A stretch of DNA of 64,000 nt from Octopus sinensis. Lineage: Eukaryota. The notes beneath the pieces were generated by a model. That model did not search any database, was not told the DNA's origin, and worked only from the letters and a program-made list of their open reading frames with translations. Location: positions 93,682,001-93,746,000 of the forward strand of contig NC_043005.1 in the NCBI RefSeq assembly GCF_006345805.1, in the 5' to 3' direction. Made by a program: the position numbers and the translations under genes. Below are positions 1 through 64,000 of this stretch, one piece after another. Numbering within the stretch: position 1 is the stretch's first letter; each line of letters begins with the position of its first letter.

Positions 1-189
1 AAGCCTCCTGATCGGAAGAAAAGATTACATCTATATGTATATATACATCCATATATGAGTACAGGACACCACAAATAAACGTAGAACACAACGAGAAACG
101 AAAACATAAAATCAAACGAAAAAACAGAGTACAGGACAAACAATACAAGGAAAACTCTCCTTCATCAGCTGCCCCTGGTTCGACTCAAT

Positions 190-326
190 GCGTATATATA
201 TATATATATACATACATATATACCTACATACATTCATATATACATGTGTGTATATATATATATATACACACATATATATATATATATACATACCTACATA
301 AGTATACATATACATACATTATATAT
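190..326. repeat. (TA)n/(TACA)n microsatellite
   Basis: Directly visible. Confidence 0.95.
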
Positions 327-778
327 ATTATCATCATCATCGTCGTTTAACGTCTGCTTTCCATGCTAGCATGGGTTGGACGGTTTGACTGTGGGCTGGC
401 GAACCAGATGGCTGCACTAAGCCCCAGTCTTGATCTGGCAGAGTTTCTACTGCTGGATGCCCTTCCTGACGCCAACCACTCTGAGAATGTAGTGGGTGCT
501 TTTACGTGCCACCGACACGGGGCCAGTCCGGCGGTACTGGCAATGATCACGCTTAGATGGTGCTCTTAGCACCCTACTAGCATGGGACACAAGTGCCAGT
601 AAGGCGAGGCTGGCAACAATCACGCTCGTATGGTGCTCATGCCGGTCATCAAATTTCACTTTGATTTTGATTTCGGTTTCAATTTCACTTGCCTCAGCAG
701 GTCTTCGCAAGCAGAGATTAGTGTTCAAAGAAGGAAAAGATACGCACAAGTGGGCTGGTTACACCCCTGGCACAGGCA
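327..778 (-). mobile_element. RTE LINE 3' UTR fragment
   Basis: Starts with the reverse complement of the (GAT)n tail (tcatcatcatcgtcgtttaacgtc) and is near-colinear with 1248-1830 and 61690-62313. Confidence 0.85.
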
Positions 779-786
779 AACGAGGT

Positions 787-1245
<459 letters not shown>

Positions 1246-1247
1246 TT

Positions 1248-3585
1248 ATCATCATTTAATAATAGCATGGGTTGGACGATTTTGACTGAGGTCTGGCGAA
1301 CCAGATGGCTGCACCAGGCTCCAATCTTGATCTGGCAGAGTTTCTACAGCTGGATGCCCTTCCTAACGCCAACCACTCCGAGAGTGTAGTGGGTGCTTTT
1401 TACGTGCCACTGGCACGGGGGCCAGTCAGGCAGTACTGGCAATTACCTCACTCAAATCTTTTTACACGTGCCAGTGAAGCGACATTGGTAACGATCACGC
1501 TCGAATGGTGCCCTTTTACATGCCACGGGTACAGAAGCCAGTTGGCTGCTCTGGCAATGATCACGCTCGGATGTTGCTCTTAGCACCCTACTAGCACAGG
1601 CATAAGTGCCAGTAAGGCGATGCTGGTAACGATCATACTCAAATAGCCGCTCTGTCAACAATCACACTCGTATGGTGTTCTTTGCACCCCGCTAGCACGG
1701 ATGCCAGTCATCGAATTGATTTAGGTTTTCATTTCACTTCCCTCAACAGGTCTTCGCAAGCAGAGTTTAGTGACCAAAGAAGGAAAAGGTACGCATAAGC
1801 GGGCTGGTTACGCTCCTGGCATAGGTTATGGTCTCATTTGGCTTGCCAAGTCTTCTCAAGCACAGCATATTACCAAAAGTCTCGATCGCTAGTCATTTCC
1901 TTGGTGAGGCCTAATGTTCGAAGGTCGTACTTCATCACTTCATCCCAGGTCTTCCTGGGTCTACCTCTTCCACAGGTTCCCTCAACCGCTAGGGTGTGGC
2001 ACTTTTTCACACAGCTATCATCATCCATTCTCACCACATGACCATCCCAGCGCAGTTGTCTCTCTTGCACACCACAACTGATGCTTCTTAGGTCCGACTT
2101 TTCTCTCAAGGTACTTACACTCTGTCGAGTATGCACACTGACATTACACACCCATCGGATCATACTGGCTTCATTCCTTGTGAGCTTACGCATGTCCTCA
2201 GCAGTCACGGCCCATGTTTCACTGCCATGTAGCATGGCTGTTTGTACACATGCGTCATACATTCTACCTTTTACTCTGAGCAAGAGGCCATTTGTCACCA
2301 GCAGAGGTAAGAGCTCTCTGAACTTTGCCCAGGCTATTCTTATTCTAGCAGCTACACTTTCAGCACACCCGCCCCCGCTGCTGACTTGGTCACCTAGGTA
2401 ACGGAAGCTATCAACTACTTCTAGTTTTTCTCCCTGGAATGTGGCAGAAGTTGTTCTCTGCAAATTTTCAGTGTTTATTGCTCCTGAGCATCTGCCATAT
2501 ACAAAAACTATCTTCCCAGTTAGCTTTCCTTTGATAGTGCTGCACCTCTTATATGTGTCCATAGCTTACACTGGGTACATCTTATAGAGTTTCTACCTAT
2601 GCCTCTACTACAGATCGAGCAGGGCCATCTACCTGTGGTTTGCCTGCCTTCCTACTTATTAGGACTTTGGTTTTAGCTAGGTTGATTCTAAGGCCCTTCG
2701 ATTCTAATCCTTGTTTCCATACATGAAACTTCTCCTCTAGTTCTGATAGTGACTCAGCAATTAGAGCAAGGTCATCAGCATAGAGGAGCTCCCAGGGCCA
2801 TCCTGTCTTGAATTCCTCTGTTATTACCTGGAGGACTATAATAAATAGGAGGGGGCTCAGGACTGAACCTTGGTGAACCCCTACCTCTACCCGGAATTCT
2901 TCAGTGTACTCGTTGCCAACCCTCACCTTACAGACATCGTCCCTGTACTGGGCTTGCACAGCTCTCACTAACCATTCATCTATCCCTAGTTTCCTCATTG
3001 ACCACCAGATAAGGGATCGGGGGAACTTGTCAAAGGCTTTCTCCATGTCAATGAAAGCTTGGTACAGGGGCTTATCTTTGGCTAGGTATTTCTCCTGCAG
3101 CTGTCTTACCAGAAATATAGCATCAGTGGTGCTTTTCCCTGGCACGAACCCAAACTGCATCTCATCTAAACTGACTCTCTCTCTTATTTGTTGGGCTATG
3201 ACCATTTCCTTGATTTAACAACTTGATACCTGTGTAATTATTTGTATATAAAGCGTCACCTTCTTTGTAGCAGTTGACTATGGTGCTCCTACACCAGTCA
3301 TTGGGTATGACTCCTTCATGTATCACCTGGTTAACTATATGGGTGACTAGGCTATAGCCGACACTGCCAGATATTTTGAGCATCTCTGCAGTGATTCCTG
3401 ATGGGCCAGAGGCTTTCCCTGTCTTCATACTCTTAATTGCTTTATCTACCAAGGCACTGTCAACTTGGATAGTTGGTCCCTCTGTTGGGTTGACATTCAG
3501 CAGACTCTCTTTCTCCCATTCATTTTCTTCATTGAGCAACCTTTTATAGTGGCATCTCCAAACCTCTTTCTTTGCAGCCTCGTTT
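1248..3585 (-). mobile_element. 5'-truncated RTE-clade LINE, RT frameshifted
   Basis: ORFs 3162-3539, 2597-3205 and 1870-2562 give MQFGFVPGKSTTDAIF, FIDMEKAFD, VGVHQGSVLSPLLF, LLYADDL and a C-terminal W.GHV.RM...GRGRPRKTW, followed by a 3' UTR and (GAT)n tail. Confidence 0.95.
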
Positions 3586-5528
3586 AGTGCAAAAAATGAT
3601 AGAAATGAATATAGGAAGAAATAGGAGAAGAAAAACTAAGAAAGGCATGGTTAACACTTTAGGATTCAATTACTCTATCAAGTATAATGCTTGTTTATTC
3701 ATGTTGTTTTCAATTAATTATGTATTATCTTATAGGCTTGATATTTTGATGATGTTATTGATTATATTTAGAATGACATCATAGGGTAGGTGTGAGAGGC
3801 TAGAGCTGGCCAGTTTGAACATAAAACAAGGTAGAATATTTGGGCCGGGTAAGGGGGTTGGTTCAAATGTTAAAAGTAATGAAAGGGGAACGGAAGGTGG
3901 AACACAGAGGAAAATGGAGAAAATGATAACAAGATTCACAGGCAAATACTTAAAATTTTAGTGCTGAGGTGGAAATTCAGTTAAGATGATAACAGTTTGC
4001 AGTGATATGACAAATATGTCCAACCAATACCACCAGGTAAAAGAAACAAAACACTGATGAGGACGATTTACAAATTCTATCATCCATTCATGCTCATATG
4101 ACTCTACTTCCAGTCAATGAGCACTGAATTGGTGAAAAGTTGCAAATGAACAATGTCTTAATTAATAACACTTTCCATAGTCTTTAATTAAAACGTATAT
4201 CAAAACAGAGCCAATGAACTAAATAAAATCAATCAGTTAAAATAATGTTTGTTAAACATATCAGACAAAACATAATTTACACTTTGGGAGCAGTGGGAAA
4301 AAAAGAAAAAAAACCTCTCTGAAAGTAACCATGCAGTCTGTAAGGTTTCCCCTAGTATCTCTGTCGATTGATTCTAAACATGACCACTGAAATATACTAT
4401 GTCCAAGTAAACTACAGCGTTTTCTAGATTTCATTTCCTAAGCATGTAAAGCCACAGAACCGAGTTCAATTACTCATTCAGTCATGAAACATTAAGCAAA
4501 TGTGTAAAGGCTGTTGCATCTCAGATTAGATACTTCCCATGTTTTAGATATTATTCCATCTGATCTACACTAATCAAAGCCCACAAGCTCCAGAATGCTG
4601 GGAACTCCTACTTTTAGAAGCACATGCTTTATTATGTTGACCTTGTGTGTTTTGGCAACCAACAACCTTTGAATCTGCAAGATAAATATTGGTGTCCAAT
4701 AATAAGAGTACCAGATATGCACCATACACATTCATAATATCCTCCTGGTCAGCCCTTGTCACTCTGTCCCCACTCACTTCTACTCGTATTTTGAGGGTCC
4801 ACCTTAACAGCTCATCATCATTATTCTTGTTTCTTTTCACTTCTACTTGATCACTCCAACCCTCTCTTCTAAAATAGAGTAATTATGTAGCTTCCCTACA
4901 GCAAAAACCCTGTTTTGCTTCAGCCCCCTTCTCTCATACTTTTTTTACTCACCAAATGTAAAACTATCCTCATGAAGTTCATAGTGTTGCAAGCTGCAAG
5001 CTGGTGGCCACTGTTATAAGGTTGGCTTTATGAAGGGCAACCAATCAAAGAAACCATGCTAGAGCGAACAATAGAGCAAAATGCAGTCTTTGGGCCCATC
5101 CTGTCAAACCCACACAAGCATGCAATGTGGACATTATATAAAGAAGAGGAAGAAGAAGAAAAACCTAAGCAAATTGCAAAATGTATGCCCAATTCTTCAG
5201 GATTGATGCGATTTCAAATGGATGATCAATGAAAAGCATTGACCAATGTCCCCAGTCCTGGAGATTTGGCAGTGAATGTTCAATTCTTATCTTACTGAGC
5301 AGAATCGAGAACAAGTAAATTGGCCATTTCTCTGCTAGCAACATCATTTTGCAATCTCAGTTGATTCCACTTTGAAGTAGGCCTATGTGCCAAAGTCCAC
5401 TGATTGCATGTTCTCCATGTATTGGCATGATGACTCATCTGTCATGGGAGTCAAAAGGAGAATGACCAAGGCATAGAGAGAAGATAAAAAGCATGACAAA
5501 AATACCTTATTAATATTTCCTCCTAAGT

Positions 5529-5832
5529 TCTATATACTCTGAGAACGCATTAAAGCCTTTTTCAGGGCTACTTTATTTGGAATTCTTACTATCGGGTAAC
5601 TAATTTCATGTTATTACATAACTGACTTCACAATTTGGGTATTCATAACTTATTGGGAATTCCTAGAAACAAGAAGATTTGTAAGACAGTTCGGTATTCT
5701 CTGTAAATGCACGAAAAAAGTTTTAAGGGTTACATACTTTGTATTGTTGTTATTGGATTAGCGAAACAATTATGAGAATGGAACCAAGGGATAAGCCCCG
5801 CTTTCCCGAGAATAACCGGCTACGTCAGCTAG
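5529..5832 (+). mobile_element. Non-autonomous Helitron-like element (~300 bp)
   Basis: Starts TCTATATAC and ends ccggctacgtcagCTAG followed by T. A second, interrupted copy has the same 5' part (61212-61358) and the same 3' end (63041-63092). Confidence 0.5.
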
Positions 5833-8802
5833 TTACTGAATGTGTAACTGGAAACAGGGATGTTACTTTTAGCCCCATTAACTTCAAGAGCAAGTTTCAT
5901 TATACCAGTTGGTATAATGTTGGAAGTCGGTTGAAAAATAGAATTATGCCTTGTAGAACTAAAAGCATTTTTTTTTTACCTCCAACTTCGTAATGACCTT
6001 TGTTAACAAACTAGTGAAAACATTGATACACTGTGAACAGCAGCCTCAAAATCTAGAGGAATATACATTTCCATTGAGTGAGAAGAAAAGATTTGAAAGA
6101 GACCCAAGAACAGAGAGCCACTTCCGCAGCAAAATGACAGTAGACAATGCCAACGATAATGGGGTAGGTATACTGTAAGACTTACTTCAGGTATGAAGCT
6201 GGGCACAGAGAAGAAATCTGAGGGAATACTTTGAGGATGACATTGATAAATTTAGTGACTGAACGAATGAGTTTCTGCTTCACTGCATTTTAGAAATGAA
6301 ATATAGAAGTGTAAAGTGCAACTGCCAATGTTGAAACCAAAATTGTACGAGAATGAAAGAATTGTCACGTAGCCTTCATTTTCATTCAATGAGATGCGTT
6401 TGATGTCGTTTGAGAGAAAGCACGTTTACAGCTGTGAAGTCAAATGAAAGAAACTGCACCTTTCATATAAGATTCCTGAAGCTTGCTATTGACGGTTGAT
6501 TTAAGGTTTTTGCTCTTCGTATCTGAGATACGCTATAGGATCAATGGCTGAATCGTCAGGCTGTAAGTTGAAAAATGGCGAATCTAGTCTGTGTTTGTTA
6601 CAGATGACTGATCATTAGATTTGTTTCGTAATGCTACGAGGACATAAACAGGCGTTGCCAAGCCCCAGTCTCTCGGCAGCATCAAAGAGAGTCCCGTCTA
6701 ACAAGATAGCCAAGGTTTCTGTTAATGCAAACTAGCTAGCTTGGTTGAGGAAATTGACCACGATGCAAGAAAGAAAAGCTGGAATATTTTAAGTGGATCA
6801 GAAGCAGAAACAAAAGCCACTGACTAATTACAAAATCCCCATCGGTTACTTGGCTACGTTTGATGCCAACAAGAGAGAATAGAAAAATTGTCTGAACTAG
6901 TTTCGGCAGCACATATTCTTAGAACTGACAGTAATTTAGTTTTAACCAGACTAAACGTTTCCTGTAAACTGATTTTTTAATTATTTTTACCTCAGCTCTC
7001 ATAAATAGATACCTCATAGCAATAAAAGTATTTTCTCAATAGATATGATCAACTAAACACACTAGAGAGTTAAATGGTCGAAAGATGTGGCCATTATGCG
7101 CGTACGTGAATCGAAAACAGCCATGTACAAACTGAAACAAAATGACGAGAAAGAAGTACAGCAGTAAATAATGTGAAGTGGGTTTCGTTCCAAGAAGACA
7201 CAATCGAAACGGACAAGAAGAAAAGGATATTAAATCAGGGGAAATATTATCAATCTTTATAAAATACATCGATTTATATGTTTATACCAAATAAATATGC
7301 TCTACAAGGTAAACTGATTTCCTGTTATATTTTTTAAGTGCTGTCATGCCAATAAAACCAAATTCACTAAAAAGATGAGCCACATTAGATAATACAGCTA
7401 ATACCATGACAGTGCCGATATTGGGGCAGAAAGATTGCCGATATTGGTCGCGGTAAATAATGATTGTATATCAAATATCAGCAGCTTTTAACGAATACAC
7501 TAACTTCTATTGATAATCAAATATTATTAGCCACAATTAAAAAAAGAAAAAAAGGGTCCCTGCTAATTAAAATGTATTTGATCTGCCTTCCTAATTATCC
7601 TCTACTCTGTCAGTTATCGATCTAAAGATAAAAGGACTTGATTGTGTAGAACCGACGAAATATATAAATAAAATCCATCGATAATGAAGGCAACACTAGT
7701 TCAGTGTCTCCACGACCACCCACACGGTTTTTTTTTTCAATCCAAGACATCTAAGCAATATCTATTGATGAGTGCAACTTTCCAAGTTTCCATCATAATT
7801 GGCCACAATAAAAATTAAATGTTATAAGCACGCACGCACGCACACATTATACGAGTGTTGATAGACATATATACTAAAACTAAAAACCTAACTCCTCTTT
7901 ACAAAACGAAAGGCCGTCCGTATGTAAGTGTTGTAATAAATGTGTTATGTTAATGTATTGTAAATGAAAAGAGGAAATATTACATACATATGTCTGAATG
8001 ATGTAGTTAGGTGGCTCAAATATTAAAACTGTTAACACTTTCCTAGAATTGCTCGCAGAAAACGTCACAAATAAGAAAAAAAAGCATTTAGATTTACAAC
8101 TCAATCGGAGAGCAGTTCAATAAGGATTGATGCAAAATATTATTAAGAATCGTCAAACACGCACAAAAGTGTGTAAACAATTATGTTCTTTGAAGCTGTG
8201 TATATAGAAAGCAATATTTCTGGCCAGAAAATGAGGGATCGATTTTGAATGGAGAAACCATCGCTAATTGATCCCCCATTTTGTGCCCGACACACAACAT
8301 TACAACGCCATATTGTTATAAAGAACGACCACGCATTGCTTTTAAATCATCTCGAGAATCGATAATAATTTGCCATGTAACTCGAGTCATTATGTTGCAG
8401 TGTTTTACTGTTTGATATTTAAAAGCAAAAAAAGCATATATCAAAGCAAGAAAACAAACAGATTCATTAAATACGCAAAAACAATAACAAAATGTCACAA
8501 ACCTTCCCGAGTAAATCCCTCCATTTTTGTTATTTTCAGTTCGCTTCGCCGTACTTCAAGGAAATGGACAACATAGCATTCAACTCGTGCAATATCACAC
8601 ACGCACAAAGAGACCTCCACCTGAACAACACTTAATTTAGTGAATTGAGTGTGTGTGATGTATGTATGTGTGTGAATATATATATATATATAATGAAAAT
8701 ACGGTTATTTTAAATTAATATATATAATACTATATATATATATATATATTAATAATTAGTAAGACGGATATTTTGTATGCGTGTATGTATGTAGGTAGAT
8801 AA

Positions 8803-8841
<39 letters not shown>

Positions 8842-10389
8842 AAACAATAATGATTTTTTTTTTTAATTATATAAACTTTTACTTTCCATTTTTAAATAAC
8901 CAAATGAATTGTTAAAACTCCAAATAACGCAGTAGTAAACAGACTGCTGACACTTTGGATAAAATCCTTAGTCCATTTATTCCCTTCTTCGTTTATGTTG
9001 TCAGCGATTTCTCTCTAAGCACAAACCTTCTCCATAATTTTTGTAGTCGTGTCAGATGTGTTATGACTTGATTTATAGAGATATATATCGATCTGACACT
9101 GTAATTACTAATCGACCTAAACGCATAAAAGGTGATAACAAATTTTGCGTCTTTGTCGTAATGAAACAAATTTGATATGACTTCATACAATATTTGTTTA
9201 ATTCGATGAGGAACGAGCGATATAAATATTAACTGTGTTATTGCTATTTGTATTTATAGAACCCACGAGGTAAACGGAGAGAAAATGACAACTGAAGTTA
9301 GTAAATAAGACATGGTTTGCATAAATATATATATGCACATAAAATATTCTATCGCATTATATCTATCTCAAAGGTTGGTCATTTTTTTAAAATTTTTAAC
9401 CATGTACCTTACAATAAATATATTGCAACATCACAGGCAGTTTTTTTTTTTCCAAGTTAATGAACATGTAATGCCATTGTCATGCTACTATTATTTAATG
9501 CGTCTTTTCCGTTCTGAGTTCAAATCCCACTGTGTTCAAGTACCTTTCAACCTTGGAAGGGGCAAGTCAATAAAATAAAGTACTAATCAAGTACTTGCGT
9601 CGATGGTATCGATTAATCCCACCCACCCAAAAAATGCTACATTTGTACCTAAATTAGAAACTATTATTAGGTTACTGCTTGGTGGTATGCATCTTAGAAT
9701 GCTGATCAAGACTATTAAAGGTACCAGTTAATATCAAAGGTTGGCTATTTAATTAAATAAAGCTGCTGGACGTCAAGGATCGTTTGTGACTTCGGTTCTA
9801 CTTCCATAAATACAGCACAACACGGCATCATGTGATATGACAGAGGCTTGGCTGCGACACTTTGCTACAAAAGCAAGAGCGAAGTCACTTCTGAACAAAT
9901 TATTTATTAGGAGCGGACATGATGAGTATTGGAAGAGTTTTCTGTAATGGTGGGGGGGGGGCTGAAACTTGAAAAGTACATTTTTAGGAGTATAACATCA
10001 AGTGATAATGTCATCAGTTCGTCCACAACAGAAACAATAGTGTTCCTTGGACCATTTTAAATCCTTTTCACTTCCAGAAATGAACCTTCTCCATTGTTGT
10101 CAGTTGACAAGATATATATATATATATATATTCTTTTACTTGTCTCAGTCATTTGACTGTGTCTATATATATATGTAAATATATATATAGCATATATGTA
10201 TATATATGAAACGAATACATTTATATATAGCATATATATATGCTATATATATATATATATATATATATACACCGTCCAACCCATGCACAACGGACGTTTA
10301 ATGATGATATATATATATATATATATATAAATGTATATGTATAGATAGATAGAGATACATCACCCGTAAAAAAGAGAGGTAATATTCTG

Positions 10390-11460
10390 GGAAGGAAGGA
10401 ATGGGAACAGGGTACATATGAGGGATTGGATGAAAGTTTAATAGGTCAGAAGAACAGCAGCCATTATAGAAACAATAGAAAAGACAGAAGACAACAATGC
10501 CTGCAGGACAAAGACTGGAGTGGGTCTGTTAGTGGTTAAATACGATAAGTCAAGTTGCCCTTCTCTTGATGCAGTCAAAGATATCTGTGTATTTAACAGT
10601 TGCACCATCCCAGATGTTGGGGCAGTACTCCATTGAGGGCCTTATTTGAGTTTATACAATGTCAGTAATTGTTGAGGGCTGAAATATTTTCTGATTCTGA
10701 AGAGAAGGGCCAGTGTTTGAGATGCAGTCTTAGCTATGTTAAGAAAATGCTTTCACCAGGAGAGACACCCAGTAATAGTGAAGCTTAGCATTTGGGGTAA
10801 CCTTGAGGGCTCTAGCTAAGTACCACTCAAGCTTTATGCTTGAGAGTGCAGCAGTGTTTTCTTGATGTGATTAATGCTAGGTTTTTTTTAGCATGGTTAA
10901 GACAAGTTTGGCATAGATCAATCAAAGAATACTCTTAAGGTCTCCATTCATGGAATCAATGTAGGTTTGGTGTGTGATGTTTAGGGTTGTATGGGGATGA
11001 TGCATGGTTAGGGAAAGCTAGAAAGGAATGAAGAGCAGAGTCTTCAGAACAGGAGTGGACATTATTGGACGTGGTAACAAGTAGGCCATTGATGCATGGA
11101 AGGAAGTAAGTTGGGGAGAGTACCAAAACCCAAGAGAACATTAGAGTTGATTGAGAGCAAAGCAGAAAGAGTTCAGTCAATATATGTTGCAATGGTGTAA
11201 TAAGATAGGAAGCTACAGATGCAAAAGATGAGATGAGGGTGGAGGTCATGGATGGAAAGTTTTGACAGCTTTGTATGCAGGGGCAGTCAAAGGTTTTGTT
11301 GATATCTAGAGTAACAACAAAATTGTCTTCACAGAACTTGGAGAGTAGTTTCTGCAATGGACCTGGCTCTATGGAAAGCATAGGTGGCCAGTGAAGAGAA
11401 AGAAAAAGATTTCAGGTGTCATTGTTAATGGCTGTTTTCATTAGTAATGTGAGAAATAGA
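10390..11460 (-). mobile_element. Decayed CR1/L2-type LINE 3' portion
   Basis: The minus strand near 10600-10660 reads like LYK..IRPSMEYCPNIWDGA, with several frameshifts. Confidence 0.55.
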
Positions 11461-11479
11461 ATAATAGTTGTCTGGGTCA

Positions 11480-12560
11480 GAGCGGGTGCTTCTCATTGGA
11501 GTCAGACACACTGAAGTGTGCCAAGAAAAGAAAGATAAATAAAAATTCACTAAATCTTAGATCAAAGAAAATATAATGGAGAGAAATTAAAGAAGAGATG
11601 AACGGAATGAGAAATTCAAAGGAAACAAACTAGAAATGTTCCAAATTTTCACTGACAGAATGTTAATAATTTATAGAAAACATATCCCTGAAAGAAATAC
11701 AAAGATAAAATATCAAAATGAAAGAAACTCTTGTGAATTAAAAAGTCAATCAATATTGAAATAAAGAAAATTCTAGAAAATGTAAAACTTTAGTAATATG
11801 AATGATAAAGCAAGAACAATCAGTGAAACCAAAAGAGACTTGAAATTCCTCTATAAATATACCAACAGGACTATGAACACAAAATTGACGACTGGACAGA
11901 GAAAATCTCTTGTTAAATAAAGATGCCAAAATTGTAAATATTCTTAAATACCAGTTCAGCCCAACTTTTAATACATCAAAAATAAATACATTTGATCTTG
12001 AACGATTATATTTTTCAATGACAAAAATACAAGTTATCTAAAAGACATCATCATTCCTAAGGAAATGGTTACAATGCTTTGCCAATACATCATGTGAAAC
12101 AAACTGTAAACACAAATTAGTAAAACCACTACAAATGATGTTTCAAAATTCACTTGGTACAGGAAGCTGTTCTAAGATCTCAAAATGAACATTATTCCAA
12201 TTTTGTCAAAAACTGAGAAAAAACTCTTGCAGAAAATGATCAACCAATATTTCTTACAAGTTTGATCACAATGATTTTTGAAAGAGAACTCAGAAATATG
12301 TGGACCCATCAAGTCTGAAAGACAGATAACCAATATGGTCTTTGAAAAAAAAAAATTATTGCGTGTATTACTATGACAAGATTATTGCAATGTTATTAAT
12401 CAGTTCGAATATGCTTGATGCATGTTCAGACCATGTCATATGGCCAGCTGGAGATGATGTCTCCTGGAGCTAAATTACAGCAACATTCATCCTAAACCAG
12501 GACTGCCATGTTATGTTGGCAAACAATCTTTACTCCTGAGATGACAAAGGAATGTTACAA
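11480..12560 (+). mobile_element. Highly decayed CR1-type LINE fragment
   Basis: Remnants resembling ILNxQF, N..PIxLTS and QYG, colinear with the 38.5-41.6 kb element. Confidence 0.45.
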
Positions 12561-12614
12561 ATGAAGCAGTTGTTTCCTCCCACCACTCTCACTTTCTCTT
12601 CTCTACAACATTAT

Positions 12615-12780
12615 CCTGGAAAAGTATAGGACAAGTTATTACACCTGGAAAAGTATAGGACAAGTTATTACACCTGGAAAAGTACAGGACGAGTTATTAC
12701 ACTTGGAAAAGTATAGGACAAGTTATTACACCTGGAAAAGTACAGGGCAAGTTATTACACCTGGAAAAGTATAGGACAAG
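12615..12780. repeat. 29-bp minisatellite, ~5.7 copies (CCTGGAAAAGTATAGGACAAGTTATTACA)
   Basis: Directly visible head-to-tail copies with few substitutions and no spacers. Confidence 0.95.
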
Positions 12781-14270
12781 CTAGTACTTCAAGTAAAGAA
12801 TAAGAAACTTTTTACTTAAAATTTTGCAGCTAAAATTAAAATTTGAATATTAAAAATGATTTTATTATAGTTTACAAATAACACTATACTCATTAAGTAC
12901 AATTTTGCTAATTTACTACCTTAAATACAGAAAAAAAGTGACTAATTAGACAAACTTACAAATTAGCTGAACAGTTTTGTACAATAAAGAGTGATAAATT
13001 AGAAGAACTGACATTCTTTGCTGCAATATTTTAAGTAAAAGGTTTCTTATTCTTTAGTTTACTAGAAGTAATAGCATGTCCTATACTTTTGCAGGTGTAA
13101 TAACTTGTTCTGTATTTTTCCAGGTTTATAATCTTAAGAATATTACTTTTCATGCTTGCACATTTCCATGTAATAGATATATTGTCTCTTGAAACACGAT
13201 TTTGTTTTTGTGATCTAACATTGCAAATGTCACTATCATAATTTAAACTTGCTAGCATGGAAAACGGACGTTAAACGATGATGATGATTTGTGTTGTACT
13301 TTACTTTTACAACATAAGGTTAAAGTGAAGACTTATACAGTGAAATGTTACTTTTCTTTTTTAAAATCTTTGATTTAAGTGGGATGGTAAGCATTAGGGC
13401 ATCTATAGTATATCAGTAATAATCTGTTTAACCTAACTAATAATTAAGCTTAATTATTGTATGAAGTTTGTTTCAGTGAAAGAAGAAAAATAGTAAGTTT
13501 GCCGATTTGCTATTGCTACTTAATTTAATTTTTATTGCAATTTGTTTATAATGTATTGGATTTGGAAAAAATTTGAGTATTAGATCAACCTTAAACATAC
13601 AGCTGTTCATAATAGTTGAAGTGAGTGGAGTTAGCTATTACAATGAACAACATAAATGTTTGTAGACGAGGAGAGAGAGATAAACTGCTCTGAAATTACA
13701 GAAAGCTATCTATGAGGCAATTTGTAGTCAGCCCCAAAATATATGAAGTCAACTCTTTGTGGTGACAGAAGTCTTTGGTTGTCTGCATAAATGTCTGGAA
13801 CCGTCGGATTGCCAGAATGGAGGTAGGTGCATGTCACTCAGCTGCTTTCAACGTTCTGCAATTAACTGAGTGGCAAAATGGTCTTTTATAGGGTACAAGA
13901 ACATTCTAAAAACTACATGCTACAGTTTCATGTGCTAATCGGTTGCTCAATAAACTGATCACATGAAACTGGTGTTTCACTCGTGGTGTCTAACCAGTTA
14001 TCTCGCAGTCGAGGTTTCAAATCATCACTACAATGTCAAGATAATTCTTGTGGTTTGCAGTTGAATTAGTTGGTGTGTATATGGTGTGTGTCCCAAATGT
14101 ATGCATGTTTTCAGCCATTAAAGCTCCAACCCCTGCATTACAAATTGTCACTGTACTTCTTGCCCAATGTCAATCAGTTGACTTTGTTTTTTTGAAATGC
14201 CTCTGCATTTCTAGCCTTTTTTTTTTGTGTATGACGTGATATGATGTGTGTGTGTGTTGATATATGACTG

Positions 14271-14450
14271 TAGAAGGCGGTGAGCTGGGAGAAACTTTAA
14301 TACGCCGGGCGAAATGCTTTCATCTGTCTTTACGTTCTGAGTTCAAATCCTGCCGAGGTCAACTTTACTTTTCCGGGTCGATAAATTAAGTACCAGCTGC
14401 GTACAGAGGTCAATCTAATCGACTGGCCCCCTCCCCCAAAATTTCGGGTC
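14271..14450 (+). mobile_element. tRNA-derived SINE; related copies at ~9500-9670, 27690-28100, 33428-33615, 41700-41900, 43780-43940
   Basis: A-box-like ggtgagctgg, B-box-like gagttcaaatcc, and a shared core ggtcgataaattaagtaccag. Family name not verified. Confidence 0.75.
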
Positions 14451-14791
14451 TGATTGTAGATGGGTGGGGATTAGGTTCAGATGGAAGATTTGTAAACGGA
14501 ACCCTTTACCCCTTCATTTTTTTTTTTACAGAATCCCATGTTTTAGGCTATATAGATTCCGATTCGGAAAAAAAAATTTTTTTAAATCACATCTTCAAAA
14601 ATTCAACCCCATTTCTTCATTTTTTCACTTTTTCCGGAAATTGTTTTGGTGAAATACGTACAAAAACACAGAGATTATGATTCTGAAGAAAAATTATTTG
14701 TAAAATTTCAATTTTTCACCCACTCCCCCTTCAAGCAGGCTATTTACATTCTAGAAATAACAGCCAAATCTCACAAAACTGCGATAACATA

Positions 14792-15693
14792 ATGAAAGAA
14801 ATGTGTAAACAATCTACTCACCTTTCTGCAAAGATTTCTTTCAGAGTAATTTCCCGCAGTAATTTCACCACTGTGAAAAAAGGATTTCTACAGCGAGCAC
14901 CCAACAGAAGCGCAGCAGCACTAGAAGCTGTTATAATTGAAAATGTGTTACCCAGTACTATAATACATACAGGCAAATGGGCCGGCTATAAGAACTTACA
15001 ACAGCTGGGTTACATTCACAGAACGGTTAACCATTCAAAGAATTTCATCTACCCTGAAACTGGTGCTTACACAAACCACACTGTGGCCTATTGGTCCCGT
15101 ATTGAAAGATGGCTAAAGTATGTGACATGAAATGGTCCCGCGTCGATGTATTGAGAAATGTATGGATTTACTGTGAAGAAAAACTTCCAGAATTTCTAAA
15201 CATTCCTCGAACACATTGCAGAAGTTTATCCCCACTAATAGATTGAAATGCAATAAATCGATACTAGGGTTATAATTATGGGTAACAATTTCATATGACA
15301 CCGCTACGGAAAATGGGATTTTTTTCTAGCGGTGTCAAATGAAAATATCACCCATAATTATGACCCTAGTATCGATCTATTGCATTTTTAGAGTTAGGGG
15401 TTGGGGAAGGGTATCTTTTCTTCACAAATGTAAATAAACCCAATCTGTTTCTTAAAGGAGGGACATATTCATTATGCACAGAATGTTATTTACGTCAATG
15501 GAGCTAATTGATTGGTTAAAATTGCCAAAATGCAAGAAATTTTAGACGAAATATCTTACAACCTATAGAATTTTCTCAATAAAACCAAGAGAAAATGATG
15601 TTTTATAAACACATTCTACTAGTATACGAAGTTTAAAACTTTTTAGTTATCTAGAAATTATGTTACAAAGTGCTGTTCAAAAGGAAAAGATCC
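14792..15693 (+). mobile_element. Merlin (IS1016/IS1595-like) transposase fragment plus right TIR
   Basis: The ORF reads APNRSAAALEAVIIENVLPSTIIHTGKWAGYKNLQQLGYIHRTVNHSKNFIYPETGAYTNHTVAYWS, matching ISXO2-type TD.W..Y..L...H.TVNHS..FV.P.TGAHTN.IE..W. The catalytic D and E positions are altered (TG, VA). A degenerate TIR of the GGATC family ends gaaaagatcc at 15693. Confidence 0.8.
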
Positions 15694-15726
15694 CACTTTT
15701 TTCTCTTGGTTTTCTTGAGAAAATTG

Positions 15727-17029
15727 GGATCTTTTCCTTTTGATAGCCAGATTTCAACACAATTTCTAGTTAACTAAACACTTTAAAACTTCGTATACTG
15801 GTAGAATGTGTCAAAAGAAAACATTATTTTCACTTGGCTTTCTTGAGAGAATTGTAATTTGTTCGTTTAACGTAGTTTAATTTTTTGAATTTTAACCAAT
15901 CCTATCCTCTCTTTTGAGCTGAAATCATTTGCTGCATCTAAAAACTGAGACAACATCCGTTTTGTTCGTAATGTAGCGTTCGTGAGTTCGATATCAGGCC
16001 AACCTACCGGCCCCACGGTGGGATTTTTTTTCTTTACGATTATTAGTAAATTCACGTTTATTTATCAATATCGATAACGAATTACTGCCGTTGTTTAGAC
16101 CGGCCCCAGTACGTAACTGGTACTTAATTTATCCCTAACTTTAACCCTAACCCTAAACCTAACCCTGAACCTAACCCCTAACCCTAAACCTAACCAAAGC
16201 TAGTGACCGATGCTGGAAGGCTGTCACGAGATAGGGTTAGGGTTAGGGGTTAGGTTTAGGGTTAGGGGTTAGGCTTAGGGTTAGGGATAAATTAAGTACC
16301 AGTTACACACGCACGCACTGGTGTCGATAGAATCGACTTAATACTTTTGTCTCTCATGCTTTGTCCCCTCTGTTTTGCCCCTTGCCGGAACAAATTTACA
16401 CAAAAGGTAAATAAACCAGAAATGGGGCTCAATGTTTCATCGTTTTGGGGGTCGATAAATTAAGTACCAATTACACACTGGTGTCGAGGATTTTTTCCCC
16501 AATTTATATCACAGCCTCCGACAAGCTGGGGCATCCTTTTATGAAAAAATATTTCGCAAATTTTTACAATATGACCCACACTCCACGCACCCGATTTAGG
16601 CATATTATTGTTTTGTTTTTAGCCCTTCAAAACCATGGGGGAAGCCTTTTTGGTAAAAAAAAAATAAAGAAAATATTCAAAAAATATCGTTAATATTTTT
16701 ATTGGGCGACGAAATTCATCGATTTAAGAGATGTGGCTGTTGTTTCTAGCACATGCCAACACAACCCTCCTCGTTTGTTTATCAATATCAAGTGACAGGA
16801 TGTTGTCTCAGTTTTTAGACACAGCAAATGATATCAGCTCAAAAGAGAGCATAGGATTGGTTAAAATTCGAAAAATTAAACTACGTTAAACGAACAAATT
16901 ACAATTTTCTCAAGAAAGCCAAGTGAAAATAATGTTTTCTTTTGACACATTCTGCCAGTATACAAAGTTTTAAAGTGTTTAGTTAACTAGAAATTGTGTT
17001 GAAATCTGGCTATCAAAAGGAAAAGATCC
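15727..17029. mobile_element. Non-autonomous Merlin-like element, 1303 bp, 232-bp TIRs, 8-bp TSD
   Basis: 15727-15958 is the reverse complement of 16798-17029; termini GGATC/GATCC; TSD GAAAATTG at 15719-15726 and 17030-17037. Confidence 0.88.
16113..16306. repeat. Palindrome of degenerate (CCCTAA)n - core - (TTAGGG)n
   Basis: Outer arms gtaactggtacttaatttatccctaac and gttagggataaattaagtaccagttac are exact reverse complements, with telomere-like hexamers between them. Confidence 0.9.
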
Positions 17030-17037
17030 GAAAATTG

Positions 17038-17674
17038 TAATTTGTAAGTTTAGGGTAGTTTAATTTTTCGAATTTTAACCAATCGATTACCTCTATTGAG
17101 CTAAAATCATTTGCTGCGTCTAAAACTGAGACAACATCCTGTCACTAACCCTAAATTTTAGCCTTTCGTTTCTTTTTCTTAATTGTTAAATTAATTTAAT
17201 TGTTACGCGTGTGTCTAAAATTATTCGTTTTGTTTTTGTTTGGAGTTTTTGCTTTCGTTTTTTTTCTTAATTGTTAAATTAATTTAAGGATAACAATTAA
17301 GAAAAAAAAAACGAAAGCAATGGAAAATAATTTTAATTTAGCAATTAAGAAAAAAAAAAACGAAACCAAAAACTCCAAACAAAAACAAAACGAATAATTT
17401 GACACACGCGTAACAATTAAATTAATTTAACATTTAAGAAAAAAAAAACGAAAGGCTATAATTTAGGGTTAGGGTTAGTGACAGGATGTTGTCTCAGTTT
17501 TAGACGCAGCAAATGATTTTAGCTCAATCGATTGGTTAAAATTCGAAAAATTAAACAACGTTAAACTTTCAAATTACAATTTTCTCAAGAAAGCCAAGAG
17601 AAAAAAATGTTTTATTTTGACACATTCTACCAGTATACGAAGTTTAAAAGTGTTTAGTTAACTAGAAATTGTGT
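17038..17674. mobile_element. Palindromic (fold-back) copy of the same family, host of the 15727-17029 insertion
   Basis: The arms fold about ~17290-17330. The left arm continues from 15695-15726 across the TSD, and the right arm runs to ctagaaattgtgtt at 17674. Confidence 0.75.
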
Positions 17675-18199
17675 TTATCTTTTATTTTCCCCGAAAATGC
17701 TCCTCCCATGGTTTTGAAGTACAAAATAATTGGCCAAAATCGGTCCGGAGTGGACTGATGTGAGGGAGGGGAGTGTACAAAAACAAAAAAATTCTGAACG
17801 TGTTTTCCCCACATCATTTCGAAGGCTGTAGTAAAAAGAAAAATGGGTAGGATACATTGGAAAAATACTTTCGAAGTTGCTTCGGCCGATAGAATAACTA
17901 CTAGACTAAAAAAAAATATAACTACTGCAGCCGATTTATTCGACCAAAACCTTTGATGTGGTGCCCCAGTATGGCCGCAGTCCAGTAAGGGAAACAAGTA
18001 AACGATATAAGATAATACCTTTACTTTCTACTTGTTTCAGTCATTGGACTGCGGCCTAGAAGGGTCAACAAAATTAATGCGGCGATCACAGACGATAATT
18101 TTAATTAAGACTAAATCTACAGACAGGACAATGATTAACAAAATTAAACAAAGGCAACGAATGTTTTTGATGAGTTGAGAATCAAAAGTGGTGACATTT

Positions 18200-18805
18200 C
18201 GGCGTGGTGCTAAAGACACCGTTTTCGGTGCTATCAGTAAAACAGCTGTGAAATGGAAAAAGGTATAACACGACCTTAATTTCCATTCAGCACTTATTAA
18301 ACATTTACATTATATTATATCGTGGCCAGGAAGTGATGCCAGAATTTTCATACGTGTTAATGGATGGGTGAATAGAAGCGTTGGGAGCTCAATCGCGAGC
18401 CCAATCACTATTTTTTCGTGATTGAGCCGGATATTGAACTCTTCTACTGACTGATCCACCAACCCGTACGACAACGGCAAGTGAAAATTAAGACTGATAA
18501 ACCTAACTTTTTCCCCACAGAGGTTACTCCTTTACCACCCCTTTCGCGAACGCGCATTTTTTTTGTCGTATCCGTTTAGAGGAAGTTACACCTATTACAC
18601 TATTTTATTTTCATGACCGGGTCAAACGCTTTAGTTTAACCAAAATTACAGTAACCGAATATTTTCTTTGAATTTACCTCGTAATTGGGACCTTTTATAA
18701 TGAATGAATTTAATTAAATTGTTACAGAGTGAGCGATACCCATTGCGTGTTCAAGTGGGAAGCGGAGCCTCGTTTTCGCTGTAATCACATTTCAGAAGCA
18801 AGCAC
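18200..18805 (+). promoter_or_regulatory. Probable promoter/5' UTR of POLR1B
   Basis: Non-repetitive and visibly CpG-retaining (e.g. tttcgcgaacgcgc, atcgcgag, gaagcggagcctcg), directly upstream of exon 1, whereas the introns are CpG-depleted. TSS not determinable. Confidence 0.55.
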
Positions 18806-18898
18806 ATGTCGGGAAGCATGTCGGAAGACAAGAGAGATCTTTATTTTAAAGCTTTAAATTCTCCAAATTATGGCAGTTTGCACGATAAGCAACACAAC
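18806..18898 (+). CDS. POLR1B: POLR1B exon 1 (MSGSMSEDKRDLYFKALNSPNYGSLHDKQHN)
   Basis: ATG at 18806 (alternative ATG 4 codons later), donor GTAAGA at 18899, phase 0. Resembles the RPA2 N-terminus (human LKHLTDPSYG). Confidence 0.8.
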
Positions 18899-21800
18899 GT
18901 AAGAGCTTACTTAATTTCATGTTATATTTATTTAATTTAAGCGATGATTATGGCAACTCTTTACTGTAATATTGTTATTTGTATTAACGGAACACGTGTG
19001 TCTTCAGTTACATTCGGTATCGGCAAGTAAACAAATCGATAAATGCGTATTAATCCAATTTATATTGAGTCTGAACACGATGTATTGATAATAACTCTGT
19101 TTAATCTTTGTAAATAATTCTTTAACAATATATATCCTGATCATCGGTTTGTGTATCTGTCTTCATCACGTAATTCATCACCCATGTTTCAACTTTGATT
19201 AAAAGTTACTGGAACCCTTAAACAGATGAATAACAAACTGTTGCGTTTTATTGTTTCTTTCTTGGCACCATCATTCGTTTCAATGAAATATTCTTGAAAT
19301 TTATTATTACATTTCGCTTCATACATATACACTTGTTGATGATCATGGGGTGCTATATTCTATTCTGTAAAATATTAGGCTTTTTGTGCCGTTACGAAAC
19401 TATTGTTAAATATTACTTGGATTGTCTTGGGTCCTTTTAGGAAATTTGGGAAAAGTTAGAACGATACCCTTCCTTGTTTAAAATAACAAATATATAACCT
19501 TTAGTACTATAGGTTAGAAGTAACTTTCCGGCTAAACCCAGTGCTCGGCTTGGTTTCTGCTCAGAGTATTAGCTCTTCCAATTGTATTGCTAATTTAATA
19601 ATTTTTCATGAACATTTAGTAGCATATGTCAATTTAAATTGGCTTCGCATCGAAACTTGGATTATGTCGCAGTACGATCCTAAAGTATTTACAAATTGAT
19701 TTGGTTATTATCGGAATATCATTGTGGCCTGTTACAACTGTATGTTTTCGGTGCCCGGAGAACTCATTCTGGTTTCGATTTTCAATTATAAATTGGTGTC
19801 TTTTAAAGATGGTATATTTATCACATCTAAAACCCAAGCCATCATCATCATCATTGCCTATACGTAATATTTTAGGGCTAATATTGCCATCTGCTTGAAA
19901 GCACAGCAAAATCTCTCAAATTATGCCTCACCGTTTTAAATATAGAAAGTACATATTAGATAATGTAGTGCTATTTACCCTTGAAAAGACCAATGCTCAC
20001 TGCCACACTGCTTTTGATAACAGACCTTACTGGATCAGAGTGAATCTGCGATTAAACAACAAAGATATTGTTAAAACGATGTCGACCAGGCCTGCTAATG
20101 CTAGAAAATAATGTTTCACTTAAGTCGATACTTTCTGTCAAAGCTTGAGAAAATGTTTTATTTTGGATAATGCTTACTTATGCGTATAAAACACACAAAC
20201 TTATATTCTTTTTGTATAAGTCTATGCCCCTTGGCTGCTGGAAGTAGATTAGGATAATTGTGCTGATGACGCCTATCTAGACAGAAACACATACCCATAG
20301 CTATCATATTACCTCCAGATAAGCTTGTACTTTTCCTTAATTGTATGTTATCTTGGAAAAATTTTGATTCTTGATATAATCCCACCTCCTCATATAGAAC
20401 TAGTCTCAATTGCCATTTGGTATAGGCAGAGATAATTATAATAAATCAAGAATTTATAATGTATGGTATTTTATATGCCTTGTTCATATACATACTACTG
20501 CCACCCTGCCTTATTTCTCTTAGCTCTTTTTTGTTTTACATTTATTAGGAATAGAATTAAAATAGATGTGATGCAGTTTGGTTTTGTGCCTGGGAAGTGT
20601 ACCAGAGATGCCATCTTCCTAGTGAGATAGCTGCAGAAGTATCAGGCCAAAAGTAAACCATTGTACTTGACTTTCATTGACCTGGAGAAAACTTTTGACA
20701 GAATCCCTTGCTCTGTTATCTGATGGTCTCTAAAGAAGTTAGGAGTTGATGAGTGGCTTGTTAGAGCTGTACAAGCTATGTATAGCAGTGTTATTCGGAG
20801 AGTAAGAGTTGGCGATGAATATAGTGATGAATTTAGTGTACAAGTAGGGGTTCACTAGGGTTCAGTTCTCAGTTCACTCTTGTTCATCATAGCCTTCCAG
20901 GTTATAACAGAGGAATTTAAAACTGGATGCCTGTGAGAGCTGATGACCTTGCTCTTATTGCAAAATTGGAGAAGAAATTTCAGGTAGGGAAGCAAAACCT
21001 GGAATCAAAGGGTTTAAAGTTAATCTAGCAACACCTAAAGTTGTTTAAAGAAAGTGGATAAAAGTCTCTTTCCGTCAGGTAAATGGCCCTGCTCACTATA
21101 TAGGAAAGGCATTGGAAGAAATTCCAGTCGTTGTACCCAGTGCAAATTATGGACACATAAGAGGTGTAATGGAATTAGTGGTAGATTAACAGAGATAGTC
21201 TTCATATGTGGTAGATGTACAGGAACAATTAACACTAAGAGTACACGGGACTTAGACTCTCTTAAATGTCCAGAAGGTTCTCTTGAGGTTGTGGATAGTT
21301 TCTGTTACCTAGGTAACCAAATTAGCAGTGGTAGAGGATGTTCTGAAAGTATTGTTGCTAGAACAAGAACAGGATGGAGGAAGTTCAGAGAGTTATTATC
21401 TCTGTTGACAACAAGAGGTCTCTCTCTCAGAGTGAAAGGTAGATAGTATGATACTTGTGTATGAACAGCTATACTCCATGGTAGTGAGACGTGGGCTCTA
21501 ATTGCAGAAGGCGTGCATAGATTAGGTAGGAATGAAGGCAGTGCGCAACATCAGTGTGTATGTACAACAAAGTGTAAATGGACTGAGAGAAAATTTGGGC
21601 ATAAGAGGTATCAAATGCAGCATGCAAGAGAGAAGACTATGCTGGTTTGGACATATGATGCGTATGAATGAAGACAGCTGTATAAAGAAGTACCAATCAC
21701 TGAGAGTGGATGGCACCTGTGGAAGAGGGAAACCTAGGAAAACATGGGTTGAAGTTGTGAGGACCGGTCTCAGGATGTTGGCCCTCATTGAAGAGATGAC

Positions 21801-24800
21801 AATGAGCCAAGATGTCTGGTGATATGAGATTCGTGAGAAGACCTGCACATCTCGGCTGTGTGTTCCACCCATACATTAAAAATTTTCACATATCGTATCT
21901 CGTTAAATCAAACTACATCTTAGCTTCTCTGCTTTCTCACATTTCCTCTTTTTTCATGCACTCTGCTTACTTCTCTCTCCCCATTGCAACCCAATCCTGT
22001 CCTACTGTATCTTTGCTATCCTGTTTTCACCAGTCACTCCATTCTCTATGTTCCCTCTTCTTTGCATTCACATGAACTCATGCACCCTTAGCAATGCTCT
22101 ATCATCCCATTTTTATTCTCTCACTTGTTCTCTTTCACTCTCATTCATGATCACTCCTTCTCTTTCTCTCTACAGCAAGACACCTGTTTCTGTCCCTCTG
22201 TCATACACTAATCTCTCAGCACCTGGCACAAAGCGCCACCCCCATCTTTGTCTCCCAAGTTATTTGGTGACCCCATCAGTACTGCTGCCATGTAAAAAGC
22301 ATCAGGTTCACACTGTAAAGTGGTTGGCATTTAGAATGGTTTCCAGCTATAAAAACAATTTCAAAACAAATCTCACTTGTGCTGATGCCACATGAAAAGT
22401 ACCCAGTCCAATCTGTAAAGCACTTGGCACTAGGAAGGGTATCCAGCCAGAAAAACCATGCCAAAACAGCTTGGTACAGTCCTCTGGTTTGCCAGTTCCT
22501 GTCAAGCTGTCCAACCCACGCCAGTGTGGAAAATGGACATTAAATGATGATGATGATGTGTGTGTAAACCCAAATCAAAACTTTAGCTGTCACTTACATA
22601 CAATGATTATGAACTGGTGGTAGGTAACATACTTTTGCTAATTGTTTTAGGTGCCTATGTAGTCATGGGTATTTGACTGTGGACAGAGACTCTAACACCT
22701 TGGCTTTCCCGTCCCTTAACCCAATGGAGTATGAGGATAGGATTACTGAAAGTGTCCTCACCCTCAAGGTAACACTTTCATGCCCATTGTTTTGGTGTTC
22801 AACGTTTGATCATAAAAGCTTGTCAGTTCTATTCTTTGACCAGGCAGCACATAGTGGCCTTCCAACAAAGTACTTTGTTTCTCATTGTTCCAGTGTACTC
22901 AGCTGAAAATAAGTACAAGCCTTAGGTGGTGCAGCCCTTTCATGTTCCACTGGGTGAGGGAGTAGGAGGGCTGAAAGGATTTATATCTGCTCACATAGGC
23001 ACCTAAAAGAATTAGCAAATGTCTGGTATATGCCACCAATTCTTATTCACTTCCAGATGATTCTATAAAGCAGTGGTTCCCAAAGTAGGCGGTATTGCCC
23101 CCCTGGGGGGCGGTTGAATGTTCCTAGGGGGTGTTGGAGAAAAGTGGGGCAATAATGGGGTAGCTAGTCGTGTAAAAACAACAATAATGGTTTCATTAAG
23201 TGAATTACAGTCGCTTTGAATTTGCTTCAGAAAGAGGTCTGTGTTTGGGGTGGGGGTACTAGGAATGTGGTCTGGGTGTCAAGGGGATGGCAGCCCGAAA
23301 AAGTTTGGGGACCACTGCTATAAAGAAACATTTTTTTTTGTTAAACTTAAATGAGTTAACTTTCTAACAGCAGACTGAACCACCCAACCACCTACTTTTT
23401 GCTGTTACCACTAAAAGCATTCAGTACACTGTGTAAGTGGTTGGTAATCCAGCAGTAATAATGTAAGGCTAGAGAGGAAGACGCTTTAGTCTTGCCAAAT
23501 ATAAAGCAACACTTCTGGTGCTGGTGCCATCCAGTATACTTTGTAAAGTGGTTGGTGGTTAGGAAAGGTTTCAAGTTGTAGAAACCATGGTGTAACTGAG
23601 AGACATTGGAATAAGGCATGGTCTTCTGACCTGTTGGAGCCTGTTGAATTATCCCAGCCCATGCCAGCATGGAAAACCAAATGTAAAATGGTGATGCTGA
23701 TTATTTTCTTGCAATTCTAAATTAATATGTGACACATAAAACAGGATCAATTCTAATAGAAATGATTTTTATTCCAGAGGAGCTTTGGAGTAGAACATCT
23801 TGTTCTGCAGTTTGGTGCTCTGATGTAAAGATATTTGTTTGGCTCAACATGTGTGCATACAACCTATATAGAAGAAAGCTCTTTTAGTCCTCACCTAGAC
23901 AAACTTAGATGCTGGAGGCATGATAGAAATACATTCAGACTTTTCTGTAAAACCATTGGCAATAACAAGGGCATCCAACCATAAGAACAAAAAGTATACA
24001 CTGGCAAAGATGAGTAGTTATTTTTTTTGCTGTGGCAAGGCTCAGTGAGATTCATCTAATTGATGCCACCAAATAAAAATGAATCAAAGACTGATCATAA
24101 TGATGGTGTTCTACCTTCTTTTGTCTGCAGAGGTGAAAACAAATAATAGTCAGATGGTGCAAGAGATTCCACCCAAGTTCATGCAACTTTGTATGGGTAG
24201 CCAAAGACACATGTAGTTGGGGGTAGTCCTGGTTGAATACAGCCCCTTTCCTGTTGGAAAGCACTGATTCAAATTTGCTAGCTGACTGCAGTGCACATCA
24301 GAATCAATGGTCTGATTTTGTGGGAGTAACTCATAGTAAATAATGCCTTTGAAATCCCAACAGCTCCAAAGTATATCTTTTTTAAATGAATATTCTGTTT
24401 CAGAAGCTGTTTTGGAGGATTATCATGCAAACTCCAGGATCTTTCTCTCACTATGTTATCATAAACAATCCATTTTTTATCTCCAGTTACCAGTTGTTTC
24501 AGGAAAGGCCTATTTTCATTGCATTTCAGAAGCATGTCACAGATGGAATACCGGTCTATGCAGTTTAGTTTTGACAGATTGTGAAGTATTTGTGAATGGT
24601 ACTTTTGGAAACTTCCAACTGCTTTGCAAATTCTCTAGTCATAATATTTGATTAATTTGCATAATCTGTGCAAGTAATTTATATAATTTATGTTTATCTC
24701 TATTTTCAGCTTATTCAGTATTTGGTACGTTCACATGTGGATTCCTTCAATTTTATGCTTGCTAACACTCTTCAGAGAAGTTTAGAGGTAAGTTGTCGAT

Positions 24801-27645
24801 TCATCTTAAAGTTAAGAAATTATTTGTAACTAAGACAAAAAATGTGTTCCTTTTTATCTGCTACACAGAGAAAAGTCACTTTAGACCTCAATGAGCAGAG
24901 AGATAGTTTTTAATCGCTTTAAATAGGCAAGGCATTTTTACTTACACATCTTGCTCTATGCTAATCTTGTGTTTATAATCCCAGAGCAAAAGCTATGACT
25001 GTTGTGAGGTGAAGGTACTCGACTACTGACCACATGGTCATAAGTTTAGACAGTATTATGTCACTTAACTCTGCTTACTCCATCTGTCTAGAACAGGTTT
25101 CACCCTCTATATCACACTTGAGTGGTCAGCATTAGAGAAGATATCTATCTGCTATCTGTGAAAACAGTTGTTCCAACAAATAACCATCTTATAATAACGG
25201 TAAAACATTGAAAAAACAAAATGTGCTAAATTAAGCTTATTATTTTTAAGAACATTTACTGACAGGGAGATTACAATACTGAGAGTAGCGTCAAATATAG
25301 AAGGCAAATGTCTCTATGCTCAAGCAACCCATTTGCAACTAACTTTGAATTTGTTTCCTGACCTTTGGACTTATCTGATTTTGGTGTCAATAAAATATAA
25401 ATTCCATTCATTGAAATTTTTAATAAAATAACTCCTTATCTGAGTTTTCCCATACCAACCTGCCTAAAACTGATCCTGGTTCTGTTATACAAACTCCCTG
25501 TTTTGAAGTGATCTAAATTAAGGCTTCCCATCACAACAAAGTTATTTTACCAAATTCTTCATTATTTTCAAAATGAAGGAGTTGATGAGGCTTTCCATCT
25601 GTATTCCTTTATAAACACCAGAAAGAGAATTTTTCTTTACTGGTTGAATAAGGTGTCAGATAAAAGTTAATATCCCAGCCAAAACAAATTTTATAGTAAA
25701 ACAAAAATAAAACAAATCTATCGTGAATGTTTGGGTTTGACTTCTAAAGAGTTGCAATTTTGATGTAAATGACTCTTATTCAGCTTCACGTCTGCCAGCT
25801 ACATCTGTGGTCTGTCTGATATTTATACTAGAATATGTAGGTATCTTCTGGTTTATACAATATGACTGAGAAAACTTGCAGAACAGTCATTGGTCTAAAA
25901 CTGAGACCCAGCTAAGTCAAATTTGAGATCCTTTGTTTGTCAAAGTGCATATTCTCTTTATGTTAATAATTTTGCTACAGTAAATATTACTGTAGAATAT
26001 ATTTGGTGATCCTGCCAGTTCTGGTACTACTTAAAAAGAATCCAGTTCACGCTGTAAAGTGGTTGACATTTGGAAGAGCATCCAACAGTAAAAACCTTGC
26101 CAAAACAGACTCAGAAGTCTGGTGCGGTCTTCTGCCTGGCCAGCTCTTGTCAAACCATCCAACCCATGCCAGCATGAAAGCAGGATGTTAAATGATGATG
26201 ATGATATTCTATAGTGGCACAAAAGTTAGTGTTCCTTATCTTTCCATCGTGATTCATTTATTTCTAATGATTTCCTAATTCAATTTATTCCAGAGTTTGC
26301 CTGAGCATGCATTCAGGACTGAATATGGACAAATTATTTCTTTCAACATTAAGGTAAGTAATGGAAGAGTGATGCTGGACATTTTATAATTTAGTGGAGA
26401 AATTAATTTTGTAAATTTATCCATAACAAATATATATCAGTTCACTACAAGCTACACAAATGGGTGAGATATTGGTCCCTCAACCCCAATTACATATTAT
26501 TTGTTCCTCAAGAAAATCTTCATGTACTGTTTCTTACCACAGCTACCCATTAGTATCAATAATGTATTTTACAGGATATAAAAAAATTACATTCACACAC
26601 ATGGTTTATTGTTCATCTTAAACACTGATGTACAAAAACAGGTTTGGCTATTATTATCAATGATGATGATGGTGATGATGTTGTTTAGCCCTTAATCAGT
26701 GATTGAGTAAATTTATTGTCAAAGGTATTCCAGCTACAAACATTTGATTTTTAATTCTAGGTTAGCTTATATTGGACCTCATTATCCAATAGTTCATGAC
26801 TTCTTCAAGGCAGTAGGATGTGATTTGAGGAAAATATGGCAGGTTCATAAAATTGGCCTCTGTTGTTGCAAGTAATAGCATTGAGGTTTAAAGATGGGTG
26901 CAAGCAGTTTTGAAAATTAATAATGCTTAGAGGACTCCTTAGAAGTTGTTGATTGCTTCTATCATGTAAGCAAACAGATTAACAATGGAGGAAGGTGTAG
27001 TTCTAAATATGTTGTAGTATCATCTGAGGAATTGTTACTTCTGCTGGCAACAAAAGGATTCTCTGAATAAAAGGCAGAGTGTTTGATACTTGTGTTTAAA
27101 GTGCTGTGTGGCATGGCAGAAAAACATAGGCATTGAACGTGGAGGGTTTACAAAAGCTGGGGAAAAAATGAAGCAAGCATAATCCACCAGATGTGTAAGT
27201 AATGTTTGGGTGGATGAATGAGGGACCATTAATGGAACTTGTGAAAAACTGAAGACTGAAATGGAAAAGCATATGGATGATTAGCAGTGGTTAAAGAAGT
27301 TCCAAGCAATCTAGATGGGAGGAACCTACAGAACATCCAGGATGACACAAGAAGGAATGGTAACAGCTAATTTCAGGAGATTGAACTGCATAAAGGAAAT
27401 GGCAAAGAGATCACAAACGATGAGATTTTGTGCTAGAGAAAAACACATCTAACACATGCAAGTAGGTAAAGCCAGGTGTAAAATGATGATGGTGAAAACA
27501 ATGATGATGCTGTTATTTTATTTTTATTTTGAATTTCCTAATTTTATTTTTCTAGGATATCTTTATTGGTAATCCCACAGTTTCTAAATCAAATGTGTCT
27601 GGAGCAACACAGATGCTTTATCCAGCAGAAGTAAGTTGTTGTTGT

Positions 27646-27686
<41 letters not shown>

Positions 27687-30600
27687 GCAGCAGTGCTGAG
27701 CTTGCAGAATCATTATCACAAAGAACAAAATGCTGAGTAGCATTTCTTTCAGTTTTATGTTCTGTGTTCAAATTCTGCTAAGGTCAACTTTGCTTTTCAC
27801 CCATTTGGGGTTGACGAAATAAGTAACATTTGAGCATTGGGGTCATTGTAATTCAGTGGCCCCTCTCTGAGAATTTCAGGCATTATGCCTGAGCTGGCAG
27901 AATCAGAAATGCTTGGCAGCATTTCGTCACTCTGTATGTTCTGAGTTAAAATTCCTCTCAAGTTGACTTTGCCTTTCATCCTTTCAGAGTTAATAAAATA
28001 AGGTACCAGTCATATATTAGGGTTGATGCAATCGACTAACCCCTACCTCCTTCTAAAACTTGTGTTCTTGTGCTGAAATTCGAAACACCTATTATCATTA
28101 AGCTGCCAGAATTGTTTGCACATCGAACGAAGCGCTCAACAGCATTTCTTCTGGTTGTGTACCCTGTGCCATAATTAGAAAAAGTTGTTGTTGTTGTAAT
28201 AATGAATTGACAGAATCTGTTGCAGAGACAAAATGTCTCAGATCCAATCCCATCAAAATCAATTTTGGCTTTCATTCCTTCTGGATCAATAAAATAAAAT
28301 AGCAGTCAAATACTGGATTTGATATAATATGGACTGGCCACTTCCCTAAAATATGATGTCATGTACCTCTGTGAGAAATTATTATTAGTGGCAGCAGATT
28401 GGCAGAACTATTAGAACATTGGACAAAATGCTTTGCAGTCAATTCAAAAATTAAAATTTATCAACGTATTATATTATATTCTTATAATAAATATTAAATA
28501 CAAATTACATACAATTGTTTCAATTCTTACCCATAATAAAATTATAAAAATCCATATATATATGAATGTGTGTATGTTTGTGTTTTTGTGCTATTATCAC
28601 ATGATAGTTGTAAATAAGTGTGTCCGTCATTTCCAATATTCTGCGCAAACATGTCGGGACTTGGGGAAATGTTACTTGGAAACAGATGAAGGTTAGCAAC
28701 AGGAAGGGCTTATAATGGCCATAGACAATCTGCCTCAACAAATTCCATCTTACCCATGCAAGCATGGAAAAGTAAGATGATGATTAGATATAATGTGTGT
28801 TTAATTTGAATAATATTTTCTCTTTTTTCAATAAAGTGTCGTCAAAGAAGAATCTCTTATACGGGTCCATTAATTGTCACACTTGGCTGGTCCATCGATG
28901 GAGTCAAACAAGAAGCTATTCCTAAACATTTAGGAGACGTTCCAGTTATGGTAAAAGTATGTGATATTCCTGTATTTCGTTTCCCTGATTTACCTCTTTG
29001 TCACCATAATGGGTAGGAGAGGTTTGTAAATTGTATATATTTATGTCCCCACCTCGCTCCTCATCCTTGCTGATACTTTCATTCTCCTTGTATTTAAATA
29101 CTGCTTTTGGTTGAATAGACCCGAAGCACAGTACTTTGCCATACCTTTAGAATCCAATCTAATTACCATTTTTACAAGTCTTCTTGTACTTACCTTTACC
29201 TCTACATTATCAGCCCTCTATTACCAGCTTCTTCTCCTGTTCACTTGGCATTTCTCATCCATTCACATTCTCTAGATGCTGAAACAAAATATTGTTCTCT
29301 CTTTTAAAAGCAGAACATTATTTTGATGGGTTTTGCAAAGCTCAATGTAAGGCATTCACTTATTGGCTGATCACTTAAATGTTGGTGTACTGAAGCATCA
29401 CTAAAGGGACCCCCACCATATGCATTCCTGCGGAATCCCCTGACAACATATATTTAAAATGGTATTTTTATAGATCAAGCATGGCAGTGTCAGTGGTTCA
29501 CGTCTTTCTGTTCGCAAAACGCAGGCTTTCTCCAATGTAGACTAAATGTTTGATATGTCAGACGAGTCAGAAAGTAACGATGATTGTCTGGATAGTGGAA
29601 ATGATGTTGATTTGTGTTGTTGTTGTTGTTGTTATAATTCTGATACTGATTCAGATGAGAAGCACAAGACATGTTTAAGTCATGTGGATATTGAGGCTGT
29701 GTATGAGTATGGCAGTGCTGAGTGTAGTAACAGAAATGAGTTGCAGAGGGATAATGATACCTCTGTTAATGCAGATGATGTCTCTGCGGATAATTTGATG
29801 CATGTAATTAACTTGAAAATAACAAATCTCCTGTTATAAATGATTTTGTTGACCAAGATTGACCAGAATGGACACTAGCTAAAGCTAGGCCTGATGATTT
29901 TTATTCATTTATTTTTTTGGCTGCTATTAGTGTTGGGCCTTCAGTTTAAGATTATCTTGGGACAGAAACCAATAAATATTTCACCTACTGTATGGGAAGT
30001 GTGGAACAACTTCAAAAGCATTCCAAAATGTAGGCAAAGCGGCCGAGCACCTTTCAAACGTGGGCCTCACGGAGGCAATGACTAAGACCTTTGGCATTAT
30101 TTCGTGCTTGAGAAGAAGACCCATCAAGCCGAGCAAAATTGCAGTTGTGGCACATAAAAGCACCTATTACACTCTCAGAGTGGTTGGTATTAGGAAGGGC
30201 ATCCAGCCGTATAAACCATGCAAAATCAGACTGGATCCTGGTGCAGCCTTGCAGCATGCCAACCCAATCAAACCATTCAACCTATGACTGCATGGACAAT
30301 GGATGTTAAATGAGGATGATGATGGTCTTTGACAACCATTGATGTTTGAGAAAAAGACAAGCATTTGTCAGTTTGCTTTTGAATATGGGATACTGTGTTT
30401 TAAGCAAATTTTCTGAAAATTCACCCACACCACAGGATTTAAAAAATTGAATGAGTTAACTGACGTAGTAGTAGACTTAATTTGTAATTAGTAGACTTAA
30501 TTGATGGGGAAGATTTAATTTACTTTGAGAAAAATACAAATGTCACAACTTCCTGTTTCTGTTACTAATTTTAAAACTTTGTATCTAATAAAATATCTAT

Positions 30601-33600
30601 TTTTTGTTGCAGTCTAATATTTGTAACTTAAAGAATTTAACACCAACTGAACTTGTTCAGAAAGGAGAAGAAGCAGAGGTATGGGAACATTTTAAAAGAA
30701 TATCATTTTCATGTTTTGTAGTTTGGTTCTGTGTTATGTCTCTGGCAAAGATATTTAATTTTGTGTGTTACTTCTATTTAACTGTATCTGTAAGGCTGTT
30801 GTGGGTAGCGAGGGACCAACTCTAGCTTGTGCTGAGCTACAGTCTTTATGTGGCTGTGTAGTTAAACAGTTCACTTCCCAACCACATGGTTTCAGGTTCA
30901 GCCCTCTGCGTAGCACTTTGGGCAAGTGTCTTCCACTATAGACCCGAGCCTGTTGTGAGTGGATTTAATAGATGGAAACTAAAAGAAGCCTATTGTGTGT
31001 GCGTATTAGGCTAAATCTCAAAGATGTGAGAATAAGTTTCAAAAAATTTCTAGGCCATAAAAGTAACGACACAAGAAAAATATTATAGACTAATTTGGTT
31101 AAATGAAGCTGGAGGGTAAAGAGTCGAATGTATAATATTAGATGTCTAGTGAAAGGTTGAGCAGAAGGAAACAAAGAGATCATTTGGATATTAAAATGAT
31201 TAGACATTATGTGCGAAAGAAATGGTTTCACTGGTATAGACATGTCTTGTGGATGGTTTGCATCTGCAAAATGAGAAAGTGTTGATGGAATGAGACAAAT
31301 GGACACAACTGTTTGGGTTCTGATGATTTAGCACAGCTGACTGGACGTTTGGCCAATTATGGTGACTGTGCTTTCTGGTACCAGAGGCAAAGACACAGAT
31401 CTATGCATACAGGTAGAAAGAGTGAGAGAGCAAGTTATCACAGTTTATTAAATGAACACAACATAAACACTTGCCCTCTTCTCATCCACATAAAAAAGCA
31501 ATAAGGCTCACATGTATAAACAAAAGGAGAGGGAAACAGTAAAACAGTGGAAGTCAAATAAGTGAATGGCACCAAATAGGTGATGCCAAAACAGCTGTGC
31601 CAAAATGTCTCACACCTTAGATTTGTACATCATCATTATCGTCATTTAACATTTGTTTTCCATGCTGCAATGAGTTGGAACTGGTAAGGCCAAGGGCTGC
31701 ACCAGGTTCCTTAGTCTGTTTTGGCATAGTTTCTTCAGCTGGATGCCCTTCCTAACACCAAGCACTCTACAGAGTGTACCATCATTTTTAATGTCCGCTT
31801 TCCATGCTGGTATGTGTTGGACGGTTTGACATGGAGTTCGTTGTCTGTTGTGGCATGGTTTCTATGACTGAATGCCTTTCTTAATGCCTACCACTTAACA
31901 GAGTGTGCTGGGTGCTTTTATGCAGTAGTGGCACATGAGCTTTTCAAGTGGCACCAACATCCCGACATCTAAAATGACAAACTTATATAAATGAAGGACA
32001 GCAGTTTTCCTTAGCTTGATCTGTCTTATCAAGTACAGCAAATTGCGACATCTTCCACTCCCTTGTCATTTCCTCAGTGTGGCCCAGCTTCTAAAGATCC
32101 TTTCTCACCGCTTGTCCCATGTCTTCCTGGGTCTACCCCTTCCATAGGTTCCCTCCACAATTAGAGCTTGGTACTTCTTCATGAAGCTGTCCTCATCCAT
32201 ATGCATCACCTGACCAAACCAGTGCAGTCTTCACTCCTGCACACATCTGATGCCTCTTACACCCAGGTTTTGTCTTAAACCATTTACACTCTGCCATGTG
32301 CATGCACACTGACATTAGCCGTCCAGCAGAACATGCTGGCTTCATTTCTTTCAAGCCTTTACAAGTCTTCTGTAGTTAAAAGCCTTTGTTTCACTGCCAT
32401 GTAACATAGCTGTATGTACACAGGCATCATGCAATCTACCTTTTACTATGAGAGCGCGGCCCTTACAAACGTAGAAGCTCCCTGAACTTTGCCTAGCCCA
32501 TTCTTATCCTAGCAACTACACTTTCAGAACTTCCTCCACTTAACTTGGCACCATCTCCAATTCATTTTACCTGTTACCTTGGTATTAGGATATCAGTTCT
32601 GTTGCGGTGGGCAGGTCTTCTTGAGTGCAGCAATACGCCACATATCTTGGTCATCAGTCACCTTCTTCTTGATAAGGAAAATTAAAATGTGCCCTTTATA
32701 TTACCCTTATAGAAAAATGCAGTTTACTTCAAGAAAAAAAATTTATTTTTCATTTACAGGAAGCTGGTGGATATTTCATAATTAATGGGATTGAAAAAGT
32801 TGTGCGTTTAATTGTTGAAGTACGAAAAAATCATGTAAGTACTGTGCAATCCTCTTATTTGCTGTGTTAAATGTACTTCATCTAAAACTGTTTGTTTCTT
32901 CTGTCCTTACCTCATTATGTTTTCAATGTGTTTTATGTGAACACGATCTATAATACCATACATCCTGAAAGTGCTAACGCTACTCCTGATGTACCGATGT
33001 ACCCATGCCTCTTCATATTTCTTGTACACTTCCCTTTTCTGTTTTTTTCTGTTTACTATGCATCTGTGTAAAGCCTTCATTGCTGTCTTTCTTAACTTGG
33101 CTTTATGGCTGTTGTCATCATCTTCATTTAGCATCCATTGTCCATGCTGGCATGGGTTGGATTGGTTGACCAGAGCTGGTAAGCTGAGGGGCTGCACCAG
33201 ACTCCAGTCTGCTTGACATGGTTTCTACGACTGGATGCCCTTCCTTACACCAACCACTCTGAGAGTGTAATAGGTGCATTTACGTGCCACCGATACAGGT
33301 ACCAGTTACATGACACCAGTATCTGTTGTCTGTCCTCGATTTCTTTTATCCGTTTCTGACAACCTGTGGTGTACCTGAGCATTGTTTACAACTAGCACCT
33401 CCTCATCATTGGCATCAGTGTCTTTAAGGCAGCGAGCTGGCAGAATTGTTAGCATGCCAGGCAATATGCTTAGTGGCAGTTTGTCCGTCTTTACATTCTG
33501 AGTTCAAATTCTGCCATGGTCATCCTTTCAGTGTTGATGAAATAATTACCAGTTATGTACTGGGGTTGATAGCCCCTCCCCTCAAATTTCAGGCCTTGTG

Positions 33601-36347
33601 CCTACAGTAGAAAGGATTATTATTGTTATTATTTTGCTTGTTCCTGTGTGTATATATATATATATATGGAGAGAAAGAGGAGGAAGGGAGACCAACAAAG
33701 AAACAAAATGAGAATAGCTGAATCAGTGAAAAAAATAGAAAGGGAAAATATGAAAGAGAGAGCAGGAAGGTCTACATTATAAGAGAATGTGGTTTTTATT
33801 AGAAAAAAGTGAGGGAGAGGAATGTCTATTATTAGAAAGAGCGAGGGGAGAAGGAGGTGTATATTATTCTGCATTCATGTGTTAAAATTGCAGGTACAAT
33901 TGAAATGTTAAACATAGTGAAAGAGTGTCGTGAAGATTTATAAATTCATGCTTTACAAGATATATCAAGCGATAGTGAAATTAAAGTGAAATGACCTTAG
34001 CAAATAGCTGTGGAAATGACCTTCGTAAATAGCTGTGTTCCAGACTAAAACCTGTGGCCATGCTTGGACATCACTGTATTATTTTTGCTGTTAGGTTTAA
34101 ATGCTTATCAGTATTATGAAAGTAGACAAATACCTTCATTGACTGAAGGGAAAGTTGATATGATTGTTACTGAGACAGACATGTCAGTAGGTTGGTGCAC
34201 CTACTGATGCAAATAGAAAAATATATAATAGATATACAAGTGTTCATCATCATCATCATCATCGTTTAACGTCCGCTTTCCATGCTACATGGGTTGGACG
34301 GTTCAACTGGGGTCTGGCAAGCCCGAAGGCTGCACCAGGCCAGTCAGATCTGGCAGTGTTTCTACAGCTGGATGCCCTTCCTAATGCCAACCACTCTGAG
34401 AGTGTAGTGGGTGATTTTATGTTGCGAGGGTAAATCTAGAATTTTATTAATCTCGGGTAGATTTATGCCATTCATATTGCATTCAGTTCACACAGTCTGT
34501 AAAGTGTTTTATGTGATCACAGACTCTGCCTTTTTCATAATAAATATTTGAATTGGTTCATGTTTTGTATTTCTGTTTATGTGTGTGTGTCACATACAGT
34601 TTATATAGTCTTGTCAGTAAGTGAGCTCATACTCTTTCATATGTACATATAACTATATGAAATATAGTTTGTATTTATTTACTCTGTAAATATGTAATTA
34701 AGATTGTAAATAATAAACATTTAATCTATATATATATATATATAATGTTTTACCTTTCTAATTCATTTTTTTATTTCCTTAAACTCTAAAGCACATCATA
34801 TCTGTCAAATGTATTACAAAGTAAATAAGCAATACATTCGAAATTCATTTCAATTATATTTAAAAGCAGTTTTGAAACTCCTTGTTTGTGTTTAATATAC
34901 TAACATTATGTTTTCAAATGTGCTGGCTTATACTGTGGAATTTCCCTCCCTGGGTCCTGCTAGTTATTATTAAACAAATTTCCTTGTTTTATTGTGATAC
35001 AAGTCTTTCCACTACTCTGTCACATTTACCTCACATATTGTAATATCTCTTAGGAGAATCACTTCTTGATGACTCTGTTCTGTCACATGAAACATTTCTC
35101 TTTGCTCTAACATACATTACTAACTGAAGGAAGCTGTTTGGTACCTCTTAAAGGTTCTTATGATCATCTTCATCTATCTCTACAGCATTAGCTACAAGTC
35201 CCAGATTCCTTCACTATCTATCAACTGTCCTTACCTGGCCAGTAAAATAAGTAATATTTTCCCGGATAGGAGACCAAGTTACTGAATATTGGAATATTCA
35301 GATGTTCAGAAAAGTATAAAAATGTGTAAATAAAAAAGAGTCCACGAAAGACAAGGGAGAGGAAATGAAATAAGGACAGCTACTGGTAATGATAATCTAT
35401 CGTATTAGAAAGTGTTTCTTACAACTGGTGAGGTTGTGCACTAGTTTCCAACTCAGTTGTGACAAATACCAGCACGACTAAGGCTAACAGTTTTCTGATT
35501 TTATATCTGTTGTCAGCTCATTGTTTGAATACTCTAACATTTCTGTTCTTTTTAGGTACTTCTTTATCAAATAAGGATTAACTGAAATTAATTGAGTATC
35601 ACTGGTATTATATTAAAACATAACAGAATTTGTATTCATCTCATTCCTTTATAGCCTTTATGCATAAAACAACCATCATTGAAGAAAGGCGGAGAGCTTT
35701 TCACTGAATATGCTTTGAAAATAAGATGTCAGAAACCAAATGGCTTTTCAAGGGTATGACAATATTTTGATTTTGTTTAGTAAGTGGTGAGTGAGTCATT
35801 AACATACTGGTATTCCAATTTACTGGTAACATTTTCATAGCTACCATATTATATTCTGAAGACAATTACATTACCTGGTTATCATCACTCAGTCTTTAAA
35901 CAAAGGGAAATATCATCAAGGTTTTCTACCCTAAATGGTTGGTCAGGAAATGAACATTAAGTTGTAAAATAGAAAAAGCATCTGTGCATATTGCCATGCA
36001 TTTTAGAAGTTGACATAGAAGCATGTGGTTTGGTATTCAGCTTCTCTGCACAACACTATGAGAAAGTGTCTTCTACTGGGCCAACCTAGGCCTTCTGAGT
36101 GAATTTGGCATTATAGCTATTAGGCCCCCATGATGATGACGGTTTGTGTAGGACCTGCACTCTTTGGAAATATTGATAGCAGAAAGTTGGTGCCAATGTT
36201 TATCACAAACTCAATGAACAACATACCACAGGCTTTTCTATTAATTCTCCATCTCTTGGTTAATTGCTTTCGCTACAGCTTAGAACCCAACCCACCCTGG
36301 TAGGCTAAATATCTACCTAGGCACCAAACCCCAAATTTCTAAGTCCT

Positions 36348-36395
<48 letters not shown>

Positions 36396-39300
36396 TTAAC
36401 TGTCACCAGATAAGTAAAGCACTGCTGGTGTTGACATTCTTTGTTGCTTTGAACATTTGAAGACTTGTGGAAAATCCTTTATCTGAAAACCCAAATGAAA
36501 GTTCATGACAGGAAGAGCTTCATGCTATAAAATTCTGCTCAAAAATCAATTTCCTGTCCAAGCCAGGTTAACAGAAAACCAGGCATTAAACAAACACACA
36601 CATAAAATATTGGTCATGTTAAAAGAAGCAATAACTGGAGTCTGCCATTGAAATTTTCTGCTTTTAAAATAAGTCTGTTCCTTATTATCGAAATATTCTC
36701 CTGTACTACTCAAGAATTAATGATTTTTAGCTATATATAATTTATTTTAACAAATTCAATGTTCTGTTGTTGAAGAGGAGAGCAGCATTTGGTTTTAGCT
36801 AACACCATCTCTTGGAAGTAATGTAAGTAAAGTTATTCATTCATTAGCCCTAACGTTATCATCACCATCATTGTCTTGATGTCCACTTTTCCACACTTGT
36901 ATGAGTTGGACAATTTGTTGAGGCAGATTTTCTATAACTGATGCCCTCAACTGTTTCCTAGCAAAGTATTATTTCCTCATATGACAGACTGGACATGAAG
37001 GATACTGTGTTGATCATCATCAACTTCAATTAGCATCTGTTTTCCATGCTGGTATGGGTTAGACGGTTTGACTGGTGCTTTCTATGTGTTATTGGCCCGG
37101 TCACAACTAAGCTTGATGTGTCTTCTCAAGCACAGCAAATCACCAAAAGTCTTTGGTCACTTGTTATTGCTTCTGTGAGACTCAACATTCAAAGATCATA
37201 TTTTACCACCTCATCCCATATCTTCCTGGGTCTACCTCTTTCACAAGTCCCTTCCCCAGTTAGAGGTTGTCACTTCTTTATGCAGCTGTCTTCATCCATA
37301 TGCATCACATGGCCAAACTAGTGCAATCTTCTTTCTTGCATGCAACATCTGATGCTTCTTGTACCCAATTTATCTCTTGAGACACACTTTGTCATGCATG
37401 CACACTGACATTGCACATCCAACAAAACATACTAGCATCATTTCTTTCAAACCTTCGCATGTCCTCTGCAGTTACAGCCCATGTTCCACTGCCATGTAGC
37501 ATGGTTGTTCGTACACAGGCATCATGCAATCTGGCTTTCACTCTGAAGGAGAGGCCCTTTGTTGCCAACAAATGTAGCAGCTCTCTGAACTTTGCCCAGC
37601 CTATTCTTATTCTAGCATCTATGCTCCAAGAGCAACCCCTTTCGCTGCTGATTTGGTTGCCTAGGTAATGGAAGCTATCTATTACTTCAAGACAAGGACA
37701 CACACACACCCACATGCATATAATATGTGTGTGAATGTCATCATTATCATCATTTATCTTCCATGATTGCATGGGTCAAACAGAATTTGTTGAGGCTGGA
37801 TGCCCTTCCTGTTGCCAACCCTTACCTGTTCGTAAGCAAGGCAATTTTTCTCCCTCTGGGCTAGACTTTTTTTTCATGGAAGACTGGAAACAAACAACCT
37901 TGCTTTTAAGGTGATGATGTTCATTTACAACTATCATATGATGTCTGGGCATCGGTGCCCCTCCCCCACCTCCCAACACGTTTACAACAAGTTTCTTTCT
38001 GTCTACCAAATCCAAATCCACTCAGAAGGCTTTGGTTGACCTGAGAATATACTAGAAGACACTTGTCCAAGATTCCAAACAATGCAACTGGACCCGAAAC
38101 CTCATGGTTAGGAAGCATGCACAGTCATACCTGCTATTACATTTTCTAATTAGATATGGTGTATTTGCATAAATTACTTTGTTGGTAGATCTTGATGTTG
38201 TATGTGTGACTAGCATCATTTGTATATCTTCACATATGTTTCTCACAGATACCTCTGTCTCTTAACACCTACCAAATGTTTGAATATAGAAACTGATTTC
38301 TTTTTTTTTTTAATAATGATACACACCCAAGCAGCCAATTGAGTGTTAGGAAATGACAAAATGTATTACTGTCAGAAACCAACTACCAAAAGTAAAAGGA
38401 ATGGACCACACACCACCTGGCCCAAAACGGAGGTACGCAGATGTGGTGCGTGCTACAAACCGCCAACATGTTATTGAAAGGGCAGCTGCTGAACAAGAAT
38501 CTTTTTTGTGCATGGCACAAAAGATTGTACAGCAGCTAACCTGGCTCCATCAAACTCAAACTCGCAGATGGGACTATCCACAATACACAAGACCGCCACA
38601 GCAAATAGACCCAAGGTGGACACCGCCGGCAACAGTATACACCTCACCTCGATGCTCCTACTGAACATCAGAGGACTGCTAACACTCAGTAATAGGACAA
38701 AAATCCTGTTCTTGAGAGACTTTGTTGCATGCAATCAAGCCTTATGCATAGCACTTACGGAAACACACCTGAAACCGGACATAGCAGGATGCGGAAATAC
38801 ACATACCACAGTATGTTGTACTACGGACCGACAGAAAAGAAAGGAGTCATGGAGGAGTTGCTATGTACATCCGTGAGGACCTCACACCCCAGATCCTTCT
38901 GTCATACTCAAACTCGGTGTGTGACATACTAATTGTACATATAAGGCAACTTGGTGTAGTTATATGTGCTAAATATCACCCTCCAGATGCCCCAAGCCAT
39001 GTAGGCAAGTTTGAAGACTGCCTTATAAAAATAGAAGAAGTTCTAGTCACATTAGAACAACACATAAGTGTACTTCTTATGGGAGACTTCAATCTACCCA
39101 ATGTCAGATGGCCCGAGGGCCTTTCTCTCCCAGGAATGACACGATGTGAACGAGGACAGGCAAGGTCCCTCCTGAACCTCATCAACATTCTGTACATGGA
39201 GCAAGTAATACTCCAACCAACCAGGGCAGGTAACATACTGGATCTCTGCTTCACAAATAATATGGATCTCGTCCATAATGTGAAAGTGATGCCGACACTA

Positions 39301-42300
39301 CTCTCGGATCACAACATGGTAGAGCTGACCATGTACGGGCCAAAGGAAAGCATGGACATGCAGCCTACAAGAAACTCTCAGAATCTTTCCAGCTTGAACT
39401 TCCATAAGGCAAACTGGAAACAAATTGAGAAAGAGATCCTCAAACAAAACTGGCCTGAATGTCTATCCTCGCCAGACATCGACATGAAACTTCAACAATT
39501 CATGTCTGTAATGCAAGCCATATGCTACAAATGTGTCCCAGAGAGAAAGGCCACTGTACACAAGAGCAAAATCCCTAGAGAGAGGAAAATTCTAATGAGA
39601 CGGCGTACAAAAGTTTCAAATCGCCTAAACAAACAAATTGAAAGCAGTGAAAAGTCCCGCCTGAAAATAAAACTTTTGGAAATTGAAAAATGTCTGCAAC
39701 TCTCCCATGAAAAAGATGGAGCAGACAAAGAAGCCTGGGCTATATACAACATAAAATCTAACCCCAGAGCTTTCTACAGGTATGCCAAAGAAACAGCTAC
39801 AGTTCACTGTAGGATAGGGCCACTCATTGAAAAGGATGGCACACTCACAGGAAATCCAACGAGGGTAAGTGAAATACTAAATGAGCAATTCAAGGGTATT
39901 TTCACTCCACCCCTAGGGCATTTTCAAGTCAGCAATCCAACTGACTTCTTTACCACTGCAGATATAAAATCAGAGGCAGCGATGATTGATTACATCAATA
40001 TAAAGGAAGACGATGTAATAAAGGCTATTGATGAAATGAAAACAAACTCAGCTACTGGCCCCGATGGATTCCCAGCAATCCTTCTAAAAGTATGTAAGAG
40101 AGTCTTAGCAAGACCACTGCAGTTCCTCTTTCAGAGCTTCCTTGCAACTGGCAAACTTCCAAGAAAACTGAAGGAAGGTAAAATATGCCCTATTCATAAA
40201 GGAGGTAGCAGAGCGGAGGCCAAGAACTACAGACCTATCTCTCTGACCTCACACATCAGCAAGGTCGTGGAACGAATAGTCAGAAGGAAACTAATCACCT
40301 TCCTTGAAGAAAATGACTTGCTGCCTGACACCCAACATGGTTTCCGACCAGGAAGAAGCTGCTTAACTCAGCTCCTACAACACTATGACCAGGTGCTGAA
40401 ACGACTGCTCAACCACTCACATGTAGAAGTCATGTATCTCGACTTTGCAAAGGCCTTTGATAAAGTCGATCATGGAATGATATGTCACAAACTGCGTTGG
40501 AAAACTGGGAGAATGGCTTCATGACTTTCTGAAGGATAGAAGTCAGGTGATAGTAGCCAACTTCCATTAACACGCACATAGTGAGCGGTGTTCCGCAAGG
40601 CACTGTTCTGGGACCACTACTGTTCATAATGGCCCTCTCAGACATGCCCTCAGCCACGCAGAGAGCCACGATCACAAGTTATGCAGATGATACAAAAGTT
40701 TCACAGGCAATACAGAACCCTGAAGACACTAAGCACCTGCAATGTGAGCTGGACAAAATATACAAGTGGGCTGAAAAGAATAGCATGCAGTTCAATGCTG
40801 AAAAGTTTCAAGCTTTATACTATCAGCATGCAAAACTAAATGCAATACCCAATAAATACACTGGACCTGGAGGGATTGCAATCCCAGAGGCACAATCAGT
40901 GTGAGACCTGGGTATTTACATGAATGATGATGCAACCTTTCATGTGGATGTTGCTAAATTAGCAATGAAATGTAGGCCGCTGACCGGATGGATTCTTAGA
41001 ACCTTTAGAACAAGAGACCAGGAAACCATGATGGTCCTCTGGAGGACACTTGTCCTAAGCCACTTTGACTATTACTCTCAGCTATGGTCACCATCCGGTG
41101 TCAAGTTAATCACAGAACTTGAGGTGATCCAACAAAGTTACACGAAGAAGATAGCCTCTGTGCAGCATATAAGCTATTGGGAAAGATTCAAGAGATTGAG
41201 GCTCTATTCCTTAGAGCGTAGGCGAGAAAGATATGCCATAATATACATCTGGAAGATCCTAGAAGGACTTGTCCCAAATTTTGGCATCGAGAGTTACACA
41301 AATGCCAGAACTGGGCACCACAGCGTGGTGCCTAGGACTCCAAATTTGCCATCAAGATGTAGGACAAGATACTGTGATAGCCTGGGCTTCCGAGGCCCAC
41401 AGCTCTTCAATATCCCCCCGAAGAACCTAAGAGACCTGCATGGGGTGGGTGCAGATGTCTTTAAAATGAAACTGAATCTCTTCTTGTCAGGTGTCCCAGA
41501 TGAACCAACTTCACGGCAGGAGGTGCAGATGAGGGCAGCTGCATCGAACTCTCTCATGCACCAGATGGCATTTGCTAAAAAGCATTCGTGAAGTAAAATC
41601 ATGTAGCAACACCAAATGGCAGTGCCCCAGCTTGGCCACAGCTTGTGAGCTGAAACTAAATAAAATAAAATAAAAAAAATAAAAATACTGTATTTATTCC
41701 AGTTCATTGTGTTCTGTGTTCAAATGTTGCTGAGGTCAACTTCACCTTTTCATCTTCCAGGGTTGTTAAATAATGTATCGCCAGTCCAGTGTGATAGACT
41801 TGTGGAAACATTCAAGTATTAGACCAGATGTCATGCAGTATTTGTATCCAACCCATTGCATTCTGAGTTCAAATCCTGCCATGTTCTACTTGGGTGGTAG
41901 ACTTAATTCATTACTTGATTTTTAATGCCACCACTTGGCACCTTTGGCTGTCACCACTCTGTTGATAGCATTTGGACTAAGTCTCTCATTGGAGGATACC
42001 TTAATCCTACCAATACCATGAACACTACTTTCCCCACTCACTGAAAGGTCAAAACAAAAAAAAAAGCCCACTAACTTTACTTGATGAGGAATTTAGTTAT
42101 CATTTGGTTTTGTTGGTGCAAATTATTTCTTTTGATATAGCTTGGTGTGGAGTATTATTAAACTCAAAACCTGTGACATTATTAAGCCATGTAATTTCTC
42201 AAATTGTTAACGTGGAATCTGCTAATCACTGTTTTATCTTTTCCTTTTCAGGAATTGACTTTTCACTATCTCAGCAATGGTTGTGTCCAAGTTTCATTCC

Positions 42301-45300
42301 AATTTTCTAAAGTTTATTACATTGTGCCAGTTATGTATTTGCTGAAAGTAAGTGTAATCAATTTTACTACGTAATAGACAACACCAGGTCTGCTCAGTGG
42401 TGTGTCATCATAGCTATTCAATGTTATAAACTGATAGATCTCTTACCATATTTCTGTTGAAATATGCTGCCTTTATTTCAGTTAATTTTGAAAATCATGA
42501 AAAATCTCGGTAAAATTTCTTTGTCATTCAAAGCTGGTGTTTAGAACATGAATTTTTGTTGGAAGAATTTTAATTTAGTCTTAGTGAAAGGTTTCAAATT
42601 CGATCCGTTTGAAACAGAAAGGTTATACCATAAAACCAGTAGCAATCTTAGGTGGGTTGATATAAAAAGGGTTAAATTGAAACAGAGACCTATAAAATTA
42701 ATGTGAGATTAAATGATGGCATATTATGGTAAGAAATATTGCAAGATGGGTGGATAGTGGAATCAGTTGAGCATCAGATAAAACACGTAGTGGTATTTGA
42801 TTACCTTTTGATTTTAAACCTAGATCAGGTTCACTGCGCTTATTGTCTATCATCATCATCATCTGCTTTTCATGTTGGCATGGGTTAGATGGTTTGACTG
42901 ACACTAGTAAGCTGAGGGCTGTGTCAGGTTCAAATCCAACTTGGCATGGTTTCCCTCAGCTGGATGCCCTTCCTAATGCCAGGGTACTTTTCACTTTCCA
43001 ACAGCACGGGGGCCAGTTACGTGGTGCCACCATTGGCCATGACTACAATTTCACTTGGCTTTTGATGCATCTTGTCAAGCACAGCCTATCACCAAACATC
43101 TTGGTCACTTGTCATTGCCTCCATGAGGCCCAACATTCGAAGGGTACTTTTTATGTACCTCTTACATTACACCGACATTGGCCACAGTTACAATTTCACC
43201 TAGCTTCATGGGTCTTTTCAAGAACGGCACATCACCAAAGGTCTCAGTCTCTTGTGAGGCTCAACGTTTGACAATCATACTTCACCAACTCATCCCATGT
43301 CCTCTGCCTCTTCCACAGGTTCCCTCCACTGATTGATAAATAAGTTTTGGGGCAGTGGGTGTTGGTTGATGAATTTGATTATTCTCTCGAGATTGCTGCC
43401 TCAGTTTGACCATTGTCCTATAACTGGAAATAAAAAAGCAAATGTAAAATAGAAATGGTGTTGCAGTGTCCGTTTGGAAAACTGACCCCACCAAATATAT
43501 AAACCTGATTCTGTTGGCTTATTGTGGGATGAGTGGTAGTTGTACTGTAGAATAATTCCTAAAGAAACCAAACAGTGCATTAACAGGTGAAGATTTGTTG
43601 AATATTGATTATTGTTCAGAAACCATATTGAAATTATGCCTTTTCTAGTGGAGAAAGTCAGCAGTTTTGAAGTTAATTAGGGACAAAGTTGTTGGGTCTT
43701 CACTTGACAAAATTATTTGGATTGTATCTTCAGTAATATTTTTGCAGCAAGACTACATTTCAATCCTATTCCAGAAGTAAGTGTCTTGCAGCATTTCTTC
43801 TTGCTTTGCATTCTGGATTCAAATCCTACTCTCATCAACTAATAAAGAACCAATCAATTAACTGGAGCTGATGTCATTGTCATTTGTGAGCTTTCTTCCT
43901 TAACCCCCAAATTACTGCTAGTTGTACCTAAATTAGAAACAATTATTATTACAAACATAAAGCATGCTTTCATACATTAAAATATTTCCAGCATTTTCTG
44001 AAAGATTTATGCAATTAGTTTGGAGAATTTCATGAAAGCCACAAGAAACAATGGTTTGAAATGTTTGTCTCTCTTCAGTTAATTTGATTTTAATTAGTTT
44101 TTACTTTTTCATTCAGGGTTTGCTGGATGTCAGTGATAATTATATTTATGATGAACTTCTCAAAGGCAATGAAAAAAATTCTTTTTACAAAAGGTAAAGA
44201 AATCTTTACACCCTTATACATATACACATTCATATACATAAACATGTGTACATATCATATATGTTAAGTATGTGCATTTACATTCCATGTTCTCCCGTGA
44301 AATGCATTGAGCAAAAACTAGTGACATTTGTTGACATCCCCTGCTAGCAAATTTTTTGCAACTCTGCATGTTTGGGGACAGTGGAATGAATAGAAAATTC
44401 ATTACTTGGAAAATAGTTAAACGTTAGAAATAGGAAAGGATGATCTCAGGTAAGTTGATATCAAAACAATTCCTTAATATGTATTCATCCAGTCCATGTT
44501 AGCATAAAAAAACAGACATAAAAATCTATGAAGGAGCAAACAAACTAATATCATTAATTCTCTGTTAATCATTCAATATTGTTGAGTGTATTATTTAGTA
44601 TTCTTATTTTGATTCTTTGAAGTTGTATGGTAACATAAGTTTCCCATTCCTTTACACAATCCTTTGCATTTTATTGAAAGTATTTTTGGTGGGGTGGCTG
44701 AAGGGATTGGGTGGAAGAGGGCAGATAAGGCAGTGCTCCGTAGTCTGCTTCTCTAGGGAAAAACATTCACATCATGACAATTGCTAAGCCCTTGCAACCC
44801 TTACAGTTGAGGGGCCCCATGTTAAGATCAAAGTACGTAGATAAATCATCTATTTACTGGATTAAGATGTTGGACTATTTTAACTGAAAATTTCAAGAAA
44901 TAAAATGTTGATAATACATTGTACCTGCAAAAGTTCTTGTAAAAATATTACATTGTATCACAAACGTCCCTACCTAAATAGGCTTTGCATACTCTGGTCC
45001 TTATTACATAAATTGAAAACGGAAACTCAGTTTTGTTGATGCAACCGAATTGTGCCCAAAGTTTAAATTTTTGATGAACAGCTCCTTTTATTAAAACCAC
45101 TGAAATAGGGTGACAGGATTCTTTGGTAGCAAAATGTAAGCATCCATGGTGACTGTCTGGAAAATAAATTATTTGAAATGACATTTGAAAAAAAAGCTCC
45201 ATAAACGAAATGTCTCACTAAATGAAGCAATGGACAGAAATAAGTTTAATACATGCATTGCATTTTAAAAATTTATATTTCACTGCATGTTCTGTAGCTA

Positions 45301-48300
45301 TACTTACATCCACACATTACACTTGTATGTGTGTCACCTGTTTTTATTTGTCATAACCAAATACATGTAGGCCAACATACATATTTGTACTTGTTGATAA
45401 GGAGCTAAGTATTATGTGTGTATGTAACATTTGTAAATATTGCATTAATTTTATGCAATTTTTACTGAGCACCTTGTGTTTCAGATCTCAAGTGATGTTG
45501 TTCTGAAAGCATGAATCTGGTGCACAAAAGTGCAAAAAATGAGAGAAACTGGTAAATGACAGGAAGCGTATGGCTGGAATTATGGATCATTTCATGCTAC
45601 CATATACATCAGTGATATTACTATCATCGAATAGCAATGCACCACAGCCCGGAGAAGACGGGCAAGCAAATAATGATGGAAACACCAAACAACAACAAAT
45701 GCATGGATGCGATGAAATTTCACAGCAGGTTACTAAATTTTTAGCAGCGAAGGGAAATGCAAAGGACTTATATGATGCATACTGTCAACAATCCTATTTA
45801 CCTATTGCTGAAAATATGGTTGTGCAACAAGAAGCAATCACTATCACTACTAACCCTGCATCTTGGCTAGAAACTATATCTGATGGCATGCGTATTCACA
45901 TTAGGAAACTTGGAGCTGTTCAAGTAAAAAGGTACAAATTTTCTAAATCAAAAGAAAACTGCAGATTCAATCCTGACTTCTATTCTAAGATGCTGCCAAA
46001 TGGCAAAAAGATGGTTCGAATGTGGCTTGTATATTCAATTCAGCATGATGTGGTTGTTTCTGATGCAAGCTGTTTGGTCACAGTAAAATGAGACTAACAT
46101 CTGAAGGATTCAGCAGTTGGGAATATTTGAGCAAGTCCTTAGAAGAACACGAGAAATCAATGGACCATAGACAGCACATGATTAAATGGAAGGAACTTGA
46201 ATTTCACCTTAAAACAGCCTCAACTCTTGACAAACAGGCGATTGCTTTAGTGGAAAAGGAGAGCTCATTACCGCGTAGTGTTAGAACGAATCTTGGCAGT
46301 TCTGTTTTTAGTAGAGAGGAATATGACCTTTCGTATTGTTTCCGATAGGCTCAATGTTCATCGTAATGAAAATCTTTTAGGCAAAGTGCAATTGCTTGCA
46401 AAGTTTGATCCCATTTTGGCAGAACCCCCTGCGACATATTCAAAATGCAGAAACAGTGGCTCATTATTTGGGAGTCAAATTGACCTCGCTCATTTCTGAC
46501 TACATTTTGAAAGAAATGACCAATTGGGTGAAGGCTGCTAAAAATTACAGCATTGTACTCGATTGCACGCCATCAGCCATCAGGAGCAAATGACCGTGAT
46601 CATCCGTTTCTTCGAACTTCAAAGAGACAAAACCAAAATCAAAGAGTTCTTTGTTGGATTTTTGAAAGTTGCTGACACAAATAGAGCCAGATGTTTTGAA
46701 TCACACTTGGAGAAGCTCGCTTTATTGGGGTTGGATCTGATGGATTGTAGAGGCCAAAGTTATGATAATGGCAGTAATATGAAGGGAAAACATTGTGGCA
46801 TTCAAGCAGATTCTTCAGAAGAAGAATCCATGAGTGTTCTCTTTACCTTGTATGAATCACAGTCTAAACCTTATGTGCGATGCAACAAGCTCATCAGTGC
46901 TGGCTGTCTATTTCTTTGGTTACTTCAGTACGTATATTCATTTTTTGCAGCATCAACTTTTAGATGGAACGCTTTGAAGGAATTCTGCTCCATCAGACAC
47001 TTGCCGGGAAAGTAAAATTGGAAGCATAAAAACCCTTCGATTCAAAACTAAGGACATCCACAGCACATTGATAAGCATTTGTAATGCTTCAAGAGGCAAA
47101 GAACCCAAAGCTTACTAAGAAGCGAATGCATTAGTTGCAGAAATTGCTTCCTTTCGCTTCCTTCTGTGTTTGGTAAATGGTATGATCTGCTAATTGACAT
47201 CAACAAGGTCAGCAAGCTACTTCAGCATGAAAACATGCAAATTGACGTTGCCCAGGAGCTTATCTCATCCACACAGTCTCTGCTGCGCAGCTATCGAGAA
47301 GACGACATGTTTTTCTCATCAGTAGTCAATGTCGCAACCGAATTATGTGAACAACTGGAGATACTGTCAGAGATGTCAAGTGAAAGGAAACATAGTGTAC
47401 CACACTACTTTGGATATGAAAGTGAAGATAAACCTCTTGTTGATGCTTTGCAAAATTTCAAAGTGCATTTCTTTGTTCACGCAATTGACGTTGCTCTTGT
47501 CTCCCTTGGTGAAAGCTTTGACATTCTGAGCAAGCACAATGACATCTTTGCGTTCCTTTACAACATTCCTTCACTGAAACACTGAGAAAATCAGAAGCTA
47601 TTGGAACACTGAACTAACAGTACGTACCGATGAGGATGATGTTGTCAAGGCAGATATTGAGAAGACAGAGCTAGCAGAAGAGCTTCGTTCACTTTCACAT
47701 TTTCTATCACCTGAGTGTAAGAAAGTCCGTGATGTGGTCGATTATATTCAGAAATCTGGCCTTGTGGAGATTTTCCCTAGTGTGTTAGTGACTTTGTGAA
47801 TTATCCTTTCAAAGCCTGTGAGTGCTGTATGTGGAGAGTGCAGTTTCTCCAAATTGAAGTTGATTAAATCATACCTGCAGTTTACTATGGTACAGGAAAG
47901 ACTTTGTGGATTGTCGATATCTTTTACGTGCCAGTGGCATTAGGAAGGGCATCCAAATCAAGATTGGAGCCTGGTTCGCCAGCCCTCAGTCAAAATCGTC
48001 CAACCCATGCTAGCATGGAAAGCGGACGTTAAACGATGATGATGATGTTGATGATCTATTGAACACAAACTTTCATCTTGATTATTCTGAACTGATTGAT
48101 GATTTTGCTAAGTGAAAAGTGTGCCATGTTTGTCTTTGAAAGTTGCCTGGATTATAAAAGTGCTCTTTTATTTATATCTGGAAGTTTTACTTATTGAAAT
48201 TTGTAAGAGACCTAAATAAATTTAACTTGTACTTTAAAGATGTTCTTTAGGATAATGTGAAATATTGAACTGCAGATAGAATAAAGTAAAATATAATTAG

Positions 48301-51300
48301 GAATTAAAGGTGTGTAGATTATGAGTTTTGATTGAAGGGATGGAGCCTCAAAACAAAAAGTTGCAGGGGTCCTCTAAAAGTCACGCCCTGTTTCACATTG
48401 CAATCCTTATCAAGTAACACTTGATATTACCTTTCAAATTCTACCAAACACTCTGAAGCGAAGATGAAAGATAACAATGTCTGGAAGTTGCTCCTCATTC
48501 TGGAGCATTAATTGTATGAATGTTTCAACACTTTGGTCTCCAGTGGCTTTACCTCTCAGTCACTGAGCCTTTATCATCATTATTGTCACCTTTTATTATT
48601 TTTATTATTATCATTAATATCTTATTTCAGCTGTATTATATTTATGTTACGTCAACTTTCCAATGAAGATCTTCTTAGTCAGTCAAGTGTACTCAAGTAT
48701 CTGGGTAGTAAATTCCGTGCTATGTACAACAATCCCTGGCTCAGTGATGAGATAATGGGTGAAAGGTTATTGAGGTAAGTTGATCACTTTTGTATTATTT
48801 CTACATGTGCATGTATGCATATACATGTTGCATATGTTGTAAACTGCACTTCTTCCTGAACATGATGCAGCTTTTCTTAATTTTTAATGTTTTGTTCTTT
48901 GTAGCGATTACATTTGTATCCACCTCCAGTCAAATGTCGACAAGTTCAACCTTCTTGTGTAAGTATTCCTGCATTTTTGTTATTTCAATTCTTATCCTTC
49001 TTTTCTTTAATCCATTTTGTTGCATTGTCACTATACCGTTTTGTTAGCCCTGGGTCAGCCTCGATTGAGCACAGCTGTAATCAAAGATCTTCCAGTCTTT
49101 TTGTGTATTGAAACTACATTGTTCAATGTGTTTCATTTTAAAGAAATACATTGTGATTTTGTTGCTATTTCGATCTGGTTAGGTGGCCACAGAGTGGCAC
49201 AATTGTGAGTTCAGTATCATCATTCATCTCGTGTATTCTATTATGGAGTTTAGTTCAAGAATGTTCAACTCTTTCCATCATCATTTTAATGTCTACGAGA
49301 CTTCTGGCAGTTTGCTGTGCTTGAGAAGACACACCAAGCATACAGGCATATTTTCTACATTACTCTCTCAGCAGAGAGATCCTAGTTTTGTAAGTTCATG
49401 GGTGCTGGTGCCATGTTAAAGGCACCCAGTCCACACTCTGTTAAGTGGTTGGCATTAGGAAGGGCATCCAGCTGTAGAAACCATGCCAAAACAAACAAAC
49501 GGAGTCTGGGCAGCACTTCAGCTGACCAGATCCTGTCAAACTGTCCAACCCATAGCAACATGGAGGACACATGTTAAAAGAGGATGATTTTCTATGCTTG
49601 CATGGGTCAGATATGAACATGTGGAGCTGAGTTTTCTATGGCTAATCTACCTGATATAACCCCCACTTGTGTCCAAGGCAGGAAGTAATCTCCCAGTCTA
49701 CCAAACAATAAACAGCCCAGACATGTTTGTGTGAAGAACTGGAAACAAATGACACTATGGTCGAGCTTTTTGCTTTCAAAGATCTCAAAGCCTGGACATG
49801 CTCTCACAATGGACTGCAAGCAAACACCAGTAGCAAAGCCATTGTTTATATGTGTAGACAAAGGAAATACAAGCACACATGAACACACACAAACATACAT
49901 GCACACGCATGTGTGTAATGGGTTTCTTTCAGTTTCCATCTATCAAATTCACTCACAAGGCTTTGGTTAACCTGGAGCTATAGTAGAAGACACTTGGCTG
50001 AGGTTCTTTGCAATGGGACTAATCCCAAAACCATATGATTAGGAAAATATATAAGACACATATATATCACTTTTTTATATATACCACTTTTGTCAATGTA
50101 TTTACTGATGTGTATGTATATATGTTTGTGTATATATATATATATATATATGAATGGCACAATCATATGTACCAACTTTTCAATAGTAATTTTTCACAAC
50201 TTTGGGAATATCTTTCCAATGATATTTATTATAATAATTAATCGAATATATAAAGCATAATTTTCAGGTAAGTTCTGTATTTTTATTATTAATTAAAAAT
50301 ATACTGTATATTGCTATTTGATATTTACATGTTCCAATGAATTGTTACTTTTGCCATAATTAACTCCATCCAATCAAATGGAGGTAACATCATTACTATT
50401 TTTGTTATTGGGTAACCATTAATTGGCTCATATTTTACAAATTTAAAGTGTTTAACCCTTTAGTGTTCAGATTACTCTGTCAAATGTGATGTTTGGTTAT
50501 TTAAAATGGTTTGAATTAATCATGCATTATCTTGTAGTTTAGAGATTTCAGTGATGTCATTTTTTAGTTTTAGAACGACATGGTAGGGCTGAGGTGAGAG
50601 GTGAGATCTGGTCAGTTTCAATATAAAACAGGTTAAATATTTTGGCCAGATATGGCCGGTTTGAATGCGAAAGGGTTAAACAGCTAATTACATACTTAAT
50701 GGTGCCTTTCAAACTTCAAAGTTGAAATAATATTGTCTTGTCTTTAATTACTTAGTCTATTTCTGTAATGGTTTATTCATTCATTCCAACTGGCTAAAAA
50801 TGATAGCTATGGTAAAATATAAAACCAGTTAATATACATAGTTCATAAAATTGCTGTAAATTCTTTGCAGTTACCTGGTTAAAAAACTGTATGCTTTTGT
50901 CCGTGGTGAATGTGCTGCTGATAACAGAGACAGTATAATAAATCATGAAGTTTTGGATGCTGGTCGCCTGTATTCCTTGGTACTTTTTGTAAGTATTTCT
51001 GTAAATGTTTTACCTTTTTACATGTTTCAGTCATTGGTCTGTGACCATGCCTCGAAGGGTTTGGTCAGGTTTTATTTTTTGAAATTTGATACTTTTCCTA
51101 TTGGCCCCTTTTGCTGAACTGCAAACTTATAGGAATGTAAACAAATCAAAATACTGGATCTCAACCAGTGGCAGAGGGCACAAACAGAAAGATGGACAGA
51201 CATACACACACGATGGACTTTCACACTGTTTCTGCCTACTAAATTCACTCCCAATCCCAAAGCATTCGTCGGTCTGGGCTATAGTAGAAGACACTTGAAC

Positions 51301-54256
51301 AAGGTGCTCTGCAGGTGGATTGAACTTAAAATCACATGGTTGCAAAATGAGCTTCTTAACCACACAGCCATGCCTCTGCCTGTATATTGACTTTATTTCA
51401 ATTAATTTTGAAATTCAATTAAATATCTTTATCATTAATAAGCTGGTGTTTAGAACATAAATTAACAAGAAATCTCAATGGAAGGTTTTCACTTAGATCA
51501 CTTTTAGCATTCAGATTACTTTATCAAATCTATTCCTCTTGTTTTCAACTAACAATGTTTTATTTCTAGAAAGACATTGTAGGATGGGTGTGAGAGGCTG
51601 GATCTGACCAGTTTGAATGTAAAACAGAATGTTTGTGCTGGGTATGGCCAGTTTAAATGCTAAAATGTTAAAACAGGAAGTTTTTACCATAGAATGAGAG
51701 ATGGCTGCAGGATGTATGAAAAGGTTGACACCAGAAGGTTTAATTCTTCACTGCTCTTTAATGCATATTTCAAAATGACTTTGAAGCTTTGTACCATTTT
51801 CTTATCTCATTCTTTACAACCGAATTGATTCTCTATATCTGTGAATTCTATCTGTACAATATCATTTTTTGCTTATAATTTCATCTTTTAGATGAAATAT
51901 CAAATAAAATGAAGCCTCTCAAATGCTAATTAAATTATTTTAGTTGGCTTCTGAAATTATCATCTCACTCCAAATGTTGCTTTCGGGATTTTGATTTCAT
52001 TTTTGACTTCAATCTGTAGGGGTGCTGTCTAATCCCAGGTCAGCCTTTATGAAGTAGAGTGTCATGGGTTTTTCTTTTTCAGACAGTGTAATAAGACTAC
52101 GTTACCCAATATGTCTTTCCTTTCTTGAAATGGTAGACTGCATCGCTCTGATTTTTGGAACAGGTTGGGATTACTTGGTGGCCTCGCTATTGTGGGTGTC
52201 ACAAAAACATATATATATGATATATATATATATCTACACACACACATAGATGTGTACTTTTACAGAATATGTGTATAAACTTTTCCAGTTTGTAGTTCTA
52301 ATGTAATTCTTCATTAATTTCCAGGACAATTTGTACAAATGGTTGCGAAGTATCCAATATGAAATCAACAAGTTGCTCTCTTCTAAAAGTTACACGACAA
52401 TAACTCCTGGTATTTTATCAATTTCTTTATTTTATACAACTTTCTATGTGTACTATTTTGAATGATTTAAGGATGGTGGAATGTCCATTCTGTAGGGTTT
52501 TGGACTAAATATCTAATCCTTTAGTTTTGCCCCCTGCTCTCGAAGTTCAGATTGGTTAACTTCTTGAATATGGATGTCTTGAAGCTGACCTTTGACCTTT
52601 TGAACAAAACAGAAATGATGAAATGAAAGAGAATGGAAACCTCTTGCATATGACACACAATATATTTAATTATAAGCATTGTTTACTATGCTTAATTAAT
52701 TAGACTTCATTACCATTTTAGAGTATCTCTGTTTAATGATGGCTGATATAAATGTTGGTTGCTTTCTCCTCTCATGTTTTACACTATAGGGAGAGAGAGA
52801 ACAAAAGAGCTACAGAGAGAGTTAACATAGGAGGTGCAGGATGAGTGCACATACTTGGCTTGGCAGCAGGCAATGAATAAAAGAAAGCTGCACACACAAA
52901 CACACACAGAGTAAGAAAGAGGGAGAGGCTCATAGAGCCAAGGGTGAGGAGAGGGAGTAAATGTGAGAATAGTTGTGAGAGGAGGAAAAATTAGTTTTAT
53001 TTTTCGTGTAAGGTAATATATATATATACATATATATATAACAAAGTGAAGTTGTAAGGTACCGCACGAGTGGAATTATATATGAAAGAATGTTTGAAAA
53101 TGCAATTTTAAAAGATATTTATTCACTTGACCGGTTTCACTTTTTTAGAAAAAGATTGTCAAAAGTAACATGTAAAAGCTTTGTTGTGTTAGGTACTGGT
53201 TGTCACAAAATATTATTATCAAAGAATGTATATATATATATATACATTCTTTGATAATAATAAGAACATGTTAAAAACAGTTTACAAGGCAAAATCTTGG
53301 GAAAATATTAAAAAGTTCATTAAAATATTAGGCACAAAAAATTACAATACATATATATATTCTTTGATAATAATAAGAAAATGTTAAAAACAGTTTACAG
53401 AAAAAATCTTGAGAAATTATTATAAAGTTCATTAAAAATATCAGGATTTCATTAGAAATCATGTTTGTTTGGAAGTATTTATATATATAGAGAAAATTAT
53501 ACGTTCAAAAAGGTCATATTTTGGTAGTATATATATATACACAGGAGATATAACATGATTAGCATTAGATCTTCCTTCTGGCTCAACTTCTATCACTAAG
53601 TCTCTCTGTCTGTCTCTCTCTCTTACTATTTTTCTTTCCATTATCACCCCCCCCCCCCCCCCGCTGTTTTCTCTCAGTCTCTCCATTACTACCCTCACAA
53701 CAATAAATCTGTTCTTCCCATCTTATTCTCACCCAAAACCTGTAAAATGATTTACTAATTGAGCAGAGATAATGCAGCTTTTACAGCCAGACACCTTTTC
53801 TATCACAAACCATTTTGCAGTTTGTATTCAGTACATTTTATTATGCCTCTGACAGGTTGTTTCTAACTACCTAAAGATTTTCCTCTCCCACTGAATACTT
53901 GTGTTTGATGGTGTGTTATGTAACATATACACACGTGTGTTGAAACAGCTCTTTAGTTGTTTCTTAATATTCATAATATTGGGGGGAAAAAAAGAAATCA
54001 AACATAGAATTTTGCTGAACTACTTAACAGTTGATATGATAAGCAGCTGGATTGTGTTCATTAATATCTATAGCCATTTTAATCATCATTTAACGTCTGT
54101 TTTCCATATGTTGGCTGTGTGGTAAGTAGTTTGCTTCCCAACTATATGGTTCCGGGTTCAGTCCCACTGTGTGGCACTTTGGGCAAGTGTCTTCTATAGC
54201 TTCAAGCTGACCAAAGCCTTGTGAGTGGACTTGGTAGATGGAAACTGAAAGAAGCT

Positions 54257-54287
<31 letters not shown>

Positions 54288-56651
54288 TATAACGTGAGTG
54301 TCTTTGAGTCTGTATTTGTCCCTCACCACTGGTGTGTTTATGTCCCTGTAAGTTTGTGGTTTGGCAAAAGAGACCAATAGAATAAGTACTGGGGTTGATC
54401 AGTTTGACTCAAATTCCTCAGGGCAATGTCCCAGCATGGCCACAATCTAATGACTGAAACAAGTAAAAGAATATACAGATCATCATCATGGGTTGGACAG
54501 TTTTTACTGAGGGCTGGCGAGCCAGAAGGTTGCACCAGGCTCCAATCTGATCTGGCAAAGTTTCTACAGCTGGATGCCCTTCCTATATATATATGTATAT
54601 ATATATATATATGTAGGTCCCGGGTTGATTCGGGGTTAACCACAGTAAATAAGGTACTCAATACATAGCAGAGTAAAATTAATTTATTATATAGAAGGAG
54701 CTTCTACAGGACTAGAACTGTTTCATTCAAGAGAAATCTTCAGGAAGCTAGTTAACAAGAATTGTATTGGCATTTATACATTTAGGCAGGTTTAAAGGGG
54801 TGTTGGTGGGGGACTTTTTTGGGGGTAGGCATAGCGCAAAATATCATACTTGGGGGAGTGGTCAAGGAGTCAGTGTTAAATTAGATAGAAGAATAAATAA
54901 AAAAATAAAAAAATCTATATATAAAAAAAAGGGGAATAGAGTTTTAGGTAAATAAGGAGATTCTCACTTATACCTATGCACACATGTATACATACATACA
55001 CACACATATACAAACATATATACATATACATACACACATACATACACACACATATATATACATATATATACACTTACACATACACATACATATACATATC
55101 TACACATACACATATATGTATACATACACACACTCACATGCATACACGTATACACACATGTATATATACACACACGACCACACATACATATACGCACAGA
55201 AAAATATATATACACATACACACACATACTCACATACACGCATACACACACATATCCACACACAGCACACTAGTCCCTATATACACATATATACACATAC
55301 ACACACATATACACACACATACATACATATACATACATGTATATATATACATATGTGTACCTATGCATACCTACACATACACACATATATATACACATAC
55401 AAATACAGACCCATTCCCTAATTTTAATTTTATTATCTTCGTTTATTACTTTTGTTATCTTTGGCCGCTTGGTCACAAACATCTTGGCTATGACAGCCAG
55501 TCCATTTATCTGTCTACTGGAAAACAAGCACTCATTCACTCACGCACACTCTTTAGCACGTACACTCACTCATTCGTACACTCATACACATACACGCACG
55601 CACGCGTTATATTCATACATACATACATCTACATACATTCACGTATATACACATACGTACACGTACCTACAGATTCATGTCTACACTCTTAGAAGGCTAG
55701 TCTATATATATACACCAATAAATATAAATACACACACATACATATACACCTACATACAAATACATACATATATATATATATATATATTCACATATATATA
55801 CACATATATATATATACATATATACACACACATACGCATACACACACATATACATATATATACACTACACGCACATACACATGTACATGCGTACCCATAC
55901 ACACACACACACACACGCGCGCATCCATATATATACATAAGTACACACATGCGTAAAAGTATACATATATCTATGCTTACACATACACACACACACACGC
56001 GCCTCCTTATATTCATACTTACATGCATACTCAAAAAATAAGTAAATAGTAAAATATATATACGCGCAGTTATTCGTACATGCATACTCAAAAAATAAAT
56101 TATAAATATTAAGTATATGTACGTGCAGTTACCTATTATATAGACGGATACATACATATAAACTTACACATATATATATATATATATATATACATACATA
56201 CATATATACACACACACATACATATATACATACATATATATATACACACACACACATACACATACATATATACATACTTACACACATGTACATATAAATA
56301 CACACATAGATAACTCTACGTACCTACATATACATAAACACACGAGCGTACGCGTATATGTACATATACACATACACATACACACGCATATATATACATA
56401 CATACATACACATACACACATGTATACACACACACACATATACACATATATATACATACACATATACATACATATATATATATATATACATATATATATA
56501 CACATATACATATACATATACACATACACACACATATATACATGTGTGCAAACATACATACATTCTCATACAAGCAGACACACTTACATTTACATATATA
56601 CACACACTTACACACATATATACATACATACATACATACGTATATGCATAC

Positions 56652-56686
<35 letters not shown>

Positions 56687-59600
56687 CATACATACATACA
56701 CATACACATACCCATACATATATATACACACATATACATATACACATGCACATACTTATATCTCTACATACTCGCATATACATATATATAATATATATAT
56801 ACACATATACACACACATACATATACCTATATACATGTATATATACACACATACATATATATACACATCTACAATTTGTATCTACACTCACATACCTGCA
56901 CTTACACATAACTCTACATACCTACATATACATCGACATACTCACGTACACTCATATATATACACATATATACATATACACACACACATACATATACATA
57001 TACATATACATACATATATATAAACATACACATACATAATACACATATACACACACATACATATATATATATATACACATACATACACATATATATATAT
57101 ATATATATACACATATATATATATGGCACCCATGCTGGTGGCACATAAAAAGCATCTTTCAAGCGTTGAGCCTTATGGAGGCAATGTAACCAGTGTCGCA
57201 TGACTAGCACCCATGCTGGTGGCATGTAAAAAGCACCTTTCGAGTGCTGGGTCTCATGGAGGCAATGACAAAGGACCAAGACCTTTGGCAATTTGCTGTG
57301 CTTGAGAAGGAAGATCCATCGAACCGAGTGGAATCGTAGTCATGGCAGTTGCTGGTGTCATGCAACTGGCACCCTTGCTAGGGGCATGTAAAAGCACCCA
57401 TTGCACTCTCAGAGTGGTTAGTGTTAGGAAGGGCATCCAGCTGTAGGGACCATGCCAAATCAGGCTAGAGTCTGGTGTACCCCCTCAGCTTACTAGCCCT
57501 GGTCAAACCGTCCAACCCATGCCAGCATGGACAACGGATGATATATGTATATAGAAACACAAATACATCCATGCACGTCGTATGTAAGGGAGATATTCAG
57601 TTCTTGCTCCATCTTGGCAGAATTAAAAGTTTCAATTTGAAATTGAAGAGCAAAGATGCAAAGAACAAACATTTTTTTTTTCTCATTATAACAGGGGTGA
57701 GGAAACCCATGCCTGCAGGCTGGTATACTTGTATGTACAAAATATAGTAAACCTTTCAGTTATAAAATATACACTATATTCCTTTGTCCCTTTTTGACAT
57801 AGGTCGCGTTTCTACTATGACTTAAAACAGATTCAAACAAGAAATCGTCTGGTAATTGCCATTGGAATGGAAATTTTGCTTTCACTATAAAACACATATT
57901 ACTAGGTTTGTGCCACCCCCTTCAGACCCAACTACATTAGCTGGAAAATATAGAATACTTCATAAGTAATATAAATGTCCGAAATTCAGTGGCAACGTTA
58001 ATGAAAATGTTAGACGTTAATTTAATATATATCAAATTATACTTAGAAGATACATACAAGGTTTACACAGATGTAAGAGTTAGAACTTGTGATCTGCTCG
58101 ACGACCTTTCTCTTTGGAAATCTTTGCCCCCCCCCCCAAAAAAAAAGTTCCCCCTCCATTGCATTATAGAGATCTTAAAATTGTCAGCATGACATAATGT
58201 GCTTTTGTAAAAAGTGAATTGATTATGCATCAGTTTCAATGGTCATATTCCAGTCAATGGTACTCCCTATTCAATGAATATAATGCTTGTGGCTGAGTGT
58301 AACCTTCATAATGACTTATGTGAACCTATTTGACAAGGCTGGCTCTTTGAATTACAAGTACAGAAGGTTCCTGAACTTCACCTGTTGAGATGAGAAAATA
58401 AGTTGATCTATAATTATTTTAATTCTGTTTCTTCTTTTGCATCTGAAGTGTGAAACTGTTTGGAAGCCCTTCAACATCAGAAGGGTTTCCACATTGTCTG
58501 ATTTCACTCAAAGGTTTCGATTCAGCCAATGTTAAGAAGATCCTTTTCCAAAGTGCCACTTACTGAGTTCATTCCACTCAAGATATCCTGATTGTGAAAA
58601 CAATGTTTTACACATCCGCCCATGTCAACACCTTCTATGATCCGTGTGCATATGTTCGCATTTATGAAGTTTTTGTTTTTCTTACTTTTTAAAGATATTT
58701 TGAATGAAGCCATTAGGAGGAGAAAAACAATAGTAAGCTATGCATTGAATTATTTAATGGCTACTGGTAACGTTTCTGCTCAATCCAGTGCACCTTTATG
58801 GCAGGTATGTGTCTTATATTTTTGTCTATGATATGTAAACTGAATCTTACTTAAAAGCAAATTTCTACAGTCCTTTTTGCTAACACCATTGCGATCACCG
58901 TTTAATATGCAGTTTTTCATGCTTGTATGGGTTATACAGAAACTGTTGAGGCATGTTTTCTATGACTGGATGCCCTTCCTGCCACCAACTCTCACCTGTT
59001 TTCAAGCAAGGTAATATTTCCCTGTGGCTCGATAAGTGGTCCATGGAAGAGTGGAAACAAATGACATGGCTGTGATACTTGTTTACAACTATCACGCAAT
59101 GTAAACACAAGGAGGCATAAGCACACACATATATACATACAAATATATATATGTGCATGCATGGTTGATGGAAACCAAAGGAAGCCTGTTGCGTGCATGC
59201 ATAAATATGCACTTAATGTATTGATGGGCTTTCTTTAATTTCTGTCTACCAAATCTATTAAGAGCGACTTGGTCAAATTCAGGCTAGAGTAGTAGCACTC
59301 TGTGTCCAAGGTGGCACACAGTAAGACCAAAGCTGAAATCACATAGTTTAGTAGTAAACTTGGATCTTTACCCTTTGAACGGCAGATCGAGAAATCAATT
59401 TTTTGTAACTAAACACTTCCAAACTTCGGACACTGGTAGAATGTGTCATATAAAACATCTTTTACTCTTAGCATTTTTGCAAAAAACATATTTTCAAAGT
59501 TATTTTGTGTTAAAGTTGTCATACTTTGGTAATTTCAACCAACCAATGACGTGTGTTCAGCTGAATAAAATTACTGCCGTTGTTTGTCATCAAGAGCTAT

Positions 59601-60593
59601 CAGCAGTGTATATTTCGTTTGTCATTTATGACATCATTCATGCATTTGAACTGGTTTTAGCTTTAAAGTTTTAGGGTTAGAGTTAGAGTTTCGGAAAAAA
59701 GTGAAAATTGAAGAAATTGGAGAGGGAGAGAAGCAAAAAAGTTTTTCCGAAAATAGTAGCTGTAAAACTGGAAAAAAAAAGAACTAAAAGCAGTAGAAAT
59801 GCACGAACGATTGTGGTAGTGCCATGAAGTAAACATGCTTCAGATAGACTCATTTGTTCATACAAACATAACGGAGATGAAATATGTCATAAACAACAGT
59901 GACAAACGAAATATACACAGCCGGAAGTTGTTGTTGACAAACAACAGCAGTAATTTTATTCAGCTGAACACACGTCATTGGTTGGTTGAAATTACCGAAA
60001 TACAACAACTTTAACATGAAATAACTTTGAAAATATAAGCTTTTCTCAACAACACTAAGAGTAAAAGATGTTTTATATGACACATTCTACCAGTGTCCGA
60101 AGTTTGAAAGTGTTTAGTTATAAAAAATTAATTTCTCGATCTGCTGTTCAAAGGGTAAAGATCCGTAAACTTCAGCAGATTAATGATTTAGTGTCAGAAA
60201 CTCGACTAAATGGTTACAGAGGCTATCATATAAAAGCACCTGTGGAGAACCATGTAAAAATACCCATTATACTCTCTGAGTGGTTGTTGTTACGAAAGGC
60301 ATCCAGCTGTAGAAACCATGCCAAATGCACCTCCAGCTTGCCAGCTTTGGTCAAGGCATCCAACCCATGCCAACATGGACAACAGATGTTAAATGATGAT
60401 GATGGTATTATGTCCAGGACACATTTTTAATAGTTTTTTTCCTTTCTTTTTGTGTAGAAAACTGGTCTTTGTGTCATAGCTGAGCGATTGAATTACCACA
60501 GGTTTCTGTCACATTTTAGAGCTATTAACCGTGGTTCTAGCTTAAAAAAACATAGCATTGCTGGTGTACGCAAACTTTATCCAGAATCTTGGG
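18806..60593 (+). CDS. POLR1B: RNA polymerase I second-largest subunit (RPA2/RPA135), spliced gene, exons 1-16; 3' part lies beyond the window
   Basis: The 16 exons total 1486 nt (495 codons + 1 nt). All have AG acceptors and GT donors with compatible phases and no stops. The joined protein is colinear with Pol I RPA2: SHVDSFN, LYPAECRQRRISY, LGDVPVMVKSNICNL, GEEAEEAGGYFIINGIEKVVR, ICIHL, KKLYAFVRGEC, MATGN, FLSHFR..RG, VRKLYPESWG. Confidence 0.95.
20546..22558 (+). mobile_element. Decayed 5'-truncated RTE LINE
   Basis: MQFGFVPG, FIDLEKTFD and VGVH*GSVLS motifs, a Cys-rich segment and GRGKPRKTW, then 3' UTR and a (GAT)n tail ending at 22558; many stops. Confidence 0.92.
23071..23317. mobile_element. 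hAT (Charlie-type) MITE, 247 bp
   Basis: TIR cagtggttcccaaa / tttggggaccactg (1 mismatch in 14); perfect 8-bp TSD CTATAAAG. Confidence 0.92.
24040..24660 (-). mobile_element. Mariner transposase remnant
   Basis: FLKQLVTGDKKWIVYDNIVRERSW (mariner TGDEKW..YDN) and KLHELGWNLLHH; disrupted. Confidence 0.85.
24710..24787 (+). CDS. POLR1B: POLR1B exon 2 (LIQYLVRSHVDSFNFMLANTLQRSLE)
   Basis: Acceptor tattttcag, donor gtaagt; carries the HVxSFN motif. Confidence 0.93.
26294..26353 (+). CDS. POLR1B: POLR1B exon 3 (SLPEHAFRTEYGQIISFNIK)
   Basis: Acceptor tttattccag, donor gtaagt; 60 nt, phase 0/0; colinear position. Confidence 0.85.
27556..27630 (+). CDS. POLR1B: POLR1B exon 4 (DIFIGNPTVSKSNVSGATQMLYPAE)
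   Basis: Acceptor tttttctag, donor gtaagt; PTV and YPAE motifs. Confidence 0.93.
28837..28956 (+). CDS. POLR1B: POLR1B exon 5 (CRQRRISYTGPLIVTLGWSIDGVKQEAIPKHLGDVPVMVK)
   Basis: Acceptor caataaag, donor gtatgt; CRxRRxxY and LGxVPxMVK motifs. Confidence 0.95.
30613..30678 (+). CDS. POLR1B: POLR1B exon 6 (SNICNLKNLTPTELVQKGEEAE)
   Basis: Acceptor tttgttgcag, donor gtatgg; SxxCNL...EEAE motif. Confidence 0.95.
31985..32550 (-). mobile_element. RTE LINE C-terminal fragment
   Basis: Colinear with 1870-2360. Confidence 0.8.
32760..32834 (+). CDS. POLR1B: POLR1B exon 7 (EAGGYFIINGIEKVVRLIVEVRKNH)
   Basis: Acceptor catttacag, donor gtaagt; GGYFIINGxEKV is a hallmark of the second-largest polymerase subunit. 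Confidence 0.96.
35655..35753 (+). CDS. POLR1B: POLR1B exon 8 (PLCIKQPSLKKGGELFTEYALKIRCQKPNGFSR)
   Basis: Acceptor cctttatag, donor gtatga; aligns to human [25 protein letters not shown]. Confidence 0.88.
37010..37700 (-). mobile_element. RTE LINE C-terminal fragment
   Basis: LEVIDSFHYLG...WAKFRELL...RTTMLHGSGTWAV (ORF 37392-37772). Confidence 0.88.
38350..41690 (+). mobile_element. CR1-clade LINE: end of ORF1 plus near-complete ORF2 (APE endonuclease + RT), inactivated
   Basis: EN motifs LLLNIRGL, IALTETHL, MGDFNLP, LDLCFTN, SDHNMV. RT motifs QHGFRPGRSCLTQL, YLDFAKAFDKVDH, SGVPQGTVLGPLLF, YADDTK. C-terminal LYSLERRRER and a (TAAAA)n tail. Frameshifts near 38.8 and 40.5 kb and a TGA near 40902. 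Confidence 0.95.
42252..42347 (+). CDS. POLR1B: POLR1B exon 9 (ELTFHYLSNGCVQVSFQFSKVYYIVPVMYLLK)
   Basis: Acceptor ccttttcag, donor gtaagt; HYLxNG motif. Confidence 0.93.
44117..44193 (+). CDS. POLR1B: POLR1B exon 10 (GLLDVSDNYIYDELLKGNEKNSFYK-S)
   Basis: Acceptor tttcattcag, donor gtaaag; ends in phase 2, matching exon 11. Confidence 0.92.
45570..48110 (+). mobile_element. Decayed hAT transposase (TTF zinc finger/DUF4371/hAT dimerization, ZMYM1-like) in POLR1B intron 10
   Basis: WLVYS, HEKSMDH, YSIVLDCTP..HQEQMTVIIRF, CRGQSYDNGSNMKGKHCGIQ and C-terminal FPSVL...SFSKLKLIKSYL...QERL; many frameshifts. An RTE tail is inserted at ~47922-48047. TIRs not confidently located. Confidence 0.9.
48631..48774 (+). 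CDS. POLR1B: POLR1B exon 11 (CIIFMLRQLSNEDLLSQSSVLKYLGSKFRAMYNNPWLSDEIMGERLL-S)
   Basis: Acceptor cttatttcag, donor gtaagt; MLR and VLxYLGxxFR motifs; phase 2/2. Confidence 0.94.
48905..48958 (+). CDS. POLR1B: POLR1B exon 12 (DYICIHLQSNVDKFNLL-V)
   Basis: Acceptor ttctttgtag, donor gtaagt; ICIHLxSNxxKF motif; preceded by a 130-nt intron. Confidence 0.94.
50456..50675. mobile_element. piggyBac-type MITE, 220 bp; related copies at ~3650-3880 and ~51500-51670
   Basis: TTAA|CCCTTT...AAAGGG|TTAA structure. Confidence 0.75.
50871..50988 (+). CDS. POLR1B: POLR1B exon 13 (YLVKKLYAFVRGECAADNRDSIINHEVLDAGRLYSLVLF)
   Basis: Acceptor ttctttgcag, donor gtaagt; KLyAxxxGEC..DNxDS..NxEVL motif. Confidence 0.95.
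52325..52409 (+). CDS. POLR1B: POLR1B exon 14 (DNLYKWLRSIQYEINKLLSSKSYTTITP-D)
   Basis: Acceptor aatttccag, donor gtattt; WLxSI motif; phase-1 end matches exon 15. Confidence 0.85.
53123..53168 (-). ncRNA. Decayed minimal type I hammerhead ribozyme (Penelope-like)
   Basis: Minus strand reads UUACUU UUGACAA UCUUU..AAAGU GAAA CCGG UC AAGUGA, with palindromic stem III (ACCGGU), a GUC triplet and stem I pairing. The core differs from CUGANGA at C3 and G8. Confidence 0.55.
54110..54470 (+). mobile_element. Second tRNA-derived SINE family; copies also at ~30840-31000 (+) and ~37980-38120, 49850-50045, 51130-51370 (-)
   Basis: Shared body ggctgtgtggtaag...ggttcagtcccactg...gcactttgggcaagtgtcttctatag. 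Confidence 0.7.
54699..54749 (-). ncRNA. Type I hammerhead ribozyme motif
   Basis: Minus strand reads AGCUUC CUGAAGA UUUC-UCUU-GAAU GAAA CAG-UUCUAGUC-CUG UA GAAGCU: complete core, 6-bp stem I, 4-bp stem III, GUA triplet. Stem II has 3 bp with U-U at 10.1/11.1. Confidence 0.75.
54965..57125. repeat. ~2.1-kb degenerate (CA)n/(TA)n/(CATA)n microsatellite field with a short non-repeat interruption (~55410-55560)
   Basis: Directly visible. Confidence 0.97.
58695..58804 (+). CDS. POLR1B: POLR1B exon 15 (ILNEAIRRRKTIVSYALNYLMATGNVSAQSSAPLWQ)
   Basis: Acceptor ctttttaaag, donor gtatgt; YLxATGN motif. Confidence 0.92.
59362..60164. mobile_element. Non-autonomous Merlin-like element, 803 bp, ~270-bp TIRs, 8-bp TSD
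   Basis: Termini GGATCTTTACCCTTTGAAC / GTTCAAAGGGTAAAGATCC; perfect TSD GTAAACTT (59354-59361, 60165-60172). The TIR shares tggtagaatgtgtca and taactaaacact motifs with 15727-15958. Confidence 0.88.
60458..60593 (+). CDS. POLR1B: POLR1B exon 16 (KTGLCVIAERLNYHRFLSHFRAINRGSSLKKHSIAGVRKLYPESW-G)
   Basis: Acceptor tttgtgtag, donor gtaagt; GLCVxAxxLN..RFLSHFR and VRKLxPESWG motifs are specific to Pol I RPA2. Confidence 0.96.
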
Positions 60594-60989
60594 GTAAGTT
60601 CTACCATTTTGCCAATAAAATGTTTTGATGGATTCCCATCAAGGCATATTTTGCAGTTTTCTTTTGAGTTGTCTTTGTTTTATTAAATGGATGCAAACCT
60701 ACTGCTCATAATGTTTGTGCATGTATAAATGTGTGTGTGTGTGGTCATTTGTTTAATGTATGTTTTTCCATGCTAGCACAGGTTGGATAAGACATTATTT
60801 GAGGTCCTGTTTTTACAACTATATGCTCTTTTTGTTGCTAATTCTTGTCTGTTTTTTAAGATACAAGACTTCTAATTCTACTTCAAAAGTGCTAATCCAC
60901 ATGATAATTTGTTGACAGTAACAGTTAAAATAATGTCATTGGTTCGTTGTTTTTGCTGACAGTCCCATGTGAAAATGTTGTGGAATGGA

Positions 60990-61200
60990 AACATTTACAC
61001 TCACATATGCACTCTCTCTCTCTCCCTCCTTCTCCCATCCCCAAAACATGACACTTCTGCCGCCATGTTTTACAGTAGGTGCTGTGCATTTGTCGCTATT
61101 ATCTTCACCTGGTTGTTGCCATACTCATTTAATACCATCTGACCCAAACAAGTTAATTTTAGTCTCATCAGAAAATTGACTTCGATTCCAAAACTCCTTC
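60990..61200 (-). mobile_element. Tc1 transposase remnant
   Basis: The minus strand reads like FSDETKINLFGSDG....PTVKHGG.SVMFWG. Confidence 0.75.
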
Positions 61201-61358
61201 CCCTTACTTGTTCTATATACTCTGGGAATGCATTAAAGCCCTTTGCGGGGTTACCTTATTTGAATTCTTATTATCGGGTAACTAATTTCATGTTATTATA
61301 TAACTAACTTCACAATTTGGGTATTCATAACTTATTGGGAATTCCTAAAAACAAGACA

Positions 61359-62313
61359 TGCATAAGCTCGCAAGGAATGAAGCTTGTATGATCCGATGGA
61401 TGAGTAATGTCAGTGTGCATACTCAACAGAGTGTAAGTACCTTGAGAGAAAAGTTGGACCTAAGAAACATCAGATGTGCTATGCAAGAGAGATGACTGTG
61501 CTGGTATGGCCATGTGGCGAGAATGGATGAGGATAGCTGTGTGAAAAAGTGCCACACCCTAGCGGTTGAGGGAACCTGTGGAAGAGGCAGACCCAGGAAA
61601 ACCTGGGATGAAGTGGTGAAGCACGACCTTCGAACTTTAGGCCTCACCAATGAAATGGCTAGTGACCGAGACTTGGAAATATGCTGTGCTTGAGAAGACT
61701 CGGCAAAGCCCAAGTGAGACCATAACTTCGTGGCCTATGCCAGGGGCATAACCAGCCCACTTATGTGTACCTTTTCCTTCTTTGGACACTAAACTCTGCT
61801 TGCGAAGACCTGTTAAGGCAAGTGAAATCAAAATCAAATTCGATGACTGGCATCCATGCTAGTGGGGTGCAAAGAGCACCGTATGAGTGTGATTGTTGAC
61901 AGAGCGGCTAACCGGCTTTCGTGCCAGTGGCACATAAAAGGCTACAAATAAAAGGGTGATTGTTACCAGCGTCGCCTTACTGGCACTTGTGCCCCGTGCT
62001 AGTAGGGTGCTAAGAGCATCATCCGAGCATGATCGTTGCCAGAGCAGCTAACTGGCTTCCATGCCGGTGGCACATAAAAGGCACCATTCGAGCATGATCG
62101 TTGCCAGCACTGCCTGACTGGCCCCCATGCCGGTGGAATGTAAAAGCACCCACTACACTCTCGGAGTGGTTGTTGTTAGGAAGGGCATCCAGCTGTAGTA
62201 ACTCTGCCAGATCAAGATTGGAGCCTGGTGCAGCCATCTGGTTCGCCAGCCCTCAGTCAAATCGTCCAACCCATGCTAGCATGGAAAGCGGATGTTAAAC
62301 GATGATGATGATG
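61359..62313 (+). mobile_element. 5'-truncated RTE LINE (C-terminus + 3' UTR + (GAT)n tail)
   Basis: IRWMSNVSVHT...WYGHVARMDEDSCVKKCHTLAVEGTCGRGRPRKTWDEV; very similar to the reverse complement of 1248-2190. Confidence 0.93.
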
Positions 62314-62346
62314 AAGATCCTCTGTAAGACACAAAAACTGTTTTAA

Positions 62347-63040
62347 CCCCTTACCCAACAATTATTTTGAAAATAAATGTATTTTTTCAGACATATTTTT
62401 TAATTGTTTTATTTTACTATGTTTTGAATGGTGATTTCGAGGTATATTTCAAACCTTATTTATTATGAATTTTAATTCAATAATATTGATTTTAAATTAC
62501 CGCTTTGGGCAGAAACGAGTTAACCCGTTTTTTTCATAAATCATATTACTTTTACAAAAAATCATGTTATTTTATTTGGTTATCTTATTTTCCAAATTTA
62601 GAATGAATGATCAAAACATGATTGTTTACTTCTGTTGATTTTATTACTTCAAAACTCTTCTGACGAACTTTCACTCTCATCAGATGTATCCAACCCTCCA
62701 AGAGAAGCTTCATAATCGCTATCATCATCAGAGCTCGACAACGTAAAAACAAAGTGAATACTTCTATTCATAAAATGTGCCTTCCAACCCTTCGACTGTC
62801 TCCAGGTGACTAAATCATACTCGGTCTTCAATGCCTTACTCAAGCGAAAGGTGGCAGAAATCGTCACTGCCAGACGTATAAAGTGAGCAAAATATACTCG
62901 TATATGTCAAAAAAGAGTTTATAATAGACGAAGGAACTCGTTTGCTGTCGATTTTGGCGAGTCTATCTTTTGACGAGTTAACTCGCCAGAGATAGAAAAA
63001 AACGATTTCGGTCAAAACGCATATATTCGTTTCTGTCGGG
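62347..63040 (-). mobile_element. Possible piggyBac-derived remnant
   Basis: Follows TTAA, begins CCC and ends GGG. It has an internal repeated cgagttaac motif and an acidic ORF (SSSDDDSDYE..SDESESSSEE) like piggyBac N-termini. TIRs do not match cleanly. Confidence 0.35.
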
Positions 63041-63349
63041 TTTGTATTGTTGTTTTTGCTGCTTCCTGGGAATTACCGGCTACGTCAGCTAGTAATATAT
63101 AGTAGGAAACGGTTGAGAATATTGGTTGTTAAGGGGAGGCGATTCTTGATTTTACAAGTAATATTTAGGCGTCTGTATGTATTTTTCAATTGGTTAAGAC
63201 AGTTTAATCAGTATTGTTTATGTATTATATTATGTAATATATATGTATTGATGGATGGGCTGTATCCATATCTATGCATGTGTAGCTACGAAAGGAACAC
63301 TTATCTGTTTTAGTTATATATATGTATATATTGTATATGATTAATTGAT

Positions 63350-64000
63350 TGATTGATTGATTCTAGTTTCAGCTTATGAGCTGTGGCCATGCTGGGGCAC
63401 TGCCATTTGGTGTTGCTACTTGGTTTTACTTCACGAAAGCTTTTTAGCAACTGCCATTTGGTGCATGAGAGAGTTCGATGCAGCTGCCCTCATCTGCACC
63501 TCCTGCCGGGAAGTTGGTTCATCTGGGACACCTGACAGGAAGAGATCCAGTTTCATTTTAAAGATATCTGCATCTATCCCATGCAGGTCTCTCAGGTTCT
63601 TCGGGAGGATATTGAAGAGCTGTGGGCCTCGGAAGCCCAGGCTATCACAGTATCTTGTCCTACATCTTGATGGCAAGTTTGGAGTCCTAGGCACCACGCA
63701 GTGGCGCCCAGTTCTGGCATTTGCGTAAATCTCGATGCCAAAGTTTAGGACACGTCCCTCCAGGATCTTCCAGATGTATATTATGGCATATCTTTCCCGC
63801 CTACGCTCCAAGGAATATAGTTTTAATCTCTTGAGTCTTTCCCAGTAGCTCACATTCTGCATAGAGGCTATCTTCTTCGTGTAGCTACGTTGGATCGCCT
63901 CGAGCTCTGTGATCAACTTGACACTGGATGGTGACCATAACTGAGAGCAGTAGTCAAAGTGGCTTAGGACAAGTGTCCTCCAGAGGACCATCATGGTTTC
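63350..64000 (-). mobile_element. 3' end of a second copy of the CR1-type LINE at 38350-41690; runs off the window
   Basis: ORF 63431-63994 is colinear with 41030-41591 (LYSLERRRERYAIIYIWKILEG...MRAAASNSLMHQMA). Confidence 0.95.

What the first reader, a model, noticed from the sequence alone, without database searches (positions are those of the whole stretch)
58695..60593. Intact-looking but strongly divergent Pol I RPA2, rewritten at fork loop 2 and other conserved motifs
Seen: the frame is open with canonical splice sites through 16 exons. Exon 16 reads SHFRAINRGSSLKKHSIAGVRKLYPESWG, exon 15 ATGNVSAQSSAPLWQ and exon 13 ADNRDSIINHE. Established (recalled from memory): human and yeast RPA2 read [23 protein letters not shown] / [23 protein letters not shown], TGNLxSxxGLxLxQ and DNPD. 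These fork-loop-region motifs contact the downstream edge of the transcription bubble and are normally highly conserved. A-to-I editing cannot restore them (AAC cannot become His; AGA cannot become Pro). Inference: this is either a specialised second RPA2 paralog, implying an alternative Pol I, or a lineage whose only Pol I has an altered fork loop.
Basis: partly seen in the sequence, partly recalled or inferred. Interest (0 to 1): 0.72.

Follow-up and report, generated by a model that had tools for sequence, protein, structure and literature searches.

The report
Pol I subunit with rewritten DNA pocket
The window holds the first 16 exons of an intact gene for the second-largest subunit of RNA polymerase I, in which the small pocket that holds the unwound DNA strand is changed at residues nearly all other eukaryotes keep; I could not test whether this is the animal's only copy.

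Summary
Sixteen + strand exons (18806-60593), all AG/GT-bounded, give an open 495-codon frame. It matches solved Pol I RPA2 chains (human E 3e-90) far better than RPC2 or RPB2 (about 1e-13).

The change is local, not general decay. Across 36 diverse RPA2 N-termini, the window departs at 4 of 59 columns that are at least 90% conserved. All four lie in fork loop 2 or loop B: R195Q, H474N, F479L and T485A. These two elements form the 'A135 pocket', which in yeast Pol I holds the +1/+2 non-template bases. At five core fork-loop-2 columns the window deviates at 5 of 5. Of 185 other RPA2 segments, 169 deviate at none, and the worst deviates at 3.

The Pro of DNPD and the fork-loop-1 'GL' vary among RPA2s.

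The whole N-terminal half is fast-evolving: 41-44% identity to slow bilaterians, which share 52-61% with each other.

No cephalopod or mollusc RPA2 could be reached with these tools. Sole copy versus paralogue stays open. I favour a sole, lineage-modified RPA2 (about 0.55) over a paralogue (about 0.25).

The parts
18806..18898 (+). RPA2 exon 1 (Met1-Asn31), donor gtaaga
   Evidence: Best ATG...GT candidate against the N-terminal probe. It joins exon 2 in frame. The weakest exon call; the true start could be Met5 (18818).
24710..24787 (+). exon 2 (LIQYLVRSHVDSFNF...)
   Evidence: holds the conserved H40, S43 and F44
26294..26353 (+). exon 3
   Evidence: phase 0 to 0, ag/gtaagt
27556..27630 (+). 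exon 4 (...MLYPAE)
28837..28956 (+). exon 5 (CRQRR...VPVMVK)
   Evidence: same boundaries as locus L018
30613..30678 (+). exon 6
32760..32834 (+). exon 7 (EAGGYFIINGIEK...)
35655..35753 (+). exon 8; its first 13 codons (35655-35693) encode loop B, PLCIKQPSLKKGG
   Evidence: An ungapped alignment to yeast A135 puts yeast R219 opposite Q195 (CAA, 35670-35672) and R225 opposite G201. In 35 other RPA2s these columns read R33/35, aromatic 31/35 (window L198) and R/K 31/35.
42252..42347 (+). exon 9
44117..44193 (+). exon 10 (ends in phase 2)
48631..48774 (+). exon 11
   Evidence: L018 has one extra intron inside this exon
48905..48958 (+). exon 12 (DYICIHLQSNVDKFNLL)
50871..50988 (+). exon 13; DNRD at 50920-50931
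   Evidence: D366 (yeast D395) is kept and is invariant in 35/35. The R sits at a variable position.
52325..52409 (+). exon 14
   Evidence: Best phase-compatible AG...GT candidate; the frame stays open. A poorly conserved linker, so this call is less certain.
58695..58804 (+). exon 15; fork loop 1 starts at 58766 (GNVSAQSSAPLWQ)
60458..60593 (+). exon 16, the start of the fork domain (Pfam Rpb2_3); ends in phase 1 inside the Gly codon of PESWG
   Evidence: It is the only exon-16-like sequence in the window. Its boundaries are shared with L018 and with a fragment from a coral metagenome.
60527..60568 (+). fork loop 2 coding stretch, N474-V487 (NRGSSLKKHSIAGV)
   Evidence: Column counts over 186 RPA2 segments. 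L479, H482, S483 and A485 are seen in no other sequence. N474 is seen in 3 others and I484 in 3. The window deviates at 5 of 5 core columns, against at most 3 elsewhere.

Best explanation
This is the 5' 44% (exons 1-16, codons 1-495) of a functional, vertically inherited, intron-rich gene for RPA2 (POLR1B / yeast A135), the second-largest subunit of RNA polymerase I. Its N-terminal half evolves fast, at a nematode-like rate, yet keeps almost every universally conserved residue. The exception is one structural element, the 'A135 pocket' made by fork loop 2 and loop B. [quoted passage not shown] In the window the loop-B arginine (yeast R219) is Gln and the second basic residue (R225) is Gly. The loop-B aromatic is Leu. 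The fork-loop-2 His is Asn, both Phe positions (F508/F509) are Ser-Leu, and the Thr-Thr pair is Ile-Ala. The pocket Asp (D395) is kept. I infer that Pol I in this animal grips the non-template strand differently. It probably uses lysines (K194, K199, K200, K480, K481) for backbone contacts and has no aromatic stacking, which would change bubble-edge stabilisation and pausing rather than catalysis. I think it most likely that this is the lineage's ordinary single-copy RPA2, not an extra paralogue. Shown: the gene model, family assignment, location and rarity of the substitutions, and their clustering. Inferred: the functional consequence, single-copy status, and integrity of the 3' half, which lies outside the window.
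For: Gene model: 16 AG/GT exons with an open frame. Family: human, S. pombe and yeast RPA2 chains match at E 3e-90 to 5e-79, against about 1e-13 for RPC2 and RPB2. Pfam Rpb2_1/2/3 are present in order. Not a retrocopy: exon boundaries and phases coincide with an unrelated invertebrate RPA2 gene (L018), and for exon 16 with a coral-metagenome fragment. Constraint: 55 of 59 columns that are at least 90% conserved are kept. The window's count of departures (4) is unremarkable against a range of 0-11 in 35 other RPA2s. Clustering: all 4 departures fall in the 7 conserved columns of loop B and fork loop 2. The hypergeometric P is 7.7e-5. Other sequences place 12 of 97 departures there. Rarity: the window deviates at 5 of 5 core fork-loop-2 columns. 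Among 185 others, 169 deviate at 0, 12 at 1, 3 at 2 and 1 at 3. The named deviants are microsporidia or a metamonad; several, including the 3-deviation protein, carry no name. Role of the residues: R219, R225, D395 and F508 are named as the A135-pocket contacts in yeast Pol I elongation complexes (PMC6435322). Residue correspondence comes from ungapped PDB alignments. Single copy is favoured only by prior knowledge: RPA2 is single-copy in animals as far as I know, and no second exon 16 is in the window.
Against: No RPA2 from a cephalopod or any identified mollusc could be retrieved, so 'lineage-wide' is untested. The N-terminal half shares only 41-44% identity with slow-evolving bilaterians, which share 52-61% with each other. 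That acceleration is also what a released paralogue would show. The catalytic 3' half (hybrid-binding domain, R714/R957, K916/K924) lies outside the window, so intactness of the whole gene is unknown. There is no expression evidence. The definition of 'pocket columns' was made after seeing the data. Exons 1, 3 and 14 rest on weak similarity plus phase and splice constraints.
Confidence: 0.55

Rival explanations
1. It is a second, specialised RPA2 paralogue made by DNA-level duplication, with introns kept. A canonical RPA2 elsewhere in the genome would do bulk rRNA synthesis. This copy would build an alternative Pol I, or a Pol I-derived enzyme, with an altered non-template-strand pocket.
For: The N-terminal half is accelerated relative to other bilaterians. 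Non-conservative changes are concentrated in one functional element, the pattern expected after neofunctionalisation. Second-largest-subunit paralogues with new roles are known elsewhere: plant NRPD2 for Pol IV/V appears among the PDB hits, and ciliate RNAP paralogues are described in PMC5312943 (listed).
Against: No second locus was seen; none could be looked for. To my knowledge no animal has two RPA2 genes, and coleoid cephalopods have no whole-genome duplication. Nematode RPA2s evolve equally fast as single-copy genes, so rate alone does not imply paralogy.
Confidence: 0.25
2. It is a copy under relaxed constraint or recently inactivated (a young pseudogene, or a gene broken downstream of the window), and the fork-loop changes are early decay.
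For: Only 44% of the coding sequence can be seen. There are no expression data. The overall rate is fast.
Against: Sixteen exons keep canonical splice sites and an open frame over 1486 nt. Of the most conserved columns, 55 of 59 are intact, and the departures are clustered rather than scattered. Neutral decay deep enough to change four or five near-invariant residues in a 12-residue loop should also have hit other invariant sites, splice sites or the frame.
Confidence: 0.08
3. It is an artefact: a mis-built exon, a sequencing error in the A7 run inside fork loop 2, or a mis-alignment.
For: The codons for K480-K481 lie in a homopolymer (TTAAAAAAACAT), a typical site of indel error.
Against: The frame is canonical on both sides of the run (FRAINRG... 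and ...GVRKLYPESWG). Neither alternative frame of the intervening bases gives a canonical fork loop (my reading of the sequence). H474N, S478 and L479 lie upstream of the run, and R195Q and G201 are in a different exon. The alignments to three PDB chains are ungapped.
Confidence: 0.02

Closest known systems
RPA2 / POLR1B / yeast A135 (Rpa135), second-largest subunit of RNA polymerase I
   Same: Best and near full-length match over the part present (human residues 103-387 and 430-495; E 3e-90). Same Pfam domain order and the same ancestral intron positions. Keeps GGYFI.NG.EK, SHFR, RG, VRKL.PE.WG and the pocket Asp.
   Different: The loop-B Arg (R219) is Gln and R225 is Gly. The loop-B aromatic is Leu. 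In fork loop 2, His is Asn, the invariant Phe is Leu, the [RK]-T-T run is S-I-A, and no aromatic residue is left. The N-terminal half is about 10-15 identity points more divergent than in other sampled slow-evolving bilaterians.
RPB2 (Pol II) fork loop 2, LSHLRR(T/L)N(T/S)PIGRDGKLAKPR
   Same: Same position in the fold. The window's Asn474 matches the Asn that Pol II has where Pol I has His (alignment).
   Different: The rest of the loop is unlike Pol II. The whole protein matches RPB2 only at about 1e-11. According to PMC6435322, Pol II and Pol III cannot form the loop-B pocket at all.
Bacterial RNAP beta-subunit pocket for the +2 non-template base (core recognition element pocket; beta W183, D446)
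   Same: PMC6435322 describes the A135 pocket as its analogue: a flipped +2 base, an aromatic stacking on +1, and a conserved Asp. The window keeps the Asp.
   Different: The window lacks the aromatic residue that corresponds to beta W183 / A135 F508-F509. Any sequence-reading role is therefore doubtful. This is a comparison of function only, and no homology test was made here.
RPA2 of microsporidia (Binucleata, Hepatospora, Nematocida) and Carpediemonas
   Same: These are the identified RPA2s in the sample that also depart at core fork-loop-2 columns, for example H to N or T to I/V. They show that the loop tolerates change.
   Different: They deviate at 1 or 2 of 5 columns; the one protein at 3 of 5 (P0052) carries no name. 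None loses the Phe. They are extreme fast-evolving parasites or protists, whereas the window is a bilaterian gene with large introns.

Membership tests
RPA2 (Pol I second-largest subunit) | Closer in sequence to RPA2 than to RPB2, RPC2 or archaeal Rpo2 | tested here: met
   Human, S. pombe and yeast RPA2 match at E 3e-90, 2e-83 and 5e-79. The next best are archaeal Rpo2 at 8e-16, RPC2 at 1e-13 and RPB2 at 3e-11.
RPA2 (Pol I second-largest subunit) | N-terminal domain order: protrusion (Rpb2_1), lobe (Rpb2_2), fork (Rpb2_3) | tested here: met
   PF04563 at 7e-41, PF04561 at 2e-9 and PF04565 at 2e-8. The last is cut off by the end of exon 16.
RPA2 (Pol I second-largest subunit) | RPA2-specific domain 4 (PF06883), hybrid-binding domain (Rpb2_6) with the catalytic Arg/Lys residues, and clamp/anchor (Rpb2_7) | not testable with these tools
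   These are encoded downstream of exon 16. No exon 17 lies in 60594-64000, and the source genome could not be reached.
RPA2 (Pol I second-largest subunit) | Canonical fork loop 2, H-R-G-x-[FAYS]-F-x-x-[ML]-[RK]-T-T-x-V-R | tested here: not met
   The window reads N-R-G-S-S-L-K-K-H-S-I-A-G-V-R, with 5 of 5 core columns deviating. This conserved feature is not part of the family's formal definition, so failing it marks a variant rather than excluding membership.
RPA2 (Pol I second-largest subunit) | Loop-B basic and aromatic residues of the A135 pocket (yeast R219, F222, R225) | tested here: not met
   The window has Q195, L198 and G201, where others have R in 33/35, an aromatic in 31/35 and R/K in 31/35.
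RPA2 (Pol I second-largest subunit) | Conserved pocket Asp (yeast D395; Rpb2 D399; bacterial beta D446) | tested here: met
   D366 is present and the column is invariant in 35/35.
RPA2 (Pol I second-largest subunit) | Single-copy orthologue in its genome | not testable with these tools
   No cephalopod or mollusc sequences and no source assembly were found in the protein, metagenome or contig look-ups.
Processed pseudogene / retrocopy | Loss of introns | tested here: not met
   There are 15 introns in 495 codons, at positions and phases shared with L018.

The most novel reading that the evidence does not exclude
The animal carries two RPA2 genes. This one would be a specialised paralogue that assembles an alternative Pol I (or a Pol I-derived polymerase) whose non-template-strand pocket has been re-engineered. 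That would parallel the way plants derived Pol IV/V from Pol II, and would be the first such case in an animal.
Probability: 0.2. Interest if true: 0.8.

Novelty: new variant of a known kind. Interest (0 to 1): 0.45.

Why it matters
In yeast Pol I, fork loop 2 and loop B form a Pol I-specific pocket that grips the +1/+2 non-template bases when the cleft closes (PMC6435322). The pocket's core residues are kept from fungi to vertebrates, nematodes, sponges and most protists sampled here. A free-living bilaterian that has replaced both arginines and every aromatic residue of that pocket, while keeping the rest of the subunit, is a natural experiment on what the pocket is for: bubble-edge stability, pausing or translocation bias. 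If this is the only RPA2, the pocket is dispensable or replaceable for rRNA synthesis. If it is a paralogue, it points to an undescribed polymerase variant in animals. Either outcome needs only data that exist publicly: genome assemblies and RNA-seq of the source and its relatives.

Tried and rejected
1. Close relatives. The search for homologous proteins with exons 15+16 found no candidate. With the 496-aa model it gave only 11 hits, at 34-40% identity, none molluscan. The word index seems to miss full-length RPA2s.
An alignment of single exons to a scaffold was meant to get round this, but MAFFT misplaced most exons, so I abandoned it. Exon 16 alone ran: 356 hits, with best per-protein identity 65% (P0104, over 40 of the 46 residues). 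None shares the motif.
3. The metagenome scan found only protist, archaeal and other distant loci.
4. Exact look-ups of four window ORFs, to identify the source assembly, were not on record.
5. Literature searches for POLR1B with cephalopod or octopus found nothing. Supplements of two cephalopod editing papers do not mention RPA2. The SINE string is not in any paper.
6. An alternative canonical exon 16 (mutually exclusive splicing) was looked for and none is in the window.
7. A pair of compensating frameshifts around the A7 run does not explain fork loop 2. Neither other frame resembles the canonical loop.
8. An editing-complementary sequence for exon 8 was looked for and none was seen within about 1.2 kb.
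9. P0040 looked like a possible relative (it shares LKGLLDVSD.YIY and KLYPE.WG). It comes from a compact, intron-poor genome and has a canonical fork loop 2.
10. Rfam and tRNA scans of the window were empty.
They served as leads only. The resulting exons 5-13, 15 and 16 were then checked against PDB chains, and exons 1-4 and 14 against database RPA2s.

Full report
What is there. A tblastn probe, followed by enumeration of phase-compatible AG...GT intervals, located 16 exons between 18806 and 60593. Joined, they give 1486 nt with an open frame of 495 codons plus the first base of a Gly codon. Every internal boundary is ag|...|gt. The finding's span covers exon 15 (58695-58804), intron 15 and exon 16 (60458-60593). 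No exon 17 lies in the remaining 3.4 kb.

Checking the model and the family. The model was checked against solved structures. Exons 5-13, 15 and 16 match human RPA2 (7ob9_B residues 103-387 and 430-495) at E 3e-90. They match S. pombe and S. cerevisiae RPA2 at 2e-83 and 5e-79. Archaeal Rpo2, RPC2 and RPB2 reach only 8e-16 to 3e-11. Pfam finds Rpb2_1, Rpb2_2 and the start of Rpb2_3 in order. This is therefore the 5' 44% of an RPA2 (POLR1B/A135) gene. Exons 1, 3 and 14 are the least certain calls.

The recalled human and yeast strings are correct. Their weight differs. I took 186 RPA2 segments: the best 150 of 356 hits to exon 16 in a 1.84-billion-protein library, plus earlier hits. In these the fork-loop-2 columns are very conserved:
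- 474: H182, N3, S1.
- 479: F180, W4, S1.
- 483: R105, K77.
- 484: T169.
- 485: T179.
The window has N, L, S, I and A at these columns. Its L479, H482, S483 and A485 occur in no other sequence. I scored five core columns: His; aromatic; Arg/Lys; Thr/Ser; Thr/Ser. The window fails all five. Of 185 others, 169 fail none, 12 fail one, 3 fail two and 1 fails three. The deviants that carry names are microsporidia and a metamonad.

The other two motifs are weaker. In DNPD only the Asp, Asn and final Asp are conserved, and the window keeps them. The Pro column reads P15, A6, V5, M3, L2, Q1, S1. The exon-15 string is fork loop 1. T437, G438, N439 and Q450 are kept. The changed 'G-L-D' columns are only 70-84% conserved, and the window's residues recur in a few other RPA2s.

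I aligned 36 diverse RPA2 N-terminal halves and counted, leaving each sequence out in turn, its departures at columns where at least 90% of the others agree. The window departs at 4 of 59 such columns. That total is ordinary (range 0-11). All four are in two short elements, however: R195Q in exon 8, and H474N, F479L and T485A in exon 16. Ungapped alignments to yeast A135 give the residue correspondence:
- Q195 is opposite yeast R219.
- G201 is opposite R225.
- S478 and L479 are opposite F508 and F509.
- D366 is opposite D395.
Loop B also loses its aromatic residue: L198, where 31 of 35 others have F, W or Y.

What these residues do. Tafur et al. [quoted passage not shown] R219, R225 and D395 contact that base, and F508 stacks on the +1 base. 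The pocket resembles the bacterial beta pocket, and Pol II and Pol III cannot form it.

Clustering. Seven of the 59 conserved columns lie in these two loops. The chance that all four departures fall there is 7.7e-5. The other 35 sequences put 12 of their 97 departures there, which is the proportion expected at random. The column set was defined after seeing the data, so the P value is indicative only.

What it is not.
- Not a retrocopy. There are 15 introns, and their positions and phases match those of an unrelated invertebrate RPA2 gene with short introns (L018, ENA ERZ25042219) at nearly every junction from exon 5 to exon 16. A coral-metagenome fragment shares the exon-16 boundaries. Both have canonical loops.
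- Not scattered decay. The frame, the splice sites and 55 of 59 top-conserved columns are intact.
- Not an alternative-exon system within the window.
- Not a homopolymer or frameshift artefact. Canonical sequence flanks the A7 run in the same frame, and the other frames do not give a canonical loop.

Rate. Over 363 shared columns, the slow-evolving bilaterians sampled (two fish, amphioxus, L018) are 52-61% identical to each other. The window is 41-44% identical to them, like nematodes at 37-43%. It is 35-38% identical to sponge and fungi, against 38-44% for the slow group. The N-terminal half is therefore accelerated overall. Nematodes show a similar rate with canonical loops, so rate alone does not explain the pocket.

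Mechanism (inferred). With both loop-B arginines, the loop-B aromatic and both fork-loop-2 phenylalanines gone, the pocket can hardly hold the bases as it does in yeast. The Asp is kept, and several lysines are present in both loops (K194, K199, K200, K480, K481). I therefore expect retained, less specific backbone contacts without base stacking. That would mean a looser or differently shaped downstream bubble edge, affecting pausing or translocation rather than catalysis.

Sole copy or paralogue. This is the question that decides how interesting the finding is, and I could not test it. No cephalopod or identified mollusc RPA2 came back from the protein searches, the metagenome scan, the exact-ORF look-ups or the literature. 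On priors, RPA2 is single-copy in animals as far as I know. Single-copy fast lineages exist, and Pol I components often co-evolve quickly. On that basis I put a lineage-modified sole RPA2 at about 0.55, a specialised paralogue at about 0.25 and a decaying copy at about 0.08.

Verdict. An otherwise well-kept RPA2 has a coordinated rewrite of the Pol I-specific non-template-strand pocket, more extreme than in any of about 185 RPA2s sampled. It is a new variant of a known protein. Its interest is moderate now and would be high if a canonical second copy exists.

Noticed in passing
window 59362-59624 and 59900-60164 (intron 15): A long inverted repeat: two adjoining arm pairs of 133 and 137 nt, 90-91% complementary, separated by about 275 nt. 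It looks like a foldback or MITE-like element and would form a long double-stranded hairpin in the pre-mRNA, about 300 nt upstream of exon 16.
   Followed up: partly
window 35670-35672 (exon 8, Gln195, codon CAA): A-to-I editing of the middle base would recode Gln to Arg, restoring the near-invariant loop-B arginine (yeast R219). The fork-loop-2 changes cannot be restored this way. No complementary partner for exon 8 was seen nearby. RNA-seq is needed.
   Followed up: partly
window 360, 26156, 33141, 42869, 47997, 57509, 60357, 62263: A SINE-like repeat family has at least 8 copies on both strands, where 0 are expected by chance. It shares a core ...CATCCAACCCATGCCAGCATGGA..., which in the copy read through (60357) is followed by an ATGATGATG tail.
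   Followed up: partly
window 38863-40521 (+, intron 8); 2600-3205 (-): LINE-type ORFs. A 553-aa ORF has endonuclease (Exo_endo_phos_2) and reverse-transcriptase domains inside intron 8. A second RT fragment lies upstream of the gene on the other strand.
   Followed up: yes
window 46563-47012 (+, intron 10): An ORF matches DUF4371 (E 6e-9). By my recollection this domain occurs in hAT-type transposase-derived proteins. Neighbouring ORFs at 45570-46088 and 47166-47582 have no Pfam match.
   Followed up: partly
window 27631-27684: A (TAC)n microsatellite starts within about 15 bases of the exon 4 donor (GTAAGTTGTTGTTGTTACTACTAC...). In frame it reads as a run of Tyr codons.
   Followed up: no
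L018 7037-7717 versus window exon 11 (48631-48774): The invertebrate RPA2 gene in L018 shares the window's intron positions, but has one extra intron inside what is a single exon 11 in the window. This is intron loss in the window's lineage or gain in the other.
   Followed up: partly
window 1-18800: No protein-coding gene is recognisable upstream of RPA2 exon 1, only TE fragments and long (TA/CA)n-type simple repeats. There is no rise in G+C around the putative first exon: the 18001-20000 bin has GC 0.35.
   Followed up: partly
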